Position numbers and translations under genes: made by a program
Part shown: piece by piece, positions 1 through 64,000 of the stretch
How positions within the stretch are numbered: position 1 is the stretch's first letter
Layout of the letters: the number at the start of each line of letters is the position of its first letter
Source: a bacterium
Lineage (GTDB): Bacteria > Patescibacteriota > Minisyncoccia > Phycocordibacterales > UBA6899
Length of the DNA: 64,000 bases
Assembly (NCBI GenBank): GCA_021851895.1
Contig: JAJZQJ010000006.1
Location: 13,861-77,860, forward strand
Direction: 5' to 3'
Notes under the pieces: generated by a model
Told to the model about the DNA's origin: nothing
The model's input: only the letters and a program-made list of their open reading frames with translations
Databases searched by the model: none

Positions 1-47
1 ATAGCATACTATACTAACTTATAGTATTCTTATCCTCTTCCCTGTGG

Positions 48-82
48 ATAACTTTACTATGGCGAAGCCATAGTAAAGTTAT
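48..82. repeat. Perfect 15-bp-stem hairpin (ataactttactatgg / ccatagtaaagttat); its left arm overlaps a perfect DnaA-box-like 9-mer TTATCCACA (rc, 43-51)
   Basis: Inverted repeat and 9-mer read directly from the sequence. Confidence 0.5.
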
Positions 83-104
83 TCTATTCAAGGCCACCAA
101 AGAA

Positions 105-195
105 CGATATATGAAACCGCGCGAATTTTTCCGTGCGGTTGCCTCGCTGAAGCTCTGCAACTTCAAAGCCACTCACCCTCGATATATGAAACCGC
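105..195. repeat. Two direct repeats, each about 50 nt, with a perfect 16-nt core cgatatatgaaaccgc (105-120 and 180-195); each is followed by a small hairpin and a T-tract
   Basis: Direct repeat seen in the sequence. The overlapping 78-aa ORF (84-320) repeats RFHIS and is judged spurious. Confidence 0.5.
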
Positions 196-311
196 CTGGA
201 TTTTTCGTGGCGAGGGCTTGGCTGGAGCTCGAGAGCGTACAGTGGTACGCGGAGAGCGAAGCCTGAAGCCCTCCCCGCGAAAAAGACAGCGGCCGTACTT
301 TCGCAGATGAA

Positions 312-368
312 CCTCTTCATTCTGAATAAAAAAACGCCAAAGGCGTTTTTTTATTCAGAATGAAGAGG
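312..368. terminator. 57-nt perfect palindrome (27-bp arms, aaa loop) with A/T tracts on both sides; bidirectional intrinsic terminator overlapping the last codons of pilC
   Basis: The reverse complement of 312-338 equals 342-368 exactly. Confidence 0.7.
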
Positions 369-1590
369 TGATGTCATAAATTGGCATAAGGACCGAGGTA
401 AGCAATCCTCCCACACCAAGACCGAGCATGACGATCATCGCAGGCTCAATAAGACCAACGAGTGTATCGACTGCGTTGTCGACCTCGCGCTTATAGAACT
501 TCGCAAGCGTCTCGAGAATGTTTCCAACTTCTCCAGTCTCTTCTCCAACGCGCACCATTTGCACCATGACCTGAGGAATGAGCGGAGATCGTCCCAATGC
601 CCCCGAAAGCGCCACTCCCGTACGCACATCCTGAGCTGCAGTGAGCATCGCCTGTTTGTAGAGTTCATTATCAACGACCTCAGCGGAGATTTCCACCGCG
701 CGCACCATCGGAACTCCAGAGGTAACCATCGTATTGATGTTATCGCAAATACGAGAGAGATAGAGCTTGCGATAGAGGTCTCCGACATAAGGGACCTGCA
801 GTGCAAGATTCGCATACACCTCCTTTCCCTCTCGCGACTGACCATAACGAATCGCAAAGAAGATACCGACTGCAAGGACCGCCGCAAAGAAGAGGCCGTA
901 ATTGATCAAGAAATTTGAGGCGCCAATAACGATGCGTGTATATATTGGAAGCTCCTTCCCCGTCTCAACGATGATCGCTGAAAGTTTCGGAATAACGATG
1001 ACGAGCATCAAGACCATGACCGAAGCGAACACCACGATAACGAAGGCTGGATAGACGAGGGCCTTTTTCGTCTTCGTGACGAGTTCATAGGTACGATCGA
1101 GGTAATCTGCGAGATACTCGAAGGTCTTTGAGAGGTTTCCTGACTCCTCGCCCGCGCGCACCATGTTCGTGTAGAATGGAGTGAAGACATCGGGGAATTT
1201 CGCCATTGCTGATGCAAGCGTCGAACCCGCACGGAGATCCTCGGCTATCGTTTCAAGACGATGGCGGAGTGCCACGTTCTCAGTCTCACCCGCGAGAAGC
1301 TGGAAGACACGCAGCGCAGGAACCTGCGCAAGAAAGAGCGTCGAAATTTGCCTCGAGAGGATGACGATATCTTTATATTTTACGCGCTCCTCGAAGAAAG
1401 AGAGCTTCTTCATCCAGGCAGGCTGCACGCCCACCTCACTGACGTTCATAACGACGAGGCCTCGACGTTGGAGCGCTGCGATTGCGAGGTCCTTGCTTGC
1501 CGCATCAACCTCACCGCGTCGCTCCTGCCCAGAGCTTTGTTCTATGGCGATATACCGAAATTGCATGCATATATTGTAGCATGGATTCAT
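355..1590 (-). CDS. pilC: Type IV pilus assembly platform protein PilC (GspF family), paralog 1
   Basis: 411 aa, polytopic, with two GspF-type repeats; sits next to pilT and pilB. Confidence 0.85.
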   Translation of the reverse strand: MNPCYNICMQFRYIAIEQSSGQERRGEVDAASKDLAIAALQRRGLVVMNVSEVGVQPAWMKKLSFFEERVKYKDIVILSRQISTLFLAQVPALRVFQLLAGETENVALRHRLETIAEDLRAGSTLASAMAKFPDVFTPFYTNMVRAGEESGNLSKTFEYLADYLDRTYELVTKTKKALVYPAFVIVVFASVMVLMLVIVIPKLSAIIVETGKELPIYTRIVIGASNFLINYGLFFAAVLAVGIFFAIRYGQSREGKEVYANLALQVPYVGDLYRKLYLSRICDNINTMVTSGVPMVRAVEISAEVVDNELYKQAMLTAAQDVRTGVALSGALGRSPLIPQVMVQMVRVGEETGEVGNILETLAKFYKREVDNAVDTLVGLIEPAMIVMLGLGVGGLLTSVLMPIYDITSSF

Positions 1591-1687
1591 GCAAGGTCAT
1601 CGGTCACAGGGGATAGGTCATAGGTTGATACGAATACAAAATCCAGTGCGTTGAGCACTGGATTTTCCCTATCACCTATCACCTTTT

Positions 1688-2755
1688 CTACAGTAAACGT
1701 TCGAGGGATTTTGGATTCTGCGAGTGCATATACGCACTATCCGCTGAGATCTCTCCCGACTTCACAAGACCTGCGAGAACACGATTCATGTCGATCATAC
1801 CAAGCTCAGAACCCGTCTCGATGATCATCGGAATCTCATGCGTGCGTCGTTCTCGAATGAGATTCGCGACTGCATTATTATTGATCAAAAGCTCATATGC
1901 AGGAACGAGGCCACCCGCAATTCGCGGCACAAGGCGCTGCGAGAAGATGCCGGCGAGCGAACCTGCGAGCTGCACGCGGATCTGATCTTGCTGCCCTGCT
2001 GGGAACGAGTCGATGATACGATCGATCGTCTGTGATGCATTGTTCGTATGCAATGTCGAGAGCACCAAGTGTCCAGTTTCTGCAGCAGTAACCGCTGCTG
2101 AGATCGTCTCAAGACCGCGCATCTCTCCGATAAGAATAACGTTGACATCCTCACGGAGACAAGAACGCAGAGCGATATTGAAGTCATCAGTATCGAAATG
2201 CACTTCACGCTGTGAGATCATCGAACGATCTGCCTGGAAGACATATTCGATCGGATCTTCGATCGTAACGATATTCTCTGCGCGATCACGATTGATCATT
2301 TCAACCATGGCTGCAAGCGTCGTCGATTTACCTTGCCCAACGGGACCCACACAAAGGAAGAAACCCTGTTTGCGCTTCGTGAAGAGCTCCAAGACAGGAG
2401 GTAGGCCGAGTTCATGTACGGTCTTCACTTTTTGAGGAACGAGGCGTAGAGCGATACCTATCGTGCCGCGTTGGAAGAATGCATTGCCGCGGAAACGCGC
2501 CTCAGAGCCAAACGAGAAAGAGAAGTCGGATTCCTTCGCCGAAAGAAAGCGCTTCATCCCCGCCTCATCGAGCAATTCTTGCAACACTGCACGCGTATCG
2601 TCTGGTGTAAGCACGGGGAATTTCACGAGCGGAACAAGGACACGAGCGACACGGATGGTTGGAGATCGCCCAACCGCGAAGTGAAGGTCTGATGCACCTT
2701 CTCTTATGACCGTAAGGATCAGCTCCTCAATGTATTTTCGATAATCTTGTATCAT
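1688..2755 (-). CDS. pilT: Twitching-motility / pilus-retraction ATPase PilT
   Basis: 355 aa; Walker A GPVGQGKSTT; a HLVLSTLHT-type His box; the size is typical of PilT. Confidence 0.85.
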   Translation of the reverse strand: MIQDYRKYIEELILTVIREGASDLHFAVGRSPTIRVARVLVPLVKFPVLTPDDTRAVLQELLDEAGMKRFLSAKESDFSFSFGSEARFRGNAFFQRGTIGIALRLVPQKVKTVHELGLPPVLELFTKRKQGFFLCVGPVGQGKSTTLAAMVEMINRDRAENIVTIEDPIEYVFQADRSMISQREVHFDTDDFNIALRSCLREDVNVILIGEMRGLETISAAVTAAETGHLVLSTLHTNNASQTIDRIIDSFPAGQQDQIRVQLAGSLAGIFSQRLVPRIAGGLVPAYELLINNNAVANLIRERRTHEIPMIIETGSELGMIDMNRVLAGLVKSGEISADSAYMHSQNPKSLERLL

Positions 2756-2764
2756 ATGAAAGAA

Positions 2765-3184
2765 TTATTTTTTCGATGCCGTCGCAGCTTGCTGCCGCGA
2801 TAATGCCTCCTCATAAATCCGACTCACCCTCCCCACCACTTCCGATGGCGTCGAGGTCGCTTTGACGATATATCCAAGCGCACCGAGCTTTACCGCACGC
2901 TCGATATCTTCTTCCTCCCCAAGATTAGAGAGTACGACGATGATTGCATTTGGTACGAGCTGCTCTGCGCGCATGGTCTCGAGAAGTTGAAAGCCATCCA
3001 TACCCGGCATCACGAGATCGGTCACCACTATTCCTGGCTTGTCTCCCGCGCGGATCTGGTCGAGTGCTTCTTTTGGATTTGCCTTGGCGACGACGTTGTA
3101 ACCAGCCATACTGAAGCGCTGGGAATACATATCGAGTAAGAATCCATCATCTTCGATGAGATACAGTGTAATAGGATCAGACAT
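2765..3184 (-). CDS. Single-domain response regulator (CheY-like REC)
   Basis: 139 aa; IEDD acidic pair and a DLVMPGMDG phospho-acceptor region; no output domain. Confidence 0.75.
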   Translation of the reverse strand: MSDPITLYLIEDDGFLLDMYSQRFSMAGYNVVAKANPKEALDQIRAGDKPGIVVTDLVMPGMDGFQLLETMRAEQLVPNAIIVVLSNLGEEEDIERAVKLGALGYIVKATSTPSEVVGRVSRIYEEALSRQQAATASKK

Positions 3185-3211
3185 GCCGTAATTATATCAC
3201 GGTAAATCCAA

Positions 3212-3303
3212 AGTCATGAGTCATGCGTCATGAGTCATGAGTAAAAGCAAAATACACAGCATAATACTGTGTATTTTTGAGCGCCCTCATGACTCATGAC
3301 TAG
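3212..3303. repeat. Inverted arrays of tandem heptamers (GTCATGA x4 at 3212-3243; CTCATGA x2 at 3286-3303) flanking the pilB terminator hairpin
   Basis: Seen directly in the sequence; the right-hand array overlaps the pilB stop codon. Confidence 0.6.
3250..3277 (-). terminator. Intrinsic terminator of pilB (aaatacacag / ctgtgtattt hairpin followed by a T-tract on the minus strand)
   Basis: 10-bp stem plus a U-run. Confidence 0.6.
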
Positions 3304-5027
3304 ATGATATTATTGATCTCCTCAAACGGTATGATGCCCTGAAACGCCTTTATGAGTGCGTCGTCTTTCATCGTGAGCATTCCCTTCCGACGAGCAATAT
3401 CGTAGATCATCTGCTCCTCAGGCTTTGTGAGGATAATATGCTCAATATCCTTATCGAGTCGCAGGAATTCAAAGACAGGAATACGACCCTTCGTTCCTGA
3501 AGGACAGCTCGCTGAAGGTGTCGCGTTATAGACGTAACTTGGGATCGTGATCGTCGCACGGATCTCCGGTGGGAGATCGGCAAACTGTCGTTCTGCCAAG
3601 ATGCGCTGACTTTCGGTCATCGGTTGTGCCGTCTTCCCTTCCTCACAGAGCGTACGGAGCAAGCGCTGCGCAACGACAAGCGCAAGTGTCGGTGCAATGA
3701 GATAGGGATCGACACCCATGTCGATGAGACGTGGTATCGCTCCTGCAGCAGTGTTCGTGTGCAAGGTTGAGAAGACAAGGTGACCGGTGAGTGCTGCCTG
3801 GATGGCAAGCTGTGCAGTCTCCTTATCACGGATCTCACCGACCATGATAATGTCGGGGTCCTGACGCAAGATAGAACGAAGACCATTCGCGAACGTATAC
3901 CCGATCTCCGGGCGCACTTGCGATTGAGACACTCCTTGCATGCTGTACTCAACTGGATCCTCGAGTGAGACGACATTGTACTTCTCTCGATCGAGCTCAC
4001 TGAGCATCGTATAAAGCGTCGTCGTCTTACCTGAACCGGTAGGACCAGTCACCAAGATAAGTCCATAGGGCATACCGAGCACCTGGCGAAGATCCGCCTT
4101 TCGCTTGTCATCCAAACCGATTTGATCGATGGTACGGATACCTCTCGATGAGTCGAGAATACGCATCACCACCTTTTCTCCGAAATATGCGGGGAATGTG
4201 GAGACACGGAAGTCTACACGTCGATCATCCATCTTCACTGAGAAACGCCCGTCCTGAGGCTTTCGCTTCTCATCGAGTTTCAGCTGTGCAAGGATCTTGA
4301 TACGCGCAACAACCGCACTGTGAATGTTCGTCGGCAAGATGATCGATGTGTACATTGCACCGTCGACACGAAAACGTACGCGCACGCGCTCACCCATGTG
4401 TTCAATGTGGACATCTGAAGCGTTCCCTTCCACGGCATGGCGCAAAAGCACTGCAACGATCTTCGTGACCGGCGCCTCTTCGACGATCTTCTCCTCGCCT
4501 TCACCCCCACCTGTAGACACCTCCTCGGCGCCACCTTGTGCGAACTCGACACCCTCGGTCTTCTCCATGTCGAGCTCAGAGAGCGCCTTGGTGACCTCAC
4601 CAGTAAGATTCTTATACTGCTCGACGACGTTATTGAAATCGGGTTGCGTGATAACGTAAAGTCGAAACGGCATCCCGAGCTTCGCCGCGATGAATTGCAC
4701 GGCATCGCGCGCCTGAGTGAAATCAGGATCGACAATACCAACCTCAAGCACAGAATCAACAACCGCGAGCGGAACGACAAAATAGTGCCTTGCCGACTCT
4801 TCAGGGATGTCGCGCAGGACACTAACGGGGACTTTTACGTCACCGAGAATGCGATATTCGAGACCATAGTACTCCGCCTTGAGTGTCAGGACCTGTTCCT
4901 GTGTCATACCACCCCGCGAAAGCACTTCATCAAGACCCCCCTTGGTTCGCTCTGACTCCTGCGTCAGCTCCGGTATGATCTGATCTTCGATGATCTGCTT
5001 CTGTGAGAGAAATTGCAGAAAACTCAT
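3300..5027 (-). CDS. pilB: Type IV pilus assembly ATPase PilB (GspE family), paralog 1
   Basis: 575 aa; Walker A GPTGSGKTTTLY; N-terminal GSPII_E_N-like region. Confidence 0.85.
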   Translation of the reverse strand: MSFLQFLSQKQIIEDQIIPELTQESERTKGGLDEVLSRGGMTQEQVLTLKAEYYGLEYRILGDVKVPVSVLRDIPEESARHYFVVPLAVVDSVLEVGIVDPDFTQARDAVQFIAAKLGMPFRLYVITQPDFNNVVEQYKNLTGEVTKALSELDMEKTEGVEFAQGGAEEVSTGGGEGEEKIVEEAPVTKIVAVLLRHAVEGNASDVHIEHMGERVRVRFRVDGAMYTSIILPTNIHSAVVARIKILAQLKLDEKRKPQDGRFSVKMDDRRVDFRVSTFPAYFGEKVVMRILDSSRGIRTIDQIGLDDKRKADLRQVLGMPYGLILVTGPTGSGKTTTLYTMLSELDREKYNVVSLEDPVEYSMQGVSQSQVRPEIGYTFANGLRSILRQDPDIIMVGEIRDKETAQLAIQAALTGHLVFSTLHTNTAAGAIPRLIDMGVDPYLIAPTLALVVAQRLLRTLCEEGKTAQPMTESQRILAERQFADLPPEIRATITIPSYVYNATPSASCPSGTKGRIPVFEFLRLDKDIEHIILTKPEEQMIYDIARRKGMLTMKDDALIKAFQGIIPFEEINNII

Positions 5028-5084
5028 ACTATGAATATTATATCACAACTAAACCCAACGTTCCGAAAATAATGTAAGAAAAAA

Positions 5085-5101
5085 ACCGGAGAGACTCCGG
5101 T
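5085..5101 (-). terminator. Intrinsic terminator (accggag aga ctccggt) downstream of the 5114-5506 gene
   Basis: Hairpin with a T-run on the minus strand. Confidence 0.55.
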
Positions 5102-5113
5102 CATTTATTTTGA

Positions 5114-5506
5114 TCACTCTCGCCCACACAGGAAACGTGCCGCTGCAGCATATGCAGTAAACTTGTCCGTCGACCGCGCGCCGATATTGACGAATGCCGC
5201 ATTGAGCAGTGCATCTCCCGATGCAGCGAACAGCGTGATACTATCCCCGCGAACGTGCATGATATTCTCTGCAAGCAACAAGGTCGTCCCCATCCTCACA
5301 TCACGCCGACTAAGCGGAACGCGACCATCGAGAATGAGTACTGACATGTCTTCATGTGTCGAAAGAATATGCTCACCTTCCTCGATCGTGCTCGCAATAA
5401 AAAGCATGCAGTGCGGCGAAAGCACTGCACCCGCGAGCTCCTGGAAAAGCGGGTCATCCTCGATCAATAAAACCTTTGGTTTTTCTTGAGGAGAATGTGT
5501 AGTCAT
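5114..5506 (-). CDS. Divergent receiver (REC)-like domain protein
   Basis: 130 aa; LLIEDD and VLILDG motifs at the positions expected for a receiver domain; weak similarity. Confidence 0.45.
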   Translation of the reverse strand: MTTHSPQEKPKVLLIEDDPLFQELAGAVLSPHCMLFIASTIEEGEHILSTHEDMSVLILDGRVPLSRRDVRMGTTLLLAENIMHVRGDSITLFAASGDALLNAAFVNIGARSTDKFTAYAAAARFLCGRE

Positions 5507-5609
5507 AACACCCTCCTCGCTGGAACGTAACTTATTTCATAGTACACCCCAAATACCCAAGGTCAACGCCCTAAACATCAGAATATAGGCATGAATGCTC
5601 GGCAAGCAC

Positions 5610-6455
5610 TTAGTGATGCGCCACCACGAACAAGCCGAGGACGATCAACGCAAAAACAAAGGTTTTTCGCACGACTCGATCTTCATGAAAATAAAATACT
5701 CCTGCAGCAAGCGACCAAAGAACCGAAGTGGCCCTTGAAAGTGCGAGGATGAGCGAGGCAGGTGCATACTGGTATGCGAGCGACACGAGCACACTCGACA
5801 CTGCCTGGGAGGCAAATGAAAGGCCAAGCAATGGATGCGCCTTCATCTCAACAAGCAAACGTCGATCTTCACTTGAGAAGAACAGGCGCACTGCATAAAT
5901 GAAGAACAACACCACGGCAACATAGAATTGCGATATCGCGGCTGCATTGAAATGCGCGATATCATATTTATAAAAGGTTATCGTCGCAACAGAGAGCAAC
6001 GCGGAAGCAAATGCATACCCCATCCCCTTCCCATGGATCTTCGTGCCTGCGAAATATGCGAGAAGCACGATGAGTATGATACCGATACCGAGAAAATCGA
6101 TATTCGTAATCGTGTATCCGAGTGCGATGTCGACGATGAGCAATAATGGTATCGTAAGCACTCTAATGAAACCAAAAGTCGAGCGGTCAGCAACTGCAAG
6201 CGCCCTGAACACGACCTCACACTGGATGAATTCCGAAATGACGCGCAAGGCAAAGACAGGGAGCGCGTGCATGTTATACGAGAATGATAGCCCTTGTATC
6301 ACCGCAGTGCCTCCAAAGAATATGAGCGCTATCCCTTCTGTCAAAAATCCATAGAGCACATAGGTAAACACACGTCCAGAAAACGCGAATTTTGAAGCAG
6401 AAGCGGAGAGTTCTCCGAAAAAATTTCCAACAAGTACGAGGAGTGCTGCGAACAT
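5610..6455 (-). CDS. Polytopic membrane protein, EamA/DMT-family-like transporter
   Basis: 281 aa with about 10 hydrophobic segments; no diagnostic motif. Confidence 0.4.
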   Translation of the reverse strand: MFAALLVLVGNFFGELSASASKFAFSGRVFTYVLYGFLTEGIALIFFGGTAVIQGLSFSYNMHALPVFALRVISEFIQCEVVFRALAVADRSTFGFIRVLTIPLLLIVDIALGYTITNIDFLGIGIILIVLLAYFAGTKIHGKGMGYAFASALLSVATITFYKYDIAHFNAAAISQFYVAVVLFFIYAVRLFFSSEDRRLLVEMKAHPLLGLSFASQAVSSVLVSLAYQYAPASLILALSRATSVLWSLAAGVFYFHEDRVVRKTFVFALIVLGLFVVAHH

Positions 6456-6506
6456 ATCCTCATCATACTAGAAAACCGCATATTGTAAAAACGAAATAAA
6501 TAAAAA

Positions 6507-6528
6507 ACAGCACAATGTGCTGTTTTTT
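6507..6528. terminator. Bidirectional intrinsic terminator (acagcac aat gtgctgt, A-run upstream, T-run downstream) immediately after the secF stop
   Basis: Seen in the sequence. Confidence 0.6.
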
Positions 6529-7423
6529 ATTTGTGCTTTCGCTTCTCAATGATGTTCGCCATGGTCACCAAGAGTGGTGAACCGATGAAGATCGAAGAAT
6601 ATGTTCCGACAATGACACCGACACCGAGCGTAAACGCAAAGTAACGTGTCGTCTCGCCTCCAAAGAGGAAGAGTGCGCCGATAACAAGGAGCACCGTGAG
6701 TGACGTATTGATCGAGCGAGTGAACGTCTGAGAAACCGATCTTCCGACCGTCGACTCAAAGGTCTCTTTCGCACCTAAGCGAAGATTCTCACGTGTACGG
6801 TCAAACACGACGATGGTGTCGTGCACAGAGAAACCGAGCACGGTAAGCAATGCAGTGACAAAGAGCACATCGATTTCCACGCCGATATTATGTGCGCCGA
6901 GCATAACGTAGATACCTGCAGGTATGATCACATCGTGCGCGAGCGCGATGACCGTGATCAAACCATAGATCCATGACGATACTGGCTTGCTGACCTGACG
7001 GAATGCATAAGCGACATAAAGCATGATACCGATGAGCACGGTGAAGATCGCCCAAATCGAGTTCTGGCGAAGCTCAGCACCGATCGATGGTCCATATGAA
7101 CTGAAGCGTACGATCTGTGTATCCTCGCCAAGTGATGCAGTCGAAATGAGCTGCTGGCGCTCTTTCTCCGTAAGATCCTTCGTGCGAATGAGCACACTCT
7201 TCTCCCCTGCTGCCTGTACCTGGACGGTGCCCCAACCAAGCTTTGAGAGCGCGGTCTTTATGTCATCCACCTGAGGCTTATCCTTATAGGAGAGCTCAAG
7301 CAATGCACCACCAGTGAATTCGATACTGTAATTCCACTTATTGAAGATGAGTGAACCCAATGAAGCGACCAGCAATATTCCCGAGAGAATATAGAAGTAT
7401 ACGCGATGTTTAATGATATACAT
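6527..7423 (-). CDS. secF: Protein translocase subunit SecF
   Basis: 298 aa; N-terminus YSIEFTGGALLELSY is SecF-typical; six TM segments. Confidence 0.85.
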   Translation of the reverse strand: MYIIKHRVYFYILSGILLVASLGSLIFNKWNYSIEFTGGALLELSYKDKPQVDDIKTALSKLGWGTVQVQAAGEKSVLIRTKDLTEKERQQLISTASLGEDTQIVRFSSYGPSIGAELRQNSIWAIFTVLIGIMLYVAYAFRQVSKPVSSWIYGLITVIALAHDVIIPAGIYVMLGAHNIGVEIDVLFVTALLTVLGFSVHDTIVVFDRTRENLRLGAKETFESTVGRSVSQTFTRSINTSLTVLLVIGALFLFGGETTRYFAFTLGVGVIVGTYSSIFIGSPLLVTMANIIEKRKHK

Positions 7424-7429
7424 ATGGGT

Positions 7430-8838
7430 CTAGTTAGTGAATCCGCCTCCAAAGAAGAATCGTACGAGTTTCGACTTACCCGAAGCGCCAAGTGCGTAAA
7501 GGAATGAACGAGAGATCGTGATGGCCGTAAAGAGCGACACGAGGACTCCCAAGCCGAGCGTCAACGCAAAACCCTTCACGACAGACGTACCAAACCAGAA
7601 CAGGATCGACGCTGAGATGAGTGACGAAATGTTCGAGTCGCGGATACTCGTCCATGCACGAGTGAATCCATCATGCATCGCATCACCGAGCTCCTTCCCT
7701 TTCTTCATCTCCTCCTTCATGCGCTCAAAGATGAGGATGTTCGCGTCGACTGCCATACCCACCGAGAGCAGGAATCCTGCGATACCTGCGGCGGTCAGTG
7801 TGACAGGAATCAACTTGAACACAATGAGCATCAACACGACGTAGATACCCATGGCGAGCGAAGCAACGATACCGGGCACGCGATACCACACGATGAGGAA
7901 GAACGCGACAAGCAAGATGCCGATGAGACCAGCATGTACACCAGCCTTCAACGCATTCTGCCCAAGTGTTGCACCGATCGTCTGCGTAGAAACAAGTGTG
8001 ATCGGTACCGGAATTGCACCAGAGTTCAAGCGACCCTTGAGGTCACGTGCCTCCTGGAGTGTGAAATTACCCGAGATGACTGCGTTACCATCGGTGATCG
8101 CCTCGCGAACGACTGGCGTCGAGATCGCCTGTCCATCGAGGTAGATGGCGACGCGCTTCTCAACGTTTGCCTTCGTGATCTCACCGAAGAGCTGCTTCCC
8201 TTCATCATTGAAAGCGAGTGAGATCGTCGGCTCATTCGTCTGACTATTGATCACCACCTCAGCCTTCTTGAGCTGAGCTCCAGTGAGCTTCGTTTCTACG
8301 AAATCAGGATCTTCGAGTGCGCGTGGGTGTGCGAGAAGTGCTGCCTTCTTTTCTTCATCCGTGACACCCTGCTTCTCGTAGACCGCCTTCACCGCATCGC
8401 GATCCTTCTTGATGGCGTCCTTATCTGGACCATCGGGACGCTCCGTCTTGAACTGCAAGAGTGGAGTCTGTCCGATCTGCTCTGTTGCAGCACGAACATC
8501 AGTAAGTCCTGGGAACTCGATGATCAGACGCTGCACTGCCTCGCCGTCTGCAGAATGCGTGGATTCCGTTTGGACATTGGGCTCTGAAACGCCGAGTGCG
8601 TTGATACGACGCTCGATAACATCACGGAGCGCTGCCATTGTCTCAGGGACATCCTTTGCTGCGACTGCCTTTGTATCCGCCTGATAAGTCAATTGTGTGC
8701 CTCCCTCGATGTCGAGTCCGAAGCGAAACGGAAAGTTCGCCATGAACTTGGTTCCTGGCTTCTCGCTCGCGTAGACACCAAACCCGAGCCCTACTCCAGC
8801 AAGGAGAAGGATGAGGGCAATAATGCGCTTTTTCCACA
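7430..8838 (-). CDS. secD: Protein translocase subunit SecD (start taken at MWKKR)
   Basis: About 470 aa with a large periplasmic domain and a C-terminal six-TM bundle; adjacent to secF. A TTTACG-16-TATAAT promoter-like pair lies 10 nt upstream of the ATG. Confidence 0.85.
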
Positions 8839-8972
8839 TAATACCTTGAATTATAGCTATATTTATGTTCTCGTAAACCTTGACACCACATCGTAACTTG
8901 AGCACAGAGAGGAGAAAAATGAAGTCCTCGCACAAAAGAAAAACCCATCACATTATGATGGGCAACTTACGC

Positions 8973-9458
8973 TCAAGAGAATCTTGGACGCTCGTAGATC
9001 GGAGTGAGTTTCGTGCGCTCAATGATCACCTGGCGCCACGCATCAACCGAGACATGACCCACCGGGGGGATGTCATCCAATTGATGCTTCGCAGCATGAT
9101 GCAAACGACGCAATACACGCTCTGCGTCGATGAGCTCTAACCGCATGCCAATGCGATAGACTGCATCATCTGAGAGTCTCTCGGGCGGACCGTCAGCATA
9201 GACCAACTCCCCCGAGAAAAGATCGACTGCTGCGGTTCGCGCGATATTCCAGCTCGTTTCCCGAATTCTCCACAGTCCGGAATAATAGGCGAACGCAAGG
9301 TCATTCTCTTGAGCACCATGATATCCGTCGTCCGCATGAAGCGCGCACCAGGGCACACGCCTCCAAAGATCCTTCTGCGCACGGACGTGATCGCGAATAT
9401 GTTCAATGAACGTCGCTCGCTCACGCTCGAGGACACAGCTCACATCATTGGTTTTCAT
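8973..9458 (-). CDS. Hypothetical protein (162 aa)
   Basis: ORF with a GGAGG RBS 7 nt upstream of the ATG; its own terminator hairpin at 8944-8962. Confidence 0.5.
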   Translation of the reverse strand: MKTNDVSCVLERERATFIEHIRDHVRAQKDLWRRVPWCALHADDGYHGAQENDLAFAYYSGLWRIRETSWNIARTAAVDLFSGELVYADGPPERLSDDAVYRIGMRLELIDAERVLRRLHHAAKHQLDDIPPVGHVSVDAWRQVIIERTKLTPIYERPRFS

Positions 9459-9661
9459 TGCGTCCTCCTTTCTGACACTGAAAACACGATACCACATCAA
9501 TCACCCCCTGGCAATGCATCGAAATATAGAGCTATGCTATTATCGCAGCGGAGGTTGTTTGCAGGGCATTTTTTTTCGCACTCTTTTTGTCTCGGGGCTT
9601 CCGAGCAAAAGAGCGCAGCTTCCATTTACCCACAGCGCGACACGCGCACAACAGGAGTCAT

Positions 9662-10802
9662 CATGACAAAAATCATTTTCAAGAACGACGCACAGCGCCA
9701 GTACATCAATATCGACTGGAATAAGGTCGTCGCCCGCCTCGAGGAACTCAAGAACGTCAAGGAGTCACTTGGCAACAAGCACTTCACACAGTCCGTTCGC
9801 GAATGGGCCGAAAGCCTCGAGATCGAAGAGCAAATCCGTCTGCTGAATGTCACACTCGGAGGGCTCTCGAACGATGATGCTTCCGTTGGTGTCTATGCGA
9901 CGAGACCCGAGGATTACGAGCGTTTCGCTCCCTTCCTCGAGCCGATCATCCGTGAATATCACAAGATTTCCGGAGAAACCAAGCAGCACCACGATTGGAA
10001 TATCCCCGTCGGTGAATATGTGCTCACGAAGATCGATCCCTCGCTCGACCGTGTCTCGATGCGTGCTCGCGTCGCACGTAACGTCAACGGATGGAATCTT
10101 CCCAGCTCGATGAGCCAGGACGAGCGAGTGCAGTTCGAGGCGTACATGGAAGGAATTTTTGCTGGTCTCTCGATCGCGGGCAAGTATCACAGCCTGACTC
10201 CAGGTCACGCTGCGGAACTGTCCCAAGAGGAAGCAGACCAAATGCGCCGCGACCACATGCTCTTCAACGACATGACGACCGATAACCATCTCACTTCGAG
10301 TGGTATCGCGTCGCACTGGCCGCACGGGCGTGGTATCTGGGTTTCAGAAGATGAGACCAAGATGATCTGGATCGGTGAGGAGGATCACCTCCGCATCATC
10401 TCGATCGTCCATGGGAATGACCTCGGGGTCGTGGATAAGTCTCTTTCGGACCTCCTCACCGCGATGGAGAACGCGGGCGTCGCATTTGCGATGCACCCGA
10501 CCTATGGCGTCATCACGACCTGTCCGACCAACATGGGTACGGGAAAGCGCCAGTCCATCCTTGGCATGTTCCCGAATCTCTCGAAGCGTGGAACCGATGA
10601 GGCGAACTTGAAGCGCATCGCCAAGGAGCTCGGTCTCCAGGCGCGTGGCCTTTCGGGTGAGCACTCCCAAATGGATGAACGCGGTACTGCGGACATCTCG
10701 CCATCAGCACGCTTCGGCGTCACTGAGGCAGAGGTCACGAAGCGTCTCTATGAGGGACTTCGCGCACTCTACGCACGCGAGAAGGAAGCGGGTCAGGAAT
10801 AA
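9662..10802 (+). CDS. Phosphagen kinase (ATP:guanido phosphotransferase, arginine-kinase-like) with the N-terminal domain
   Basis: 380 aa; CPTNMGTGKR active-site signature; HWPHGRGIW, EEDHLRIIS and GEHSQ motifs; AGGAG RBS. The longer ORF from 9309 is rejected. Confidence 0.75.
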
Positions 10803-10810
10803 AAAAAGGA

Positions 10811-10835
10811 AACCAGGGATCACCCTGGTTTTTTC
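10811..10835. terminator. Bidirectional terminator shared by the convergent kinase and PAP2 genes (aaccaggg atca ccctggtt)
   Basis: Hairpin with flanking A- and T-runs. Confidence 0.6.
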
Positions 10836-11359
10836 ATACTCCATTTTTTCTCAAGCGGTCCATAGCAAAGCGCTACAACGATTCCGATCGATGCGCCAAT
10901 GAGCACATCACTTGCCCAATGCACGCCGACGGCAACTCTCCCCAACATGGTGAATGGCACCATGAAAGCGATCACCTTCCCTAGGCGAGGATGCGTAGAG
11001 AGGAGCGTCGTCGCAAATGCAGCGATGAGCGCCGAATGCATCGAGGGGAATGAGGCATGCGGATCCGTCGCGGGCACAAATGGCACGAGATGAAGGGCTG
11101 CATAAGGACGATCTGAGGGAAACAAATACTTTAGGAGCAAGACGACAAGCATCGCGGAGAGCGCAGGAAGAATATCGTGAAATACCGTACGTGAATACAT
11201 CCCCTTCCGGCGCAGGGGAAGCATGACGAACACATAAAGCGCGAAGGCAATGACGAGGGTACCATCTGAGAAGATGATCGCGATATATTCCATCAGCATG
11301 CTCTTCGAGAAAAACGAGAACACGGCGACAGCGATAGAATGATTGATTGCGGTGATCAT
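10820..11359 (-). CDS. PAP2-family phosphatase (undecaprenyl-diphosphatase / BcrC-like)
   Basis: 179 aa; all three PAP2 motifs present: KYLFPSDRP, PSMHS, GRVAVGVHWASD. Confidence 0.7.
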   Translation of the reverse strand: MITAINHSIAVAVFSFFSKSMLMEYIAIIFSDGTLVIAFALYVFVMLPLRRKGMYSRTVFHDILPALSAMLVVLLLKYLFPSDRPYAALHLVPFVPATDPHASFPSMHSALIAAFATTLLSTHPRLGKVIAFMVPFTMLGRVAVGVHWASDVLIGASIGIVVALCYGPLEKKWSMKKPG

Positions 11360-12198
11360 GTTGTTTGATGTTGACGACCTCGCGCCAGAATGAGTACATT
11401 CTTCATCAGCGCAGAGACGACCAGCGGACCAACCCCTCCTGGTGTCGGCGTGAAAAGTTCTGCATGCAGTGCGACATCGGGATGGACATCACCGACAAGC
11501 TTTCCGTCGATACGTTGCATCCCTGCATCGATCACAACAACTCCTTCGCTCACATGTTCAGGGAGAAGCAGATTCGGTACCCCCGTACCACAAATGATGA
11601 TTTGAGCCTCCTTGGTGAACTCCTTAAGATCACGAACAGGCTGATCGACAACAGTGACCCGCGCGCCACATTGACGCATAAATTGCGCAAGTGGAGCCCC
11701 GACAAGTATTCCATGACCAAGTACAAGCACCTCCCTTCCGAGCGTGTGCACATTGTACGCTTCGAGTATGTACTGCACAGCAGAGACGATCGGCGGAAGG
11801 ATCGGGAATTCCTCATGTGCAAAGCGCGCACGGGCAAGCGGTGAAAGAACATCGACGTCCTTCTCTATCGGGATAGCAGAGAGGACCTTATTCCTATCGA
11901 TGTGTGGAGGAAGCGGAAGCTGTACGATGATGCCATCGATATCTCCGTCTCCAGCGAATTCTTGTACAGCCTCAATGACCATTTCAGTCGTCGCTGCATG
12001 AGACAAACGCAAGACTTTCGCTCCCATAGATAGCTCTCTTGCTTTCGCTACTTTTCGTTCTACATAACTCGCACTCGGCGCATCACCTTCAATGAGAATG
12101 ATTCCGAGGCCTGGAGTGAAATCGAACTGTGCCCGTGCCTTTTTCAGTGATTCTTCCATTTTTTTCGCGAGCGCTCTGCCATGCACAATATTCATCAT
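11356..12198 (-). CDS. folD: Bifunctional methylene-THF dehydrogenase / methenyl-THF cyclohydrolase FolD
   Basis: N-terminal MMNIVHGRALAKK aligns with FolD; dinucleotide-binding GHGILVG; PGGVGP loop. The stop overlaps the PAP2 start by 4 nt. TATAAT lies 6 nt upstream of the ATG, which may indicate a leaderless transcript. Confidence 0.85.
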   Translation of the reverse strand: MMNIVHGRALAKKMEESLKKARAQFDFTPGLGIILIEGDAPSASYVERKVAKARELSMGAKVLRLSHAATTEMVIEAVQEFAGDGDIDGIIVQLPLPPHIDRNKVLSAIPIEKDVDVLSPLARARFAHEEFPILPPIVSAVQYILEAYNVHTLGREVLVLGHGILVGAPLAQFMRQCGARVTVVDQPVRDLKEFTKEAQIIICGTGVPNLLLPEHVSEGVVVIDAGMQRIDGKLVGDVHPDVALHAELFTPTPGGVGPLVVSALMKNVLILARGRQHQTT

Positions 12199-12228
12199 GC
12201 TGGCATTATAGCATGGGTGTATACTATG

Positions 12229-13020
12229 CATATGAAACCACTATTCCGTTCCCTCCTCTATATCGCCATCGGCGTTTATGTTGGCTATGGAGCGCTCGTC
12301 ACATTTCGACAAGATCGTATGCTCTACTATCCACCGCAAGGGACTCCTGACATTTCAACCTGCGCAAAAGATATCGGCGGCATACCCATTGTCGATCCCA
12401 AATACAAGGACCTCCATGGTGTCCTCTATGAAAAGAGTTCGAGCACACTCATCGTCATTTATCACGGCAATGCAACTGACGCATGTGAGCGCGGCCTCTA
12501 TCTGACCGCACTCCATGATAACCCCGCAAGCATACTCATCGTCTCGTATCCAGGCTATCTCGGTGACCTCACCCCACCAAGCAGCACGCGGATACTTAAG
12601 GAAGTCGCACAAGTCGTACTCTGGACGACAGAGCACCGCTATCTTACGGTTGGCGTGATCGGAGAGAGTATCGGGGTCGGACCCGCGAGCTATCACGCCG
12701 CCCTCTACCCCGCGCCCCTTGCGCTCATTGCGCCCTACCCCTCACTCTCCGCACTCGCATCGACGATATTTCCGTTATATCCCATGCGCGCACTTCTCCA
12801 TGAAGACTTCTACGTAAGCACATGGTCACGTGCAGCATCGCGTGTACTTATCATCGCCGGAGCGAAAGACACCATGGTACCCAAACGGCTCTCCGAAGAA
12901 CTCTTCGCCTCATTGCCGCAAAAAGAGAAATATTTTCTTGAACTCCCCTACGATCATGATGGACTACTCTCGAGCGCTGAGAGTGCACGCATGATCGCAC
13001 GCTTCCTCAATGTGCAATAA
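12229..13020 (+). CDS. Alpha/beta-hydrolase-fold protein with an N-terminal membrane anchor
   Basis: GESIG nucleophile elbow, a downstream Asp/His, and an N-terminal TM segment. Confidence 0.5.
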   Translation, partial: HMKPLFRSLLYIAIGVYVGYGALVTFRQDRMLYYPPQGTPDISTCAKDIGGIPIVDPKYKDLHGVLYEKSSSTLIVIYHGNATDACERGLYLTALHDNPASILIVSYPGYLGDLTPPSSTRILKEVAQVVLWTTEHRYLTVGVIGESIGVGPASYHAALYPAPLALIAPYPSLSALASTIFPLYPMRALLHEDFYVSTWSRAASRVLIIAGAKDTMVPKRLSEELFASLPQKEKYFLELPYDHDGLLSSAESARMIARFLNVQ

Positions 13021-13021
13021 T

Positions 13022-13044
13022 AAAACACGCCAAAGCGTGTTTTA
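13022..13044. terminator. Bidirectional terminator (aaaacacgc caaa gcgtgtttt)
   Basis: Seen in the sequence. Confidence 0.6.
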
Positions 13045-13050
13045 TCATAC

Positions 13051-14397
13051 CTATGCACCGACACGTGAAAGTAATGTGTGTATCGTCCTCAGCGTTATTT
13101 TGAGGTCGAGCATAAATGAACGATGCTGGAGATAATATAAATCGTATGCGAGCTTCTCTCTCGTTTCCTCAACAGTCTGCGGAGGGCGCTCGTGATGGAC
13201 TTGTGCCCATCCAGACAAGCCAGGGGTGATGAAATGTCGCACATCATAATACGGGATAAGCTCGTTATATTTCGCAACAAGGCTTGGCACTTCGGGACGC
13301 GGCCCTATGAGTGAGAGATCCCCCGCGATAACATTGATGAGCTGTGGTAATTCATCGAGACGACTCACGCGCAAGAAACGACCTACCTTTGTAACTCGCT
13401 TATCTCCTGGCGCAAGTGGTATCCCCGCGTCCATGGTTGTCATCGTGCGGAACTTTGCGATGAATATACGCTTATTGTCCTTACCCACGCGCTCCTGCAC
13501 AAAGAATGCTGGACCACCGTCTCTTCTTATCGCAATGATGATGGGTATGTATAGCGGGACAGTGAATATGAAAAGTGGAATAGATATGGAAAGATCCATG
13601 ATCCTCTTCATCGTGTCGTAGCCAACATGTGCTCTACGAGAAATATGCTCAACGAGCCACGCATACCCAAGGAGTGAAAGTGGCACACTCTCAGTGATGT
13701 CCTCATGAATGACGTGCTGGTCCACGAAATGCACGCCTGAAAAAGAGAGTTTATATAATTCTGGAAGAATCCCCAATATCTGCTCATTACGGACATCAAG
13801 GACGATGACCTTTGCGCTCCCCTGGCGCACGAACTCTTTTACCCAAGAAATCACCTGCTCTCCACTCAATGTCTTCGTATCGCAATAGTGTGCGAAATAA
13901 AGTGGATAATACTGGGCATCGTTCACTACTCTGAAAAGTCTCCTTGTCTCGTCTCCTGAACCAACGAGTATTGCACGCTCGCGAACACGTACACCCAAAT
14001 GTCGAGCGATGAGAATACGCCAAGCGAATGTGCCCGTTGTGCTCAGTACAAGGTTGATGAACAAGAACGTTTTCGGTGCGATGCCGAAAAATGGGATTGC
14101 ATAGAAAAGTACGATCGCAGCGACTGCCGAGAAGAATTGTGCATTGAACAGCGTCGTCGCGAGCTTTGACTTCATGGACAACATCCGTGACTCATAGAGT
14201 CCGAAGACATACGCGACAAGGAACCATGCTACGAAAATGATCGTGTACGGCGTCGCATGACGAGCGAAATCATTCCATGAGGGAATACTGAAATAGCGTA
14301 CAACAAAAGAAGCCCAGAGTGCGCCGTACCAAACGACGAGATCTCCGAGAAACAGCGATAGGCCATAGGTGAAACGGTGTCCACGCATGTATTGCAA
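13051..14397 (-). CDS. Polyprenyl-phosphate sugar phosphotransferase (WbaP/CpsE-type bacterial sugar transferase)
   Basis: 448 aa; C-terminal sugar-transferase domain (KRIMDL, DELPQL, IGPRPE, SGWAQV motifs) after four TM segments. Confidence 0.8.
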   Translation of the reverse strand: MQYMRGHRFTYGLSLFLGDLVVWYGALWASFVVRYFSIPSWNDFARHATPYTIIFVAWFLVAYVFGLYESRMLSMKSKLATTLFNAQFFSAVAAIVLFYAIPFFGIAPKTFLFINLVLSTTGTFAWRILIARHLGVRVRERAILVGSGDETRRLFRVVNDAQYYPLYFAHYCDTKTLSGEQVISWVKEFVRQGSAKVIVLDVRNEQILGILPELYKLSFSGVHFVDQHVIHEDITESVPLSLLGYAWLVEHISRRAHVGYDTMKRIMDLSISIPLFIFTVPLYIPIIIAIRRDGGPAFFVQERVGKDNKRIFIAKFRTMTTMDAGIPLAPGDKRVTKVGRFLRVSRLDELPQLINVIAGDLSLIGPRPEVPSLVAKYNELIPYYDVRHFITPGLSGWAQVHHERPPQTVEETREKLAYDLYYLQHRSFMLDLKITLRTIHTLLSRVGA

Positions 14398-14434
14398 ACT
14401 AACAGATGAGAGAGCATGTGTCTAGCATATAAAA

Positions 14435-14458
14435 AACGAGGAAAATCCTCGTTTTTTA
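14435..14458. terminator. Bidirectional terminator (aacgagga aaat cctcgtt)
   Basis: Seen in the sequence. Confidence 0.6.
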
Positions 14459-14481
14459 TATGGAAATAAGCGCCAAATCGA

Positions 14482-15627
14482 CTAGTATCTTGCGAGTGTA
14501 TCTTCCACCATCGACTCGACACTGAAACGCGTCGATACACGCTCTTTGAGCGCCGCTCCAAATGCCTGTCGTTTCTCGGGATGCTCGATGAGATACTGCA
14601 ATGCACGAGCGACCTCTCCTGGATTACGCGGCTGTATAAGGACGCCACTTTCCATATCATCGATCGCCTCAGGTACTCCCCCAACCGCAGTTGCGACCAC
14701 AGGGAGGCCGGCATGCCCAGCCTCGAGAATTGCATAAGGAAAAGCCTCAGTGATCGATGGGAGCAAAAACACATCAAAAGCAGAGAGCGCACGGGCTACA
14801 TCTTTTTGGTACCCAAGTAACAGCACAATACCAGAAAGTCCGAGGCTTGCGATCTCTTCTTTCAGACGTGCTTCTTCTTCCCCACTTCCGCATATCGCAT
14901 ACCGCACATTGACCGCATTCAGTCGCAAAAGTTGTGCGATTCCCGCTATCGCATAGGAAAGTCCCTTATTGCGATGGAGCTCGGAAGCCGATCCAATAAG
15001 GAGCGTCCCCTCGGGTAATTCCTCAGGGATACCGAGAGCCTTTCGAGCATCCGCCCGCGAGAGCATATCAACGGGAGTCACACCATTATGTACAACAACA
15101 ACACGCCCCTTGGTCAAAGGAAGCCTGCGAATATCCTCTGCGGTCTTTTCGGAAACTGCGATCACGATATGTGCAAAGAAGATGGTGAACCAATGCGCAA
15201 TACCAATGAGGAAGCGCTGAAAATCACTTCGATCTTCATTGAAGGCCCAACCGTGACCAGTAAAGATGATGTGCATCCGCGGCCTGCGCAAAAGGAAGGA
15301 CCAAAGATTCATCACCCTCCCCGCGAGACCTCCAAGAAGACCCGCTTTTGAGCTATTGCAATGGAGGACATCTGGGCGCTCCTTCTTAAGTATGGTAAGC
15401 AACTCTAGGAAGCTCTTCCACTCATCGCGAAGCGAAATATCACGCTGCAATGCCACGATGGAGTGCGTGCGCACATCGATAGCCGAGAGCTTTTCTAGCA
15501 ACATGCCCTTCCCTCCGGAACATACAAGCACGTCGTGTCCACGTGCTTTCGCGCCAAGTGCGAGATCATAGACATACCTTTGCGCACCCCCAAAATTGGA
15601 TTTTGTGATCAAATAGATGATCTTCAT
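14482..15627 (-). CDS. Glycosyltransferase family 4 (GT-B fold)
   Basis: EAFPYAILEAGHAGLPVVATAVGG motif typical of GT4. Confidence 0.8.
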   Translation of the reverse strand: MKIIYLITKSNFGGAQRYVYDLALGAKARGHDVLVCSGGKGMLLEKLSAIDVRTHSIVALQRDISLRDEWKSFLELLTILKKERPDVLHCNSSKAGLLGGLAGRVMNLWSFLLRRPRMHIIFTGHGWAFNEDRSDFQRFLIGIAHWFTIFFAHIVIAVSEKTAEDIRRLPLTKGRVVVVHNGVTPVDMLSRADARKALGIPEELPEGTLLIGSASELHRNKGLSYAIAGIAQLLRLNAVNVRYAICGSGEEEARLKEEIASLGLSGIVLLLGYQKDVARALSAFDVFLLPSITEAFPYAILEAGHAGLPVVATAVGGVPEAIDDMESGVLIQPRNPGEVARALQYLIEHPEKRQAFGAALKERVSTRFSVESMVEDTLARY

Positions 15628-15684
15628 GATCAACTAATACTAACAGGAAATGAAATGATACACAAAACGCGCCGAATGGCGCGT

Positions 15685-16806
15685 TTAGAAACCGAGGAAT
15701 TCATTCTTCATATCTTCCCTATTTGCAACACGATGGAATCTCCGCATACCCATCAAAAGTCCAAGGCCGGCGAACTCCGTAAGTAAATGCGAGCCGCCGT
15801 AACTCATGAATGGGAGCGTCTGCCCGGTAACAGGCATCAAACCGATATTCATACCGACATGGATCATGAACTGCACGGTTATAAAGATGACGAGACCACA
15901 TGCATAGAGTGTCTCAAAATTAGTTGCACCGACCATGCCTTCATGAAGAATACGCATGATAAGTATGAGAAACGCGATGAAAAGCAACGATACGCCGATG
16001 AAGCCCCACTCCTCAGCAAAAGCCGCGAAGATGAAATCCGTCTGATACTCAGGAAGAAATTTCAAACGCGATTGTGTACCCTCTCCAATTCCCCTTCCGA
16101 TCAATTGCCCCGAACCTACGGCCACGGTCGATTGATAGGCATTCCAACCAGAGCCTCTTATATCGGTAAGTGGGGCCACGAACGTAATGATACGGTTCTT
16201 CTGATGCTGGGTGAAAACAAATCCCCACATGATACCAAACAGCACGAGACCGATGCCCAGTACACCGAAAAGATGCTTCTTGTTAATCCCAGAGACGACA
16301 GTCATGCCGAACCAGAGCGCAAGATAGATGATCGCTGAGCCAAAGTCAGGCTGTATAAGCACCAATAATGCCGGAAGTGCAACATAAGCCCCACTTATGA
16401 TGATGTGCTTCACGTGTGCGATCTCGACGTGACGCCGCGAATAATATTTCGCGAGCAACAAAATGATCACAAGCTTCATGACGTCCGCGGGCTGGAATGC
16501 GAGCAGTCCCAGATTGAACCAACCACGCGCCCCCTTCCAAGCACTTCCCATGACAAAGAGTGCAGCAAGCAAAAACACCATCACCCCATAGAGCATCGCA
16601 ATGACGTGCGAACGCCTGAGAATACGTGTATCGATGAAGGAAAAACCGATCGAAACTCCAAATGCGATCGGTATCCAGATCAACTGCTTGAGAAAGTAGG
16701 CGTTGCTTCCATGAAATGCATACATGGAGACGAGGCCCGCACCTAAAATGGGAACGAGAATAAGGTAAGTGATCCAATCAATGTGTCGTAGTTTCTCCAA
16801 GTTCAT
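15685..16806 (-). CDS. SEDS-family peptidoglycan glycosyltransferase (FtsW/RodA)
   Basis: 373 aa, 10 TM; conserved FLPEYQTDFIFA and PDFGSAII motifs. Confidence 0.8.
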   Translation of the reverse strand: MNLEKLRHIDWITYLILVPILGAGLVSMYAFHGSNAYFLKQLIWIPIAFGVSIGFSFIDTRILRRSHVIAMLYGVMVFLLAALFVMGSAWKGARGWFNLGLLAFQPADVMKLVIILLLAKYYSRRHVEIAHVKHIIISGAYVALPALLVLIQPDFGSAIIYLALWFGMTVVSGINKKHLFGVLGIGLVLFGIMWGFVFTQHQKNRIITFVAPLTDIRGSGWNAYQSTVAVGSGQLIGRGIGEGTQSRLKFLPEYQTDFIFAAFAEEWGFIGVSLLFIAFLILIMRILHEGMVGATNFETLYACGLVIFITVQFMIHVGMNIGLMPVTGQTLPFMSYGGSHLLTEFAGLGLLMGMRRFHRVANREDMKNEFLGF

Positions 16807-18184
16807 ATATCCTTGGGATTATTTCAACCACAGATGGTCCCTTTTTGCAAATGGTGGTCGCGATCTGTTTATAGACTCGCCCCAGCTCGCTTCCCGACGG
16901 AGCAGCATAATAGTACTCGGGGAGCGTCGCAATACCCTTAAGAAAATCGACGTTTACATCACCTCCAAGACCGATCGTATAGAGCGTCACTCCTTTTGAT
17001 TTCAGATCCTTCGCTGCGTTCTCAGCTATCGTTATAGGGTATTTCGTATTCTTCGGATCAGCAGGATCCTTTGGGTCGGTTGGGGCGCCATCAGTGAGCA
17101 GCACCACGGCTTGTCGTGCATCACTGCGCTTGCGCTGCGTCGAAAACTCATCGCTCGCGGCAGTGAGTGCAGCAGCGATATTCGTAAGTTGCAATCCTGA
17201 AGTAAGAATCTGTGTACCCGCGATCGCTGCATTCACACGCGTAAGATCCTGCGTGAGCGGCTGATCGATCGGACTCGTCACATCAGTAGCGAAAGAAACA
17301 TAACCGGCCTGATCATCCTTCGTGAGCTGCGAGACAAAGTCTTCCGCAGCACTTTTCGCCATTGAGAGTGGTTGTGGAGGATTGCTCCCATCAGATGCCA
17401 TCGAGCCAGAACGGTCGAGGACGAGCATGATATCTACAGGAGCAGCACATGTTTGCCCCGCGGCATCATAAATGAACTTCTGAGGCCACGTGAAGGTGAT
17501 CTTTTTCGTCTCTCGAGGCTGCAGTTCATCAATATAGGTCTCCGAAACACCAACAGGTCCATTCTTATCGGAAACGGTCGCCGTGACGGGGACATTGTTC
17601 AAAGTATCGGTCGTTTGATTTTGAACCGTCGCGACGAGCTGCGGAGTGGTATCAGGGGTCTGCAGCTCGTAGCCAAGCACGGAGATCTTTCGCTGTTGCG
17701 GTGGGGATGCTTTCACATATTTATAACCCGGCGCTATCGTCAACCGCGCCTTCGTAGCCTCAATGCCCTGCGTATCAAGTCCTCCCCCATAAAGCATGAA
17801 GTGATCGCCCGCATTCGCAAATGTGCTATACGACCGAGAAAGGATGGTACGCCCTGAAGCGTCAAAGAGTTCTATCGTGTAATTCAACTGCGGTATACTT
17901 GCGTCGAGATTTGGATTCTCTACAAGTGAAGCAACATCGTACATACCCTTTCGTACGACGAATGTCTTTGTCCAAATGGTTTTTATGCCTTGATGTGTAT
18001 CGACACATTGCAGCGCACAAACACCCCCACAATCGACACCGGTCTCATTTTGATTCTGTATCTTATCGAAGCACGTTGGACGTGCGCGCACCATAAAGAA
18101 CACCGCGGTTCCAATAAGCAACAAGCTTCCAAAGAATATCGCGAGTGTGATCAATTGACGCCTCTTCGCCCAATCTAGTTTCAT
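16778..18184 (-). CDS. Membrane-anchored von Willebrand factor A (vWA) domain protein
   Basis: MIDAS motif DIMLVLDRSGSM; N-terminal TM; start taken at MKLDW. Confidence 0.7.
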   Translation of the reverse strand: MKLDWAKRRQLITLAIFFGSLLLIGTAVFFMVRARPTCFDKIQNQNETGVDCGGVCALQCVDTHQGIKTIWTKTFVVRKGMYDVASLVENPNLDASIPQLNYTIELFDASGRTILSRSYSTFANAGDHFMLYGGGLDTQGIEATKARLTIAPGYKYVKASPPQQRKISVLGYELQTPDTTPQLVATVQNQTTDTLNNVPVTATVSDKNGPVGVSETYIDELQPRETKKITFTWPQKFIYDAAGQTCAAPVDIMLVLDRSGSMASDGSNPPQPLSMAKSAAEDFVSQLTKDDQAGYVSFATDVTSPIDQPLTQDLTRVNAAIAGTQILTSGLQLTNIAAALTAASDEFSTQRKRSDARQAVVLLTDGAPTDPKDPADPKNTKYPITIAENAAKDLKSKGVTLYTIGLGGDVNVDFLKGIATLPEYYYAAPSGSELGRVYKQIATTICKKGPSVVEIIPRIYELGETTTH

Positions 18185-18262
18185 GAGACAATTATAACAT
18201 AGGGAAAAATGTGGCCTAAAACAAAACCCCCAGCACGGCATAGGGGTTGCGCACGCTCATGA

Positions 18263-18643
18263 TCACTTGAGATACGTTCGTACTTTCTCGACGATGGTAT
18301 TTATCTTCGTGTCCGCCTTAACAAGGTATTCAACGGCACCAAGCGCGAGCCCTTTTTGCGCATCAGATTCCTGTCCGAGATTCGAGAGTATGATCACGGG
18401 TATGTTTTTCCATTTCGGATTCGCTTTCAATTCTGCGAGCACTTCAAACCCATTCTTCTTTGGAAGCATCATGTCGAGAAGGATAAGTGCGGGAATATCA
18501 TCACCTTTACTTTTGAGCAGATCGAAAACCGCCTCTCCGTCATTCACCACAAGAGAAGTGATCTGCTCGTGAGCGAATTTCGCCTGATAGGCCTTATCGA
18601 TGTAAATGTCGTCCTCGACGACCATTATCCATTTCTCAGCCAT
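18263..18643 (-). CDS. Single-domain response regulator (REC)
   Basis: 126 aa from MAEKW; VEDD acidic pair, LLDMMLP phospho-acceptor region, conserved K. Confidence 0.75.
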   Translation of the reverse strand: MAEKWIMVVEDDIYIDKAYQAKFAHEQITSLVVNDGEAVFDLLKSKGDDIPALILLDMMLPKKNGFEVLAELKANPKWKNIPVIILSNLGQESDAQKGLALGAVEYLVKADTKINTIVEKVRTYLK

Positions 18644-18692
18644 AGATAATGTTAGTATAGCAAATAATATATAATATACAATTACGCATTCT

Positions 18693-19085
18693 TCAGCCTT
18701 GTTTCTGCGCATTCTGTGCGAAGTACTCCCCCACACGACCGACGACGGTCTTGATATCATTATCTGATTTCGATATGAAATCGATGATATTAAGCTCGAA
18801 TGCGCGCTTCATTTTTTCTGGACTTGTTGAGACCGACACAATGAGCACCGGAATGTCTTTGAACTTTTGATTCGCACGAAGATGTTCAAGAAGATCGATT
18901 CCAGACATACCTGGAAGCAAAACATCGAGCCAAATCAGATCAGGAATATGCTCCGCGAGGTGTCTCATCGCGATCTCTGCAGATGAAGCGACGATCGGCA
19001 AGAATCCGGCGTGCCTCAATTTCAATTCAACTGCCTCTGCGAGCGCGAGATCATCTTCGACAATGAGAATTTGTGGTATTTGCAT
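18693..19085 (-). CDS. Single-domain response regulator (REC)
   Basis: 130 aa; VEDD acidic pair and WLDVLLPGMSG phospho-acceptor region. Confidence 0.75.
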   Translation of the reverse strand: MQIPQILIVEDDLALAEAVELKLRHAGFLPIVASSAEIAMRHLAEHIPDLIWLDVLLPGMSGIDLLEHLRANQKFKDIPVLIVSVSTSPEKMKRAFELNIIDFISKSDNDIKTVVGRVGEYFAQNAQKQG

Positions 19086-19089
19086 GATG

Positions 19090-19548
19090 TTATAAGCCTA
19101 GTGGAACTAATGTTTCCCTGAGATCACCAACACGAAGTGTGCCCCATCCCAAGGAATCGAAGAAAACGGAAACTTGTAATCCGCGCCGTGCATTTCGATA
19201 ATACCCGATCGCTGAAACTATTTTCGGATCAGCTGTCTGTCCTGACCCACTTCCGATCGCCACACGTACGCACGCACGCAATGTGTTGCACCCATCTTGA
19301 GCCATCGGTGTCTCAAGGAGATACGAAGTCGATGTGCCGAGATTCCGGTCGCGCGCAAGCCCAAGCAAAGCATCACGCACGCCGATTTGCGCATATTGCA
19401 TTGCCTGCGCACCATCCGTGTTCGCCTGCGTCAGATAGATCCTGGCGGTCTCCACTGAAGTGACGCTGATCGCAATCAAAAATACGAGTATGCCGATCCC
19501 CAAGACGAGCGGCAAACTCGCCGCTCCGCGCTGTGTCATCAGTCTCAT
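19090..19548 (-). CDS. Membrane-anchored hypothetical protein in the pseudopilin operon
   Basis: 152 aa; N-terminal hydrophobic helix but no clear G-F-T-L-x-E prepilin motif. Confidence 0.35.
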   Translation of the reverse strand: MRLMTQRGAASLPLVLGIGILVFLIAISVTSVETARIYLTQANTDGAQAMQYAQIGVRDALLGLARDRNLGTSTSYLLETPMAQDGCNTLRACVRVAIGSGSGQTADPKIVSAIGYYRNARRGLQVSVFFDSLGWGTLRVGDLRETLVPLGL

Positions 19549-20054
19549 AAGCCATCCTTACCTACGAATAACGCACCATCGATCGTTCGGAGCATTGCAG
19601 GCGCAGCCTTATGCGATAAGAGGACGTGATACCCGATACTCGTAGTCGTTGCATTCAATCTTTGCTCGAAATATTCTCTTCGAGTGAAAGAGACATTCTC
19701 TACAACAACATTTGTACTTGTTATCGATCGCGTCCCTCGCCCAGAGATACGCACCAAGGCATCGCCGTTTTGCTCGATGAGCACGCCGCCAAGACTTCCA
19801 ACCAGCGTGAGTACTGTTGACGTCCCCGATGACAGCGGTGTCACCACTTGCGTTGCGTCGACAAGATCACCCCGCATCGTGTTGATGATATCTTGTGCAC
19901 CATTAGCAAGATCGTTTCTTCGATCATGCTCGGTTTGTGCACCGAGTGCCGCGATAAAATAATTCGAAAGCACGACTCCTATGATCGATAAAATGGCCAC
20001 ATACATGAGGATTTCAATGATAGACATTCCCGTTTTTCGATTTGGAGTTTGCAT
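19545..20054 (-). CDS. Pseudopilin / minor type IV pilin
   Basis: Start at MQTPNRKTGMSIIEILMYV: class III prepilin signal G-M-S-I-I-E followed by a hydrophobic helix. Confidence 0.65.
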   Translation of the reverse strand: MQTPNRKTGMSIIEILMYVAILSIIGVVLSNYFIAALGAQTEHDRRNDLANGAQDIINTMRGDLVDATQVVTPLSSGTSTVLTLVGSLGGVLIEQNGDALVRISGRGTRSITSTNVVVENVSFTRREYFEQRLNATTTSIGYHVLLSHKAAPAMLRTIDGALFVGKDGL

Positions 20055-20065
20055 AACAGCATTGT

Positions 20066-21388
20066 TTATGGTGACCACGAAACAAACACTTGATCGACCA
20101 CGGGGGTGCTCACACCCTGATTGACGCAATCGTCGGCACAAAGTTGTACTTTATATCGATAGTATTCTTTCCCATTGACTGCTGCTACGCAACCGGAACG
20201 GAACAGATCGAATGGAATATCAGGACCCAGAGTGGTGAACCAGTCACCACTACTACAGGTCGCTCCGCCCACATAGTTCCAGCCCCCGACAGAACATGTC
20301 GGATAATCACTTGCCCCGTTTGCACACGATGCACTCGCAAACTGAAAACGCACCTTGCCTACATTTCCATTTGCACCACCGAGCACTCCTCTCCAAGTAA
20401 GGCTGTTATAGAGCACGTCGCCCGTTGCGCCCGTATCAAGCACCGCACTCTCAGCTTCTCCTGTTGCAGGGAACCCCCCACAACCACTCTGCGCAGGATG
20501 GAACACGTACGAAAGCACGAGCTTCATCGACACGCTACTCAAGGTGATCCCCTTTGGGTCAATAGTGAATTGCTGGGTATATGCCCCGCCTGTTGCGTGC
20601 TGAAATACATCCTTTGCATTTACTGAAAGCAGATCGAACTTCGCTGGGTTCGGAGTGGCGGGCAATGCATACGTAACTCCATCGCGAAGGGGATCATTGA
20701 AATATAGCGAGACCGTCCCCGCTCCATCGTAATGTCCTGAAAGCTCGACATATGCACTCGTCACTGCCCCACTGATCGCAGAGATGTCATCATTGATCGC
20801 ATAGGAGATTGGGAGTGTCATCATACTTGTGATAGCAGGCACACCGCTGATGAAGTATTCGACAGTCTTTGTTTTTTCAGTACTCGGTAGACCATCTGGG
20901 CAATTATTTCCGATCTCACGAGTATATGAATTCGTCGCATGTACCGAAACCGTAGAAAGCGACACGCCATTCGCGAGCAACGTTAGCGTATGCATATATG
21001 TCCCCGCCGTTGTGGCTGCGAGTTTATGTGCTCTATCAATATATATGAATGAAAATGTTGCGGAATCTGGCACATTCGGTAAAGTGAACGTCTGATCACT
21101 GAGTGGGTCTCCATCGATGCGTACTACGAAGGAACCACCTCCTTGATACAATCCATCAATGCTAAGATAGACCTTCATCGTACCAGATGCGCCGACCACC
21201 TCTCCTCCGCTAATTGAGAAATCGATGGTCTTTGACCCGGTGATGTCCTGATTGCCGGCAAGCACCAATGTGCGCGTTGACACATCCACCTCTCGCGCAA
21301 AGACAGAAAAAGCCACCGTAAGAGAGCCGGCAAAGATACAGAGGAATATGACGATAGATTTTTTGCTGTATTTCAACATGATGATCAC
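20066..21388 (-). CDS. Secreted hypothetical protein (440 aa) in the pseudopilin operon
   Basis: Signal-peptide-like N-terminus; Cys-rich C-terminus; no recognised domain. Confidence 0.5.
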   Translation of the reverse strand: MIIMLKYSKKSIVIFLCIFAGSLTVAFSVFAREVDVSTRTLVLAGNQDITGSKTIDFSISGGEVVGASGTMKVYLSIDGLYQGGGSFVVRIDGDPLSDQTFTLPNVPDSATFSFIYIDRAHKLAATTAGTYMHTLTLLANGVSLSTVSVHATNSYTREIGNNCPDGLPSTEKTKTVEYFISGVPAITSMMTLPISYAINDDISAISGAVTSAYVELSGHYDGAGTVSLYFNDPLRDGVTYALPATPNPAKFDLLSVNAKDVFQHATGGAYTQQFTIDPKGITLSSVSMKLVLSYVFHPAQSGCGGFPATGEAESAVLDTGATGDVLYNSLTWRGVLGGANGNVGKVRFQFASASCANGASDYPTCSVGGWNYVGGATCSSGDWFTTLGPDIPFDLFRSGCVAAVNGKEYYRYKVQLCADDCVNQGVSTPVVDQVFVSWSP

Positions 21389-21411
21389 TCAGAACATTAT
21401 GATAACGATAC

Positions 21412-22017
21412 TCATAAGGGGATGCTTATATCCCCCATATCTGTACGCAACACATATCCCCAATGTTTCGATCCCTCATCAATATAGAATGCGATGCCGA
21501 CGATATGTGCATGTGCGAAATATGGATTCGCGACGAGCTGAGCGAGTGCTTCTTTCGAGTCAGGAAAACGCTGTGGCATCGGTAAATATACTGGCGCATG
21601 CACAGTAACGGGTACATCGCTTATGACACCACCACTTCCTAACTCAATGCGGCGAACGGTACTGCTCGCGTCATAAAGTATTTCGTAACGCATACTCGTT
21701 CCATCGGGATACAACTCTGCGAGCGAACGCACTGCAAATATATGGAGTTGCCGTCCTGCGACCAATGCGATCGCGTGTTTAAGTGTGATCGCATTCATAG
21801 GCCCCTTGCCTGCATCAATAGCGACAGGAGCAGCGGAGAAATCGGGATAGCGCAATACGGTATGTCGGCTTGTGGTCGCTGCGCTACCCTCTCGATCACT
21901 CGCGCTGAAAGATAATTGTGCTTCCTGTCTACCAAGATAGGATACGAAAATCGTCGCAGCCAATGTGCAGCATAAGACACTTCCCCATATGAGTTTTCTG
22001 TATGATTTTTTCATCAT
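21412..22017 (-). CDS. Membrane-anchored hypothetical protein (about 200 aa, start at MMKKSYRK)
   Basis: Its ATG overlaps the TGA of the upstream giant gene (ATGA), suggesting translational coupling. Confidence 0.4.
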   Translation of the reverse strand: MMKKSYRKLIWGSVLCCTLAATIFVSYLGRQEAQLSFSASDREGSAATTSRHTVLRYPDFSAAPVAIDAGKGPMNAITLKHAIALVAGRQLHIFAVRSLAELYPDGTSMRYEILYDASSTVRRIELGSGGVISDVPVTVHAPVYLPMPQRFPDSKEALAQLVANPYFAHAHIVGIAFYIDEGSKHWGYVLRTDMGDISIPL

Positions 22018-25000
22018 GGTGTATAGCTGTAAGTGACAATGATATCCGCGCCCACACCATAAAGTGTCGTATCGGGACCAGCGGTGACCTCGATGGTATT
22101 CGTTCCTGGTGAAAGCAGTAATGCTGAAACCTTGTGATAGAGACGCCATGGAGAAAGTATCGTGCGACCACCTGGGAGCGCATAAGTTACCGAGCTCTCA
22201 TTATCAACCTTTACGGAAAGTGACGCGTTTGCAGTAGCACCTGAAGTTCCATATATACCGCGGATATCCAAGAAAATACTCTGGTACTGTATACTCTGCT
22301 CTGGTATGACGATACTAAAAGTACTTGTTGCACTACCACCACTTTGCACAATGTCACCATTTGAGAGCACGCCGAAGTACACTGTCTTTGACGGCTGCGA
22401 TACTCCGAGCGTCGTGAATTGCTGCACACTACTCCAAGTATGATTACCCGCAGCGTCACTCGCATAGAGTCGGTAATAATAGAGCGTATTTGAATCGAGA
22501 TTCACGAGCGAGGCGTTGTGGTCAAGCGTAAGGGACAGCGATTCCGCCTGACAACCTGACGCTGCATCACAGTTATCGCTAAAAATTCCCGTCTTATTGA
22601 GCTCTATAAGTTGTGTCGCTGGCTCATTTGTATTCCACGTGATCGTTGCGCCATTTGTTGTCGGTGTTCCTGCGCTGATATTAATGATCGAAGGAGGAGT
22701 ACGATCAACGAGAAAATCTGCTGCGGTCTCTAGATTCGGACTTAAAGAAGGATACGCTGCCCATGGACCATAAAAAGTTTTTGTCCCCGCAGTATACTCA
22801 ATACGCGCCTGCCAATGATATGCGTTCTCCGAGACGGGAACCGCAACCTTACAGTTATTCGCATCAACATTACAGTCGATAGTCCCTGGCCCAGGAACTG
22901 CTGGTCCAAGAACCTCAGAAGCACAGACGGACTGTCCACAAACAAACGTTGTTCCTATAGGCTGCACCTCAACAGCGAGCCGCATACTTCCGGAAACGCC
23001 CGATGATGAAGTGAGCACGCCCCCAAAGAAGACGGTATTTGCCCACGTCGCTCCGCCGACATTAAGCACAGACATGCCCGGAGTGGGATTGGTGCCACCA
23101 AGCATCGACGTGTTTTGTGTCGTCGTCGCGTATTGCGTAAGTCCAGAAGGCGCAGCAGGTTGATTATTGTTGAGTACGTTGAACGACAATTGCCCCGCAA
23201 AGAATGTTCCTGCGGTCAACGATGCGACCGTAGCACCTATCGATGCCCCAAAGGGGACCTCGGTCACCACACTTGTATCCGCCCACGACCCCCAATAGTC
23301 TGCAACCGCTCCCCCAACGATGACTTGGTCTGCTGAAGAGAATGCGGGTGGTAGCGTGACGTCACCATCGATGCCAACCGTACCGGCCGGACACACACCA
23401 TCACCAGACGGACAGAAATGATTCCCAGTGAGTGTGATCGCATCTCCTGCACCGCCACTCGTGGGCGTAATGCTCAGCAATCTTGGTCGCACATGGAACG
23501 GATTCGCATAATCCACACTCGCAGCATTTGCAACTGGAAAATCACGGACCAAAGTGATCGTGCCGACATAAAGATTGTCAGGAATCACGGCGGGGACCTC
23601 GACCTTCACTGCGGTATTACCCCAGCTCTCTATGACAACTGAGTCAATAGGCGCCGTGCACGTGGTCACACTACACCCCAAGATACGCACAAGACCAGCC
23701 CCCTGGTTTGCACCGAAACGTGTACCCAGCAATGTGATGACGCCATCAGTATCGCCAGTTGCAAACTCCTTCGCGCCATCTGGGCCAAGGCCAACAGGAA
23801 CGAGTAAACCTGTTATCTGCGGGAAAAGATAGAAGTCGAGTCCTCCCGCACTCACCCCACTTGCGGTGACCGACAAAGCGCCAACACCTCCATAGTTCGC
23901 ACCGAAATCAGTATCTGCGTTACCCGAAACACTTGCATCGAGATTTATGACGATCTGCGTATTACTCCATGAAACAACATTCGCATCGCTAATCGTGGTC
24001 TCTGTCGCTCCCCTTATCGACACTCTATTTTGTGCAGTCGCCCTATTCCCTACTCCTGGATCTGCACCAAAACCGAAACCATTGATGGTTATCGTTTGTG
24101 CGCTCGCGCCGATACCGAGCCTTCCACCGCAGTTCACACAACCTGAAGCATAACTGAGTGTATTTTCTGAAGTATTCACGTAATCGGTCATGTTTGGTGC
24201 GATCACTCCTCGCACCGTTGGAGTCCCCACGAGATATTCATCATCAAGCGGTGAGGCACTCGTATCGATGTCATTGATCGAATTGATCACAAGCGTGATC
24301 GTCTGACCAACAGATGGAGAGACACCTGCGTTTGCATACGTCGCTTTAGGAAATACATAAAACGTATCTCCAGGATTCAGTGTAAGAGATGGCGAAAATG
24401 AAAAAGTGACCGTGTTTCCTGACACCACTCCAGTGATCGACTGCGTTATGCCATTGTTTGGATTCGCATCCGTATCGATATCGAGTGACCAGCCACTTGT
24501 CTCAGCGAGATTTGCAGTTCCCGTATTCGTAAGGAGGACACGCGAAAGCGTGATCGGTGTCTGTCCTCTCGCATGGAAAACATATCCACTACAATCACCC
24601 TGCCCCACACAAAGTGGGTCAGCGATATATGCCGTACCCCCTGACGGAAGTGGCGTCGTCGTATTCGCGGCAGTAGTACTTGCGATGAAGAGTGCGGGCG
24701 CATTCTGAAGCGCAGCGCCCATGCGTGCATACATACTGTCAGGTACCGGATATGCCCATGTCGTCAATTCGGGGACAGAGCCTGGTGCGACACTTGCAAA
24801 AGAAACGCTTGTCCCGGATAACGTGACACGCTTCATGTATCCCACATTGCTTGCATCGTCAATGAAAAGCAGTGCTTGTGACGGTGCGCCACTTATGGGA
24901 AGTGCCATGATCTGTCCTTCTCCAGTGATCGTCGTTGGCGACGTCGCATTCGTTGGCTGTGCCACAAAACTTCCACCATTCACCGAAAGGTACCAATCGA

Positions 25001-26078
25001 TGCCATTAGTCACATCATTTCCATAAACAGCGACTGCTGCACGATTCGCACCATCGACGAGCCAAAATGCATCGGTTGGCATTTGCCCATCATTGATCGG
25101 ATTGACCGAGGCATCAACTGATGGTGCCCCGAAGCTCGTACCACTCCACATATCGAACTCACACAAATACTGCGCAACAGAGGGTTCCATAGTGCAGGTA
25201 GATAATATGATCTCGTTTGTCGACGGACTCGGCACAAGGCGCATGAAATCGCCGTAACCGGAAAGTGCAGTCAATGAACCGATCGCAGACCACGTACCTC
25301 CGGCAGACCTTGTTATCCATCGCGCACGATTTGAAGAATTCTCGCCCATCACTACAAGCATGTCGCCAGAAAGTGCCTCAAAGGAAACATCCATACCACG
25401 CATCGGTGGATAGATACCATTGAATCCCGTATATACCGTCGCATTGTTCGTGATCCTATTCCCATAATATTGCCAACTCGAGCCATTCCAGAACGCCGCA
25501 CTACCCGATCGTGTATCATCGAGATAAGCGAGGCCGAGCTGATTCGAATTCGGGCGTGCAGCCATCTTGATCGCGATGATATTTCCGGAAGTCGGACCAT
25601 TTGTTCTCTCTAACTGCCCCGACCATGCCCCGCCGCTCCAGGTGCGGTAATAGAACGTCGATTTGTTTCCCAATATTCTGCCTCTATATGCAATGACGGC
25701 TCTTCCAGTCGTTTGCTCATATGCGATATCGAAACGTGCGACATTACTGTCTCCAACAGATGCAGTCCAGTCCGCTATCCAATTCTTCCCATCAGCTGAA
25801 TGATACACATGGAGGATTCCACCTGAGTCTTGGACTCCAAGCACGAAATCTTGAGCGATGGGACTCGCTTTAGCAATGATGAATTTCGCATTGACACCCG
25901 CAATCGCAATAGAAGGAGAACCAAGTGTCCCAAAAACTTCGCTATGAAAACGCTGCATGACGTCTCCCCCGCTTTCCCAAAGCACTGGCCCCTCATCGAC
26001 AAATGCCCTTGCGTGTACAGGCAAGATGCCGATCAATAAAAAGAAAAGGAGGAAAAATTGTTTTTGTACGTAATGCAT
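22014..26078 (-). CDS. Giant secreted/cell-surface protein (about 1354 aa), Cys-rich with IPT/TIG-like and fibronectin-III-like modules; candidate pilus-associated adhesin
   Basis: Signal peptide. Repeated TLxGxxF...VxSWxxT IPT-like segments. An FN3-like segment TITWNTNEPATQ...YYYRLYASDAAGN. Many paired-Cys motifs. Embedded between pseudopilin genes. Confidence 0.7.
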   Translation of the reverse strand: MHYVQKQFFLLFFLLIGILPVHARAFVDEGPVLWESGGDVMQRFHSEVFGTLGSPSIAIAGVNAKFIIAKASPIAQDFVLGVQDSGGILHVYHSADGKNWIADWTASVGDSNVARFDIAYEQTTGRAVIAYRGRILGNKSTFYYRTWSGGAWSGQLERTNGPTSGNIIAIKMAARPNSNQLGLAYLDDTRSGSAAFWNGSSWQYYGNRITNNATVYTGFNGIYPPMRGMDVSFEALSGDMLVVMGENSSNRARWITRSAGGTWSAIGSLTALSGYGDFMRLVPSPSTNEIILSTCTMEPSVAQYLCEFDMWSGTSFGAPSVDASVNPINDGQMPTDAFWLVDGANRAAVAVYGNDVTNGIDWYLSVNGGSFVAQPTNATSPTTITGEGQIMALPISGAPSQALLFIDDASNVGYMKRVTLSGTSVSFASVAPGSVPELTTWAYPVPDSMYARMGAALQNAPALFIASTTAANTTTPLPSGGTAYIADPLCVGQGDCSGYVFHARGQTPITLSRVLLTNTGTANLAETSGWSLDIDTDANPNNGITQSITGVVSGNTVTFSFSPSLTLNPGDTFYVFPKATYANAGVSPSVGQTITLVINSINDIDTSASPLDDEYLVGTPTVRGVIAPNMTDYVNTSENTLSYASGCVNCGGRLGIGASAQTITINGFGFGADPGVGNRATAQNRVSIRGATETTISDANVVSWSNTQIVINLDASVSGNADTDFGANYGGVGALSVTASGVSAGGLDFYLFPQITGLLVPVGLGPDGAKEFATGDTDGVITLLGTRFGANQGAGLVRILGCSVTTCTAPIDSVVIESWGNTAVKVEVPAVIPDNLYVGTITLVRDFPVANAASVDYANPFHVRPRLLSITPTSGGAGDAITLTGNHFCPSGDGVCPAGTVGIDGDVTLPPAFSSADQVIVGGAVADYWGSWADTSVVTEVPFGASIGATVASLTAGTFFAGQLSFNVLNNNQPAAPSGLTQYATTTQNTSMLGGTNPTPGMSVLNVGGATWANTVFFGGVLTSSSGVSGSMRLAVEVQPIGTTFVCGQSVCASEVLGPAVPGPGTIDCNVDANNCKVAVPVSENAYHWQARIEYTAGTKTFYGPWAAYPSLSPNLETAADFLVDRTPPSIINISAGTPTTNGATITWNTNEPATQLIELNKTGIFSDNCDAASGCQAESLSLTLDHNASLVNLDSNTLYYYRLYASDAAGNHTWSSVQQFTTLGVSQPSKTVYFGVLSNGDIVQSGGSATSTFSIVIPEQSIQYQSIFLDIRGIYGTSGATANASLSVKVDNESSVTYALPGGRTILSPWRLYHKVSALLLSPGTNTIEVTAGPDTTLYGVGADIIVTYSYTP

Positions 26079-26088
26079 AATTTCATAT

Positions 26089-26565
26089 TCAACCGCCAAC
26101 TCTCGTTATGACCGGTGTCCCACGATCATCGATACTGACCATTAACCTAACCGCACTATAGCCAATGGTGAATGTCGTCGATGCAGTTGCTCCCGAGAGC
26201 GGCGCGAATTCTACACTCCGCGGCACGCTTGAAGGATCGATCCAAGAGACACCAACGGGGAGCGTCTTCGTTTCAGTCGAAAATGGTTCAGCAGCATAAT
26301 CTCGAGTACCTGTCGCGTAGAATTCCCACGATGCGCTCGCCGGCAATGCCCGCACTCCCCAGGTCATTCCCCTATCTCCGGCGATCGCTCTTCCTCTTGC
26401 GGCTTCGATATCCGCAACAAATGACTGCATTGCACTACCCGCAGCAACTTCAATGATCGATGACCGGAAATACATGATTCCCGCTGCGCTGAGCACAGTA
26501 AGTACTGCCAGTGTTATCAACACCTCCAATATAGTGAACGCTCGGTTGTCTCTTGTGGTTTTCAT
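26089..26565 (-). CDS. Pseudopilin
   Basis: Start at MKTTRDNRAFTILEVLITLAVL: canonical prepilin N-terminus. Confidence 0.7.
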   Translation of the reverse strand: MKTTRDNRAFTILEVLITLAVLTVLSAAGIMYFRSSIIEVAAGSAMQSFVADIEAARGRAIAGDRGMTWGVRALPASASWEFYATGTRDYAAEPFSTETKTLPVGVSWIDPSSVPRSVEFAPLSGATASTTFTIGYSAVRLMVSIDDRGTPVITRVGG

Positions 26566-26587
26566 ATGCAAGTCACCGCATGAACGA

Positions 26588-27220
26588 TCAGCAACCAGTG
26601 CAAAGTTGCAATTTATCTCCGACCTGGATGTTCTTATGTGTCCCGAGCAGTATATTCGGCGTCTCACATCCCACAGTAGAAGAACCAACGAGACTCCAAC
26701 CTGTTTGACCGCAAACGATATTTCGCCATCGAGTAAGTACTGTCGACACGACGAGCGATTCACCCGTTCCCCACATAGCATTTGCAGTGATGAGGAGAGA
26801 CCCAGAATCGATCACGCTTGATGAAGTTGCAGTAAGCGCAAGCGGTGTCGTTGTCGCCGCAATCGTCCTGGAAGCATCTTGCACGGTGAAGGAAAGTGCG
26901 TAGGAAGTACCATCTATTACAACGGTGCTCGTTCCGATGGATGGCACATAGTGGTTTGCGGTGAGCGTCATCGCGTAGGGCGTGTTTCTTTGCAATTGTG
27001 CTATAGAACCCCAACTTTCCTCCGATGCAGCGCGAACCCTCGTGAGCATTTCCTCGATAGCGCTGCTCGCGACTGTTCTCATTCTCGACGTTTTCTCACT
27101 GACGAATCCTGCGGATAACGCCTGCGCGATGATCGTCGATATGGCGAGAAAGAGCGCGAGCGAGAGCAGCACTTCAATGAGCAGCACACCCCTTTGTGTT
27201 TGTCTGGCCATTATCTGCAT
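26588..27220 (-). CDS. Pseudopilin with a Cys-rich C-terminus
   Basis: N-terminus QRGVLLIEVLLSLALF is prepilin-like (G-x-L-L-I-E). Confidence 0.6.
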   Translation of the reverse strand: MQIMARQTQRGVLLIEVLLSLALFLAISTIIAQALSAGFVSEKTSRMRTVASSAIEEMLTRVRAASEESWGSIAQLQRNTPYAMTLTANHYVPSIGTSTVVIDGTSYALSFTVQDASRTIAATTTPLALTATSSSVIDSGSLLITANAMWGTGESLVVSTVLTRWRNIVCGQTGWSLVGSSTVGCETPNILLGTHKNIQVGDKLQLCTGC

Positions 27221-27223
27221 ACG

Positions 27224-28435
27224 CTAAGATACTTTCGTCATAAGCTGATAGATCGGCAGGAGTATACTCATCGCGATCAAACCGACGACGACACCCATAA
27301 CAAGGAGAAGTAGCGGTTCGAGCAGTGTGGTCATGTTTCGAAGGAGATAATCCACTTCGTCATCATAGAAATCAGAAACTTCAACCAAGATATCTCCGAG
27401 CTTGCCGGTCTCCTCACCCACTCGCGTGAGTCCAACAACAATTCCAGGAAAAAGCTCTGGATGCTTTTCGAGTTCTCCCGAAAGCGGTGCGCCACCCATT
27501 ACTGCCTGGCGCGCTTCGCGTGTTGCGCGTTCCATTGCACGATGACCTACACTTCCTGCGGTCGTCTCAAGTGCTTCCATCATGGGAATTCCTGCAACAA
27601 GCAAATTACCCAGCGTACGGGTGAAGCGCACAAGTGCAACACCATGGACAACAGTCCTTGCAATCGGTACGCGTTCAAGTGCGAGCGCAAAGAGTGCCCT
27701 ACCTTTTTCCGCTTTGCGAAACCAATAGACGATACCGCCGATACAGAAGAGGAATAATCCATCGAGCCACAGGCTGTATGAAAAGCTATTCGATAGTGCA
27801 AGGATGATGCGGGTGAGTAGTGGAAGCGCGACACCCGATTGCGCGAAGGCTCCAGAAAGTCTCGGGAGTACGAAAATGAGCAACAAGAGAATGACTGCAC
27901 CTGAACCGATGACAAGAATGAGCGGATACACGAGTGCACCCTTCACACGCTGCCGTAAACCGAAATCACGCTTCAGGTACTCTGCGATGAGTGCAAGCGT
28001 CTTCCCAAGCGTTCCCGAAAGTTCACCAGACTGAAGAAGGCCAATAAATGCGGGATTGAAATACTGTTTATACGGGGTGAATGCTTGGGACAATGATGCA
28101 CCACCACGCACCGACGCTTCAACACCTGCGATCATCGATTTCATCGCGGGGCGCTTATTGTCTTTTGAGAGTAGTGAAAGTGCGCCAAGCACAGTAACTC
28201 CGGCCTGCAAAGCGATTCCAAAATTTCGTATGAAAAAGAGAATATCTGCCGCTGCCGGCGCACGCTTTGAAAAACGGCGAAACGGCGTTTCGCCCTCATG
28301 CATCAGAGAAAGTTCCACGGGTGTTATCCCTCGCTGCATGAGTAGAGTAACGGCATGCTCGCGCGTTGCACCCTCGATGCTCCCCTCTACGTGTGCACCC
28401 TTTTTGCTTATTGCTTTGTAGACATAGACTGGCAT
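27224..28435 (-). CDS. pilC: PilC / GspF-family platform protein, paralog 2
   Basis: 403 aa; two GspF repeats; immediately downstream of the second pilB. Confidence 0.85.
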   Translation of the reverse strand: MPVYVYKAISKKGAHVEGSIEGATREHAVTLLMQRGITPVELSLMHEGETPFRRFSKRAPAAADILFFIRNFGIALQAGVTVLGALSLLSKDNKRPAMKSMIAGVEASVRGGASLSQAFTPYKQYFNPAFIGLLQSGELSGTLGKTLALIAEYLKRDFGLRQRVKGALVYPLILVIGSGAVILLLLIFVLPRLSGAFAQSGVALPLLTRIILALSNSFSYSLWLDGLFLFCIGGIVYWFRKAEKGRALFALALERVPIARTVVHGVALVRFTRTLGNLLVAGIPMMEALETTAGSVGHRAMERATREARQAVMGGAPLSGELEKHPELFPGIVVGLTRVGEETGKLGDILVEVSDFYDDEVDYLLRNMTTLLEPLLLLVMGVVVGLIAMSILLPIYQLMTKVS

Positions 28436-28449
28436 AGCTCTCTCAATGA

Positions 28450-30159
28450 TTATTCGCGTGCAACACGCAGCACCTCCTCAATAGTTGTCGATCCAAGCTC
28501 TACTTTGCGGAGCCCATCTTCGAACATCGTGACCATGCCTTCCTTTATTGCCTGCTTGCGCAGCGTCGCAGAGTCCTTCCCTTCTACAATGAGCGTGCGC
28601 ACCGCATCGCTTATTGGGAACACTTCAAAAATGCCCATCTGTCCAAGATATCCCGTCATGCTGCAAACCGAACAACCTTTTCCTTTAAACAACGTCTGTG
28701 GAAGATGCGTAATATGCTCTTCGCCTCGCTCAGCGAGCTCTGCTTTGATGCGCGCATTCGTTGCATCATCAGCGGGATACGAGGTGATACATGTCGTACA
28801 TACGCGTCGCACCAAACGCTGCGCAATGACGACATTCACCGTACTTGAGAGCAGAAACGGTTCAGCGCCCATATCGACGAGTCGCGGCACTGCGCTTGGC
28901 GCATCAGTCGTATGCAACGAAGAGAGGACGCGATGTCCGGTAAGTGCCGCATGTATTGCGATCTCTACGGTTTCATTATCGCGAATCTCTCCGATCATGA
29001 TGATGTCGGGGTTCTGTCTGAGTAATGCGCGAAGACCATTTGCGAACGTGATACCTGTCTTCGTATTCACTTGTGTTTGATTGATGCGGGGAAACTCATA
29101 TTCAACGGGATCTTCGATCGTCGTGATGTTCACATCAGGAGTATTCAGGATCTGAAGCAATGCATAGAGCGTTGTCGTTTTTCCGTGACCCGTTGGACCA
29201 GTGACCAAAATGAGTCCATGAGGTCGATGAATCTCCAACTCAAGTGCCTTGATCGCGGATTCCTCCAACCCAAGACTCGAAAGAGACAACGGCCTTGCTG
29301 ATGAGCGCAAAAGACGCATCTCAGCTTTCTCTCCGTGAAGCACCGGAATGATATTCACACGAACATCAGTTGATGCACCCTCCTCGCTCTCGAAAGCGAA
29401 ACGGCCATCCTGAGGAACACGATGTTCGTCGATTGCGAGATTTGCGAGCACCTTCACGCGCGCAACAAGTGCAGTGATGAGCTCGGGAGGCAGCTGCACG
29501 ACAACGCGCATGACTCCATCAACGCGGAAACGCACGAGCATAGCATCGGGTAGAGGCTCAAAGTGGACGTCCGATGCATTCAACGTAATTGCATGATCAA
29601 GTATTTTCGTGAGGATCGTTGTAATTGAAACAGAGGTTGCCTTTGCATTGAGCGGCTGATCAATTTCGTGCGCAGCCTCCTCCGCATGACCTTTCAGGAT
29701 CGTCTCGAAATCACCGCCGAAAGTCGGCTGATACTGCTTGAGCCCATAATGGAAGCTCGAAGAACCCATGAGCGCGGGCTCCACCCAAGCAGAAAGAAGC
29801 GCAGCAACATAGGCTCTTGTCCCATAATCGAGCGGATCAAGCATTGCAAGCTGCGCAACACCGGACTCTTTATTAAAGCCATAGAGTATGACACGTTTCG
29901 ATTTCGCGACAGCCTCAGGAAGCATCGACAATACCGCCGCATCGATTTCGATACGATGGAGATTGATGACAGGAACACCATAGTACGGCTGCAACGTCTC
30001 AAGAAAGATATCTTCGGAAATCACCCCTCTTCCGATGAGGACATCCTCGATCTCGTGGCCCGAATGCGCCGCTTCGGTCGCAGCGAGCTCAAAATCGTCT
30101 TCCGATACGAAGCCGGAATCTATGAGAAAACCACGGAGTGCCTCCTTCGTTATATGCAT
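28450..30159 (-). CDS. pilB: PilB / GspE-family assembly ATPase, paralog 2
   Basis: 569 aa; Walker A GPTGHGKTTTLY; tetra-Cys motif CTTC...CSVC; N-terminal GSPII_E_N-like domain. Confidence 0.85.
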   Translation of the reverse strand: MHITKEALRGFLIDSGFVSEDDFELAATEAAHSGHEIEDVLIGRGVISEDIFLETLQPYYGVPVINLHRIEIDAAVLSMLPEAVAKSKRVILYGFNKESGVAQLAMLDPLDYGTRAYVAALLSAWVEPALMGSSSFHYGLKQYQPTFGGDFETILKGHAEEAAHEIDQPLNAKATSVSITTILTKILDHAITLNASDVHFEPLPDAMLVRFRVDGVMRVVVQLPPELITALVARVKVLANLAIDEHRVPQDGRFAFESEEGASTDVRVNIIPVLHGEKAEMRLLRSSARPLSLSSLGLEESAIKALELEIHRPHGLILVTGPTGHGKTTTLYALLQILNTPDVNITTIEDPVEYEFPRINQTQVNTKTGITFANGLRALLRQNPDIIMIGEIRDNETVEIAIHAALTGHRVLSSLHTTDAPSAVPRLVDMGAEPFLLSSTVNVVIAQRLVRRVCTTCITSYPADDATNARIKAELAERGEEHITHLPQTLFKGKGCSVCSMTGYLGQMGIFEVFPISDAVRTLIVEGKDSATLRKQAIKEGMVTMFEDGLRKVELGSTTIEEVLRVARE

Positions 30160-30232
30160 ATACTAAAGTATACCACATATACAAAAAGCTACTCATAAAG
30201 AGTAGTGGGGACAGCATGCGCGCCAAGGAAAG

Positions 30233-30910
30233 TCAGTGCGTGAAGCGGAGCATGTCAAAAATAGGAAAGACGATTTCCATCTTTGTTCCGGAGAAATAGA
30301 CAAGCACAGTGGCAATGATGAGCGACGGGTAGAGTGGAGCCCGTCCCCCGCCCCTTATGGTCACAAAAACCACATGAATGAAAAAGAGTACGAAAGCGAC
30401 GATCACATAGAGAAGAATATCTGGCCAACCGACAATGAGACTACCTGCGATGAAAATATTAATGTCGAGCGCAGAGAGTAGGTGCGGCCGATACGCTCGG
30501 AGTGCCCTGAGTAGGATGTAGAGGAGCAACGTCGTAAGCAAACCCCAGAAGAGCGCCAGCCAGAAATGCGACAACATGTAGTCAAAAAAATATCCATGGC
30601 GCAAACGCAATAGCGGACCAAAGAGTGCGTAAAGTCCCGGCAGTGGCACGCCCGAAGGAAGCGGAAGATAGGTAAGCGGTCGAGTAAACTGATTGTCAAA
30701 CCAATGCACATATTGCCCCGCAGAAAGGAATATTCCGTAAAGAATACGCGAGAGTATATATCCGATATGAATCCAACTCATCCGCAAAATCCGCAGGTCT
30801 GTTCGCAAGGAGCCCCAAGCGAGCAGCAAGACATAGCAGAGAAGGCACGCCATGTTGAAGTAGACGAGCAGATGCCCAAAGATGTCGGCGCGCATTAAAG
30901 TTCCTATCAT
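30233..30910 (-). CDS. Polytopic membrane protein, candidate prepilin peptidase (A24-like) by position
   Basis: 225 aa, 6-7 TM; sits between the pilin gene and pilB; conserved Asp candidates present, but no GGGD motif. Confidence 0.4.
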   Translation of the reverse strand: MIGTLMRADIFGHLLVYFNMACLLCYVLLLAWGSLRTDLRILRMSWIHIGYILSRILYGIFLSAGQYVHWFDNQFTRPLTYLPLPSGVPLPGLYALFGPLLRLRHGYFFDYMLSHFWLALFWGLLTTLLLYILLRALRAYRPHLLSALDINIFIAGSLIVGWPDILLYVIVAFVLFFIHVVFVTIRGGGRAPLYPSLIIATVLVYFSGTKMEIVFPIFDMLRFTH

Positions 30911-30976
30911 ATATTATATTATATCAAGTCTTCAGAGGAATACAAAAAGCGCCGAAGCGCCTTATGTATTTTCCTT

Positions 30977-31675
30977 TTAGAAACTCCCTTGTCCGAGAAT
31001 ACGAATATTCGTACCCACTTCAAAGAGATTGTCATTATCACCTCCATCGGACTGCATGCGATTGGTGACCTTTGTGAATTCATCGCTCTCGAGACGTGCA
31101 TCTACCTCATACGTCAATGTTGTTGAATTACATGCATAGCGATAGACGTAGTCGGAGTTTACCGGCGCGGTGAGGGTCGTCAGCTTGTTCACGGGATCAA
31201 CAGGAAGATTTGATATCGGAGACCCCGAAGTGAGTGCTTCAAAGTTCACTGGGATCCACCCAGAACCATCTACGCGCGCGAGATTTGCGAGAGTGACTTG
31301 GGCTGCGGTTGGCTGCGTCGTCACACCAGAAAGATTGATGCCCGTTATGCTCCCTGTATCAGAGGGCAAACTGTACCAGATCTTATTCCCTGTCGTCCAG
31401 CCAGATGCGCTGCGACAAAGACTATTGATAGTCGATGTTGGACTACCATCGAGATTCGGATCCGAGATCGTTGTCGTATAAACACCCATTGCAGTCTTGA
31501 GTGTGTTGAGATCGGAGATACGCTGAGAGTCACGAGATTTTCGCAATGTTTCTACCGGATTGATCACGATGATCAACATCACGGAAAGAATAGCGATGAT
31601 GGCGATCACGATGAGCAACTCGAGCAGTGTAAAACCCTCATGCTGCCTCTCTTGTTTTACAAATAGAGATTGCAT
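30977..31675 (-). CDS. pilA: Type IV (major) pilin
   Basis: Leader MQSLFVKQERQHE followed by GFTLLELLIVIAIIAIL, a textbook class III signal. Confidence 0.8.
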   Translation of the reverse strand: MQSLFVKQERQHEGFTLLELLIVIAIIAILSVMLIIVINPVETLRKSRDSQRISDLNTLKTAMGVYTTTISDPNLDGSPTSTINSLCRSASGWTTGNKIWYSLPSDTGSITGINLSGVTTQPTAAQVTLANLARVDGSGWIPVNFEALTSGSPISNLPVDPVNKLTTLTAPVNSDYVYRYACNSTTLTYEVDARLESDEFTKVTNRMQSDGGDNDNLFEVGTNIRILGQGSF

Positions 31676-31858
31676 ATTGAATGAAGCACGTAAATGATGA
31701 TTAAGTGTAAAGCTTCGTATACTTTACTTATGTATAGTATATCATACGCTAGTCACAAGAGGCAATGCTTTACGCGTATACTGTGGATAGTACTGTGCAT
31801 ATGTATAGTATGTGCTACATGGTATACTTTACGTATGACGAGCAAGTCGCTCAAACGG

Positions 31859-33229
31859 ATGCGTTTTCTCATGAATGCACGCGAACGTATCGTGGGTATA
31901 TCGTTTACGGACGCGACTATTCACTGTGCACTCCGAGACAGCATCGATAGCGACGCGCCCGCACGCTTTCTCTCTTGGCCACTCCCTCCGAACATCATCG
32001 CACACGGTGTTGTACTCGACCCCGAGGGCCTTGCGCGAAATATCGAGCAAGCACTCGATACTTTTAAAGTACAGATCTCCTTTGCAAACCTTTCCATCCC
32101 CTCTGATCTTATTTTCTCGAGCATGCTTCGGCTTCCCAAGAGCGAGCGCGCAAGCGACCGAGAGAAGGCACTCGGGTTCCTCCTCGACGTCGAACTTCCC
32201 TGGAAAAAAGATCTCGCCTATACCGATCATCACGTTTTTGAAGAAAAGAGTGAGGATCGCATCAGCATATTTTCGATAACCCGTTCCATCGCGGACCCCT
32301 ACATACTCGCAGCAGAACATGCGGGAGTCGAAGTGCTCGCCCTCGAATTCGATGCGGTGAGCATGCTTCGCCTTTCAGAGAAAAATCCAAACAATACACT
32401 CATGGTTTCGGCGACACCAACGCAGGTGAATGTAGATATCGTAAAGGATGGCGCAATTGCATTTCATTATGCGATCCCCGTCGAAAAAGTACCTGATATT
32501 ACTTCGCTAAAGTCAGAGCTCAATCACATTCGTGACTACTTCATGGCGGAAACCGGTGAATTCGTCGGAGAAGAAGTAGTAAAAATGACCCTCAACGAGA
32601 CCGCAAAGGCATTCCTCGGCGACCGCAAAAGTGACATCAATATACTCCCCGCCGCGGGGGCAGCACTGCGCAAACCGAGCCCAAAAGGAATCCATGAACT
32701 CTCACTACTCCCACTCCGCTCAAGTGAGCTTTACGTACTCCATCGCATTGCATCAGGCCTCCAACTTTTGCGCCAAGCTGCAATTGCGACCTGTATCATC
32801 CTGATCGGAGCGCACATATTGATGGTTCAAGTCCTGAACATTGTCGCGAAACAAAGCAGTGAACGTGCAATGACGGCACCGCGGTTATTTGCAAATGCCG
32901 CTCTTGTAGAGAAGCAAATGGGAATACTCAATCAAACGCTCGCGGTTGGCGATACGATCGCTTCTATTTCCCACCGCTACGGACCAATGCTCGAAATGAT
33001 CGATGGACTACAAACCGATGGCATCTCATTCAATGCGATCACGACAGGAGTCGCAAACACACCGATCACCATCGCAGGTGTCGCTGCAACGAGGGCACAA
33101 TACAATCTCTTCCGCATGCAGATCTCCTCAAACAAAGCGATCGACGTGCTCTCCTTCCCACTCGGTAATCTCGAAACGATGAATGCTATTCCATTCACCC
33201 TCTCGATAAAGATGAAACTTCCCACATAA
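31859..33229 (+). CDS. PilM-like (actin-fold) protein fused to a PilN-like TM/periplasmic segment
   Basis: N-terminal IVGISFTDATIHCAL resembles the PilM phosphate-1 region; TM helix near residue 380 followed by a periplasmic tail; start uncertain (31835-31871). Confidence 0.5.
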   Translation: MRFLMNARERIVGISFTDATIHCALRDSIDSDAPARFLSWPLPPNIIAHGVVLDPEGLARNIEQALDTFKVQISFANLSIPSDLIFSSMLRLPKSERASDREKALGFLLDVELPWKKDLAYTDHHVFEEKSEDRISIFSITRSIADPYILAAEHAGVEVLALEFDAVSMLRLSEKNPNNTLMVSATPTQVNVDIVKDGAIAFHYAIPVEKVPDITSLKSELNHIRDYFMAETGEFVGEEVVKMTLNETAKAFLGDRKSDINILPAAGAALRKPSPKGIHELSLLPLRSSELYVLHRIASGLQLLRQAAIATCIILIGAHILMVQVLNIVAKQSSERAMTAPRLFANAALVEKQMGILNQTLAVGDTIASISHRYGPMLEMIDGLQTDGISFNAITTGVANTPITIAGVAATRAQYNLFRMQISSNKAIDVLSFPLGNLETMNAIPFTLSIKMKLPT

Positions 33230-33230
33230 C

Positions 33231-33818
33231 ATGGCATCCTTACTCGACAAGACGACATTTCGCATACGCATCATCCGCGAGAGTGCACTCATCCTCGTGG
33301 TCATTTTCGCAACCTATCTCATCAACATCCAGCTCCGTGTACAGATAGAACAAACAGATGCAGCCATTGTCTCCGAGAATAATCTCTATGGCCTTCGAGA
33401 ATATCACCAAGAGACCTTCGATCTCCTTGAGCAACGTCTTGTCGCGATGAAAGCGATCACCGAGCGCATCGACAAAGCACTACCTGCGACCGAAGATATC
33501 GGTGACTTCCTCACCATACTGAGTACCTATGGCGCGAAAAATGGCGTCGTTGTGAATGTCAGTGTGGGTACCGCAGCGATCAGCACTATCCAAAAAGATG
33601 GAGTCGCGCTGCAAACGATCGCGATCGCGATCGACGTAAATGGCGAGGCGAATGCGTTGCGGCAATACATCAATGCGATCGAGCATCTCCCCTACTTCTT
33701 TGCCATCTCGGGTATCGACGAGCGCAGAGATCCCGCGAAGCCTGGGTTCCGCCATCTTGTCATCGCAGGCACACTTTGGACTAAGCCAACGCAAACGCTG
33801 ACACAAATGCAGCAATAA
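33231..33818 (+). CDS. PilO-like bitopic protein
   Basis: N-terminal TM, coiled-coil, then periplasmic domain; start coupled to the upstream stop. Confidence 0.4.
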   Translation: MASLLDKTTFRIRIIRESALILVVIFATYLINIQLRVQIEQTDAAIVSENNLYGLREYHQETFDLLEQRLVAMKAITERIDKALPATEDIGDFLTILSTYGAKNGVVVNVSVGTAAISTIQKDGVALQTIAIAIDVNGEANALRQYINAIEHLPYFFAISGIDERRDPAKPGFRHLVIAGTLWTKPTQTLTQMQQ

Positions 33819-33827
33819 CCATTCACT

Positions 33828-34205
33828 ATGCAGTTTCAGGCACCTGACAACTTTAAAAAAGCAGTGCTCCCGTCGCTCTTCGGGCTCTACATCATCGGAA
33901 CGACCGCCGCATTCATCTTTCAAGCGCGCTATTTCAACGACGTCCTCACGCGTGCTTTTGCCGCACCCGCAATACCGGCACAAGTTTCAGTAAATCTCGA
34001 AGCGCTTAACCGCGTATCACAGATGATCGGCATAGACCCGCAAACGATCACCATGCTCACCGCATCGACCCTTATCACGAAAACACAGAGCGAGGCACGA
34101 CAGACGACCCCAACTGCACCGCTCCTCTCGACAACAACAGCGACAACATCTCCGCCCCTCATCGCCTCGAGCACGCAATCAACGACAACCATCAAGCGCC
34201 CATAA
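33828..34205 (+). CDS. Small membrane protein with a Ser/Thr-rich tail (PilP-like position)
   Basis: 125 aa; one TM segment; TTTATTSPP low-complexity tail. Confidence 0.35.
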   Translation: MQFQAPDNFKKAVLPSLFGLYIIGTTAAFIFQARYFNDVLTRAFAAPAIPAQVSVNLEALNRVSQMIGIDPQTITMLTASTLITKTQSEARQTTPTAPLLSTTTATTSPPLIASSTQSTTTIKRP

Positions 34206-34208
34206 ATA

Positions 34209-34232
34209 AAAACACGCAACATGCGTGTTTTT
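34209..34232. terminator. Bidirectional terminator (aacacgca aca tgcgtgtt) shared by the pilMNO-like operon and tatD
   Basis: Seen in the sequence. Confidence 0.6.
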
Positions 34233-34250
34233 TGTTTATTGTGATTCGCA

Positions 34251-35072
34251 CTAGAGAGCAAAGAATCTTCGTGCATTTTCATTTAGCTGCTTACGCATGA
34301 TCTCGGGGTCCTCTCCGCGGATACGCGCGATCGCTGCATAGACTTCGCGGACATATTTCGATTCATTCCGTTTTCCACGATAGGGCTTCGGGGCGACATA
34401 AGGCGCATCGGTCTCTGCGAGGATCGATCCTTTTGGCAGATACCGCACGACTTCATCGTAATCCGTAGTGAACGTGAGCACACCAGTGAATGAACAAGTG
34501 AAACCAAGATCGAGGAATTGCCTTGCGATCTCTTTATCCCCCGCAAAGAAGTGCGCATTCCCCCTGATCTCTGGCCCGGGCGCACGCGACGCTTCGCGCA
34601 ATTGCGCGAGGATATCGACATATGCATCCATCGTTCCCTTTGTTGGTCGTCCATGGATCATAAGCGGCTTATCAACGCTTCGCGCGATGTCGATCTGTTC
34701 CGCGAAAAGATGATACTGTCGTCGCTTCTCTTTCTGTTCGTCCCCCGACCACTCACCCGCTTCAGGCCAATAGTAATCAAGTCCGCACTCACCAATTGCA
34801 ACAACCTCGGGCAGCTTCGCCCAAGCACGATAGCGATCATTGTCGAAGACTTCGGGATGTCCATCAGAAGGATGCTGACCGATGACGGCATACCTCCCCT
34901 CCTCAGGATTCGCGAGCGCGATCGCCTTTTCGTTCATCGCCACATCGGTCCCCACGACGACAGTCGCGATCTTCTGCTCCAAAAGCTCCGCCTTTATAGC
35001 ATCACGGTCGGCATCAAACGCCTTATCATTCAAATGCCCATGGGCATCAATATACTCAAACTCCATATCCAA
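34251..35072 (-). CDS. tatD: TatD-family metal-dependent hydrolase / DNase
   Basis: IDAHGHL N-terminus with conserved His/Glu/Asp positions of the TatD TIM barrel. Confidence 0.8.
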   Translation of the reverse strand: MDMEFEYIDAHGHLNDKAFDADRDAIKAELLEQKIATVVVGTDVAMNEKAIALANPEEGRYAVIGQHPSDGHPEVFDNDRYRAWAKLPEVVAIGECGLDYYWPEAGEWSGDEQKEKRRQYHLFAEQIDIARSVDKPLMIHGRPTKGTMDAYVDILAQLREASRAPGPEIRGNAHFFAGDKEIARQFLDLGFTCSFTGVLTFTTDYDEVVRYLPKGSILAETDAPYVAPKPYRGKRNESKYVREVYAAIARIRGEDPEIMRKQLNENARRFFAL

Positions 35073-35122
35073 AGCATACCAGAATTCACCCCCTCGCGCA
35101 CACCCTCAAAAACTTAATTTGA

Positions 35123-35148
35123 ACGTTTATCACGTACGTCATAAACGT
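35123..35148. promoter_or_regulatory. Near-perfect 26-nt palindrome ACGTTTAT-c-ACGTACGT-c-ATAAACGT
   Basis: Seen in the sequence; related to the 36064-36095 inverted repeat. Confidence 0.4.
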
Positions 35149-35339
35149 CCATAATTAACACCACCTCCTTAAATCTTCTGCCTCCATTTTCAGTAAATTT
35201 CAAATTTTAAATAAAAAAATACACACTTCACATGTATATACAAAATATAATTCGCCCTCAGTGTCACAATCAAACCGAAAAACCAAAAATGGGAGTTCAA
35301 AAAATTGCAAGAAGTGAGCCATCGCCCTTATTCTGAGTT

Positions 35340-35870
35340 TTATCTCAGTGAGGGTTTGTAGAACCCAAAATGAATATACCTACCGATACCGAGTAGCTCA
35401 CTAGCACTACTAATAAAGGACGTTGCATCGAAATCTATAATATAGAATGAGCGATGAATTAAACGAAAACCAAGAGATCTAACAAAATCACGAAAAAGTG
35501 CACGCTTTTTCCGAAGCGCCTCCGGGATATCCCAAGATATCGCCCTAAGCTTTCCATCCAGCACACGCTTGCCTATTGAGTCATGAGCAAGACGACTCAT
35601 TTTCTCCTCGTCTCCATAATAGTTTTGAAGTGCGATACCCTTCTCGGTGAGCGAAAATATTATAACCTTTTTACCATTTTTCATCGAAGTTGAACGACGA
35701 ATATAGCCTTGTCGCTCCAAAGTCACGAATGCTCTCCGTTTCTGTACGCTATTTAAAACATCTAAAGCTTCTGACCCAGCGCCCTTAAGCGCGTACCACT
35801 TTGCCCTTACTTGCCCAAGTCGAGATCGACGATCAAGACCGCTAAACAAAGCCATTAGGAAAGTTTTCAT
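35340..35870 (-). CDS. Putative transcriptional regulator: N-terminal winged-helix domain plus a C-terminal Cas2/PaaX_C-like ferredoxin-fold segment
   Basis: Start at MKTFLMALF with a GGAG RBS; LERQGYIRRS...LTEKG winged-helix-like segment; C-terminal WDIPEALRKKRALFRDFVRSLGFRLIHRSFY matches the YDV..RR.K..K.L...G.R.Q.SV pattern. Confidence 0.4.
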   Translation of the reverse strand: MKTFLMALFSGLDRRSRLGQVRAKWYALKGAGSEALDVLNSVQKRRAFVTLERQGYIRRSTSMKNGKKVIIFSLTEKGIALQNYYGDEEKMSRLAHDSIGKRVLDGKLRAISWDIPEALRKKRALFRDFVRSLGFRLIHRSFYIIDFDATSFISSASELLGIGRYIHFGFYKPSLR

Positions 35871-36063
35871 ATTTCTCCCAACACGTCCTCGAAGCTCTTC
35901 TTCGACATGGAAGTGGCCGTCGCCATGATTACCCAAACCGATAGCATGTTCAAGATCATTCATATTTGTGGAAAATAATAAAGCCACTGCATCGCTGCGT
36001 GGCATGTGTATTTACTAACTATACATCAATATATCAATAATAGAATACGATTATCCACAGAAA

Positions 36064-36095
36064 AGGACGTTTATGGCGAACGGCATAAACGTCCT
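36064..36095. promoter_or_regulatory. Perfect 12-bp inverted repeat AGGACGTTTATG-N8-CATAAACGTCCT, directly after a perfect DnaA-box-like TTATCCACA at 36051-36059
   Basis: Seen in the sequence. Confidence 0.4.
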
Positions 36096-36243
36096 ATTTA
36101 AAATAAAAACGCGATGGGATGCAAAATCACACCGGATGGCACAATTGCCATGCGGTGCGGTTTTTTGTTAATACTTTCTAGCAATCTCAGGCGGCTATGA
36201 CCTCGCCTGTGATTGAAAGTTCTTATTTCAGTTTTATTATTCT

Positions 36244-39200
36244 TTACGGAGCAGTGCTTGTAGCGTCACCATCCCCCGCAACAATATCAACGGATGTGCT
36301 TGTGCCGATCTCTTCAACTATGACATCCGGCGTAGTTGTCGAGTTGTCACTGCTTAAATTCTCTATCACAACATTATCCGCTGAAGGCGCTTCATCTGAG
36401 CTCTCTGGACTCGACACATTCGACATGGAAGGTTCCGAAGTACTTGGCATTGACCATGGCACGTATCCCGCATCACCCTCATAATTTCCAACAAGATAGG
36501 GTCGTTCGAGTACACACGATCCGATGGATGAAATGATGCCTGGACAGACCCCTCTTTCATAATCGAATATTTCTATATCTTCCTCAGGAAGACCTGGCCT
36601 GGTCGTGTAGAAGAAGCGTATCGTGCCTGACGATTCTATATCCTCAGGTAGAACAAAACCTATGTACTCTGCCCTCGTCTCAACGCCACCATTTTGCGAA
36701 ACTAGTGGCACTGCTTGCGCAGTAAGTCCGTCGCTCGCGATCAAGACATATTCTCGTGCAGGTATACTGAGCACAGGAAACGGAATACGCACACCTGCGA
36801 TACTCACGTCAGTCAATTTCAAATCGATCGCAGCAGAGCCCATCATATTCGAGACTTTGAACCAAGATGACTCCCCTGCTGCGCCAATATAATATTCGGT
36901 GATCTGCATACGCCCATCGAGTGGATTCCAGCCTCCAGATGTTACAGGGAAAAGTTCCGGCCTTGGCGCCCACCCATGACCGCATGTCGCATTCAATTCT
37001 TCATCAGTGATGCCATCATAATAGAGCGGCCCGTCATAGCAGAAAACGCTTTCTGTTGTCGTCGCACTACCATCTTCACCGCTCGCCGTCGACGTCGCGG
37101 TCGACGTTCCTGTGACAATCCCTCCACCATCGATTGGTGGTGTACTCGTTGACGATGGAGGTCCTTCCTCTCCAGGAGTCGATGTCGCGGTCGATGTCCC
37201 AGCGACTAACCCGCCATTATCAATCGGAGGTGTACTCGTCGATGATCCTGACCCATCCTCCACTGGTGTCGAAGTCGCAGTGCTCGTACTGGATGAATCT
37301 ATTAGTGATAACGACTCCGTCGTTGTCGCGGACGATCCACTGCCTGAATCTTCCGGTGGCGGCAACTCTTCAGTGCTTGATGCGGAGCCATCCGCCGGAG
37401 TCGTTGTGCCGACAGCATCTCCTTGCGAATCCTCAACAGGAGGGACATCATCGGTGCTCGTTGCTGTTGAGGTGCTCATCTCGTCATCGATCTCAGGTGT
37501 TGTCGTGCTCTCGACGGGCGGAATCGCCTCGGGAGGAGGATCGATAAATTCAGGAGGTAATCCATAATATTCATTGCAATCCACAAAATCTCGCGCTGCG
37601 TAATAGACGTGACAATCCTCTGCATCCTGCATTGCAAGCACTCCGAATGGATCATCAGGCCCTCCCTGCTGCCCTTCATCTTGCCCCGTTGGAGGAATTG
37701 CTGGGCCACAGTCGACGCCGATGCGATACACTTTTCCTCCAAGCCATTCGAGCAGCATCGTCCGATCACGATAGGTGCTACATGAAGGGATCTCTGCTGG
37801 AGAAGTGCCATCATCGAAATACGTAAGGAAGAGTTTTCCGGACTCGAGGCGCATACGCGACGCTATAGTATTCACACGCACTACACCACCACGGACGATA
37901 ACTGGAGCAGTAAGATACGTATAGGGGTCACGAACGAATACCCCACCCTCATGCACGACGATATGCGGCACCGTCTCGATCAAAGGCCGATTCGACTCGG
38001 AAGTATAATTTGCGAACTGTTTATTCGTCGATATACTTCCCGTCTTCCAGATCCCCAATGTTCCGTAGACATGTATGACCGTCTGCGCGTTCCCTCCAAA
38101 AATCGCAGCATCAGGAAGTGCAAGCACCCACGATCGATCGTTGCCAACCATCCATTCTTCACCACTTTGAACAGTGACCTCACCAGTTACATAGACGGCA
38201 TCACTACCTCGCGGAATGATCTCATTAGGATATACACCCGCAATCCTCCTCCCCTCATAAATATTGTATTTCCAAGACTGATTCGCATAACCAATAGTCG
38301 ACGCATTTTCATATTGCGTTGGCGTATCGAGCGCACGCGCGCGCACCCAATAGCTCGGATTATCGCCAGGCGCGATAGTGATCATACGCTCACATGACCG
38401 ACGCAATGCATATGCATTTGCGCAATATGCACCGCCATAAGGCGCACGATCGACCAAGCTATGATTGGCAAGTATGACGAATTCACCACTTGAACGCGAG
38501 CGCGACGAAAGCCCCTCAATGAAACGATATGGTGCCTCCGACTGAAGTATCGCATGTGATTTCGTTCCATCACTACTGAGTACAACAAACCTTTTCGGTG
38601 GTATACCAGTGAGTGGGAATGGATAATGCTCGCCGTCTTCGATGAATTCCGCATTACGCATATCGAGCCATTTGTCGGTAGTATTCATGAGCTCAACCCA
38701 TGATGACTCACCATCTTTCCCGATATAATACTCAGTGATGAGCAGTTGCCCCGAAGTGGGTATTATCGAGGCACTCTCTTGGCTCTGCGGAAGATTATCT
38801 TCAATCGTGAATCCTCCTTGCTCCACTATGATCGGCGTCGTCGAAGCTTCTTCGAGTGCATGTGCACGCGCCGTCGGCAATGACCCACTTCGCCTTATGA
38901 CGGATGAAGCGATGACTTGTTTCTCTAATGTACTCTCCGCCTTAAGCATGCGCTTCAACAATGCGATACGCTCAAGTAATGCGGTCTTGTACTCCGCATC
39001 AGGATCGACCGCCGGAGCTGCTTTCAGCGGCTTCTTCTTGGGCAATGTCGTCTCTTTGACGACAGGCGGTGCATCTTGCTGCACAACAGGCAAGACTACT
39101 GCGGGCTTGAAACCAGGATAAGTGACTGGTGCCTCTTTCTTGAGGTCGGGAAGATCGCGTGTGCCCTTTAATTCCTCCATAGGTTGTGGAGCTGAAGAAA

Positions 39201-40101
39201 AAACTGACCCCGAGAGAACACTCATGAACTGCGCGGCCCCTTTGAAAATACTGGCACCCACTCCTGCAATGGGATCAGCGATCGCAAAGTATGCCGCAGC
39301 GAGCGCGTGCGCAACCCCCGTATCGGGAGCGGGCACACAAGGCAAGCTTGCATCTTTCCCCGTATCAACCTCAAGCGTCGCCAGCTCAGCCTTGATATCC
39401 TTCATCATTTGCGCACTCCCGTAATGGAGGTACGTATCGACGAAATTATGCCCGAGCGCATCTTTTGATGAACCTATTTCTGGAAAATCAACATTCGGTG
39501 GTGCTATAGCACCCACGCTCCCGACGAGGCCAGCAATGACCTTGTCGTTTTTTGAGAGAATATATCGTGCATTCGGAGCGGACATCTGTGCAGGCGAGGC
39601 GACGTTATACATCGTCATACTACTCGTCCCGATACCCCCTTCGCGGGTCGCGAGCCAATCGTAGATCGTATTAGCATAAAAATTACCCTGCGAGTGCGGC
39701 ACAAAGAGAATCCTCCCCTCTTTAACTTCATCATGCATCGCGCTGATCATCTCTTCTGCATCATAATCAAGCCCCATCGCATGTTGTGCCTGATCGAAGG
39801 TCTTCTGAATGACTGAAGTTAGACTGTCCCCAATGCCTGCGATATGAGATGGGTTGAAAGCATAATATGTTTTCACAATTTCACCCTGGAAAGTATCTGG
39901 GACAATTTTCTTTAACTCTCTTGCGCCATGAGCAGCATCTGATTCACTATTTAATACCCCATTAATATAAATTACTGAGTACCCATTTTTAAAACACTTA
40001 TTAGTCACTTCTGTTACGCCGAAGAAATATCCATAACCCGGGCTTGGAAAAACTAACACGACCAAAGTGGTCGCCAAAATTACTATTCTCTTCATAATCA
40101 C
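36244..40101 (-). CDS. Giant secreted protein (1285 aa): lipase-like alpha/beta-hydrolase domain, two lamin-tail (LTD) domains, and Ser/Thr/Gly-rich repeats
   Basis: Signal peptide; VPHSQGN nucleophile-elbow-like motif; two ITEYYIG..GESSW...L..W.L....E..FPFP segments matching the LTD pattern; repeated SSTSTPPIDxGGxVxGTSTATST units. Confidence 0.7.
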   Translation of the reverse strand: MIMKRIVILATTLVVLVFPSPGYGYFFGVTEVTNKCFKNGYSVIYINGVLNSESDAAHGARELKKIVPDTFQGEIVKTYYAFNPSHIAGIGDSLTSVIQKTFDQAQHAMGLDYDAEEMISAMHDEVKEGRILFVPHSQGNFYANTIYDWLATREGGIGTSSMTMYNVASPAQMSAPNARYILSKNDKVIAGLVGSVGAIAPPNVDFPEIGSSKDALGHNFVDTYLHYGSAQMMKDIKAELATLEVDTGKDASLPCVPAPDTGVAHALAAAYFAIADPIAGVGASIFKGAAQFMSVLSGSVFSSAPQPMEELKGTRDLPDLKKEAPVTYPGFKPAVVLPVVQQDAPPVVKETTLPKKKPLKAAPAVDPDAEYKTALLERIALLKRMLKAESTLEKQVIASSVIRRSGSLPTARAHALEEASTTPIIVEQGGFTIEDNLPQSQESASIIPTSGQLLITEYYIGKDGESSWVELMNTTDKWLDMRNAEFIEDGEHYPFPLTGIPPKRFVVLSSDGTKSHAILQSEAPYRFIEGLSSRSRSSGEFVILANHSLVDRAPYGGAYCANAYALRRSCERMITIAPGDNPSYWVRARALDTPTQYENASTIGYANQSWKYNIYEGRRIAGVYPNEIIPRGSDAVYVTGEVTVQSGEEWMVGNDRSWVLALPDAAIFGGNAQTVIHVYGTLGIWKTGSISTNKQFANYTSESNRPLIETVPHIVVHEGGVFVRDPYTYLTAPVIVRGGVVRVNTIASRMRLESGKLFLTYFDDGTSPAEIPSCSTYRDRTMLLEWLGGKVYRIGVDCGPAIPPTGQDEGQQGGPDDPFGVLAMQDAEDCHVYYAARDFVDCNEYYGLPPEFIDPPPEAIPPVESTTTPEIDDEMSTSTATSTDDVPPVEDSQGDAVGTTTPADGSASSTEELPPPEDSGSGSSATTTESLSLIDSSSTSTATSTPVEDGSGSSTSTPPIDNGGLVAGTSTATSTPGEEGPPSSTSTPPIDGGGIVTGTSTATSTASGEDGSATTTESVFCYDGPLYYDGITDEELNATCGHGWAPRPELFPVTSGGWNPLDGRMQITEYYIGAAGESSWFKVSNMMGSAAIDLKLTDVSIAGVRIPFPVLSIPAREYVLIASDGLTAQAVPLVSQNGGVETRAEYIGFVLPEDIESSGTIRFFYTTRPGLPEEDIEIFDYERGVCPGIISSIGSCVLERPYLVGNYEGDAGYVPWSMPSTSEPSMSNVSSPESSDEAPSADNVVIENLSSDNSTTTPDVIVEEIGTSTSVDIVAGDGDATSTAP

Positions 40102-40147
40102 AAACTTGCGCGTTTGTGAATAATAAAAACAATTTGGAAATTATTTT

Positions 40148-40786
40148 CTACCTAATTTCAGGGAATATATCACACTGTGCACCATCGATATCACCAAAAC
40201 TCGAGATATTCTTCAGCGCTCCGACATAAGCGGCATTTCTTTGGGGTGTATTGATAAGTTCACCAATCAAACCTTTTTCAGCGCTATCTACAAGCGCTAA
40301 ATTTTGTGCACTATTTGGTAAATCATAATATATTTTTTCACAACCCGTTGCCCTCATTTCCTCCCCAAGCGCTGCCTTGAGTGTCTCCTTACTTTCCGTA
40401 TGGGTCATCACCATCGCCTCAGCGCGTGCCCACTGCATCCACACCGCGCGCTCCTTCTGGTCAGTATAGTGATCGAATATCCAGCGCTCAACATCATCAC
40501 GAACATAATTATGATTCACGTCGATTCCAGCGACCGTCGCATCATTCTCTGCCTTATTCGGCTCCGGCGGAAGTTTTGATCCATCCACATCAGCGAGTGT
40601 CAGACGAATCTCATGAATGGCCGCTACTTTTTTCGCGGTATCATCCGCATGGAGCAACTGCCCTGTGCGCACGATAACGAGCAAGCCGTAGACGACGAGA
40701 GCGCCAATAACCACTCTTTTTATTACTTTTACAACACGAGAGCGGTGCCGAGGCACCGCAGTTTGCATTTCTTCTGCATTCATCAT
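40148..40786 (-). CDS. Membrane-anchored hypothetical protein
   Basis: 212 aa with an N-terminal TM; no recognised domain. Confidence 0.45.
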   Translation of the reverse strand: MMNAEEMQTAVPRHRSRVVKVIKRVVIGALVVYGLLVIVRTGQLLHADDTAKKVAAIHEIRLTLADVDGSKLPPEPNKAENDATVAGIDVNHNYVRDDVERWIFDHYTDQKERAVWMQWARAEAMVMTHTESKETLKAALGEEMRATGCEKIYYDLPNSAQNLALVDSAEKGLIGELINTPQRNAAYVGALKNISSFGDIDGAQCDIFPEIR

Positions 40787-40810
40787 GATTCAATTATATC
40801 CTATTAACTT

Positions 40811-41071
40811 TCATTTTTGTATGTTGCCCGTCGCGGCAGGCTGCATCTCCCGCAAGCGCTGCACAGCGTCGTCCACGACGGGCACGGATTTTCCCAATCG
40901 TTGTGCAGTATGACGATTGTTCCCCATAAAATCCTCTTGCATCAAAACGACCACAGAAAGAGCGATCGCGCTGAGCGCAAGCACAAGACTCACGCTCACA
41001 AGGACCGCTCGAGCACCCTCCTCACGAAGAGAGAACGCCTCATCGACACCATGTATTTCTCCGTTTTGCAT
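40811..41071 (-). CDS. Small hypothetical membrane protein
   Basis: 86 aa with one TM. Confidence 0.3.
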   Translation of the reverse strand: MQNGEIHGVDEAFSLREEGARAVLVSVSLVLALSAIALSVVVLMQEDFMGNNRHTAQRLGKSVPVVDDAVQRLREMQPAATGNIQK

Positions 41072-41170
41072 ACGCTATTACACTTACTATACTAACATAT
41101 ATGATTATAACAATATCAATAGATACAGCAACTATAGATATGTGCATAATGTGTGCATAACGCACGAAAA

Positions 41171-41189
41171 AACCACGCAATGCGTGGTT
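41171..41189 (-). terminator. Intrinsic terminator (aaccacgca a tgcgtggtt, followed by a T-run on the minus strand) for the 41197-41847 gene
   Basis: Seen in the sequence. The GGTTCGA within it is not part of a tRNA. Confidence 0.55.
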
Positions 41190-41196
41190 CGATCAA

Positions 41197-41847
41197 TTAC
41201 TTCAAGAGAACACGTTCGCCCTTACTGCTGAGCTCCATATGAGTATAGCCCGGGAGCTGGCGCACGATATTCATGAGATCCTTCCGACGGAGCGGCAGGG
41301 TAACGAGATGGATCGACACCTCACCATCACGAGAAACCCGTAATGTGTCTTTGGGGTAATTGCGCGAAAGTTCCTGGGTCATGATTCCCCCATTTCCGTC
41401 CGCTGTTTTACCGAGGTGGTACTGTACACGGTCATCACGAATGATGAGCTGACGATCGCAGCCGTGCTGGTGCAGTATGAGCCGGTGCGCCGAACTGACG
41501 TCCCCAGCCGATAACACCCACTGCTCCAAAAATCTCTTAACGAAGCGATAACGGTGCAGTTCGATGCTGGAGTAAGTTGCGAGGCCCCAAACGACGATCG
41601 CATAGAACACTGAAGTACAGATCCGCATCCAGAACGAAGTGGGAATCTGATAACTCTTCCCGAAGACGAAATACGTGAGTGCACCGAACAGCAAGACGCT
41701 GATACCCAAGCGCGTACACGCACGCTCACCAAGATTGCACTTCCAGATGTTTTCCTCGAAGCGGTGCGGGAGCACCAGTATCAGGTTGAAGCAGCCGAGG
41801 AAATAGATTGCGGAAACGAGCAAAAATAAGAGGTCCTTCGTGGACAT
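41197..41847 (-). CDS. Hypothetical membrane protein
   Basis: 216 aa; three N-terminal TM segments; soluble C-terminal domain. Confidence 0.45.
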   Translation of the reverse strand: MSTKDLLFLLVSAIYFLGCFNLILVLPHRFEENIWKCNLGERACTRLGISVLLFGALTYFVFGKSYQIPTSFWMRICTSVFYAIVVWGLATYSSIELHRYRFVKRFLEQWVLSAGDVSSAHRLILHQHGCDRQLIIRDDRVQYHLGKTADGNGGIMTQELSRNYPKDTLRVSRDGEVSIHLVTLPLRRKDLMNIVRQLPGYTHMELSSKGERVLLK

Positions 41848-42033
41848 GAGTGCTCCTTGTTCTCCCCCACCATGGGGAAAAGTTCTCTCGTCTAACTAAC
41901 ACAAATCATAGAAAAGACAAGATTCGCACCAGGGTATTGAAAAAGTTTAAATATTCAAAGATTTACAGAATTTCATTTCACAACAAAATTCGTGAGGATT
42001 TTATTTTTGTATTTCAAAACATTGCACAACGAA

Positions 42034-42156
42034 AAACTGCAGATTTGGGATGAAGTTGCCCTCGCTGGAGGCGTGCCGACCGACGGAGCCGTAGGCGTTC
42101 TACGGTGACGAGGCGGTGCGCCGAAGCGTGAGGGCAAATTCGCCCAAATGTGCAGT
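42034..42156. ncRNA. GC-rich extended imperfect hairpin of about 123 nt (candidate structured RNA or 3'-UTR element); the strand is unknown
   Basis: Outer arms aaactgcagatttggg / cccaaatgtgcagttt; inner arms ttgccctc / gagggcaa; apical ccgtag gcgtt ctacgg. GC-rich within an AT-rich spacer. Confidence 0.3.
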
Positions 42157-42786
42157 TTAGAAAAGATTTAACTTATTCAATACAACAAGATGAGGGTAGT
42201 CTACAATATCGCGGACAAACTTATCATACACCCCGAATCGATATTCAAACTCCGCAGACTCCATGAGCGCATACGAGAGCTCCTTCCCTACTTCTGCCTC
42301 AAGCTTCTTGAGTTCGCGCTCGATCGCTGCACGCTTCAGTTTATCACCAACGATGAGTACATCGACACGAGAGGTCGGCTCATCGATGAAGATACCTGCA
42401 ACAATGATGAGTTTGAAGTGTCCACACCCCTTGAAGCGGGCTGCGATGTCTTCCTTGCCCATTGCGATCTCGGTGACGAGACCACGAAGTGAAGCAAGGA
42501 ATGGGAATGATGGATCGAGGCCATATCCTGTGAACTTCTTTTTCTTGAGTTCGGTCTCTGCGCTCACCTTGGCCCGTGATGACTTTGGCACGAGCTTCAC
42601 CGCCTCGCGCTCTTTAACAAGTGCAATATCACGGAGAAGACGTACCTCTTTGCGTGCAACATCGATCGAGGTTCGTGCGCGTTGAGCGACGTCGGCGATC
42701 TCGTAGATCTCTTCACTGTTCATGAGGAAAAGGCGCATGACGCGGACGCGTGCCGCTGAGCCGAATAGTTTCGCGAGGGTATCCAT
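42157..42786 (-). CDS. Conserved hypothetical protein with a possible N-terminal HTH
   Basis: 209 aa from MDTLAKLFG; no catalytic motif recognised. Confidence 0.45.
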   Translation of the reverse strand: MDTLAKLFGSAARVRVMRLFLMNSEEIYEIADVAQRARTSIDVARKEVRLLRDIALVKEREAVKLVPKSSRAKVSAETELKKKKFTGYGLDPSFPFLASLRGLVTEIAMGKEDIAARFKGCGHFKLIIVAGIFIDEPTSRVDVLIVGDKLKRAAIERELKKLEAEVGKELSYALMESAEFEYRFGVYDKFVRDIVDYPHLVVLNKLNLF

Positions 42787-42840
42787 AATACGGTTAGTGT
42801 AGCATAGACGGGGCCAAAAATCACCCCGAAAACACGCAAA

Positions 42841-42862
42841 AACCACGCCAGGCGTGGTTTTT
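42841..42862. terminator. Terminator of paralog A (aaccacgcc a ggcgtggtt plus T-run)
   Basis: Seen in the sequence. Confidence 0.6.
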
Positions 42863-42975
42863 GCACAAAAGACAAGACTATGCTCAGGCCACCAGGAAGT
42901 GCCTGTAGACGGCGAAAAAATGCGAAACGCGAGCACCGGACGGCGCTCGCGTTTCTACACAATCATTCCTTTTAA

Positions 42976-45027
42976 TTAATTGGTGATGAAGAGGTTTGAA
43001 GACTGGAAGTCGCCTTCTGGAGTACCCGCGATCTGTGCGGTCGCTGCTCCATAGGCACCACTCGTCGTATAGCCGACAGAGTTTACCTGGAGACGATACT
43101 GGCCTGCTGCAGTCGGATCATAGGTCACGACGACCTCGATCGTTGCTGACTCACCATCTGCGATACGGACGTAATTACCATCACGTGTACCACCGGAGAT
43201 GAGGGCTACAGACTTCGTTGTCGCACCTGACGACACGACGTTGCCATTTCCATCCTCCATGCTGTACACAACACCCGTTGTGCTCGTTGCTGAATCGATG
43301 GTGAATGGCACCCAGATATCATTACCTGATGCAGTCACACGAATCTGCATGTGGTACTCACCATAACTTGCTGATGGGTTATATGAGTTTTGCACTGCAT
43401 TCGCATATGAGCTTACGCGAGCGATATTGAGGCCCGTCGAGCGGAAAGTCTGCGTGCGACCTGTTGCTGAACCTGAGAATGCAGTGATGTTATCACCATT
43501 CTGATCCTGTGCATTTACCGAGGCGTAAGAGACGGTCATCGAGCTTCCTTCTGGGAATGATGCAGTGCCGATCTTCAACATGCGCGCAACGACATCGAAG
43601 GTTGCAGTGTTGTCCTGATCGATCGTTGCGAGATCATCGAGGTTAAATGTGAGTACACCACCTGAGACCGCTGTTGCGTCTGCGGTTGCAAGCACATTGC
43701 CATCACGAAGGAGCTGAAACTCGCTTGCCTGATTTGCGATCGCCGCACCCGAACTTGAAACATTCACGCGAACCTGATCGAACTGTGTACGTGTTCCCTC
43801 TGGCTTCAAGCGGAACTCGAGCATCGTCACCTTGTCGCCTGAACCACTATCAGAGACGAATACCGTGCGCTCATCAGGATTGTTTGCACCAGTATAGATG
43901 CGCACCTTTACGTCGCCTGAGGTTGAGAGCTTGTCGACGTATACTCCTGAATTTGAGACGCTTGAACCATCAGAGAAGGTGTAGCCGGTTGCATCGGTGA
44001 AACGGATGCTATCAGCACGCACAGTCCATGGACTTCCGCTTCCGGCAATTGCTGAATCGATGTATGGGACACCAATAGCGCGCACGTAGAATACCGTCTG
44101 GCCAGATGAGCCCATGCGTACGATCGCATTATCGAGCGCGACTGCCTTCGAGTACTGACCGGAGCCATCGCGATAGAAATCACTTGCGGAGACACGTCCG
44201 ACCTGTGAACCATTAGCATAGATCTCGAACGCGTCGAAGTAGCGCGTGAGGTTGTTGTTATTTGAACCGTTGTAATTCAAAGTGAGGCGAAGATTCGTCA
44301 CACGGACATCGGACCCGTCTGCGCGTACCTTGAAACCAAGTACGTACTTCCCTGATCCCGTCACAACGTTGTCTTCAACATCCGCAGAATAGCTATTTAC
44401 GGAAATCGAGCCTGCGCTGCCATTCAATCCTGAGTTGTTTGTATATCCCCCGTTGTTGTAGTTCGACGATGTGTTTGTATTCGTCACGACCGTCGTCGGA
44501 GTAACTGAAGATGGGATATCAGTGCTTGCACCAAGAACGACACCACCTGTTGGGACGCAGAGCTGATGCAATTGTGCGCGAGTCGCTACACCAACGATAC
44601 CTGTACCGTAGGAAAGACCCATAGGCGCAAGCACATCGGCTGCATACTTATTCTGAAAACGAATGACTGCAGCACGAGTCAATGGACCAAAATAGTCCGT
44701 CTCTGCACCGGGAGCACCAACTCCGTAGCCTGCAACCTGCGTATCTGCAGACTGATTAAGGACACGCTGGAGCTCGACGACCTCGGGGTCATACATGCCA
44801 AGCGAAAGCTCTTTGGTGAATGTGCACGATGTGCCAACATTTGCATTTGCATTATTGTAGGCGATCACTGCATTCCCACCATTCTGCGAAAGCTGCAACT
44901 GCTGCAACTGTGCAATGAGGGCGTTGATCTGTGCTTGTAATTCGTCAGTAGTCACCGCAGAAGCCATTGCGGGTACCAAGAGTACAAGCATGAGCAACCC
45001 GGCGAATTTTGTAATCATATTTTTCAT
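42976..45027 (-). CDS. Surface protein paralog A: signal peptide, peptidoglycan-binding (PG_binding_1-like) domain, beta-rich core, conserved FQSSNLFITN C-terminus
   Basis: Start at MKNMITKF. TTDELQAQINALIAQLQQ helix. Cys-bracketed G(M)xDxEVxxLQxxLN...YFGPxTxAAVIxFQNKY PG-binding domain. Shares its termini with paralogs B and C. Confidence 0.75.
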   Translation of the reverse strand: MKNMITKFAGLLMLVLLVPAMASAVTTDELQAQINALIAQLQQLQLSQNGGNAVIAYNNANANVGTSCTFTKELSLGMYDPEVVELQRVLNQSADTQVAGYGVGAPGAETDYFGPLTRAAVIRFQNKYAADVLAPMGLSYGTGIVGVATRAQLHQLCVPTGGVVLGASTDIPSSVTPTTVVTNTNTSSNYNNGGYTNNSGLNGSAGSISVNSYSADVEDNVVTGSGKYVLGFKVRADGSDVRVTNLRLTLNYNGSNNNNLTRYFDAFEIYANGSQVGRVSASDFYRDGSGQYSKAVALDNAIVRMGSSGQTVFYVRAIGVPYIDSAIAGSGSPWTVRADSIRFTDATGYTFSDGSSVSNSGVYVDKLSTSGDVKVRIYTGANNPDERTVFVSDSGSGDKVTMLEFRLKPEGTRTQFDQVRVNVSSSGAAIANQASEFQLLRDGNVLATADATAVSGGVLTFNLDDLATIDQDNTATFDVVARMLKIGTASFPEGSSMTVSYASVNAQDQNGDNITAFSGSATGRTQTFRSTGLNIARVSSYANAVQNSYNPSASYGEYHMQIRVTASGNDIWVPFTIDSATSTTGVVYSMEDGNGNVVSSGATTKSVALISGGTRDGNYVRIADGESATIEVVVTYDPTAAGQYRLQVNSVGYTTSGAYGAATAQIAGTPEGDFQSSNLFITN

Positions 45028-45183
45028 AATATTTTGAGTTTTTTGACACCGAAGGCCAACAGGCCAAGGGCGCAAATGGGTGTTTGGTAATCATGGTTCT
45101 ACCACAACCCCAACTGAGAAACAAGCAAAGCACGGCCCTGTGACAAGGTTTTTACCTTGACACCACGATTCCCTCCCTGCCTT

Positions 45184-45209
45184 TTTAAAGGACAAAACTG
45201 TCCTTTAAA
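45184..45209. promoter_or_regulatory. Perfect palindrome TTTAAAGGACA-aaac-TGTCCTTTAAA in the paralog A upstream region; a further half-site TTTGTCCTTTAGT at 45271-45283
   Basis: Seen in the sequence; the 13-mer is identical to 52088-52100. Confidence 0.55.
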
Positions 45210-45384
45210 AAGGACGCTCACTAACATGCGCTATACCTAGCTTTCTGGAGATACATGAATTCCCTTCATCTTTGTCCTTTAGTTTCGTGCACATTTGCAA
45301 TTATCTTCAGAACACACATTATATATATTGGCAAGTATTCTATACACCATGCGCATACAGACAAGGCTTCCCCTCACAACAAAA

Positions 45385-45409
45385 AACTTCGCCGAAGCGA
45401 AGTTTTTTG
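45385..45409. terminator. Terminator of paralog B (aacttcgc cgaa gcgaagtt, flanked by A5 and T6)
   Basis: Seen in the sequence. Confidence 0.65.
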
Positions 45410-45437
45410 TCTTGAACGACTTACCGAATACTCTGCA

Positions 45438-47438
45438 TTAATTCGTAATGAAGAGATTCGATGTCTGGAAGTCAGTGTCAGGAGTTGCTGCGATCGATGC
45501 AGTTGCTGCACCAGTTGCGCCAGCGGTTGTGTATCCGACTGAGCCAACCTGCAAACGGAACTGACCAGCTGCAGCAGCGTCGTAAGTCACAACGATATCA
45601 AGTGTTGCGGACTCACCATCTGCGATCTTCACATAGTTACCATCGCGGATTCCGCCAGAGACGAGTGCGACCGAAGCCGTAGTCGTACCTGTGGTTGATG
45701 CGATCGTTGCACCATTTGAGTCCTCGATCGTGTATGAGATACCGGTCGTTGAACTTGCATTATCAATCGTAAATGGTACCCAGATATCATCACCAGAAGC
45801 GGTGACCTTTACCTGCATGTCGAATGTACCGAAGCTTGCTGATGGCGTGTTCGAGTTCGTTGTCGCACTTGCCGTCGAGCTTACCTTGGTTACATTAAGA
45901 CCAGTTGCACGGAAGGTCTGTGTCTTTCCGGTTGCTGAACCATAGAACTTCGATGTTGGGATCACATCACCGTTGACGTCCTGAGCGTTGATACCATAGG
46001 TTGCGATCGTAACTGATGAGGTTGCACCCTGCGGGAACGTCGCAGTAGCGATCTTCTGCATCTTACCCACGATCTGGTAGGTGACCGTATCATCCTGGTT
46101 CACATACTCGAGATTATCGAGATTGAATGTTGCAAGACCAGTTGCTGCGGTAAACTCTGAAGTATTTGTTGGATCAACCGTTGCAAGGGTTGAACCATTC
46201 TTCACGAGCTGGAACTCGCTGAACATCTGGCTCGTCGAGGTTGAGCTGGTTGTCGTTGCTTTCAACTGATCAAATGAGATCTTCGTACCCTCTGCCTTGA
46301 TGCGGAACTCGTTCATGACGACCTTGTCGCCTGAATTGTCCTGTGAAACAAAGACGGTGCGCTCGTCTGGATTTGCTGAGCTTGATGAGAAGCGAACCTT
46401 GACATCAGATGATGAAGCGAGCTTACTGACCGTAATACCTGAATAGGTCACACCACTTGCTGTTGAAGAAAGAGTGACGCCAGTTGCATCCTGGTAACGA
46501 ATTTCGTTAAGGGTTGCGGTCCAAAGTGCTGCAAGATTTGCAGTATCAATGGTCTGCGCACCAATAGCCTTCACTGCGAAGGTGACCTGGTTTGCAGTAC
46601 CCATGCGTACGATCGTATTTGCGTTAAGCGCAATGGTCTTTGAGTAGTGACCAGCAGAATCACGGTTGAAATCACCCGCCATTGCTGAACCTACCTTTGA
46701 ACCATTCGCATAAATATCAAGTTCCTGGAAATAGCGATCGAGGTAGTTCGAGACACTTGAATTGTCCGTCATTGCAAGCGAAATCTTTACATGAGAGACA
46801 TTGATATCTGAACCATCTGCCTTGACCTTAAAGCCGAGAACGGTCTGCGCTGCACCAGTGACGACGTTCGTGTCGTTATCTGAGCTGTAGTTGCTGATAT
46901 CTGCTGAACCAGCACCACCATTAAGACCAGAAACACTTGTACCCGTGGTACCCGTCGTGCCGGTTGTTCCGGTCGTTGTACCTGGAGTGGTTGTCGTAGG
47001 TACTGCTGCACAAAGTGCATTGATCTTTGCGCGAGTCATTGCCCCGACCAAGCCGCTACCCATTGAGAGACCCACTGGAGCGAGCACCTCAGATGCGTAC
47101 TTGTTCTGGAACTTGATGACTGCAGCCTTTGTTGCGGGTCCGAAGTACATCGTCTCATTCCCCATTGAGCCAGGACCTGATGCTGCGACCTCGGTCGCCA
47201 TGTCCTGATTGAGGAACTTCTGGAGATTCATCACCTCCGCGTCCGACATACCCTGCTTGAGTGTCTTGGTGAAGACCGATGAGCAAGATGCGGTTGCTGC
47301 CGGCTTTGCTGCTGCGAGTTGTGCCATAAGCGCATTGATCTGCGCCTGGAGCTCCTCGATGGTCGCTGCTGATGCTACCACTGGGAGGAGCACCGAAGCG
47401 AGGGCAAGGCCGACGAACTTTGTATACTTATTCGTCAT
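45438..47438 (-). CDS. Surface protein paralog B (666 aa): same architecture, C-terminus TDFQTSNLFITN
   Basis: N-terminus MTNKYTKFVGLALASVLLPVVASAATIEELQAQINALMAQL; PG-binding domain; Thr/Gly linker. Confidence 0.75.
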   Translation of the reverse strand: MTNKYTKFVGLALASVLLPVVASAATIEELQAQINALMAQLAAAKPAATASCSSVFTKTLKQGMSDAEVMNLQKFLNQDMATEVAASGPGSMGNETMYFGPATKAAVIKFQNKYASEVLAPVGLSMGSGLVGAMTRAKINALCAAVPTTTTPGTTTGTTGTTGTTGTSVSGLNGGAGSADISNYSSDNDTNVVTGAAQTVLGFKVKADGSDINVSHVKISLAMTDNSSVSNYLDRYFQELDIYANGSKVGSAMAGDFNRDSAGHYSKTIALNANTIVRMGTANQVTFAVKAIGAQTIDTANLAALWTATLNEIRYQDATGVTLSSTASGVTYSGITVSKLASSSDVKVRFSSSSANPDERTVFVSQDNSGDKVVMNEFRIKAEGTKISFDQLKATTTSSTSTSQMFSEFQLVKNGSTLATVDPTNTSEFTAATGLATFNLDNLEYVNQDDTVTYQIVGKMQKIATATFPQGATSSVTIATYGINAQDVNGDVIPTSKFYGSATGKTQTFRATGLNVTKVSSTASATTNSNTPSASFGTFDMQVKVTASGDDIWVPFTIDNASSTTGISYTIEDSNGATIASTTGTTTASVALVSGGIRDGNYVKIADGESATLDIVVTYDAAAAGQFRLQVGSVGYTTAGATGAATASIAATPDTDFQTSNLFITN

Positions 47439-47880
47439 ATGAATTTAAATGAAATAATCAACTTGTTCCGTTTTCGCTTGGACGCCATACGAATAGAACA
47501 CTCGTATTCCGTACCTCGCTCGGCGGAATAAATCATGTAGTCATCATGCGATGTCTACGAGAGTTCACTACTGTTATAAATAATGAAGCTCATAAATCAC
47601 GGTTTGAAGTTTGTGCGTACCATCCCCTCCGCAAGAAGTGACAATACGCAGCTGGCCCGTATATAAGACATGGATCCGCAAGCGTTCCCTGCATATATAC
47701 GTACCGATCGATCACGATCAGCATCCCAGAAAGTGCGGTGGCTACCCATCTTCCCATGCAACCCTGATCGACTGCTTCGCTTTCCTCTATGAGGCATCCA
47801 CAGTGCGTACACCACAGATGCTCCATCGCAGAAACTTTTCGCACAAACATACAAAGACGAAAAACTGCTCACGAAAGCTT
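47439..47880. repeat. About 440-nt non-coding upstream block of paralog B, duplicated at 50319-50767 with about 85-90% identity; contains a conserved leader hairpin at 47487-47507
   Basis: Aligned by eye. Shared segments aaataatcaacttgttccgttttcgct..., ataaatcacggtttgaagtttgtgc...ccgcaagaagtgacaatac..., and gcagaaacttttcgcacaaacatacaaagacgaaaaactgctcacgaaagct. The ORFs called inside it (47590-48018) are judged spurious. Confidence 0.7.
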
Positions 47881-48130
47881 TCTCCTCACACACAAGCTAC
47901 CGCTCGATCGCTCGGGCAGTACCTATCTTGCACGAACCCCTGGAGTAGAGGACCGTGTGCGATAGACATCCTGTCAGACGTCTTCACTTGCATAACAATG
48001 CCGTACTACGTTTTGTGACAGGAATAGCATAATTATATAGTCGATAACAATATCGGCAATAAAAAGCATCCACACAATGTCCTATACGAATGGTTAGGGC
48101 ATAAAGGACAGGGGTGCCTTGTTCAATTCA

Positions 48131-48262
48131 AGGGAATAGGGAAAAGGGAAAAGCGTATAGGGTAAATGCCACTAGTAAGAAAAAACGCGAGCACAGTAGG
48201 TGCTCGTGTTTTTTGTATTCTGTTTTTCTCTTTTCCCTATACCCTTTTCCCTTTTCCCTAGC
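48131..48262. mobile_element. MITE-like mini-element: imperfect TIRs about 30 bp long (agggaatagggaaaagggaaaagcgtataggg / ccctatacccttttcccttttccct) around a terminator-type hairpin
   Basis: The TIRs are reverse complements with a few mismatches; same repeat family as 52219-52736, 55118-55349 and 62138-62175. Confidence 0.55.
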
Positions 48263-48286
48263 ATATCCTCCTCTTCCTAAAAGCAA

Positions 48287-48308
48287 AAACCCGCCGAAGC
48301 GGGTTTTT
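48287..48308. terminator. Terminator of paralog C (aaacccgc cgaa gcgggttt)
   Basis: Seen in the sequence. Confidence 0.65.
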
Positions 48309-48347
48309 GTCTGTAGACGATCAGAGATCGTTTCTACATCAGGAACA

Positions 48348-50318
48348 TTAGTTCGTGATGAAGAGGTTTGATGACTGGAAGTCTGACTCTGGTGCTGCAG
48401 TGATCGAGAGGCTTGCTCCGGTTGCTGCATCAGTGTTGTTGTAACCAACTGAACCGATCTGGAGGCGGTACTGGCCAGCTGCTGATGGGTCGTAAGTTAC
48501 GACAACCTCGAGCGTTGCTGACTCACCGTCTGCGATCTTCACCGTGTTGCCATCGCGAGTACCACCTGAAATGAGTGCTACTGATGCGGTGTTCGTACCT
48601 GCTGCAGTTACGTCAGTGTTGTTTGAATCCTCAACAGTGAAACGTACACCTGCTGCGCCGGTTGAGCTTGCGGTGAATGGAACCCATACATCATTGCCTG
48701 ATGCGGTTACCTTAACATCGTAGGTGAAGGTACCGAAGCTTGCTGATGGTGTGTTTGAGTTCGTGGTTGCAGCTACATTTGAGCTGACCTTGGTTACGTT
48801 AAGACCAGTTGCAAGGAAGGTCTGCTGGCGGCCATCTGCTGAGCCATAGAACTTCGATGATGGGATAACGTCGCCGTTTACGTCCTGAGCGTTGATGCTC
48901 TTGAACGAGATGGTTGCGGTCTGGCCTGCAACGAAGGTTGCGGTACCGATCTTCTGCATCTTTGCAACGACCTGGAAGGTCTGGGTCTCGTCCTGGTTAA
49001 CAGTTACGAGGTTGTCGATGTTGAAGTATGCAACACCTGCTGAAAGCTCTGAGCTTGAAGTGTCGACAGTGTCGATGACTGAACCATTCTGGACGAGCTG
49101 GAGCTCGCTGATCATGTTTGAAGTCGTCGTTGAAGTCGTAACGTTCATCTGGAGCTGGTCAAATGACACCTTGGTGCCCTCTGCCTTTACCTTGAACTCA
49201 TTCATGACAACCTTGTCGCCTGATGAAGTATCAGAAACGAAGTTGGTCTTCACGTCTGGGTTTGCAGCACCTGCTGAGAAGCGAACCTTAACATCAGATG
49301 ATGTTGAGAGCTTGTTAACAGCAACGCCGTTGATCGTGTAGGTCGTTGTGTCTGAGAGCACTGCACCGGTTGCATCTGCGAAGCGGATGTTACCCTCGGT
49401 GATGTCCCACTTAGCACCTGCGTTATCAGAATCAATCGATGAAGCACCGACTGCCTTGATGGTGAAGGTGGTCTGGTTTGAAGCACCCATCTTCACGATA
49501 ACCTTGTTGTCAAGAGCGATCGTCTTTGAGTACTGACCAGCTGAATCACGGTTGAAGTCGCTTGCATTTGCTGAAGCAACCTTTGAACCATTTGCGTATA
49601 CGTCGATCCTATCGAAGTAACGGTTAAGGTAGTTTGAAGCATTTGGGTATGCTGATGCGTTGCTTGCCTCGAATGCGAGAGACACCTTGAGGTGTGAAAC
49701 TGCAACGTCAGAACCGTCTGCCTTTACCTTGAATCCTGCAACAGTCTGTGCAACACCCGTCACGACATTCGTGTCGTTGTCTGAAGTGTAGCTGGTGACC
49801 GTTACTGAACCTGCCGTACCATTAAGACCAGTTACTGGAGCTGGAGTTGTGGTTGGGGTGGTTGATGGAGTAGAAACAACTGCACCTGAGCAGAGAGCAT
49901 TGATCTTTGCGCGGGTTGATGCACCTACGAAACCGGTACCTGCTGAGAGGCCTGCTGGAGCGAGCACCTCAGATGCGTACTTGTTCTGGAACTTGATGAC
50001 TGCAGCCTTCGTTGCTGGGCCGAAGTACATCGTTTCGTTGCCCTTTGAACCAACGCCTGATGCTGCTACCTGAGTATCAACATCTGAGTTAAGTGCCTTC
50101 TGGAGGTCCATAACCTCAGCGTCTGACATACCTGCCTTGAGTGACTTTGAGAGTACTACTGAGCAAGATGCTGTTGTTGCCGGCTTTGCTGCTGCGAGCT
50201 GAGCCATGAGCGCATTGATCTGCGCCTGGAGCTCCTCGATGGTCGCTGCTGATGCTACTACTGGGAGGAGCACTGCTGCGAGAGCAAGACCGACGAACTT
50301 TGAATTCTTATTCGTCAT
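48348..50318 (-). CDS. Surface protein paralog C (about 656 aa from MTNKNSKF): same architecture, C-terminus SDFQSSNLFITN
   Basis: N-terminus MTNKNSKFVGLALAAVLLPVVASAATIEELQAQINALMAQLAAAKPA; PG-binding domain; the 37-codon N-terminal ORF extension is rejected. Confidence 0.75.
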   Translation of the reverse strand: MTNKNSKFVGLALAAVLLPVVASAATIEELQAQINALMAQLAAAKPATTASCSVVLSKSLKAGMSDAEVMDLQKALNSDVDTQVAASGVGSKGNETMYFGPATKAAVIKFQNKYASEVLAPAGLSAGTGFVGASTRAKINALCSGAVVSTPSTTPTTTPAPVTGLNGTAGSVTVTSYTSDNDTNVVTGVAQTVAGFKVKADGSDVAVSHLKVSLAFEASNASAYPNASNYLNRYFDRIDVYANGSKVASANASDFNRDSAGQYSKTIALDNKVIVKMGASNQTTFTIKAVGASSIDSDNAGAKWDITEGNIRFADATGAVLSDTTTYTINGVAVNKLSTSSDVKVRFSAGAANPDVKTNFVSDTSSGDKVVMNEFKVKAEGTKVSFDQLQMNVTTSTTTSNMISELQLVQNGSVIDTVDTSSSELSAGVAYFNIDNLVTVNQDETQTFQVVAKMQKIGTATFVAGQTATISFKSINAQDVNGDVIPSSKFYGSADGRQQTFLATGLNVTKVSSNVAATTNSNTPSASFGTFTYDVKVTASGNDVWVPFTASSTGAAGVRFTVEDSNNTDVTAAGTNTASVALISGGTRDGNTVKIADGESATLEVVVTYDPSAAGQYRLQIGSVGYNNTDAATGASLSITAAPESDFQSSNLFITN

Positions 50319-50767
50319 AGTGAATGAAATGAAATAATGAAACTTGTTCCGTTTTCGCTCGGACGCTATACGAATGAAACATTCGTATGTCGTACCCTCG
50401 CTCGACGGAATAAATTTTGTATCTGTCATTAACGACTGATACGGTAAACGATTACTTAACAGTAAAAGTTTTATAAATCACGGTTTGAAGTTTGTGCATA
50501 CTATCCCCTCCGCAAGAAGTGACAATACACAGCAGGCCCGTACACTCCGCTAGGATCCGCAAGCGTTCCTAATTTTGTATACGCACCAATCATCTACCAG
50601 CAATGTCCTGTGAGAAGTTTGAGTGGCTGCTCGCCCCTCTCCGTTCACTACCAACAGACGACTTGCTTCGCTTTCTTCGATGGAAAACGCGATGTCACCA
50701 CCACGCCTTTCATTGCAGAAACTTTTCGCACAAACATACAAAGACGAAAAACTGCTCACGAAAGCTG
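50319..50767. repeat. Second copy of the duplicated upstream non-coding block, with a perfect leader hairpin atacgaatg-aaa-cattcgtat at 50368-50388
   Basis: Offset of 2880-2887 nt from copy B, the same as the gene-start offset. Confidence 0.7.
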
Positions 50768-50991
50768 TTGCCTCCAGCCCCAGAACCCAGCGGCACCCAT
50801 AATACTCACTTGGTGTGTGTATGTGTGCTTAGAATTTGTGGCACGCTCATTCCCGCCCGAAGGCGTGGAGATGAATGAGCGTAACGCAATCTTATTACAG
50901 TTGCGACACTAAGTCAACAAACGAAATCATTTTTTGTGACAATTTAATGGCTCTATAACTGGATATTCGACACATCGCCTCGTCTTAGAGG

Positions 50992-51059
50992 TGTCCTAAA
51001 TATGTCCTATATGCATGCGCAAATTATTTCAATTTAGGATATACATGTCCTATAGGACA
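50992..51059. promoter_or_regulatory. Cluster of TGTCCTA half-sites ending in the perfect palindrome TGTCCT-AT-AGGACA (51046-51059), between the regulator gene and the paralog array
   Basis: Seen in the sequence. Confidence 0.5.
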
Positions 51060-51088
51060 GACCCTTTTCTCTGGTGCCGCACCGATAT

Positions 51089-51116
51089 GAAAAGGCCCAA
51101 TGTTTAGGGCCTTTTC
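51089..51116. terminator. Terminator of the regulator gene (gaaaaggccc aatgtttag ggccttttc)
   Basis: Seen in the sequence. Confidence 0.6.
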
Positions 51117-51125
51117 ATATAATTC

Positions 51126-51147
51126 GATGTCCGTTATAAAGGACATC
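51126..51147. promoter_or_regulatory. Palindrome GATGTCC-N8-GGACATC overlapping the regulator stop codon
   Basis: Seen in the sequence. Confidence 0.4.
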
Positions 51148-52030
51148 AGTGCAGCAAAGGAAGTCGCGCGATGCGGTAAGTCGACCAACGACGGTCACCC
51201 TCCTTAATAAGGATACCCTCTTCGACCATTGCGGAGAGTTCACGCTGAATGGTTTTCTCGGAAACATTTTGGAGTTTTGCCGAAATGTCCTTTATCGAAC
51301 AATTCTGTTTCGTGGCAATGACACCGGTAATGATCTCTCGGCGTGAGTTTCGTGTCTCCTCACTGCGTGCCTGGCGCTCTTGCACATCTGCATCAACGAG
51401 CGTTATGTGTGGTGCAACCGCTGAACGGATACCACCTTCGGGGACCATAGTGATCGGCTTCGCCTTGATCACCTCCTTCTCCTTTATAGGGAGAGGAGCA
51501 ATCGGCTTAGGAATGTCACTCATCTGTAGGCGCGGCGCGCTGAGCGGCGTGCTGACGGGAATCTTCTTTTCAATGGGCGGTGCGACAGGCTTTGCTTCGG
51601 CTGTCTCTGCTTTGACCGCTACTGCTTCCGTGGTCGCTGCAATCGTAGCGAGAGAGGCATCCGCCTGCTCTTCCCCACCCCGCGTCGGCGCTGCGATCTC
51701 AAGGACATCGAAGAAGTCCGAGGTGAACAACGGTGCGGGGGTCGGCGCAGCACTACCTCGTGCCGCAAGGAGTACCTCGAGCGCACGGAGCTCATCCTCA
51801 AGGACATCAGCATTCATCGGGCTGACTGCACGTGCGATACGTGCGATCGAGAGAATGTCGAGCGTCTGCTCGATACCGCGAAGAATGCTTGCAGCATCGG
51901 ATTCGAGGAGCGCTACTGCGCAGTTGCGAAGGTGCCACTTTAGGGGCTCCTTCTCGGACATGATGTCCGTGACCATATAGAGAGCTGTTGCAAGCTTCAG
52001 TGCCTTGCGTGAACTGTACGTATCTGACAT
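51146..52030 (-). CDS. Putative transcriptional regulator with a C-terminal winged HTH, an Ala/Pro-rich linker and an uncharacterised N-terminal domain
   Basis: C-terminal IKDISAKLQNVSEKTIQRELSAMVEEGILIKEGDRRWSTYRI looks like a DeoR/GntR-type recognition helix plus wing. Confidence 0.5.
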   Translation of the reverse strand: MSDTYSSRKALKLATALYMVTDIMSEKEPLKWHLRNCAVALLESDAASILRGIEQTLDILSIARIARAVSPMNADVLEDELRALEVLLAARGSAAPTPAPLFTSDFFDVLEIAAPTRGGEEQADASLATIAATTEAVAVKAETAEAKPVAPPIEKKIPVSTPLSAPRLQMSDIPKPIAPLPIKEKEVIKAKPITMVPEGGIRSAVAPHITLVDADVQERQARSEETRNSRREIITGVIATKQNCSIKDISAKLQNVSEKTIQRELSAMVEEGILIKEGDRRWSTYRIARLPLLH

Positions 52031-52042
52031 ATGTCCTTTAAA
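52025..52042. promoter_or_regulatory. 10-nt palindrome GACATATGTC overlapping the regulator ATG, followed by TGTCCTTTAAAA; upstream half-site TTTGTCCTTTAGT at 52088-52100
   Basis: Seen in the sequence. Confidence 0.5.
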
Positions 52043-52218
52043 ATAGTTGATGGATTATTAACCGACAATCAGGTTGGAACACAACCTTTTTGTCCTTTAG
52101 TAGTGACGTACATTATACTAGATAATTTGAAAATGTCAATAGTTTCCCTATCTCATATCAAAGTCACTACTCTTGTGTCCTTCATACTACTCATCTGGGA
52201 CAATACGTCAAATACCAA

Positions 52219-52736
52219 GGGAAAAGCGTATAGGGAAAAGGTAATAGGGTTAATGCATTAAAGACATTTGATGCATAGCCGTTCTACTATATTTATAGAT
52301 AGTGTGCTATATTATAGCGATGGTGTACATTAAGGACTACAAGGATCTTATTGTATGGAAGAAGTCAATGGTCCTCACAAAGACCATATACCTGCTCTGT
52401 AAACACATTCCGACCTCTGAAAAATTCAGCCTAATTTCTCAGATGCAGCGATCTGCAGTTTCTGTGCCCTCAAACATTGCGGAAGGCTACGGGCGCACGA
52501 CGCGCAAAGATTATGCGCACTTCCTGCATATTGCACGAGGCTCAGCGGCCGAGCTAGAAACCCAAATCTTACTCACGAAAGACCTCTATCCGAATATCGA
52601 TACTACGCTAGCTCTCAACCAAGTAATGGAGGTTCGTAAGATTCTTGTCGTACTTATTCAAAAACTTGAGGCAAAATGAAAATGCAGCACGAGTATGCTG
52701 CATTTCCCTATTCCCTTTTCCCTATACGCTTTTCCC
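52219..52736. mobile_element. TIR-flanked cassette (518 nt; TIRs gggaaaagcgtatagggaaaaggtaatagggttaatgc / gcatttccctattcccttttccctatacgcttttccc) carrying one small gene
   Basis: The 37-nt ends are reverse complements apart from about 4 mismatches; same family as 48131-48262. Confidence 0.6.
52320..52679 (+). CDS. Four-helix-bundle protein (23S rRNA intervening-sequence protein family)
   Basis: Signature VPSNIAEGYGR...KDYAHFLHIARGSAAELETQ; own hairpin terminator at 52679-52704. Confidence 0.65.
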   Translation: MVYIKDYKDLIVWKKSMVLTKTIYLLCKHIPTSEKFSLISQMQRSAVSVPSNIAEGYGRTTRKDYAHFLHIARGSAAELETQILLTKDLYPNIDTTLALNQVMEVRKILVVLIQKLEAK

Positions 52737-52744
52737 TTAAACTC

Positions 52745-55078
52745 CTAGAGATCGTCTGCAGTGATAAGTATCGCCCTTGGCTTCGCGCCATCTGCCGGCC
52801 CAATGATCCCCCGCTGCTCCATCATATCGATGATGCGTGCCGCTCGAGAATACCCAAGACCCATGCGTCGCTGCAAGAACGACGTCGAGGCCTTACCACT
52901 CTCGACGACAACTCGCTTTGCCTCTTCAAACTTCTCGTCATCATCACCGCTATCGATACTCCCCGAGAGCATATCATCAGGGATGCCGTCGACGAGGGTA
53001 TTCGCGCCATCGGGATTTTGAGAGCCAATTGCAAGTTCTTCACCCATCGTGCCGTCATAGTTCTCTTTGAGGAACTTTACGATCTTCTTCACCTCATCCT
53101 CGGAGATGAATGCGGACTGGAGACGTATTGGCTTTGGACTCGAAGAAGAGACATAGAGCATATCTCCCTGTCCAAGCAAGACTTCGGCGCCCGCTTCATC
53201 GATGATCGTACGTGAGTCGACTTGCGAAGCGACCTGCATTGCGATACGGCCCGGGATGTTCGCCTTAATGAGACCCGTGATGACATTGACTGACGGACGC
53301 TGTGTCGCGATCACGAGATGAATACCCGTTGCGCGTGCAAGCTGCGCGATACGGACGATCGAAGCCTCGAGCTCTTTTGGAAATGCCATCATGAGATCTG
53401 CGAGCTCATCGATGACGATAACAATGTACGGCATGAGCTCCGGAAGCTCCTTCTCCTCGCCGGGCTGCGCCTTGCCATCTAATTTACGCTTCTCATAACG
53501 GTCGAGTGCAGGCTGCAACACATTCTTATGATATGAGCCGATATCTCGACACTTCTCACGCTCAAGCACCTCGAGACGTCTATCCATCTCCTTTGTGGCC
53601 CACTTCAATGAAAGTAATGCCTTCTTCGCCGCAGTGATGACTGGAGTCAAAAGATGCGGAATGCCATTATAGAGCGTAAGCTCAACGCGCTTCGGATCCA
53701 CCATGATAAAGCGTAGCTGCTCTGGAGAATTACGATACAAAAGCGATGTGATGATCGTATGCATGGTCACCGACTTTCCTGAACCTGTCGTTCCTGCAAC
53801 CAGCATATGAGGCATCTTTGCCACGTTCATATATTGACCGGCACCACTGATTCCACGGCCCAAAGCAACAAAGAGTGGATTTGGATCGTTCATGAACGTC
53901 GGATCCCCAAGCAAGGCACCAAGACCAACCGTCGCCTTCTGCTTATTCGGAATCTCAATACCAACGAGGGACTTCCCTGGGATAGGAGCCTCGATACGGA
54001 TCGGCGATACAGCGAGCGCAAGCTCCAAGTCGCTCGCGAGCGACGTGATACGTGAGAGGCGGACGCCCTGCGCAGGTTTCAATGAATAGCGCGTAACCGA
54101 GGGACCAACGGACACCTCATCCATTTCGACCTGGATACCGAAATTCGAAAGGGTGCTCTTAATGGTATTCGCATTTGCCTTTATATCCCCAAAGCCAGCC
54201 TTGCCCTTATCCCCTGCTAGTAATGCGATCGGAGGAGGAATGTATTTCCCGTGGAGATTCGAGTCAAACGTAAACGGAACACCTTCATTTTTACTTGGAG
54301 TCTTTCCCGGCTCGTGCATGTTGACGACGAGTGGTCGCTCCTCGGGCACCTCCTCAACGGTCTCCTCTTCAGGATCCTCGACCTCAACCTCTTCTTCTTC
54401 GTCAGGTGCCTGCTCAGCGACACTCTTCTTACCAAGACGAACAGTTACACCCTCACTGCCCTCAACGAGCTCCGGCTCACCATCATCCTCTTCCTCATAC
54501 CACTGCTCTGGCTTTGGCTTTCGCTTGAAGCGCGCAAACAAATTGAACACGAATCCCAAATGGAGTGGTGTATCAAAGAGCACAAGAATCGCAATGATGA
54601 ATATCGCCGAAAGCAGTATTCCTGCGGCAATTCCGCCAAAAAGGAATTTGATTCCAAGATATACGTAGTACCCGAATGCTCCACCAACGCCACCATCCCC
54701 AGCATTCGAATCGACGAGTGCAAGCAAACCAAGCGCAGAAACGAGGAAAAACGGACCAGCGATCAAAGCAGGGGTTGGCAAACCATGCCCACCAGTGCGC
54801 AAGAAATTAAAGCCGAGCAACAGGAAGAGCGTTGGAACGACCCAATAACCGACACCAAAGACATAATGGATACCATCATAAAGCTTCGCGCCGAGAAAAC
54901 CGCCCTGTCCGAAGCCTGCGACAAAGAGAATGGCTGAAAAAAGCGCGAGCCCAATTCCGATGATAGAATGCCTTGTTTCCTCCTTTAAACCTGACCAGAA
55001 GCCTATAGATGGCCCTGCTTCATCATATTCGGGTGTTGTCTTGACTCGCTTGCGCGTTGCCTTCTTTGCTGCTGCCAT
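52745..55078 (-). CDS. ftsK: DNA translocase FtsK/SpoIIIE
   Basis: 777 aa; N-terminal TM domain, acidic linker, Walker A GTTGSGKSV, C-terminal gamma wHTH domain (LQRRMGLGYSRAARIIDMME). Confidence 0.85.
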   Translation of the reverse strand: MAAAKKATRKRVKTTPEYDEAGPSIGFWSGLKEETRHSIIGIGLALFSAILFVAGFGQGGFLGAKLYDGIHYVFGVGYWVVPTLFLLLGFNFLRTGGHGLPTPALIAGPFFLVSALGLLALVDSNAGDGGVGGAFGYYVYLGIKFLFGGIAAGILLSAIFIIAILVLFDTPLHLGFVFNLFARFKRKPKPEQWYEEEDDGEPELVEGSEGVTVRLGKKSVAEQAPDEEEEVEVEDPEEETVEEVPEERPLVVNMHEPGKTPSKNEGVPFTFDSNLHGKYIPPPIALLAGDKGKAGFGDIKANANTIKSTLSNFGIQVEMDEVSVGPSVTRYSLKPAQGVRLSRITSLASDLELALAVSPIRIEAPIPGKSLVGIEIPNKQKATVGLGALLGDPTFMNDPNPLFVALGRGISGAGQYMNVAKMPHMLVAGTTGSGKSVTMHTIITSLLYRNSPEQLRFIMVDPKRVELTLYNGIPHLLTPVITAAKKALLSLKWATKEMDRRLEVLEREKCRDIGSYHKNVLQPALDRYEKRKLDGKAQPGEEKELPELMPYIVIVIDELADLMMAFPKELEASIVRIAQLARATGIHLVIATQRPSVNVITGLIKANIPGRIAMQVASQVDSRTIIDEAGAEVLLGQGDMLYVSSSSPKPIRLQSAFISEDEVKKIVKFLKENYDGTMGEELAIGSQNPDGANTLVDGIPDDMLSGSIDSGDDDEKFEEAKRVVVESGKASTSFLQRRMGLGYSRAARIIDMMEQRGIIGPADGAKPRAILITADDL

Positions 55079-55117
55079 AAAAGTGTGATTTCGTGGCTCT
55101 ATTGTAGCACGAATGCA

Positions 55118-55349
55118 GGGTATAGGTTATAGGGAATAGGGTATAGGGAAATGCAAAATGCAATGAATCAAGCCATAAATTCGACAGGAATAGCAATTTC
55201 ATATTAAATGCGTAAAGGACATCCTCTGTCCTTTTGCTTCTGAATTACCTACGACCTATGACCTATAACCTATTGCCTATCAAGCATATTTGAGCAAGAC
55301 CAACTCACCCGGACTCTTCTCTATACCCTATTCCCTATACGCTTTTCCC
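55118..55349. mobile_element. Third TIR-flanked mini-element (gggtataggttatagggaatagggtatagggaaatgc ... ctataccctattccctatacgcttttccc); it encloses the palindrome AAAGGACA-tcctc-TGTCCTTT (55214-55234) upstream of ftsK
   Basis: Seen in the sequence. Confidence 0.5.
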
Positions 55350-55431
55350 TTTCACTCTCCCTCCATTGACGTTGCCAGTCTACACTTTCGCGCTGAGCCC
55401 CCACCCTCCCTCTTATGCTATCATTATCCCC

Positions 55432-55872
55432 ATGACACTCAGGCAACTCATTATTCGTGGAACAGGAATCGCACTCGCGCTAGCCTTCCTTGTCTATGCG
55501 GGAATCGAGTCACGCGGAATCTTCCTCGGGCCGACGATCATCCTCGATTCGCCACCTGAAGGCATCAGTACGACCTCTTCACTCATGCTCATTTCTGGAC
55601 GATCCATTCGCACGAAGGAGCTCACCGTCGATGGCGGTAAGGTCTTCATTGACACAAGCGGTAATTTCTCGGAGCATTTGGTGCTCTCCCCTGGGTATAA
55701 TATAATGACTATTGTTGCCACTGACGCTCGAGGAAAACAGCATACGATCACAAGGCATCTCATCTATGATGCACCTCATGAGCAGCGCATTGTGACCGCT
55801 ACTACCTTAGCAGCGACCACGACCGAGGCGACGAGTTCACCAGCAACCACTACGTCAGGAATTAACATTTAA
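55432..55872 (+). CDS. Membrane-anchored hypothetical protein upstream of recA
   Basis: Start at MTLRQLIIRG; one TM; Thr-rich tail. Confidence 0.4.
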   Translation: MTLRQLIIRGTGIALALAFLVYAGIESRGIFLGPTIILDSPPEGISTTSSLMLISGRSIRTKELTVDGGKVFIDTSGNFSEHLVLSPGYNIMTIVATDARGKQHTITRHLIYDAPHEQRIVTATTLAATTTEATSSPATTTSGINI

Positions 55873-55881
55873 CATCATCGT

Positions 55882-56985
55882 ATGGCATTCAAAAAACCAG
55901 CAAAGAAGGCGGCGAAGACGACAGGAACGAAAGCGACCGATAAAGACGCTTTCGCATCGATCGAAGCAACACTTAATGCGATCAAAACCAAGTTCGGCGA
56001 CGAAGCGATCATGAAGCTTGGCGACCAGCCACGCGTCGCGATCGAGGCAGTCTCTACCGGCTCACTCGGACTTGATCATGCGCTTGGCATCGGCGGACTT
56101 CCCCGCGGACGCATCGTAGAGATCTTTGGACCTGAATCATCAGGTAAGACGACACTTGCGCTGCACGTCATCGCAGAGGCACAGAAGATCGGTGGCATCG
56201 CAGCGTTCATCGACGCAGAGCATGCACTCGATCCTGAATATGCACGTAAACTTGGAGTAGATATCAATCATCTTCTCGTATCGCAGCCTGATACCGGAGA
56301 ACAAGCACTTGAAATCACCGAGTCACTCGTCCGCACCGGCAATATCGACGTCATCGTCGTTGACTCCGTCGCAGCACTCACCCCAAAGGATGAGATCGAG
56401 GGCGATATGGGTGCACAGCATGTTGGAAAGCAAGCTCGCCTCATGAGTCAGGCTCTCCGCAAGCTCACTGCGATCTGTAGCAAGACAAAGACCATCGTCA
56501 TCTTCATCAACCAGATCCGTATGCAGATCGGCGTGATGTTCGGTAACCCCGAGACGACGCCAGGAGGAAAGGCGCTAAAGTTCTACACCTCCGTCCGTAT
56601 CGACATCCGCAAGATCGCACAGATCAAGAAGGGTGAGGATGTCATCGGTAGCCGCACGCGAGCAAAGGTCGTGAAGAATAAGGTTGCTGCCCCATTCAAA
56701 CAGGCAGAATTCGATCTCGTCTACAACGAAGGTATCAGCCGCGAGTCAGAGATGCTCATGTTCGGTGAGAAGTATGGCATCATCAAGAAGTCGGGATCAT
56801 CATACAGCTGGGGCGATATGAAGATCGGCCGTGGCTATGACTCTGCACGACTCTTCCTCCGTGAGAACAAAGAGGTCGGCAAGGATCTCGAAGCAGCGAT
56901 CCTCGAGAAGATGCGCGGTGATGAATCATTCTCTGTCACACCGACATCTGATGATCTTGATGAAGGGACTCCTGACGAAGAGTAG
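55882..56985 (+). CDS. recA: Recombinase RecA
   Basis: GPESSGKTT Walker A; loop L1/L2 regions; 367 aa with a Lys-rich N-terminal tail and an acidic C-terminus. Confidence 0.9.
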
Positions 56986-57003
56986 AATATTTGTGCAACG
57001 TAA

Positions 57004-57056
57004 AAACAGCCGGCTATCGCACGGCTGTTTTTATACGCCGCATGCATATGCGGCGT
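57004..57056 (+). terminator. Two tandem hairpins after recA (aaacagccg..cggctgttt plus TT; acgccgcat gcat atgcggcgt)
   Basis: Seen in the sequence. Confidence 0.6.
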
Positions 57057-57248
57057 GCACAAATATTCTGCTTTCTCAGCAAGATCACGGCACTCGTCAT
57101 TTTCCGCAGACTTACCGTTTTACTCCAGTGCGCATTCAATATATACACGTACATCCCATTTGCGCGCTTTGCTCTAAACAGGTAATTCTACAAAAAGCCC
57201 CTCGGTGTTTCATCGTATTTTTGCTTATACATATTGATTCAAAATAAA

Positions 57249-57274
57249 AAGGAGGTCGAGAATTCGACCTCCTT
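57249..57274 (-). terminator. Terminator of the epimerase gene (aggaggtcga gaa ttcgacctcct; T5AT4 follows on the minus strand)
   Basis: Seen in the sequence. Confidence 0.65.
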
Positions 57275-57278
57275 GATC

Positions 57279-58184
57279 TTATGTGAGCTCCCATTCCTTG
57301 CGCAGCTGCGCAATACCCTCAGGGAGCGTGATGAGCGACTCCCAACCAAGGAGCGTACGCGCGCGCGAACTATCCGCGAGTGCGCGCTTCGGCTCGAGGC
57401 GTGCGGGGATGTATTCGATCGGATGCGCGAAGAGTGCTGCGAGCTCATTGATGCTCGTCTCGATGCCGTTGCCGATGTTGATGATCTCGCCCTTCCCCAC
57501 GCTTTCCGCATCGGCAGCCAAGAGATTCGCGCGCGCAATGTCCTCAACATGCACGAAGTCACGCGTCTGCGTCCCGTCACCAGTGATTGAAAGCGGCTTC
57601 CCTTCCTTGATCATACGCAGGAAGGCTCCGACAACGAGTGCGTAGGCACCGTTCGGATCGAGACGTGGCCCATAGACATTGAAATAGCGCAGGCATACGG
57701 TTTGGACACCGTACAACCATGCGTATTGATGCATGAGCTTCTCGCCGATGAACTTATGCGTACCGTAGGGCGACTGCGACTGCTCCGGCATGGTTTCCAC
57801 GAAGGGCACCTGCTCCTGATTGCCGTAAATCGCCCCCGAAGAAGAGAACACTACCCGTCGCACATGTTCGAGCCGTGCCACTTCGAGCACATTGAGCGTA
57901 CCGACCACGTTCGTGTGGAACGTCGCCTCAGGCTCATCGATCGTGTGCTGCACGCGCGGCAAGGCCGCGAGATGGAAGATGGTATCCACGCCGCGAGCCG
58001 CATCCCGAAGACGCTCACGGTCACGCACGTCAGCGTGAATGAAATAGGCGTTCTTGTTGACATGACCCATTCCTGCCACGAGACTATCATAGACGATGAC
58101 ATGATCACCACGCGCGACAAGCGCATCGACGATGTGCGAGCCAATGAAACCAGCTCCACCCGTCACGAGTACTTTCCTCTTCAT
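57279..58184 (-). CDS. NAD-dependent epimerase/dehydratase (UDP-sugar 4-epimerase, GalE-like extended SDR)
   Basis: VLVTGGAGFIGSH Rossmann motif; YxxxK catalytic region; AGGAGG RBS upstream of MKRKV. Confidence 0.8.
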   Translation of the reverse strand: MKRKVLVTGGAGFIGSHIVDALVARGDHVIVYDSLVAGMGHVNKNAYFIHADVRDRERLRDAARGVDTIFHLAALPRVQHTIDEPEATFHTNVVGTLNVLEVARLEHVRRVVFSSSGAIYGNQEQVPFVETMPEQSQSPYGTHKFIGEKLMHQYAWLYGVQTVCLRYFNVYGPRLDPNGAYALVVGAFLRMIKEGKPLSITGDGTQTRDFVHVEDIARANLLAADAESVGKGEIINIGNGIETSINELAALFAHPIEYIPARLEPKRALADSSRARTLLGWESLITLPEGIAQLRKEWELT

Positions 58185-58267
58185 GTTCACGATAACCCTC
58201 CTTAAAGATCTGAGGTTTCTCTTCCCTATTACTAACATGAATGAAAAAAGTCGCAAGGATGCGACTT

Positions 58268-58612
58268 TTATGCATGCTGGATCTTACGACCTGAAATAGA
58301 AGGGAGCTCTTTCAGGAGGTCTAAGACAAGCGAAATAGCGAAATAGCAAATAGAGAGGAGAAGGAGGATCGTAACCGCTTTCGTCGAGAGGAATGCACCA
58401 AAGAGGTAGCGTGTCTTATCGAAGAAACCGAATGCGGCCATATTATGGAGCACTGCACCATAGGAAACATAATGCGTCGAAACGAAGATGCTTAAAAGAA
58501 GCGCATAGGTTTTGCGAGCATGAGGAAAGAAGAAATGACGCAAAAACGCGATTGCGCGGACTCTTCTCATGATACGTTGTTCGAGTTGTGTTTGCATGAT
58601 ATTTCTATTCAA
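58268..58612 (-). CDS. Small membrane protein, putative anti-sigma factor
   Basis: 114 aa with two TM segments; start overlaps the sigma-factor stop by 4 nt. Confidence 0.35.
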   Translation of the reverse strand: MNRNIMQTQLEQRIMRRVRAIAFLRHFFFPHARKTYALLLSIFVSTHYVSYGAVLHNMAAFGFFDKTRYLFGAFLSTKAVTILLLLSICYFAISLVLDLLKELPSISGRKIQHA

Positions 58613-59223
58613 ATCAATTCACCCCCTTTGCGCGCGGCGACCTCAAGCGCATGCTTTCCTCTATAGATCCTTGTCTTTACCGCAGCGAGCGTGAGGCCCT
58701 CCATAGCCGCGATTTCCTTTTGCGAATATTCTTCAAGAAAGAAGAGGCGGAGCGGCCGCGCAAATACTTCAGGTATCTTTCCGAGAAGATCGCGGACGAG
58801 ATCGCGCATCTCATTATTCCTCACTTCATCATTGGTATCCGCGAGCTGCTCATAGATCTCTGGATCGAGGTCACACTGCAATGCATGTGTGCGCTTCTTA
58901 CGCTGGTATCGCGTGAATGCGGTGTTCATCAGAATGCGATACGCCCATGATCTGAACGTCGCACCTTCGACGTAATGAAATTTATCTGCGTGGATATAGA
59001 TCTTTAGAAACGTCTCCTGGACGACGTCTTCCGCATCCTGCTCGGCTTGCACGATATTGCGGGCCCGGCGGAGAAAAGCGACCTCATAGCGACGAACGAG
59101 CAGCGCGAAGCTCTCTGGATCCTTTCGGGATCGCAAGAGGAGGTCTTCATCGGCAGATGACCCATCAAGCTCGTCCACCAAGACGTCATCAAGTAGCATG
59201 GCTACAGTATGTTCGACTTTCAT
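58609..59223 (-). CDS. RNA polymerase sigma factor, ECF (sigma-70 group 4)
   Basis: Region 2 (DAEDVVQETFLKIY) and region 4 (LTLAAVKTRIYRGKHAL) motifs. Confidence 0.75.
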   Translation of the reverse strand: MKVEHTVAMLLDDVLVDELDGSSADEDLLLRSRKDPESFALLVRRYEVAFLRRARNIVQAEQDAEDVVQETFLKIYIHADKFHYVEGATFRSWAYRILMNTAFTRYQRKKRTHALQCDLDPEIYEQLADTNDEVRNNEMRDLVRDLLGKIPEVFARPLRLFFLEEYSQKEIAAMEGLTLAAVKTRIYRGKHALEVAARKGGELI

Positions 59224-59323
59224 AAAAAAGCAACTGAAGCGTCCATGACGCGTCACCTCCTATTACACGGGAGCCACTCAAAAAGTTGCATAATGTCGAA
59301 ATATGGGCTAATATGGCCATATT

Positions 59324-59899
59324 ATGGCAATTCTTGCATACAACGAAGTAACACAGCGCAAGTTCATCGACTACGAGGGAGAGCCTTTCGAGGTCCTTAC
59401 GTCATGGGTCTTTCGCAAGCAGCAGCGTAAGCCGGTCAACCAGACCAAGCTGCGCAGCCTTATCAATGGCCGCGTGCTCGAGATCACCTTCCACCAGAAC
59501 GATAAGATCGAGGAGGCTGAGGTCGGCACCGCACAGGTGAAGTATCTCTTCTCGAATAAGGGCGAACACTGGTTCTGCGATCCAGAGGATCCAAAGAATC
59601 GCTACACCCTCTCTGACGATATCGCTGGGGAGATCCTTAAGTGGACCAAGACGAACACGGTACTCGACGGCATCACCTATGACGAAAAGGTCATCGGTAT
59701 CCGTCCACCGATCAAGGTGGTCCTCAAGGTCACCGAATGTGCCCCTGCAGTTCGTGGAGACACTTCAGGAAATGCACTAAAGACCGTCGTTGTTGAGACT
59801 GGCGCAAAGGTGAACGTCCCAATGTTCATCAATGAGGGCGACATTATCGAAATCAACACGGAGACTGGCGAATATACTAACCGCGTTGAGAAGGCCTAA
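59324..59899 (+). CDS. efp: Elongation factor P
   Basis: 191 aa; three-domain pattern with GDT...G.KVNVP and GEY motifs; terminator with perfect 17-bp arms at 59896-59934. Confidence 0.85.
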
Positions 59900-59962
59900 C
59901 TAAAAAAGAACACACTTTGTGTTCTTTTTTAGTTGATTGCGACCACCACATCGGATGTTATA

Positions 59963-60537
59963 CTATGTTAATGAAAGTAAGAGGCTTCACACTCATCGAA
60001 CTCCTTGTCGTCATTGCGATCATTGGCCTACTCTCAAGCGTCATTCTTGCTTCGCTCGGAACTGCCCGCGCGAAAGCACGCGATGCACAGCGCGTCGCAG
60101 GTGTGCGACAACTCATGAATAGTTTGGAGTTCTATTTTGATGTTAATGGAAAATTCCCACGCTCAGCAAGCTGTGGAGCGACCGTACCCAATACCGGCTG
60201 GTGTAATAGCTGGGAATCCCTAGATGCGAATGGCCACTGGATAAGAGATACAGGTACTCAAGATGTCCTTTCTCCATACATCAATAGGGACTCGATAGAC
60301 CCGGCGCCAAAGTTACCCGTCCTCGCGACATGGCTCACCGAGAATGGTGCATACTATTATTTCTCGAACAATCTCTCTCCTACATATAAAGATATGTACG
60401 TCATTGTATTCAAGCTTGAAAAACCTCCACATCCTATCGAATCCATCGACGGAGTCTATGACTGTCTCGGAAATGCATTTGACTACGGCAATACCTGGCA
60501 AGGAGTAGTATCGATAGGACGTAGCTGTACAAGATAA
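59963..60537 (+). CDS. Type IV pilin-like protein (orphan, outside the main pilus locus)
   Basis: [23 protein letters not shown] class III signal; terminator at 60560-60599 (18-bp arms). Confidence 0.7.
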
Positions 60538-60623
60538 CCGCAAAAATGTTTTTAAGAGTAAAACAAAACACTTTCACGAGAGTGAAAGTGTTTTGTTTTA
60601 CATTCGCGCAAATGCGCAATCCA

Positions 60624-60836
60624 TTATGCAGCGATATATGGCATGAAGCCCATGTAACGACTACGCTTGATTGCGAGGGTCATAGCACGCTGCTGCTTGC
60701 TCTGGAGATTTGTACGCTTCTTGCCCATGATCTGGCCAGCTGGCGTAATGAAGGTGTTCAAAAGTTCAACATCCTTATAATCGAAGTGCTTAAGCCCCTC
60801 GATAGAGATCTCCTTCTTCTTCGTAACTTTTTTCAT
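60624..60836 (-). CDS. rpsR: 30S ribosomal protein S18
   Basis: Start at MKKVTKKKEI; FDYKDVELLNTFIT and AIKRSRYMGFMPY motifs; the longer ORF start is rejected. Confidence 0.85.
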   Translation of the reverse strand: MKKVTKKKEISIEGLKHFDYKDVELLNTFITPAGQIMGKKRTNLQSKQQRAMTLAIKRSRYMGFMPYIAA

Positions 60837-60842
60837 ATTCTT

Positions 60843-60945
60843 GTAGTGAGAAGTGAGAAGCAAGAAGTGAGAAGTATTTCCAGTAGCGCATGTTTTATAC
60901 ATGAATTGCCTTCTTACTTCTTACTTCTTACTTCTTACTATTTCT
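60843..60945. repeat. Inverted arrays of tandem nonamers (AGTGAGAAG x3 at 60843-60872; CTTCTTACT x4 at 60912-60945) in the ssb-rpsR spacer
   Basis: Seen in the sequence. Confidence 0.6.
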
Positions 60946-60948
60946 TAG

Positions 60949-61422
60949 TTAAAAAGGTATGTCATCCGGGTTAATATCATCACTTGGATACTCGATCGTC
61001 TCGAGTTCTGGCATCGGTGCCGATGCGGCAGCCGGTGCGTGTGAAGGAGCTGCTGGTCGAGCGGTGCCACCAAAGTCACTTGCTCCTTGACCTCCTATCT
61101 TTGGACCGAACTGGAAGTTCTCCACAACGATCTCCGTACGATATTGCTTCGTGCCATCCTTAGCATCCCAAGAGCGAGTCTGAATACGACCTTCTACGAA
61201 GATCGGACTCCCCTTCTTCATATAGCGATTGATGGTATCCGCCTGCTGTGCCCATGCGACACAGTTGTGAAACTGTACCTCCTCCTGCTTTGCACCATTC
61301 TTGTCCTTGTAGACACGATTCGTCGCAACTGAGAACTGTACGACCTGTGTCCCTGCGGGGGTCGTCTTCAATTCCGGATCACGGGTTAAGTTGCCGTAGA
61401 TGAATGCCTTGTTGATGTACAT
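60949..61422 (-). CDS. ssb: Single-stranded DNA-binding protein
   Basis: OB-fold N-terminus; Gly-rich linker; C-terminal acidic DDIPF tip. Confidence 0.85.
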   Translation of the reverse strand: MYINKAFIYGNLTRDPELKTTPAGTQVVQFSVATNRVYKDKNGAKQEEVQFHNCVAWAQQADTINRYMKKGSPIFVEGRIQTRSWDAKDGTKQYRTEIVVENFQFGPKIGGQGASDFGGTARPAAPSHAPAAASAPMPELETIEYPSDDINPDDIPF

Positions 61423-61588
61423 ACCATTTGCGGGCCGTATATTTGGGCGCATATGACCTCGCCTCAGCACCCGACTCATTCACCGTACCAACGTACGGCT
61501 CATTTGAGTTCGAGTGCTTCCGGCGGAGGCCACCTGCATCCCAAATCTCTGACCCTTAATTATGTTCAAATAAATAGTGAACTTAGTT

Positions 61589-62068
61589 TTATTCTGCGAT
61601 GAGCTTATCAATAGAAGCGTCGATCTCTGCCTCGCTTGCAACAGGCTGTGCCTCTGCATCTTCTCCATCCTTGCCCTCCTTCTTCTTCTCGAAGAGCTTG
61701 CGTGGAGCCATAGTGTCCTCGCGAACGGTCTTGATAAGCAAGAAGCGGATGACATCCTCGTCTGCCTTCAAGGTCGCAGCGACCTCCTTTGCACCCTTTG
61801 GCTCAGCCTCGAACTTGAACCAACCTGTATAAGCTGACGTATACGTTGCGCGCTTGTTCTGCGCGACCTTCGTCATGGGATAGGCAAGATCGATCTTCTT
61901 CGCAGCACCCTCGGCGATGACGGTGCCATTAATCGAATTGATCGCCTCACGGATCGCAGCAACACGTGCAGCGAGCCCATCCTCGTTCACCGTTGGGACA
62001 ATGAGGAAACCTACTTCGTAGATTCGCTCATCTGCGCCAATGGCGTCAATGGTCATATCTTTTTCCAT
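61589..62068 (-). CDS. rpsF: 30S ribosomal protein S6 (with an acidic C-terminal extension)
   Basis: ERIYEVGFLIVP core; classic rpsF-ssb-rpsR gene order. Confidence 0.8.
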   Translation of the reverse strand: MEKDMTIDAIGADERIYEVGFLIVPTVNEDGLAARVAAIREAINSINGTVIAEGAAKKIDLAYPMTKVAQNKRATYTSAYTGWFKFEAEPKGAKEVAATLKADEDVIRFLLIKTVREDTMAPRKLFEKKKEGKDGEDAEAQPVASEAEIDASIDKLIAE

Positions 62069-62137
62069 GGGGGCACTATAGCAAAGCACATCCGTAAAGT
62101 CAATTTTTTTAGATAGATGAAATTATACAAATGCAAA

Positions 62138-62175
62138 GGTTGTAGGGAATAGGTTATAGGGAATAGGTTTAATGC
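62138..62175. repeat. Solo copy of the TAGGGAATAGG...TTTAATGC repeat
   Basis: ggttgtagggaataggttatagggaataggtttaatgc matches the TIR family. Confidence 0.5.
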
Positions 62176-62219
62176 GAATGCAAATAAAAATGGGCCCCAT
62201 TGGGACCCACTGTAGATGT

Positions 62220-63440
62220 TTATTTATAGTCCATTTTCAATGCTTTGAGCATTTCCCTTCCCTGCTTGTCGAGCTCAGGATCGCGCTCACGCATCGGAAC
62301 GAAATGAGCTGCCGCTCCAGTCGGTAATATGGGATTATCAAGATCGCGCTCGAATTCCGGCTCGTCGTCAGAAGTCCCCTTGAGCCTGATATCCGGGCAA
62401 ACCCCATATCCCTGAACACGCTGATTCGCACCGATGAAATATTCATGCGTCGTCAGTGTCAGTTGACCGAGTCGCCCATTCTTAAGGAGAGAAACAGACT
62501 GGATCACCCCTTTACCGAATGTACGCGGATCCTTACTTGCAACGACTCCGATCTTATAGTGTTGCAGGACGCCGGCAACGATCTCACTACAGGAGGCGGA
62601 GCCCGCATCGACAAGGACGACTACGGGGACGTTGCGTAGCCGCGAGTTATCGACACCGACCGGATCAGGATCAGAAAAGACCCTCTCGACTTTCGTCTTC
62701 GCAGCACTGTTGTAATTCTTTTCGGTAATGAGCAGTACGCCAGGTTTTTTCACGAATGCAGACAGCAGTATGGTCGCATTGCGGAGGAAGCCACCGGGAT
62801 TCCCGCGAAGATCGATCACGACGCCATCGATCTTTCCGAAGGGGGCACTCCCCCATATCGCATTAGTCGCAGCAGTCAACTGCGCCTGGAAACCATTGGC
62901 TTCGAGATCGTTAAAATCCTTGATCTTGATCAGGCCATACCTTCCCGCAAAGACGCTCGCCTCGATCTTTTGTGACGCTTTACCCGGATCCAAAAGATCG
63001 GGCGTCGGTCCCCCTCCTTGTTCTTTGAGTTTTTTGATCGCCTCGAGAACTTCGGATTGCGGCTCATAAGAGGAATGCGGGTCAAGATCTGCGACGAAAC
63101 CGAGCAGCTTCTCTTCAAACTCTTGCTGCGGTATGTCTCGGTAATAACTCTTGCGCACCTTCCACATAACGGGAGCGACTTCAGCAAGCGCATGCACGAA
63201 TTCGGATTTACGATTATAGTCTTCAGCAGAGGTGACCTTTTCTCCGGTCGCCGCCTCGAGTGCGCGCACGCGCTCCAGAGATACTCTTCCCCGTAAGTCG
63301 CGAGGCAAACGATATTCATCGATCTTCCTGAATGCGGGTATGCTGATCGCAGGCCAACAAATGACCGCAAAGAATACGAGAAGGATCACGAATATCGACC
63401 ACCGCTTACGATCCGAATGATCGGGGATCTCCATCAACAT
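62220..63440 (-). CDS. S41-family C-terminal processing peptidase
   Basis: GNPGGF and VVLVDAGSASCSEIVAG catalytic-Ser region; downstream FGKGV with the catalytic Lys. Confidence 0.8.
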   Translation of the reverse strand: MLMEIPDHSDRKRWSIFVILLVFFAVICWPAISIPAFRKIDEYRLPRDLRGRVSLERVRALEAATGEKVTSAEDYNRKSEFVHALAEVAPVMWKVRKSYYRDIPQQEFEEKLLGFVADLDPHSSYEPQSEVLEAIKKLKEQGGGPTPDLLDPGKASQKIEASVFAGRYGLIKIKDFNDLEANGFQAQLTAATNAIWGSAPFGKIDGVVIDLRGNPGGFLRNATILLSAFVKKPGVLLITEKNYNSAAKTKVERVFSDPDPVGVDNSRLRNVPVVVLVDAGSASCSEIVAGVLQHYKIGVVASKDPRTFGKGVIQSVSLLKNGRLGQLTLTTHEYFIGANQRVQGYGVCPDIRLKGTSDDEPEFERDLDNPILPTGAAAHFVPMRERDPELDKQGREMLKALKMDYK

Positions 63441-63531
63441 GGCACCCTCACTTGTACATCTATGCTTACGTTAACGCATGCGGACAAAGTTGCAACTTGC
63501 CAAATCCTCAAAAAGAAACCATTATAAAAAA

Positions 63532-63554
63532 ACGCCCGAGGGCGTATTTTATTT
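63532..63554. terminator. Terminator (acgccc gag ggcgt plus T-run) after the M16 gene
   Basis: Seen in the sequence. Confidence 0.55.
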
Positions 63555-64000
63555 GAATTTCAATTGCTTTCGGAACTGCTTATCATCCTTCCAAGGACCG
63601 ATGATCGCGAGATTCAAACGATTCTCAAGGAAGATCTTCCGAGCGAGCTCCCGAACCTCCTTTGCGGTCACCCTGTTTATACGTTTGATCGCCTCCTCGG
63701 GGCCGATGAACTCATTGCGCAACACCCACTGAAATCCATAGTATTCAGCGAGTTCATCCGATGATTCGAGTCCGAGCAGCATACGACCAGCGAGCATGTC
63801 CTTCGCTTTCTTAAGCTCATCCTTATCGATCAGTTCCTCTGCGAGTCTCTCAAACTCCTCAATGATCGCAGGAATGACCTCGGGTGCACGCATATTGTCG
63901 ACACCAACCGAGGCCGCGAGCACACCGTGATCGGTGAATGCATCATTTGATGCACGCACGTAATACCCGAGACCGAGCTCAACGCGTATCTTATGGAAAA
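63549..64000 (-). CDS. M16-family (insulinase-like) peptidase, C-terminal part; the gene continues past the window edge
   Basis: Peptidase_M16_C-like segment; the reading frame stays open to position 64000. Confidence 0.5.
   Translation of the reverse strand, partial: FHKIRVELGLGYYVRASNDAFTDHGVLAASVGVDNMRAPEVIPAIIEEFERLAEELIDKDELKKAKDMLAGRMLLGLESSDELAEYYGFQWVLRNEFIGPEEAIKRINRVTAKEVRELARKIFLENRLNLAIIGPWKDDKQFRKQLKFK

Follow-up and report, generated by a model that had tools for sequence, protein, structure and literature searches.

A two-domain arginine kinase in a Parcubacteria-group bacterium and its apparent place in a bacterial clade next to the ciliate enzymes

Phosphagen systems are seen as a eukaryotic, mainly animal, answer to bursts of ATP demand, and a gene for a phosphagen kinase in a reduced bacterial genome raises the questions of what the enzyme phosphorylates, where it came from and what use the cell makes of it. 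Such a gene lies in the 64-kb stretch of bacterial DNA analysed here (hereafter the window), where a first-pass annotation had read it as a eukaryote-like kinase of the arginine kinase (AK) family. Bacterial AKs have been recorded in Desulfotalea psychrophila, Myxococcus xanthus, Sulfurovum lithotrophicum, Moritella and Oceanithermus (Andrews 2008, Suzuki 2013, Bragg 2012 and Fraga 2019, all as cited in PMC11492440), and it is debated whether they are ancient or horizontally acquired (PMC11492440, PMC6429109). Our literature search found no paper joining arginine kinase with Patescibacteria or Parcubacteria.

Comparison of approximately 51 open reading frames (ORFs) of the window with Pfam identified two type IV pilus clusters (PilB, PilT, PilC and pilins) and genes for SecDF, FolD, PAP2, glycosyltransferases, FtsW, RecA, FtsK, EF-P, SSB and S6, together with many large proteins that match no family. 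No genes for arginine uptake or arginine metabolism were detected among these ORFs, and neither tRNA genes nor Rfam matches were found in the entire 64-kb window. The named relatives of SecD come from "Parcubacteria group bacterium GW2011_GWA2_47_8" and "Candidatus Paceibacterota", and a groundwater metagenome contains a contig of a sister species (L003). On these grounds, the host is assigned to the CPR bacteria, within the Parcubacteria/Paceibacteria group, in line with the reduced bacterial genome that the first-pass annotation had supposed.

The long open frame on the forward strand spans positions 9309–10802, and its preferred start is the ATG at 9663, with which the starts of all AK homologues coincide; the stop codon TAA occupies 10800–10802. 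The interval proposed at first, 9662–10802, was exact at its end and one base early at its start. Public records use a longer call of 422 aa from the ATG at 9534, which is probably too long because the homologues have 382–389 aa and the 43 upstream codons show no protein-level conservation in L003. The ORF is genuine, with similarity far above chance level, and is read in the standard code without in-frame TAA or TAG. The hairpin directly 3' of its stop extends over the stop of PAP2, which is convergent with AK, and is a probable bidirectional terminator common to both genes. The AK gene looks like an independent transcription unit, as it has its own ribosome-binding site and is followed by a terminator hairpin (Table 1).

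Table 1. Positions of the arginine kinase gene, its parts and the adjoining features in the window.
Feature	Coordinates	Strand	Basis or remark
Arginine-kinase-type phosphagen kinase gene, 379 aa and stop	9663..10802	+	Pfam, similarity to 7EWS, structural model, catalytic residues, dN/dS
Shine-Dalgarno-like AGGAG	9653..9657	+	5 nt before the AK ATG; direct reading
N-terminal guanidino-substrate domain PF02807, residues 33-97	9759..9953	+	Pfam E 1e-11, 45.5 bits
Specificity loop N70-D-D-A-S-V-G-V-Y78	inside 9759..9953	+	Alignment with Limulus AK
Catalytic ATP:guanido phosphotransferase domain PF00217, residues 170-375	10170..10787	+	Pfam E 1.5e-54, 184.9 bits
Residues E240, R244, C287, R296, R328 and E333 of the PF00217 domain	10170..10787	+	Residue mapping
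G+C-rich hairpin AAACCAGGG-ATCA-CCCTGGTTT with A-run and T-run flanks	10810..10834		Consensus match alone
Inserted segment, ~1.9 kb	8840..10819		Comparison with L013, L014 and L003
SecD	7430-8839	-	Flanks the inserted segment
PAP2	10820-11359	-	Flanks the inserted segment; convergent with AK
orfX, 153-175 aa, no Pfam match	8973..9500	-	Divergent from AK; inserted together with it

The product has both domains of a full-length phosphagen kinase of the arginine kinase type, each with a score above its Pfam gathering score, and the N-terminal domain claimed from the letters alone is among them. All four motifs quoted at that stage occur in it as well: HWPHGRGIW (residues 218–226), EEDHLRIIS (239–247), CPTNMGTGKR (287–296) and GEHSQ (332–336). 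The best sequence match in the PDB was 7EWS (E = 1.4e-167, residues 3–375, about 65–70% identity), identified as AK3 of Paramecium tetraurelia by a review table (PMC11492440), with which the Foldseek description agrees. After it came the two-domain AK of Anthopleura, the taurocyamine kinase of Schistosoma, and then arthropod AKs and vertebrate CKs by the dozen; McsB chains ranked last (1e-16 to 1e-12). An AlphaFold model built from a 19-sequence alignment (mean pLDDT 83.7) has helices at residues 7–99 followed by a beta-sheet core, and its closest fold by Foldseek was again 7EWS (E = 7e-48, TM 0.90). All matches below it were AK, TK, CK or GK, and the AKs of Limulus, shrimp and Anthopleura gave TM values of 0.72–0.75.

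Catalytic residues were mapped on a Limulus AK reference that agrees with 1RL9 at 356 of 357 residues. Limulus R124, R126, H185, E225, R229 and C271 align with R134, R136, H198, E240, R244 and C287 of the window enzyme, and T273, R280, R309, E314, H315 and R330 align with T289, R296, R328, E333, H334 and R350. The full set of phosphate-binding and transfer-catalysing residues is retained, and none of the key residues whose absence would have spoken against a phosphagen kinase is missing. R134, R136, E240, R244, C287, R296, R328 and E333 are invariant across the 19-sequence alignment of the clade.

The same PF00217 catalytic core is found in McsB of Bacillus and Geobacillus (6FH1, 6TV6), the product of which is phospho-arginine, so the possibility of a protein-arginine kinase tagging proteins for ClpCP degradation has to be weighed. 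In addition to the PDB chains mentioned above, the NCBIfam models for McsB gave weak, partial matches to the window enzyme (E values of 1e-25 to 1e-4). However, these matches reach 21–91 bits (at best 90.6, against a cut-off of 385), whereas the equivalog cut-offs are 381–679, and this marginal similarity compares with about 65–70% identity to a true AK. Unlike the window enzyme, McsB lacks PF02807, the domain that binds free arginine, and carries a C-terminal dimerisation and pArg-binding domain. The window AK ends four residues past the PF00217 match, with no such extra domain. McsB also works with a McsA partner and is encoded in a ctsR-mcsA-mcsB-clpC operon, whereas the neighbours of the AK gene are SecDF, orfX, PAP2 and FolD, and neither McsA (UVR zinc-finger) nor CtsR nor ClpC was found among the ~51 ORFs scanned with Pfam. 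The scores, the N-terminal domain, the similarity to AKs and the missing partners refute a McsB identity for practical purposes, as the first-pass annotation had expected, and we consider it hardly credible.

Characterisation of the Paramecium AKs as arginine kinases has been reported (Yano et al. 2017, cited in PMC11492440). From the 65–70% identity to them, together with a specificity loop of AK length, we infer that the substrate of the window enzyme is arginine and that it would reversibly phosphorylate free L-arginine at the expense of ATP. Inspection of the loop, proposed in the first-pass annotation, revealed no insertion or deletion relative to Limulus residues 57–68; D62 and Y68 are retained as D72 and Y78, while the Ser and Gly between them are replaced by A73 and S74. 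Beyond these changes (S63A and G64S), the window enzyme differs from arthropod AKs by R193N (N208), H284L and R312S. All five positions matter in the arthropod enzymes, and the changes, like the missing arginine uptake and metabolism genes, weigh against the arginine kinase reading. The substitutions at positions 64, 193, 284 and 312 are common to all of the clade, the Paramecium AKs included; these have Ser at position 63. In the Limulus structure the contacts of S63 and G64 are made via backbone atoms. The inter-domain D62–R193 ion pair of arthropod-type AKs is absent, as the position of R193 is taken by N208 throughout the clade; because this holds for the Paramecium AKs too, the ion pair is not required for activity in this subfamily.

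These replacements may instead point to another guanidino substrate, or the enzyme may mainly run the reverse reaction on host-derived phosphoarginine, a form of energy parasitism. The non-canonical loop positions 63 and 64 and the replacement of R193 and H284 are compatible with the former, and the latter would suit the general dependence of CPR bacteria on hosts. Ciliate cilia in particular hold large pools of phosphoarginine, according to PMC11492440. However, the changes at 64, 193 and 284 are present in the Paramecium enzymes reported as arginine kinases, the loop is of AK-type length, no transporter is linked to the AK gene in the flanks of 12 bacterial loci, and the source samples come from groundwater and other free-living communities. 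Both variants appear distinctly improbable.

The gene sits at a site that can be compared across related genomes. In the contigs L013 (GCA_964386905.1) and L014 (GCA_025355525.1), whose SecD proteins are 74% and 76% identical to that of the window, the order of genes is the same as in the window: glycosyltransferase, FolD, PAP2, SecD, SecF, an unknown gene, PilB, a response regulator and PilT. PAP2 and SecD adjoin in both, with a gap of 80–141 bp that contains neither AK nor orfX, but AK and orfX separate them in the window and in the sister-species contig L003. AK and orfX are a lineage-specific insertion. The AK gene would have entered this site before the split of the window organism from its sister species. 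No transposase or integrase was found at the insertion, and its direct and inverted repeats are short and at chance level. The sister-species proteins are 92% (SecD), 89% (AK) and 50% (orfX) identical to those of the window; orfX occurs only in these two contigs and is absent from L013, L014 and every other AK locus.

Since the sequence is derived from a metagenome and its similarity to eukaryotic proteins is high, an assembly or binning artefact, in which a ciliate gene and a bacterial contig were fused into a chimera, must be considered. Yet the same insertion between the same bacterial genes is found in the independent L003 contig at a dS of about 1, and the frame has no in-frame TAA or TAG, whereas all homologues on the ciliate side except L029 have 1–18 of them per domain. 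A Shine-Dalgarno sequence precedes the AK gene, and a hairpin terminator follows it. Members of its clade lie within bacterial contigs of 12–400 kb, and in more than ten independent contigs AK is flanked on both sides by bacterial genes. The chance of an artefact is negligible.

Comparison of the window with L003 gave a dN of 0.069, a dS of 0.96 and a dN/dS of 0.072 for AK. This ratio is in the range of SecD (0.048) and SecF (0.083) and far tighter than that of PAP2 (0.19) or the divergence of orfX (dN 0.49), which shows that AK is functional and maintained under strong purifying selection. orfX is a fast-evolving gene. The G+C content of AK is 0.56, as opposed to 0.50 for the host, and its GC3 of 0.69 is the highest among 56 ORFs of the window; in all five bacterial loci examined, AK is likewise richer in G+C than its host (0.52–0.57 vs 0.46–0.51). 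EF-P and an epimerase of the window come close behind with a GC3 of 0.67, so that an expression-linked bias appears as likely as a foreign origin, and composition was dropped as a clue to the donor.

A word-indexed search revealed a compact group of AKs at 64–77% identity to the window enzyme. It comprises many proteins from metagenomes and metagenome-assembled genomes (MAGs), including one of Ca. Kaiserbacteria publicly annotated as "hypothetical protein", and seven Paramecium AKs at 65–67%. An identity gap separates this group from the 363-aa bacterial AK homologues, e.g. of a Rhodobacterales MAG, which are 41–45% identical to the window AK, as opposed to 62–70% between the window clade and ciliates. 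In a set of species-representative genomes, a Ca. Lloydbacteria MAG was found to have a relative at 76%, and in an exhaustive search of a 50%-clustered library the whole group shrank to essentially a single full-length representative with one domain, besides a few fragments and one protein with several domains. A scan of metagenomes added 45 AK loci of two kinds. Loci of the first kind are single-domain genes without in-frame stops on bacterial contigs of 4–47 kb with 39–60% G+C. Those of the second kind lie on AT-rich contigs and have 1–18 in-frame TAA or TAG codons per AK domain and no in-frame TGA, which is the pattern of the ciliate nuclear code; many of them are tandem multi-domain ORFs (poly-AKs) of three to at least five domains. 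In metagenomes, full-length AK homologues from bacteria are not particularly rare, contrary to the first-pass view of bacterial phosphagen kinases as rarities.

Phylogenetic trees were built by neighbour-joining (NJ) only, with 100 bootstraps, at a smaller and a larger sampling, the latter with 42 ciliate-code domains. Named cluster representatives were from the diatom Chaetoceros, the metamonad Dysnectes, a nematode and an octocoral, and the trees had no named Tetrahymena or Sulfurovum (cluster-A) references. The bacterial and ciliate-code AKs form a joint clade that excludes animal AKs and other bacterial AKs, with a bootstrap value of 93, rising to 100 with the larger sampling. Within it, the ciliate-code side, including Paramecium, is monophyletic in all 100 replicates, and the bacterial side in 95 replicates of the small and 67 of the large sampling. 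As the ciliate side and the joint clade were always recovered, in the remaining replicates the bacteria are paraphyletic around the ciliates. Sequences of the bacterial side are on average 68.5% identical to one another and those of the ciliate side 76%, with a mean of 62% across the two sides. Outside the joint clade, the nearest branches are P0057 (54% identity, 1.6-kb contigs, with a tRNA-Gln 130 nt upstream) and then P0159, which lies directly downstream of adenylate kinase on a 105-kb contig that we take to be bacterial by its compact gene organisation.

By these trees, the window AK is placed in a bacterial clade that is sister to a ciliate clade including Paramecium AK1–4 and is not nested within it. 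The bacterial clade appears to be spread patchily in Paceibacteria (Kaiserbacteria, Lloydbacteria and the window lineage) and is probably present in other bacteria too. One member locus, L015, has 60% G+C and Mbh/Mrp-like genes. It suggests that the clade is possibly wider than CPR.

The description "eukaryote-like" fits in so far as ciliates supply the AKs that are nearest among characterised proteins, but the bacterial clade stands beside these rather than among them. Import from a eukaryote is not demonstrated by the trees, in which the bacterial AKs never nest in the ciliates and the ciliate side is monophyletic in 100 of 100 replicates. A recent import from a ciliate host such as Paramecium into a symbiotic Parcubacterium would account for the insertion and for the fact that, among relatives with a name and a solved structure, Paramecium AKs come nearest (65–67%). 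There is also a precedent for the association, as Ca. Sonnebornia yantaiensis, a member of the Parcubacteria (OD1), inhabits Paramecium bursaria as an endosymbiont (Gong et al. 2014, cited in PMC7308576), and symbiosis of this kind is a plausible ecological route for AK exchange. However, the ciliate side held together in every replicate with all 42 ciliate-code domains included, the bacterial clade is the more diverse of the two, the next outgroup of assignable origin (P0159) is taken as bacterial, and AK is richer in G+C than its host, the opposite of what an AT-rich ciliate source leads one to expect. With no nesting, bacterial diversity at least equal to that of the ciliates and AK G+C above the host's, the data contradict a recent import, whether from Paramecium or from another of the sampled ciliates, and we regard it as unlikely.

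The gene may still have come from a stem ciliate or an unsampled one in the distant past, or an ancient exchange may have gone in either direction. The data, with NJ trees that lack named Tetrahymena and Sulfurovum sequences, lean slightly towards a bacterial origin of the ciliate AK lineage. A bolder and rather doubtful scenario is that Paceibacteria and ciliates exchanged AKs in intimate association, that the Paramecium-type ciliary AKs and poly-AKs came from a bacterial, possibly CPR, donor, and that the enzyme keeps a phosphoarginine store in a bacterial cell without respiration. A bacterial donor for the ciliary AKs may hold because the ciliate clade is tight and free of bacteria while the bacterial clade is diverse and sometimes paraphyletic.

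The most likely function of the window AK is a phosphoarginine/ATP buffer. Through the reaction ATP + L-arginine <-> ADP + N-phospho-L-arginine, phosphoarginine would be loaded while ATP is plentiful, and ATP would be regenerated from ADP in bursts of demand or in starvation, providing a small fermentative cell with a temporal buffer. The first-pass annotation had tied such a buffer to the pilus motors. The PilB/PilT cluster lies 4.6 kb from AK, but the same cluster is present in L013 and L014, which have no AK at this locus, and the comparison of loci lends the link no support: in an all-against-all comparison of the flanking ORFs of 12 bacterial loci, no family other than AK itself was found in three or more of them. 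An HI0933-like flavoprotein adjoins AK in L002 and L004–6 only; in L015 AK lies next to hydrogenase/antiporter-like genes, and in L020 next to UvrB, Pif1 and an M14 peptidase. AK stands alone on the strand opposite to its neighbours in L001, L004–6 and L020, and in L002 and L015 the gene upstream of it is on the same strand. Taken as a whole, the evidence makes it quite probable that the gene product is a cytosolic arginine kinase of the monomer type, acquired through an insertion by a CPR host, belonging to a bacterial clade sister to the ciliates and serving as an ATP buffer.

The window AK has the two-domain architecture of AK3 and the other Paramecium AKs, to which it is about 65–70% identical over 373 residues. 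It has in common with them the clade-specific insertions PGHxxE after LT, DMTT and an RGT/AGT segment, as well as R193N, H284L and a residue other than Arg at 312. In contrast to theirs, its gene uses the standard code, has a Shine-Dalgarno sequence, is rich in G+C and belongs to the separate sister clade; A73 replaces the Ser of Paramecium, H242 (Limulus H227) stands where Paramecium has Gln, and the C-terminal tail of AK3 is absent. With the known bacterial AKs it shares full length, patchy distribution and a debated horizontal origin. However, their hosts are Proteobacteria and Deinococcota with full respiratory metabolism, whereas the host of the window AK is a CPR bacterium. According to PMC11492440, Suzuki et al. 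2013 had already placed some bacterial AKs together with those of ciliates in their "cluster A". The window clade fits this picture and would be a new and much closer bacterial sister lineage of the ciliate enzymes, in CPR bacteria.

The enzyme itself is an ordinary one; its host, its conservation and its position beside the ciliate AKs are what deserve attention. An AK that recurs in CPR bacteria is a concrete candidate for energy management in ultra-small fermentative cells. Its clade, which of all bacterial sequences in this analysis comes nearest to the ciliate AKs, bears on the origins of protist AKs, and it may serve as a much better-sampled test case in the debate on the origin of bacterial AKs (Suzuki 2013; PMC6429109).

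The row of genes around the arginine-kinase-type phosphagen kinase (AK) gene carries lineage-specific genes other than AK itself. One of them, orfX, entered together with AK; the sister species share just 50% identity in it, as opposed to 89% in AK. Among AK loci, orfX was found in the window and in the sister-species contig L003 but at no other. A second ORF, of 279 aa, has a counterpart in L003 (77% identity) but none in the syntenic contigs L013 and L014, and thus marks a further insertion within this row that is specific to the lineage. Elsewhere, the window encodes several response-regulator receiver proteins as well as two type IV pilus gene sets, and it has two ORFs of very large size (1361 and 1285 aa) with almost no family matches. 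No rRNA gene is present anywhere in the window, and the ORF of the '23S rRNA-intervening sequence protein' family stands alone.

Positions of AK genes, their neighbours and other window features
Feature	Location	Strand or orientation	Remarks
Type IV pilus genes, in two distinct sets	window 355-5027 and 26089-31675		PilC/PilT/PilB; PilC/PilB with pilins
orfX	window 8973-9500	-, divergent from AK	no family match
279-aa ORF	window 12181-13020	+	between FolD and sugar transferase; no Pfam match
'23S rRNA-intervening sequence protein' family ORF	window 52302-52679	+	PF05635, E 2e-33
HI0933-like FAD flavoprotein adjoining AK	L002 4719-5915	co-oriented with AK
HI0933-like FAD flavoprotein adjoining AK	L004 4582-5859; L005/L006 6578-7855	divergent from AK	Kaiserbacteria contigs
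AK locus of L015	L015 2781-9297		contig 60% G+C
Distant AK homologue P0159	L007 5270-7146 and L008		39% identity; PF00217 sole domain on record
Orphan AK P0057	L009-L011		contigs of 1.4-1.6 kb, 38% G+C
Poly-AK	L021 2-5075		at least 5 AK domains, one continuous ORF
Poly-AK	L033, entire 5.5-kb contig		at least 5 AK domains, one continuous ORF
Poly-AK	L031 584-4595		3 AK domains
Single AK gene	L029 (APMI01003674.1) 6001-7071		59-62% G+C; in-frame stops absent

Tandem multi-domain 'poly-arginine-kinases', proteins P0128 and P0018 among them, are encoded on the environmental ciliate-code contigs L021, L033, L031, L034, L037/L038 and L019. Their longer ORFs contain 26-64 in-frame TAA/TAG codons and not a single in-frame TGA, and all of these environmental proteins fall into the clade that holds the Paramecium AKs. 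The AK of L029 was placed in the ciliate-code clade in 100 of 100 bootstraps, despite its high G+C content and stop-free frame; it forms a sharp G+C island in a contig that is otherwise 22-46% G+C with sparse ORFs. The immediate outgroup to the joint clade of these bacterial and ciliate AKs is P0057, which shows 54% identity to both its bacterial and its ciliate side and is preceded, about 130 nt upstream, by a tRNA-Gln(UUG) gene.

The more distant homologue P0159 is carried on a 105-kb contig (38% G+C) that, judging from its gene layout, we take to be bacterial. A heliorhodopsin gene lies 1.4 kb away, and an adenylate kinase is encoded directly upstream on the same strand; the two kinases may constitute a two-enzyme adenylate-energy module.

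In two distinct bacterial lineages, the gene directly upstream of AK encodes an HI0933-like FAD flavoprotein; none was found near AK in the window. In L015, genes for a Mrp-antiporter-like subunit and a fused 30-kDa/49-kDa NiFe-hydrogenase/complex-I-like subunit are followed directly by AK on the same strand, and then by a Na+/H+ exchanger gene. This locus suggests that the AK clade reaches beyond CPR, and its AK is possibly tied to an energy-converting complex.

Follow-up and report, generated by a model that had tools for sequence, protein, structure and literature searches.

C-terminal strand addition has been described for PilC, PilY1, MshQ and CpaL; the last residues of MshQ are predicted to complete the sheet of a minor pilin in trans, and those of CpaL in cis (PMC13533445). 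In Nanosynbacter lyticus TM7x, experiments show that efficient binding to the host requires PilX2, the PLL-type propeller protein of the T4P-2 pilus, and PilX1 carries a 'beta-jelly-roll' domain (PMC11623550). Here we analyzed a 64-kb stretch of DNA (the window) from an ultra-small Patescibacteria (CPR) bacterium, and found a region that we consider likely to be a second type IV pilus system plus a tip module. In this module, a 1354-aa protein (the giant) and a 440-aa protein (p440) would probably form a split tip adhesin, PilY1-like in logic, giving a host-recognising pilus tip with putative docking on the minor pilins.

Gene order of the pilus locus and its relatives

All ORFs listed in the earlier note were found at their coordinates on the minus strand, in the order pilA, membrane protein, pilB, pilC, two pseudopilins, the giant, tm201, p440, two pseudopilins and two REC genes. 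The features are as follows.

31694..33818, plus strand: pilM-like (511 aa) and pilO-like (195 aa) genes, divergently transcribed
31736-31765: promoter-like site upstream of pilA
30977..31675, minus strand: pilA, major pilin candidate, 232 aa, EG/FTLLELL (Pfam N_methyl E=1.3e-7)
30946-30963: terminator-like hairpin immediately 3' of pilA
30233..30910, minus strand: conserved polytopic membrane protein, 225 aa (orthologues equally placed in L001, L002, L004 and L007)
28450..30159, minus strand: pilB2, extension ATPase with MshEN N-domain (T2SSE E=2.7e-124; MshEN E=4.2e-6)
27224..28435, minus strand: pilC2, platform protein (T2SSF E=1.6e-52, two repeats)
26588..27220, minus strand: mp210, minor pilin, QRG/VLLIEVL, prepilin motif with Glu5, 4 Cys, C-terminal ..LCTGC
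26089..26565, minus strand: mp158, minor pilin, GspH/ComGD-like (N_methyl 25.4 bits, cut-off 21.2)
22014..26078, minus strand: the giant, 1354 aa, with Sec signal peptide, propeller head and seven beta-sandwich domains
21412..22017, minus strand: tm201, N-terminally anchored, 201 aa
20066-21388, minus strand: p440, 440 aa, secreted, with two tandem X domains and a WSP domain
19545..20054, minus strand: mp169, minor pilin, TG/MSIIEIL (N_methyl 17.6 bits, sub-threshold)
19090..19548, minus strand: mp152, prepilin-like without Glu5, RG/AASLPLVLG, GspK/PilX-like
18693..19085, minus strand: REC1, single-domain response regulator (Response_reg E=9.9e-20; kept in L001-L005 and L009)
18263..18643, minus strand: REC2, single-domain response regulator, 126 aa (Response_reg E=2.8e-17)
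18225-18248: terminator-like hairpin 3' of REC2

The ORFs, gene order and pilus genes of the earlier note held, with pilA, pilB, pilC and both REC proteins identified by Pfam, while three of its labels ('PilD-like', 'Cys-rich', and 'TM protein' for 19090-19548) did not. From pilB through the first REC gene the intergenic spacing is -4 to 23 nt, with ATGA overlaps at mp169/mp152 and, as already described, at giant/tm201 (gap -4). Terminator-like hairpins are confined to three spots, which follow pilA, precede pilB and follow REC2, and from this spacing and the absence of such hairpins between the genes of the module we infer that they are co-transcribed. The REC2 start is probably at 18643 (Met40 of the ORF), since the orthologue alignment begins at residue 40, and this start frees REC2 of overlap with REC1. 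The pilM-like gene matched TIGR01175 pilM (E=3.2e-6) and the pilO-like gene matched PilO below threshold (E=0.012); PilM_2 lies at the equivalent relative position in L007, and a pilT-like ATPase gene is located elsewhere in the window.

The protein at 30233-30910, taken earlier for a PilD-like protease, carries no peptidase A24 signature. Searches of Pfam and of PDB profiles returned no Peptidase_A24, and the acidic positions that might have formed the active site are not an invariant Asp pair; we therefore describe it only as a conserved polytopic membrane protein, for which Pfam, NCBIfam and PDB-profile searches gave zero matches. The product of 19090-19548, formerly a plain 'TM protein', turned out to be prepilin-like. 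Because of its prepilin-like N-terminus without Glu5 and its conserved A..YA..G.RDAL motif, we regard mp152 as a fourth, GspK/PilX-like pseudopilin; Pfam PilX_N matched below threshold in one of nine orthologues. The other pseudopilins gave weak matches, to ComGE/PilV at the N-terminus of mp210, and to ComGD and GspH in mp158 (GspH E=6.7e-4, slightly below the cut-off). The H, I, J and K classes were assigned by size, order, Glu5 status and sub-threshold matches, mp210 being GspJ/PilW-like and mp169 GspI/PilV-like by size and position; profile searches of the pseudopilins against PDB found nothing.

The gene order is genuine and far exceeds what chance would give. It is kept, at 35-65% giant identity, in ten loci retrieved via giant and p440 homologues (L001-L007 and L009-L011), and its core recurs in the best 80 metagenomic loci, which were scanned with one peptide pattern and are thus biased to closer relatives. 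The gene following the WSP gene is of mp169 type in 63 of 71 of these loci, and the second gene is of mp152 type in 47 of 53. A finding that homologues are never pilus-linked had been named as a refutation; we found instead that every fetched locus with a homologue of p440 or of the giant C-terminus is pilus-linked, flanked by pilC and two pseudopilins and by two further pseudopilins.

The WSP domain of p440

The ATG three codons inside the p440 ORF is probably the true start, giving 437 aa. The protein divides as follows.

20489..21301, minus strand: p440 residues 30-300, tandem X domains (Xdom HMM at residues 37-155 and 166-300)
20069..20470, minus strand: p440 residues 307-440, WSP domain, ending ..VFVSWSP-COOH

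The X domains are an internal duplication (hhalign prob 99%). The WSP domain, about 132 residues long, matched nothing in Pfam, NCBIfam or PDB and is an undescribed C-terminal domain absent from these databases. It matches 628 representative protein clusters, whose members range from 97 to 2437 aa, and it almost always forms their very C-terminal end. We screened 151 proteins (149 top representative clusters and the fusions P0006 and P0024), and 116 end in WSP or WAP; the domain lies no more than 3 aa from the terminus in 79 of the 80 metagenomic loci. In 16 of the 151 proteins it is fused to an mp210-type pilin bearing Glu5 (mp210 family HMM, E 1e-14 to 1e-48), and the separate mp210 gene is missing from the loci of these fusions. 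P0006 and P0024 are two independent fusions in which a giant-type head is joined to the WSP domain of p440; both omit the giant C-terminus, tm201 and the X domains of p440. The domain thus turns up again in the pilus operons of relatives, in some of them as part of a pilin, suggesting that the giant and p440 are most likely a sticky pilus tip, and it appears to be p440, not the giant, that provides the link to the pilins.

Split (giant and p440) and single-chain loci are mutually exclusive, with complementary distributions. The giant is encoded upstream in 25 of 26 p440-like loci versus none of 7 single-chain loci, X-type domains are restricted to the split type, and single-chain versions terminate in WSP and lack a final X domain. 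The domain searches suggested earlier gave no family for tm201 (Pfam, NCBIfam); this gene is present in 21/26 split-type loci versus 2/7 single-chain loci and is missing from L001 and L004, and we propose that it is an accessory factor of the split architecture.

The position of WSP at the extreme C-terminus of proteins so different in length resembles T9SS cargo, and suggests another reading, in which the pseudopilin system is a T2SS-like exporter, WSP is a cargo or attachment tag (cf. the T9SS CTD), and the giant and p440 are released or attached to the wall. The NCBI label of one pilin/WSP fusion ('type II secretion system protein') and the weak GspH/ComG-type matches of the minor pilins agree with it. 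We nevertheless hold this reading to be unlikely, because the whole window has one WSP gene, contigs of 326-893 kb each contributed one locus to the best 80, the WSP gene is fixed amid pilin genes, and the proteins counted above join the domain to a pilin that has Glu5. The major pilin, the pilM/pilO-like genes and the pilT-like ATPase of the window also speak against an exporter. CPR cells are generally regarded as monoderm, which would leave no outer membrane to cross.

The giant and a proposed assembly of the tip

The giant has the Sec-type signal peptide proposed earlier (..PVHA/RAF), followed by these parts.

24684..26006, minus strand: residues 25-465, propeller head, about seven 4-stranded blades (AlphaFold2)
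22701..24671, minus strand: residues 470-1126, stalk (model pLDDT 83.6; PDB matches)
22401..22700, minus strand: residues 1127-1226, FN3-type domain (Pur_ac_phosph_N 35.8 bits, cut-off 30; fn3 E=0.029)
22017..22400, minus strand: residues 1227-1354, C-terminal X beta-sandwich (hhalign against the p440 repeat)

Structure prediction thus gave a propeller plus a chain of beta-sandwiches. The AlphaFold2 model of the head is all-beta (pLDDT 78.5, pTM 0.84), and Foldseek against PDB placed the 7-bladed lectins PLL, PHL and BP39L at the top (E about 3e-9, TM 0.47-0.61). The modelled head is therefore best called a lectin-like propeller, closest to the PLL type, with a match that is generic for propellers (rmsd >7 A), and sugar binding is a candidate function based on this fold likeness. 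The stalk begins with a beta-sandwich (470-625), continues with three Ig domains of TIG-like type (626-980) and closes with a sandwich stapled by Cys (981-1126). In PDB it resembles strings of Ig/FN3 domains, among them contactin, Robo and TEP1; residues 626-750 and 751-866 align with each other (hhalign prob 93%). As to the claimed IPT/TIG-like segments, Pfam found no IPT/TIG in the giant itself, but found TIG in two of 11 homologues (best E=1.4e-7), and the AlphaFold chain is of beta-sandwiches. The FN3-like segment was confirmed, with the Pfam match covering residues 1129-1223 and recurring in 10 of 11 homologues. Cysteines are indeed paired, the 16 residues forming 8 tight pairs (spacing 3-11 residues within a pair) of which 12 residues are invariant among homologues, but at 1.18% Cys 'Cys-rich' was an overstatement.

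Among homologues, residues ~630-1354 are conserved and the heads are swapped, with an unrelated ~770-aa head replacing the propeller in P0016-P0020, P0022 and P0024. This pattern suits a diversifying ligand such as host surfaces. It bears on a reading in which the module sits at the tip of a pilus used for DNA uptake, for twitching or for attachment to surfaces in general, and the giant binds DNA, abiotic surfaces or surfaces of its own species. CPR bacteria rely on imported nucleotides, a TatD-type DNase gene lies nearby (34251-35072), and some minor pilins weakly match ComGC/ComGD/ComGE types, all of which would fit. The nearest folds of the head are sugar-binding lectins and sialidases, with DNA binders not among them, and in TM7x the T4P-2 mutants are defective in host binding with competence unaffected (PMC11623550). 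We regard such a function as quite unlikely.

The giant ends in an invariant ..TYxYxP (here ..TYSYTP), even in relatives of 35% identity, and like PilY1 and MshQ (PMC13533445) it is exported by Sec, is not a pilin and has its gene behind two genes for minor pilins. It might thus dock directly by its own C-terminus, as PilY1 does, leaving p440 as a second, independent tip protein or a chaperone. However, AlphaFold modelled the last strand as an integral, confident strand of the C-terminal sandwich, and it aligns with internal strands of the p440 X domains, which likewise end in ..Y.[FY].P, so PilY1-style donation by the giant is unlikely. The whole C-terminal X domain matches p440 residues 166-300 (hhalign prob 92.5%, E=4.8e-7, 115 columns), suggesting the proposed role of this domain as the joint to p440. 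Since the natural fusions drop the giant C-terminus and retain the WSP domain of p440, and the single-chain versions end in WSP, we find direct docking of the giant improbable. We consider it very unlikely that the giant, tm201 and p440 are ordinary surface proteins co-regulated with pilus genes without any physical link to the filament, as might be read from P0026 (L008), a distant type-B head relative that shares the variable head alone and is the sole exception to pilus linkage, since the slot between pilin genes is invariant across about 90 loci, pilin/WSP fusions exist, and the split and single-chain forms are complementary.

The earlier view of a pilus-presented adhesin module is strongly supported by the comparative evidence of synteny, pilin fusions and the lectin-like propeller. 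In the split tip adhesin that we favor, the four pseudopilins (H-, J-, I- and K-like, the last without Glu5) would form an initiation/tip complex, as in T2SS and T4aP. As the adaptor, p440 would dock through its WSP domain on the minor-pilin complex beside mp210, perhaps with its invariant last strand joining the sheet of a pilin, by analogy with PilC/PilY1/MshQ and PilK (PMC13533445), and its X domains would grip their homologue at the C-terminal end of the giant. The giant would extend a sugar-binding head tens of nanometres past the tip, where it would recognise a glycan of a host or surface, with tm201 as a membrane-anchored helper in the two-chain assembly. Lineages with a single chain of payload, FN3 and WSP would reach the same outcome covalently.

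Comparison with known systems

The locus shares with the GspH-I-J-K tip of T2SS four minor pseudopilins, one without Glu5, and the near-threshold GspH match of mp158; it differs in that the secretin and other T2SS-specific parts are absent here, and in having a major pilin together with genes like pilM and pilO and a pilT-like ATPase. The modular minor pilins of Streptococcus sanguinis (PilB with vWA, PilC with a lectin; PMC8179133) also have an adhesive module grafted via a minor pilin, to which the mp169-type pilins of 706-1273 aa in L015, L017, L025 and L026 are similar, whereas the payload in the window is a separate two-chain assembly. MshQ (Vibrio MSHA) and CpaL/TadG (Tad) are likewise large non-PilY1 proteins beside pilIJK-like genes (PMC13533445). 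By analogy, the pilin/WSP fusions resemble the cis case of CpaL and p440 the trans case of MshQ; no homology to MshQ or CpaL/TadG was detected, and WSP is a whole conserved domain instead of a ~10-residue peptide.

As with PilY1/PilC in the T4aP of Pseudomonas, Neisseria and Myxococcus, a large Sec-exported non-pilin is encoded among core minor-pilin genes, a beta-propeller is combined with a variable region, the proposed seat is a four-pilin initiation/tip complex, and the extreme C-terminus of the docking protein is invariant. The giant is not a PilY1 homologue, and none of its 11 homologues matched the PilY1/PilC propeller family in sequence. Its propeller lies at the N-terminus, varies among homologues and has lectins of the PLL type as its closest folds, the docking element is apparently a separate 440-aa protein with an undescribed domain, and the adhesin gene precedes the I- and K-like pilin genes instead of following them. 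PilX2 and PilX1 of the TM7x T4P-2 and T4P-1 come from another CPR bacterium, with a second T4P locus that has its own pilB and pilC. Compared by its published description, PilX2 also has a heptabladed propeller of the PLL type as its candidate adhesin for glycans, but it is a minor pilin of modular build, in which propeller and pilin domain are directly fused (PMC11623550), whereas here the propeller would stand on a ~900-residue Ig-like stalk of a non-pilin that we infer to be linked through an adaptor.

The pilB2-pilC2 operon and the other pilus genes

Analysis of open reading frames, Pfam matches and spacing showed that the gene order with pseudopilins around a giant, Sec-exported protein, as claimed in the earlier note, is real, and several of its labels were corrected. 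The genes are as follows (p440 and tm201 are a secreted and a membrane-anchored protein; mp210, mp158, mp169 and mp152 are minor pilin or pseudopilin genes named by length in amino acids; a slash marks the cleavage point):

30977-31675, minus: pilA, prepilin motif EG/FTLLE, Pfam N_methyl above cut-off
30233-30910, minus: 225-aa polytopic membrane protein
28450-30159, minus: pilB of the second set (pilB2), Pfam T2SSE E=2.7e-124
27224-28435, minus: pilC of the second set (pilC2), Pfam T2SSF
26588-27220, minus: mp210, prepilin-type, 210 aa, RG/VLLIE, J-like by size
26089-26565, minus: mp158, prepilin-type, 158 aa, RA/FTILE, N_methyl above cut-off, GspH near threshold
22014-26078, minus: giant, 1354 aa
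21412-22017, minus: tm201, N-terminally anchored, 201 aa
20066-21388, minus: p440, secreted, 440 aa
19545-20054, minus: mp169, prepilin-type, 169 aa, TG/MSIIE, I-like by size
19090-19548, minus: mp152, 152 aa
after mp152, in the 18.2-31.7 kb region, minus: two single-domain response regulators (REC) by Pfam

From pilB to the first REC gene, the intergenic gaps range from -4 to 23 nt; the pairs mp169/mp152 and giant/tm201 overlap by ATGA, the latter (spacing -4 nt) already seen in the earlier reading. Terminator-like hairpins were found at three places only: behind pilA, in the gap that separates the 225-aa gene from pilB, and behind the second REC gene; the promoter and terminator scans performed no better than on shuffled sequence and lend weak support. 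Genes resembling pilM and pilO are transcribed divergently from the operon. The 225-aa protein had been called PilD-like, and this assignment was rejected: no prepilin peptidase A24 profile (Peptidase_A24) matched it or its four orthologues in Pfam, NCBIfam or PDB profile searches, and the candidate acidic positions vary among D, E and H instead of being invariant Asp.

A class III signal with Glu at +5 is present in pilA, mp210, mp158 and mp169, and N_methyl passes its cut-off for pilA and mp158 only. The 152-aa product had been labelled a TM protein; its N-terminus is prepilin-like, RG/AASLPLVLG, with Pro in place of Glu at +5. This N-terminus (RG/AASLP..) is kept in nine orthologues, together with a conserved motif A..YA..G.RDAL. 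A prepilin-like N-terminus lacking Glu5 is a hallmark of the GspK/PilX class, and by this feature mp152 is probably a GspK/PilX-like pseudopilin, with profile support that is sub-threshold only (PilX_N, E=0.053, in one of the nine orthologues). PDB profile searches gave no match for mp152 and nothing meaningful for mp210 and p440. Together with the H-like mp158, the J-like mp210 and the I-like mp169, mp152 would therefore complete the canonical four minor pilins. Initiation or tip complexes of four pseudopilins are established for GspHIJK of the T2SS and FimU-PilVWX of T4aP.

The window also carries a second pilus motor set (355-5027) with a REC gene beside it:

355-1590, minus: pilC1
1688-2755, minus: pilT-like ATPase, 355 aa
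2765-3184, minus: REC gene
3300-5027, minus: pilB1 with an MshEN domain
5114-5506, minus: a further REC gene

Since the window carries this set as well as the pilB2/pilC2 operon, the genome has two T4P systems, as has also been reported for Saccharibacteria. An orphan prepilin-type gene (59917-60537, plus; N_methyl E=1.9e-7) lies far from both clusters. Directly after the hairpin behind the REC genes, a gene at 16778-18184 (minus) encodes a 468-aa membrane-anchored protein with CARDB-like and VWA domains; it is kept at this place in the relatives' loci L002-L005, not in L001, L006, L007, L010 and L011. VWA domains are known in PilY1 and other pilus adhesins, so this protein may be a further accessory of the pilus. 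Elsewhere in the window we found an ATP:guanido phosphotransferase of the arginine/creatine-kinase family with N and C domains (9309-10802, plus; conserved near the locus in a relative, L003 at 14907-16043), which is unusual in a reduced CPR genome, a 1285-aa secreted protein with a lamin-tail (LTD) domain (36244-40101, minus), and three secreted proteins of about 670-700 aa with N-terminal PG_binding_1 (42976-45075, 45438-47438 and 48348-50429, all minus; matches at residues 96-167, 66-114 and 103-151).

Head, stalk and homologues of the giant

The signal peptide ascribed to the giant in the earlier note is of the cleavable Sec type (..VHA/RAF), and a predicted propeller starts at about residue 25. 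In the AlphaFold2 model, residues 25-480 form an all-beta propeller of about seven four-stranded blades (pLDDT 78.5, pTM 0.84). Foldseek comparison of this head with PDB gave as best matches the seven-bladed sugar-binding lectins PLL, PLL2-5, PHL and BP39L (E 2.5e-9 to 5e-8, TM 0.46-0.62, a likeness at fold level only), with E about 3e-9 and TM 0.47-0.61 for PLL, PHL and BP39L, followed by fungal fucose lectins and sialidases. Residues 481-1354 were modelled as seven beta-sandwich domains (pLDDT 83.6; a low pTM is normal for domains strung like beads), and this stalk resembles the Ig/FN3 strings of contactin, Robo and TEP1-type proteins. It includes an internal repeat (residues 626-750 and 751-866, hhalign probability 93%) that the model renders as Ig-like sandwiches.

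The FN3-like segment described earlier was recovered at residues 1129-1223 as Pfam Pur_ac_phosph_N (35.8 bits against a cut-off of 30), and this match recurred in 10 of 11 homologues. As for the IPT/TIG-like segments, Pfam TIG (PF01833) matched two of the 11 homologues (best E=1.4e-7) and not the giant itself. Its 16 cysteines do form eight pairs, spaced 3-11 residues apart, and 12 of them are invariant in the homologues; at 1.18% Cys, the protein does not merit the description Cys-rich. Over the whole giant, Gly, Ala, Ser and Thr make up 40.7% and Lys plus Glu only 3.5%; in the study of the Saccharibacterium TM7x, exposed pilins have about 36-47% of the former four, well above intracellular proteins, and the giant falls within this range.

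Only 11 full-length homologues (45-65% identity) were found among 5.8 billion proteins. Searching from the Falkowbacteria orthologue in L006, we found a second giant subfamily. Residues from about 630 to 1354 are common to all members, and several bear an unrelated head of about 770 residues, whose relatives include proteins outside pilus loci. Receptor-binding proteins are expected to show this pattern, in which the base is conserved and the head can be swapped. In the other-head subfamily, a gene of about 320 aa with the Beta-lactamase2 (serine beta-lactamase/PBP) fold lies between the minor pilins and the giant (L006 4096-5070; L007 8016-8990; L009 3479-4438; L010 1556-2476); an enzyme of this predicted fold in a putative epibiont's tip-adhesin operon could act on peptidoglycan. 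Small genes for 23S_rRNA_IVP four-helix bundles, with a weak match to bAvd, also occur inside the tip operon (L011 1040-1429; L010 11295-11675). bAvd is an accessory protein of diversity-generating retroelements, and no reverse transcriptase was seen in the flanks of these two loci. L010 further has an extra 888-aa gene between giant and tm201 (6652-9318) with faint PD40/Tricorn propeller matches, and L063 two giant-type genes in tandem (631-9055; 903 and 1668 aa), which suggests multi-headed or alternative adhesins.

The C-terminal domain of p440 and its gene neighbourhood

Whole-protein hhalign comparison of p440 with the giant was uninformative, and a domain-by-domain comparison was needed. 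We found that p440 consists of two tandem domains, here called X domains (internal duplication, hhalign probability 99%), and a last part of about 132 residues that ends in invariant ..VSWSP (family pattern ..V[SN]W[SA]P; final residues in p440 VDQVFVSWSP), here called the WSP domain. The second X domain is homologous to the giant's C-terminal domain (hhalign probability 92.5%, E=4.8e-7). The giant's own terminus, ..TYSYTP, is invariant and in the model an integral strand of this domain. MAFFT placement of the fusion protein P0006 had suggested that the giant contains an internal WSP domain, namely its Cys-stapled domain (981-1126); this was rejected (hhalign probability 0.8%, no hmmsearch match).

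A profile search with the WSP domain against 1.84 billion representatives gave 628 matches, 487 of them at E<=1e-10; the matched proteins span 97 to 2437 residues and carry the domain at their extreme C-terminus. The domain and its seeds matched nothing in Pfam, NCBIfam or PDB sequences. We screened 151 proteins, namely 149 other best matches and the fusions P0006 and P0024, and 116 of them terminate in WSP or WAP. In 16, the WSP domain follows a pilin domain of the mp210 type that is almost complete (E 1e-14 to 1e-48) and has a normal G/xxxxE prepilin motif. Examples of pilin/WSP fusions are P0069 (356 aa), P0117 (551 aa) and a 365-aa protein in L015 (9302-10399). The named members belong to Terrybacteria, Kerfeldbacteria, Falkowbacteria and Paceibacterota MAGs, the same groups as the closest named relatives of the window's proteins; Falkowbacteria, the one lineage checked, belongs to the Parcubacteria group of CPR. 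An incomplete literature search turned up no description of the WSP domain or of the split architecture.

Gene order in related genomes, a check proposed in the earlier note, bore out the pilus linkage. The order pilC, two pilins, giant, (tm201), p440, two pilins recurs in L001-L005, of which L001 and L004 lack tm201, and in L006, L007, L010 and L011 at 33-35% identity. In all loci encoding a p440 homologue, or a giant homologue with conserved C-terminal region, that gene is flanked by mp210/mp158 and mp169/mp152. A metagenome scan by WSP alignment gave 121 relatives, from which 80 loci were kept and typed with HMMs built from this operon. The results showed that the WSP domain ends within three residues of the C-terminus in 79 of the 80, that the next gene is mp169-type in 63/71 loci with enough downstream sequence, and that the second is mp152-type in 47/53, the exceptions being mostly an intervening tm201 or insertion. 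Among loci with at least 9 kb of flank, pilB/pilC lie upstream in 8 of 13; the flank of the others is mostly filled by genes ahead of the WSP gene, several of them very long giants.

Three architectures were distinguished. The split form (giant, tm201 and an X-X-WSP protein) has 26 complete cases, with the giant upstream in 25 and tm201 in 21. In the single-chain form, one protein of 600-2004 aa ends in FN3-WSP, with a separate giant in none and tm201 in two of seven loci. In the third (L015, L025, L026), WSP is fused to an mp210-type pilin; a giant and a separate mp210 gene are absent, and the mp169-type pilin is enlarged to 726-1273 aa. Two independent natural fusions join a giant head directly to the p440 WSP domain (P0006 in L003 and P0024 in L009); neither contains the FN3-X end of the giant, tm201 or the X domains of p440. 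These comparisons show that payload, X domains and WSP domain act as one evolutionary unit, and that fusion and invariant adjacency link the WSP domain to the genes mp210, mp169 and mp152. We propose it as an uncharacterised, widespread docking domain.

Proposed docking at the pilus tip and comparison with known systems

The synteny, the pilin/WSP fusions and the lectin-like head support and sharpen the earlier interpretation of a pilus-presented adhesin module. In the mechanism we propose, the four pseudopilins would form an initiation/tip complex onto which p440 would dock via its WSP domain. Between p440 and the giant, their homologous X domains would make a non-covalent joint, replaced by a peptide bond in the single-chain versions; tm201 would help to assemble the two-chain form, and the propeller head would bind a glycan on the partner cell. 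With a confidence a little short of even, we suggest that the WSP domain is an undescribed, Parcubacteria/CPR-wide plug that fastens payloads to the T4P tip complex. Three ways of doing so would be interchangeable: a two-chain adaptor acting in trans, as in the window, a single chain, and fusion to the J-like pilin. On this reading, the gene directly upstream of the mp169/mp152 pair would mark what determines host recognition in any such episymbiont, and heads would be exchanged on an unchanging base, in the way that phages exchange their receptor-binding proteins.

Four other explanations are disfavoured, each by one or more of the following: fusions to pilins, one WSP copy per locus, a head that is lectin-like and can be swapped, and the pattern of the fusions. 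The operon might encode a T2SS-like exporter whose cargo carries WSP as a tag. Secretion and sorting tags (T9SS CTD, LPXTG, PEP-CTERM) mark many dispersed cargo proteins per genome, and sortase-type signals have a hydrophobic tail; here we found one WSP ORF in the window, one locus on each long contig among the best 80, and no hydrophobic tail after the terminal ..WSP, an argument that is weak because these are contigs and not complete genomes. The pilus might instead serve DNA uptake or motility and not host recognition. The giant might also dock directly by donating its own C-terminal strand, but ..TYSYTP is better explained, from model and homology, as the last strand of the X fold, since it is homologous to internal p440 strands. 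Mere co-regulation of the giant and its neighbours with the pilus genes is likewise disfavoured.

CPR/Patescibacteria account for much of bacterial diversity, and T4P are their best-supported attachment organelles. To our knowledge, every member in culture lives attached to a host cell, and most of what is understood of their host choice comes from one Saccharibacteria model. For the docking-domain proposal, this locus and about 90 relatives suggest a general, easily recognised genetic signature of a pilus-tip adhesin in Parcubacteria-group CPR, namely a docking domain that stays constant, next to two fixed pseudopilin genes, and bears exchangeable lectin-like heads, which would yield testable host-specificity candidates straight from metagenomes. 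An emerging rule has large tip proteins anchored to the minor-pilin complex through their very C-terminus, and the proposal would extend this rule to a monoderm lineage that branches deeply. The domain that would do the fastening, WSP, has no entry in current family databases.

In recent work (PMC13533445), the last ~10 residues of PilC/PilY1 or MshQ (in trans) and of GspK or CpaL (in cis) are described as completing the sheet of a minor pilin, which for PilY1/PilC is of the PilK type. WSP, with its strict C-terminal position and invariant last strand, recalls such strand completion. In logic, the system would be a PilY1/MshQ-type tip adhesin; by membership it is not PilY1/PilC. Like PilY1/PilC, the giant is a Sec-exported non-pilin encoded inside the core minor-pilin cluster, but its propeller lies at the opposite end and is of another class, and its docking element would be a separate protein, p440. 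Homology to PilY1 was discarded and only the functional analogy kept: Pfam scans of the giant and 11 homologues found no PilY1/PilC family even at E<=1, PDB profiles matched the giant by FN3 only, and the 50 best Foldseek matches of the head did not include PilY1. Among systems studied by experiment, PilX2 of the Saccharibacterium TM7x comes closest. It is a minor pilin of the second pilus system there, has a PLL-type propeller and is needed for efficient host binding, which rhamnose inhibits (PMC11623550). The giant's head is predicted to share this PLL-type heptabladed lectin-like fold. Unlike PilX2, the giant begins with a Sec-type signal peptide instead of a pilin-like hydrophobic N-terminal helix, and the present system would combine a non-pilin giant with a long stalk and an adaptor.

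Follow-up and report, generated by a model that had tools for sequence, protein, structure and literature searches.

What is a giant surface protein with a lipase-like motif doing in a bacterium whose relatives depend on lipids from elsewhere, and does it act alone? Lipid synthesis in the Patescibacteria/CPR is reportedly incomplete, and lysolipids are enriched in these cells (PMC7242380). Probst et al. mention phospholipase A as a possible source of these lysolipids and name no lipase or hydrolase gene (PMC7242380). The locus analysed here lies in a 64-kb stretch of DNA (the window) from a bacterium of this group. The first-pass annotation, made from the sequence, had indeed supposed an organism unable to make its own lipids. 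How such cells are supplied with the membrane lipids that they cannot make is the question on which the gene pair described below bears.

The giant gene and the export of its product

The uninterrupted ORF announced in the first-pass annotation is real (36244..40101, minus strand), but its product is slightly shorter than the 1285 aa given there. The GTG at 40101 only opens the mechanical ORF; translation probably begins at the ATG at 40095, and the resulting 1283-aa protein is identical to the public protein P0001. It is the sole member of its hydrolase family within the window. The features of the locus are collected in Table 1.

By inspection of the sequence, the N-terminus has the classical layout of a signal peptide, i.e. 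MKR, a 13-residue hydrophobic run and PSPGYG as n, h and c regions. Hydropathy reaches a maximum of 1.8 across residues 4–22, and homologues carry AXA-type cleavage motifs (SFA, SLA, TLA or ALA) at the same place. The 12 cysteines of the giant fall into six local pairs. Because of this signal peptide and these six pairs, export by a Sec-type signal is well supported, in agreement with the secretion proposed at first. From sequence and hydropathy, the giant itself shows no anchor for membrane or wall.

Table 1. Position of the genes, domains and other features of the locus (residues are those of the 1283-aa protein)
Feature	Coordinates	Strand	Basis or remark
Partner gene, 212 aa, membrane-anchored, all-helical	40148..40786	minus	upstream of giant gene
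Giant gene, 1283 aa from ATG, plus stop codon	36244..40095	minus	
Signal peptide, residues 1-22 (MKR, IVILATTLVVLVF, PSPGYG)	40030..40095	minus	hydropathy and homologues
Minimal alpha/beta-hydrolase domain, residues 26-254	39334..40020	minus	AF2 model, conserved columns, Foldseek
Ser135, candidate nucleophile	39691-39693	minus	invariant column, elbow
Asp184, candidate catalytic acid	39544-39546	minus	invariant column
His216, candidate catalytic His	39448-39450	minus	invariant column
Conserved, moderately hydrophobic post-domain segment, residues 255-300	39196..39333	minus	motif HK..G....ADP.A
A/P/L/E/K-rich linker, residues 301-445	38761..39195	minus	composition
LTD-like domain 1, residues 446-560	38416..38760	minus	Pfam LTD, profile-profile
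Middle domain with paired cysteines, no recognised fold, residues 557-850	37546..38427	minus	closest relatives only
S/T/P/G/E/D-rich low-complexity spacer, residues 851-1015	37051..37545	minus	T 20%, S 19%, P 13%, G 11%
Two diverged 30-aa tandem units, residues 951-980 and 981-1010	37066..37245	minus	TRF
LTD-like domain 2, residues 1058-1196	36508..36924	minus	paralogue of domain 1
S/D/T/E-rich C-terminal tail, residues 1197-1283	36247..36507	minus	composition
Terminator-like hairpin, 12-bp stem, about 150 bp past the giant stop codon	36064..36095	minus	consensus scan only

The N-terminal module as a predicted alpha/beta-hydrolase

The motif VPHSQGN, first noted as a variant of the lipase-type nucleophile elbow, occupies residues 132–138. 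In the AF2 model of residues 26–254 (pLDDT 89, pTM 0.89) Ser135 sits on a strand-turn-helix elbow between strand 101–109 and helix 112–125 (domain numbering, in which Ser135, Asp184 and His216 are S110, D159 and H191). Asp184 follows strand 152–154 and His216 lies ahead of the last helix. Structure prediction, a check put forward with the first-pass annotation, thus gives an alpha/beta-hydrolase topology with nucleophile, acid and His in the canonical order; N45-G46, after the first strand, is placed where the oxyanion loop canonically lies. Cys34 and Cys253 flank the domain as a disulfide-like pair.

Across 58 relatives, with identities as low as 22%, Ser135, Asp184 and His216 never vary. The same holds for Q111, G112, F114, Y115 and N117 (domain numbering), while the NG loop and the elbow glycine are invariant or nearly so in this set. 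Relatives have A or P at position -2 of the elbow, and the Gly at +2 does not vary.

The top PDB matches returned by Foldseek are all lipases, cutinases or serine hydrolases. The best are an A. fulgidus lipase, a cutinase-like protein, RavL, a yeast serine hydrolase, cutinases and B. subtilis LipA, the likeness being moderate only (E from 3.7e-4, TM 0.4–0.5 with none above 0.49, rmsd 6–9 A). By hhalign the Ser135 elbow aligns with Ser77 of LipA (E=3e-4; the LipA sequence was verified as that of 1i6w). The closest folds also include the Gram-positive "cell-surface hydrolases" 3fle and 3ds8, whose substrate is not known. Cutinases and these cell-surface hydrolases are equally close in fold, and neither the sequence nor the model specifies the substrate.

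Pfam and NCBIfam scans of the whole giant and of its segments gave no significant match for the hydrolase domain, a sub-cutoff LTD being the sole match. PDB sequence searches with the single protein and with profiles of 9 and 58 sequences gave none that was significant; the best was a lipase elbow (E=0.55). The GHSQG elbow of lipase 4hs9 resembles the A/P-H-S-Q-G elbow of the family. Lipase_2, DUF676, PGAP1, Lipase_3, Abhydrolase_6 and Cutinase have no Pfam match in the giant at E<=10. Among the families suggested for a search in the first-pass annotation, LTD thus comes near its cutoff, but the other three are absent from the giant, DUF676 appearing in relatives only. The sub-threshold Pfam matches of relatives are mostly of the lipase/esterase kind: Lipase_3 (best E=0.019), DUF676 (0.08–0.19) and Abhydrolase_6 (0.014–0.17), all far below cutoffs, together with LIDHydrolase and, in one distant relative, a weak match to Tle3 (E=0.05). 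Taken with the Foldseek matches and the alignment, the model makes it well supported that the N-terminal module is an alpha/beta-hydrolase with its candidate Ser-Asp-His set intact.

A large family in the Patescibacteria

The hydrolase family comprises 3057 representative clusters (about 3,000 at 50% identity), and each of the 80 genomic loci fetched is from Patescibacteria. The domain is almost always found at residues 25–250 of proteins of 500–1600 aa, in the usual order signal peptide, hydrolase, variable surface domains; the C-terminal domains range from LTD to beta-helix, Ig-like, PKD and LVIVD. A few complete members (289–414 aa) are little more than the hydrolase, and the enzyme is therefore the constant core. 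One distant relative of the domain is fused to KTSC, and its island also contains ParE/RelE toxin genes and a SIR2 gene. A literature search found no description of the family. It is a large, unannotated and apparently Patescibacteria-centred family of exported serine hydrolases, and its domain merits an HMM and a name of its own.

A membrane partner encoded upstream

The most informative feature of the locus is the near-invariant upstream partner, which was absent from the first-pass annotation. In 79 of the 80 loci the gene directly preceding that of the hydrolase encodes a homologue of this partner, the median distance between the two being 8 bp. In the window the gap is 52 bp, and a consensus scan detected no terminator-like site in it.

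The partner starts with a transmembrane helix preceded by positive residues (N-in/C-out). It has a conserved acidic loop (D66, D89, N91, N93, D97, D98 and E100) and a helical bundle with a conserved Cys pair (C149, C205), the invariant residues being read from alignment A3. Its AF2 model is all-helical (pLDDT 87.5). Foldseek gave no PDB match for this fold (best E=1.6, unrelated), and the sequence has no Pfam or PDB match. Two candidate identities were rejected: that of a Lif foldase, Lipase_chap being absent (Pfam, 19 homologues, E<=10) and the Foldseek result being as above, and that of a known immunity protein, with neither a fold match by Foldseek nor a match by PADLOC.

In many other genomes the hydrolase/partner pair adjoins rplJ-rplL, so that some of the wider synteny is merely conserved gene order. 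Large PG_binding_1 proteins are encoded upstream, in the window and in 15–35 other loci. A functional link to the nearby type IV pilus genes was discarded, as these have no homologues in the 80 related loci.

The remainder of the giant

The two segments first read as lamin-tail (LTD) domains are genuinely paralogous (BLASTP E=7e-16, 38% identity over 72 aa), but their assignment to LTD is less direct. Domain 1 matches Pfam LTD (PF00932) at E=6.2e-8 with 33.4 bits (30.1 bits as an isolated segment) and so misses the gathering cutoff of 34.3 by 0.9 bit, and domain 2 has no direct Pfam match even at E<=10. The ITEYYIG...GESSW... segments also begin earlier than had been stated, by about 20–25 residues, at 453 and 1064. 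Canonical LTDs occur in many family members, with up to 195 bits. A profile-profile comparison with these gives E=8.9e-5 (probability 60%, 50 columns), which is a weak link; phmmer with the canonical LTD segments of family members found nothing in the giant, and the iterative search from its LTD-like domains did not reach canonical LTDs. The two-copy arrangement is also present in P0002, P0003 and P0004.

The segment that follows the hydrolase domain was considered as a transmembrane helix and rejected. Its Kyte-Doolittle maximum is 1.5 in the giant and 0.7–1.9 in the 77 locus-encoded family members scored, mostly under the usual threshold, and a conserved Asp-Pro lies in mid-segment. The linker at residues 301–445 has no family match. 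Apart from the giant, only P0002 and the L001 protein share the middle domain, while P0003 and P0004 have homology to part of it; it has no Pfam or PDB sequence match. The C-terminal tail shows neither a sorting signal nor a transmembrane segment.

About 120 aa of near-identical, slippage-prone repeats had been reported. The strings quoted are exact (residues 951–980 and 981–1003), but the tandem repeat spans 60 aa, inside an S/T/P/G/E/D-rich stretch of about 170 aa, and its units are diverged. TRF gives a period of 90, 2.1 copies and 74% match; the two full units agree at 21/30 aa and 61/90 nt. Because there are two diverged units, whose longest exact in-register run is 11 nt, slippage or phase variation at the repeat is unlikely judging from these letters, contrary to the earlier suggestion.

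Proposed function and alternatives

On balance we lean, with slightly better than even confidence, to the reading that two genes of a Patescibacteria (Paceibacteria-type) bacterium form a module here, encoding an exported active serine ester hydrolase, likely with a lipid-type substrate, and a membrane partner. The small product of the first gene would be fixed in the cell membrane through a single N-terminal helix, with its acidic loop and helical bundle turned outward. The giant would be exported via Sec, with a compact lid-less alpha/beta-hydrolase directly behind the signal peptide. This domain has an intact Ser135-Asp184-His216 set and an N45-G46 oxyanion loop; we infer that it is an active serine ester hydrolase outside the cell, its substrate being most likely lipid-type (lipase, esterase or phospholipase A-like). 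The partner may dock, fold or restrain the enzyme at the membrane; this role is a guess, because the partner has no recognisable fold. The remaining ~1,000 residues, i.e. the two LTD-like Ig-type domains, the cysteine-paired middle domain and the S/T-rich spacers, are lineage-variable and would probably serve both as a stalk and for binding, positioning the enzyme on the surface of the cell or against a neighbour. The pair is a candidate tool acting on the lipids or envelopes of other cells, and may have the host-directed role supposed at first.

Among the readings that compete with this module, two take the enzyme as active and differ on its target. It might be an envelope-polymer enzyme and not a lipid one, a de-O-acylase or esterase of peptidoglycan, teichoic-acid-like polymers or surface glycans in its own or a host wall, which the LTD-like and S/T-rich parts would span. 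We judge this unlikely. The cutinases and the cell-surface hydrolases 3fle and 3ds8 among the nearest folds are in its favour, as are the PG_binding_1 proteins upstream; this last linkage may however be incidental, because core gene order is conserved in this neighbourhood as well. Moreover, Pfam detects no carbohydrate- or peptidoglycan-binding domain in the giant, and the A/P-H-S-Q-G elbow resembles those of B. subtilis lipase A (AHSMG) and lipase 4hs9. Were the protein nevertheless an ordinary envelope esterase, a fold and a likely enzyme class would still be assigned to ~3,000 clusters of giant surface proteins now labelled "hypothetical". A toxin-immunity pair in the manner of Tle-Tli or TslA-TsaI, in which the secreted lipase-type domain harms the membranes of other cells and the partner, as an inhibitor, shields those of the producer, seems to us quite improbable. 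The strict adjacency in 79/80 loci, a partner ectodomain in the same compartment as the enzyme, the weak Tle3 match in a distant relative and the KTSC-fused relative in an island with ParE/RelE toxin genes and SIR2 all point that way. Yet the gene is single-copy within the window, it has a core position by rplJ-rplL in many genomes, unlike mobile polymorphic effector-immunity cassettes, and its export signal is an ordinary Sec one; the partner matches no known immunity fold, and PADLOC is silent.

The hydrolase fold could also be a non-catalytic docking module that binds the partner and so anchors a long adhesin, with the variable C-terminal domains doing the real work. In its favour are the lack of any other anchor on the giant, the membrane-anchored partner upstream in 79/80 loci, and C-terminal domains that are adhesin-type and lineage-variable. 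But pseudo-enzymes usually lose catalytic residues, and 58 sequences down to 22% identity are (nearly) invariant here at Ser, Asp and His, at the glycine of the elbow and at the NG loop. Some complete family members, too, are without a long C-terminal part, and we regard this alternative as very unlikely.

The module reading can be carried further, to a Paceibacteria device for harvesting host lipids: a surface phospholipase A-type enzyme, held and controlled by the partner, that would clip acyl chains or free lysolipids from a host or neighbour membrane reached via the variable C-terminal domains. In so specific a form we find it doubtful. If true, it would explain both the membrane-lipid supply of lipid-auxotrophic cells and their lysolipid enrichment. 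The hydrolase and its partner are a concrete, testable candidate enzyme pair, often at a conserved chromosomal position.

Comparison with known systems

The pair resembles the T6SS/T7SS lipase effectors (Tle-Tli, TslA-TsaI) by its serine-hydrolase lipase fold and by a gene next to that of a small envelope-located partner. It differs from them by Sec-dependent secretion, a single-copy gene and the core position by rplJ-rplL in many genomes, and neither hydrolase nor partner has a significant sequence or fold match to Tle or Tli (Pfam, Foldseek).

As in bacterial LTD-hydrolase fusions (PF00932), Ig-type LTD-like domains are joined to an exported hydrolase. The Pfam description of LTD states that bacterial LTDs occur with membrane-associated hydrolases; these are metallo-beta-lactamase, synaptojanin-type and calcineurin-like phosphoesterases, and alpha/beta-hydrolases are not known to be among them. 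Here, in contrast, the enzyme is an alpha/beta-hydrolase by its predicted fold, and both LTD-like domains are divergent (33.4 bits for one, no direct match for the other).

Lipase and Lif operons of Pseudomonas, Burkholderia and Acinetobacter likewise place a secreted lipase-type enzyme beside a helical membrane protein with a single N-terminal helix. Lif is helical and anchored by one N-terminal helix, with its body in the extracytoplasmic compartment of the enzyme, and the PDB holds a lipase-foldase complex. The present partner has 212 aa against about 340 aa for Lif and no Lipase_chap match at E<=10. Membership in Lif is thus not supported, and only the analogy stands.

The hydrolase domain itself is closest in kind to minimal lid-less lipases and cutinases (LipA, 1i6w/1t2n; Fusarium cutinase, 1cus; the catalytic domain of the A. 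fulgidus lipase, 2zyr), with which it shares an alpha/beta core of about 200 aa. Its A/P-H-S-Q-G elbow parallels AHSMG in LipA. The Ser-Asp-His order is the same and the spacing similar, 49 and 32 residues here against 56 and 23 in LipA, whose triad is Ser77-Asp133-His156. Identity to these enzymes is nevertheless 11–15%, TM does not exceed 0.49 and HMM searches revealed no relationship; the loop after the first strand reads NG here and HG there, and a Cys pair brackets the present domain. Unlike LipA and the cutinases, this hydrolase opens very long surface proteins, right behind their signal peptide, and is accompanied by a membrane partner.

The giant gene and its genome

The giant is encoded by one unbroken reading frame on the minus strand. 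A GTG opens the mechanical ORF, and the ATG two codons on (40095) begins a product of 1283 aa (MKRIV...) identical to P0001, a public protein already in NCBI, ENA and Logan assemblies and found, identical, on two contigs. A scan for terminator-like sites placed a 12-bp hairpin 3' of the gene. The window has a G+C content of about 50% and encodes type IV pilus/T2SS components, SecDF, FtsK, TatD and several very large unannotated proteins; no tRNA, tmRNA or Rfam family was found across positions 1-64000 (ARAGORN; Rfam at gathering thresholds). This gene content fits a Patescibacteria (CPR) genome. Over the same 64,000 nucleotides the cumulative GC skew drops almost steadily, and nearly all large genes lie on the minus strand. 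The 80 related loci, fetched around hydrolase-family genes, come without exception from Patescibacteria MAGs, mostly of Parcubacteria/Paceibacterota lineages (Nomura-, Yonath-, Harrison-, Azam-, Zambryski- and Vogelbacteria).

A family of alpha/beta-hydrolases

A search with the whole giant retrieved eight full-length relatives that share only its first ~260 residues; their alignment shows an invariant HSQGNFYAN block. The common region is longer in three closer proteins (P0002, P0003 and P0004). The profile of the hydrolase domain (residues 26-254) recovered 169 additional proteins from a word-indexed database and, in an exhaustive search of 1.84 billion representatives, 3057 clusters at E<=1e-3, with 493 at E<=1e-30. 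In the great majority of the family the domain is found at about residues 25-250 of proteins of 500-1600 aa; the C-terminal domains (LTD, beta-helix, Ig-like, PKD, LVIVD, fn3) are swapped among lineages. A few complete members have just 289-414 aa; thus the hydrolase is the constant part of the family.

Eleven positions are invariant in an alignment of 58 sequences that includes relatives down to 22-28% identity. Among them are Ser110, Asp159 and His191 (domain numbering), i.e. Ser135, Asp184 and His216 of the giant. Almost no variation is seen in an N-G pair that follows the first strand or in two cysteines that bracket the domain. In a confident alignment-based AlphaFold2 model (pLDDT 89, pTM 0.89) strands and helices alternate: strand 101-109 and helix 112-125 directly flank the Ser, strand 152-154 precedes the Asp, and the C-terminal helix comes after the His; the predicted layout is that of a canonical minimal alpha/beta-hydrolase.

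Foldseek returned just five PDB matches at E<=1e-3, every one a hydrolase with this fold (A. fulgidus lipase in two entries, a cutinase-like enzyme, Legionella RavL and a yeast serine hydrolase), followed by cutinases, B. subtilis lipase A (LipA) and two Gram-positive "cell-surface hydrolases", with TM-scores of only 0.3-0.5. When the family profile was aligned by hhalign to the LipA sequence identical to 1i6w (E=3e-4), VAHSMGG fell on the family's VAHSQGN and the catalytic Ser77 on Ser135. The first-pass annotation had proposed a lipase-like nucleophile elbow; the invariant residues, the model, the Foldseek matches and the LipA alignment uphold this more strongly than could be known from the sequence. 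Its candidate families, Lipase_2, DUF676 and PGAP1, do not apply: no Pfam, NCBIfam, PADLOC or PDB sequence model recognises the domain, and its relatives give scattered sub-threshold matches, mostly to Lipase_3, DUF676, Abhydrolase_6, LIDHydrolase and Tle3, plus a few unrelated families. The domain thus represents a family not yet catalogued within the alpha/beta-hydrolase superfamily.

P0113, a distant relative (~25-32% identity), retains the catalytic residues and carries a C-terminal KTSC fusion. Its gene lies on a 381-kb contig amid ParE/RelE-type toxin genes, HTH regulators and a SIR2-domain giant, a conflict-island-like context very different from that of the hydrolase genes described below.

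The C-terminal part of the giant

The stretch after the hydrolase domain is conserved and moderately hydrophobic, with the family motif HK..G....ADP; its hydropathy is below the transmembrane level, and a transmembrane helix was rejected. An A/P/L/E/K-rich linker follows. Two LTD matches had been proposed. Residues 447-542 match Pfam LTD with E=6.2e-8 and 33.4 bits, 0.9 bit under the gathering cutoff; the second ITEYYIG...GESSW segment (from residue 1064) has no Pfam match whatever but is a clear paralogue of the first (E=7e-16). P0002, P0003 and P0004 carry two such copies as well. The profile of these domains aligns with that of canonical LTDs of other family members at E=8.9e-5 (probability 60%). 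Because of the sub-cutoff match, the paralogy and the profile-profile alignment we call both domains "LTD-like": they are probably, though not strictly proven to be, divergent LTDs.

Between the two copies, residues 557-850 form a cysteine-paired domain confined to the nearest relatives, with no match in Pfam or PDB, and residues 851-1015 are rich in T (20%), S (19%), P (13%) and G (11%). The twelve cysteines of the giant all fall in six local pairs, as expected of an extracytoplasmic protein. The repeats at 37066-37245, previously described as near-identical and slippage-prone, proved to be neither. Tandem Repeats Finder gives a period of 90 bp with 2.1 copies and 74% match; the two complete 30-aa units have 21/30 residues and 61/90 nucleotides in common, and their longest exact in-register run is 11 nt. 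Many of the differences are synonymous, so the duplication is old. The block is no substrate for replication slippage.

A membrane-anchored partner

The partner gene, absent from the first-pass annotation, lies immediately upstream on the same strand, 52 bp from the giant's ATG, with no terminator-like site between the two in the window. When the neighbour genes of the window were compared with the 80 related loci, a partner homologue was found at the same position in 75 by BLAST and 77 by HMM; two of the remaining three hold a fragment truncated at the contig end, for a total of 79/80. The gap between partner and hydrolase genes in these loci has a median of 8 bp, and overlap is frequent.

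The partner is composed, in order, of basic residues, a single transmembrane helix, an invariant Asp/Asn/Glu-rich loop (D66, D89, N91, N93, D97, D98, E100) and helices with a conserved cysteine pair. The motif D-x-N-x-N-(G/Y)-(I/V)-R-D-D-V-E in this loop is similar to an EF-hand loop: positions 1, 3, 5, 9 and 12 are spaced like EF-hand ligands, but Arg at position 8 and, in the window protein, Tyr at position 6 depart from the consensus. It may be a Ca2+ site. The AlphaFold model is confident and all-helical (pLDDT 87.5). The PDB holds no similar structure (best E=1.6), and no Pfam or PDB sequence match was obtained; the partner therefore cannot be recognised as a lipase foldase or an immunity protein, though it might be analogous to one or the other.

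Genomic neighbourhood

Downstream of the pair, rplJ is found in 38 of the 80 loci and rplL in 18; large PG_binding_1 proteins lie upstream in many. The pair thus holds a conserved core-genome position in these bacteria, which speaks for vertical inheritance and a role of the housekeeping type and cautions against a functional reading of looser synteny. In L009 and L016 the pair is directly upstream of rplJ and rplL, as in many Paceibacterota, and in about 20 loci a small mechanosensitive-channel-like gene follows rplJ-rplL. None of these three genes has a homologue among the 18 window genes compared.

The three tandem paralogues of the window (Table) each consist of a signal peptide, a short coiled-coil-like stretch (ELQAQINAL...), PG_binding_1 and a long T/S/N-rich body, and share the C-terminus ...SSNLFITN. 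In 15-35 other Patescibacteria loci, homologues of these proteins are encoded upstream of the hydrolase pair; a role as wall-bound surface-layer proteins is possible. The 259-aa protein has homologues (38-45% identical) in 26 related loci, located downstream of rplJ-rplL instead of ahead of the pair, so the window genome has undergone rearrangement compared with most relatives. The Cas2-like protein, just downstream of the giant past the hairpin, has no homologue in the 80 loci. The presence of two separate T2SSE/PilB-type ATPase genes in 64 kb suggests two pilus systems.

Features of the window and of three related loci
Feature	Coordinates	Strand	Description
Second T2SSE/PilB-type ATPase gene	3300-5027	minus	MshEN domain
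1361-aa giant	22014-26099	minus	sole Pfam match: purple-acid-phosphatase N-terminal (fn3-like) domain near C-terminus; just downstream of type IV pilus/T2SS genes
T2SSF	27224-28435		type IV pilus/T2SS gene
T2SSE	28450-30159	minus	T2SSE/PilB-type ATPase with MshEN domain
Prepilin-type N_methyl protein	30977-31675		
Cas2-like protein	35340-36005	minus	221 aa; PaaX central Cas2-like domain (E=2.5e-7)
Giant, reading frame	40101-36244	minus	hydrolase domain at N-terminus
Partner	40148-40786	minus	212 aa
Partner loop	40487-40522	minus	residues 89-100
259-aa protein	42157-42936	minus	no Pfam match
Tandem paralogues (three)	42976-45075, 45438-47438, 48348-50429	minus	~670-700 aa
L009	4353-5135		IS200-like Y1 transposase homologue just upstream of partner gene (one related locus)
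L009	10553-11601		pair and rplJ-rplL
L016	6610-7641		pair and rplJ-rplL
L081	4001-5071		P0113

Discussion

Two points are established: the giant, an exported multi-domain protein, carries at its head an alpha/beta-hydrolase with catalytic residues under strong purifying selection, and it is encoded together with an obligatory membrane-anchored partner. With a little more belief than doubt, we picture the hydrolase domain as an active ester hydrolase at the cell surface, which the partner would tether, fold or restrain. Three rival readings remain: an esterase of an envelope polymer, a toxin-immunity pair formed by the hydrolase and its partner, and a non-catalytic docking module, which is the weakest of them because the Ser/Asp/His triad is invariant.

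For the surface ester hydrolase a lipid substrate is attractive on three counts: lid-less lipases and cutinases are its closest structural neighbours; its elbow has the AHSxG/GHSQG form of lipases; and CPR bacteria, whose lipid synthesis is incomplete, show an enrichment in lysolipids proposed to arise by phospholipase A action (PMC7242380). The pair, with its putative lipid substrate, is a concrete candidate for the question of CPR lipid acquisition.

Modular surface proteins that bear a secreted alpha/beta-hydrolase are already known as a kind. What is new is a hydrolase-domain family without an HMM, of ~3,000 clusters and with all fetched loci from Patescibacteria, the fixed N-terminal placement of its domain, and an invariant partner whose fold has no match in the PDB.
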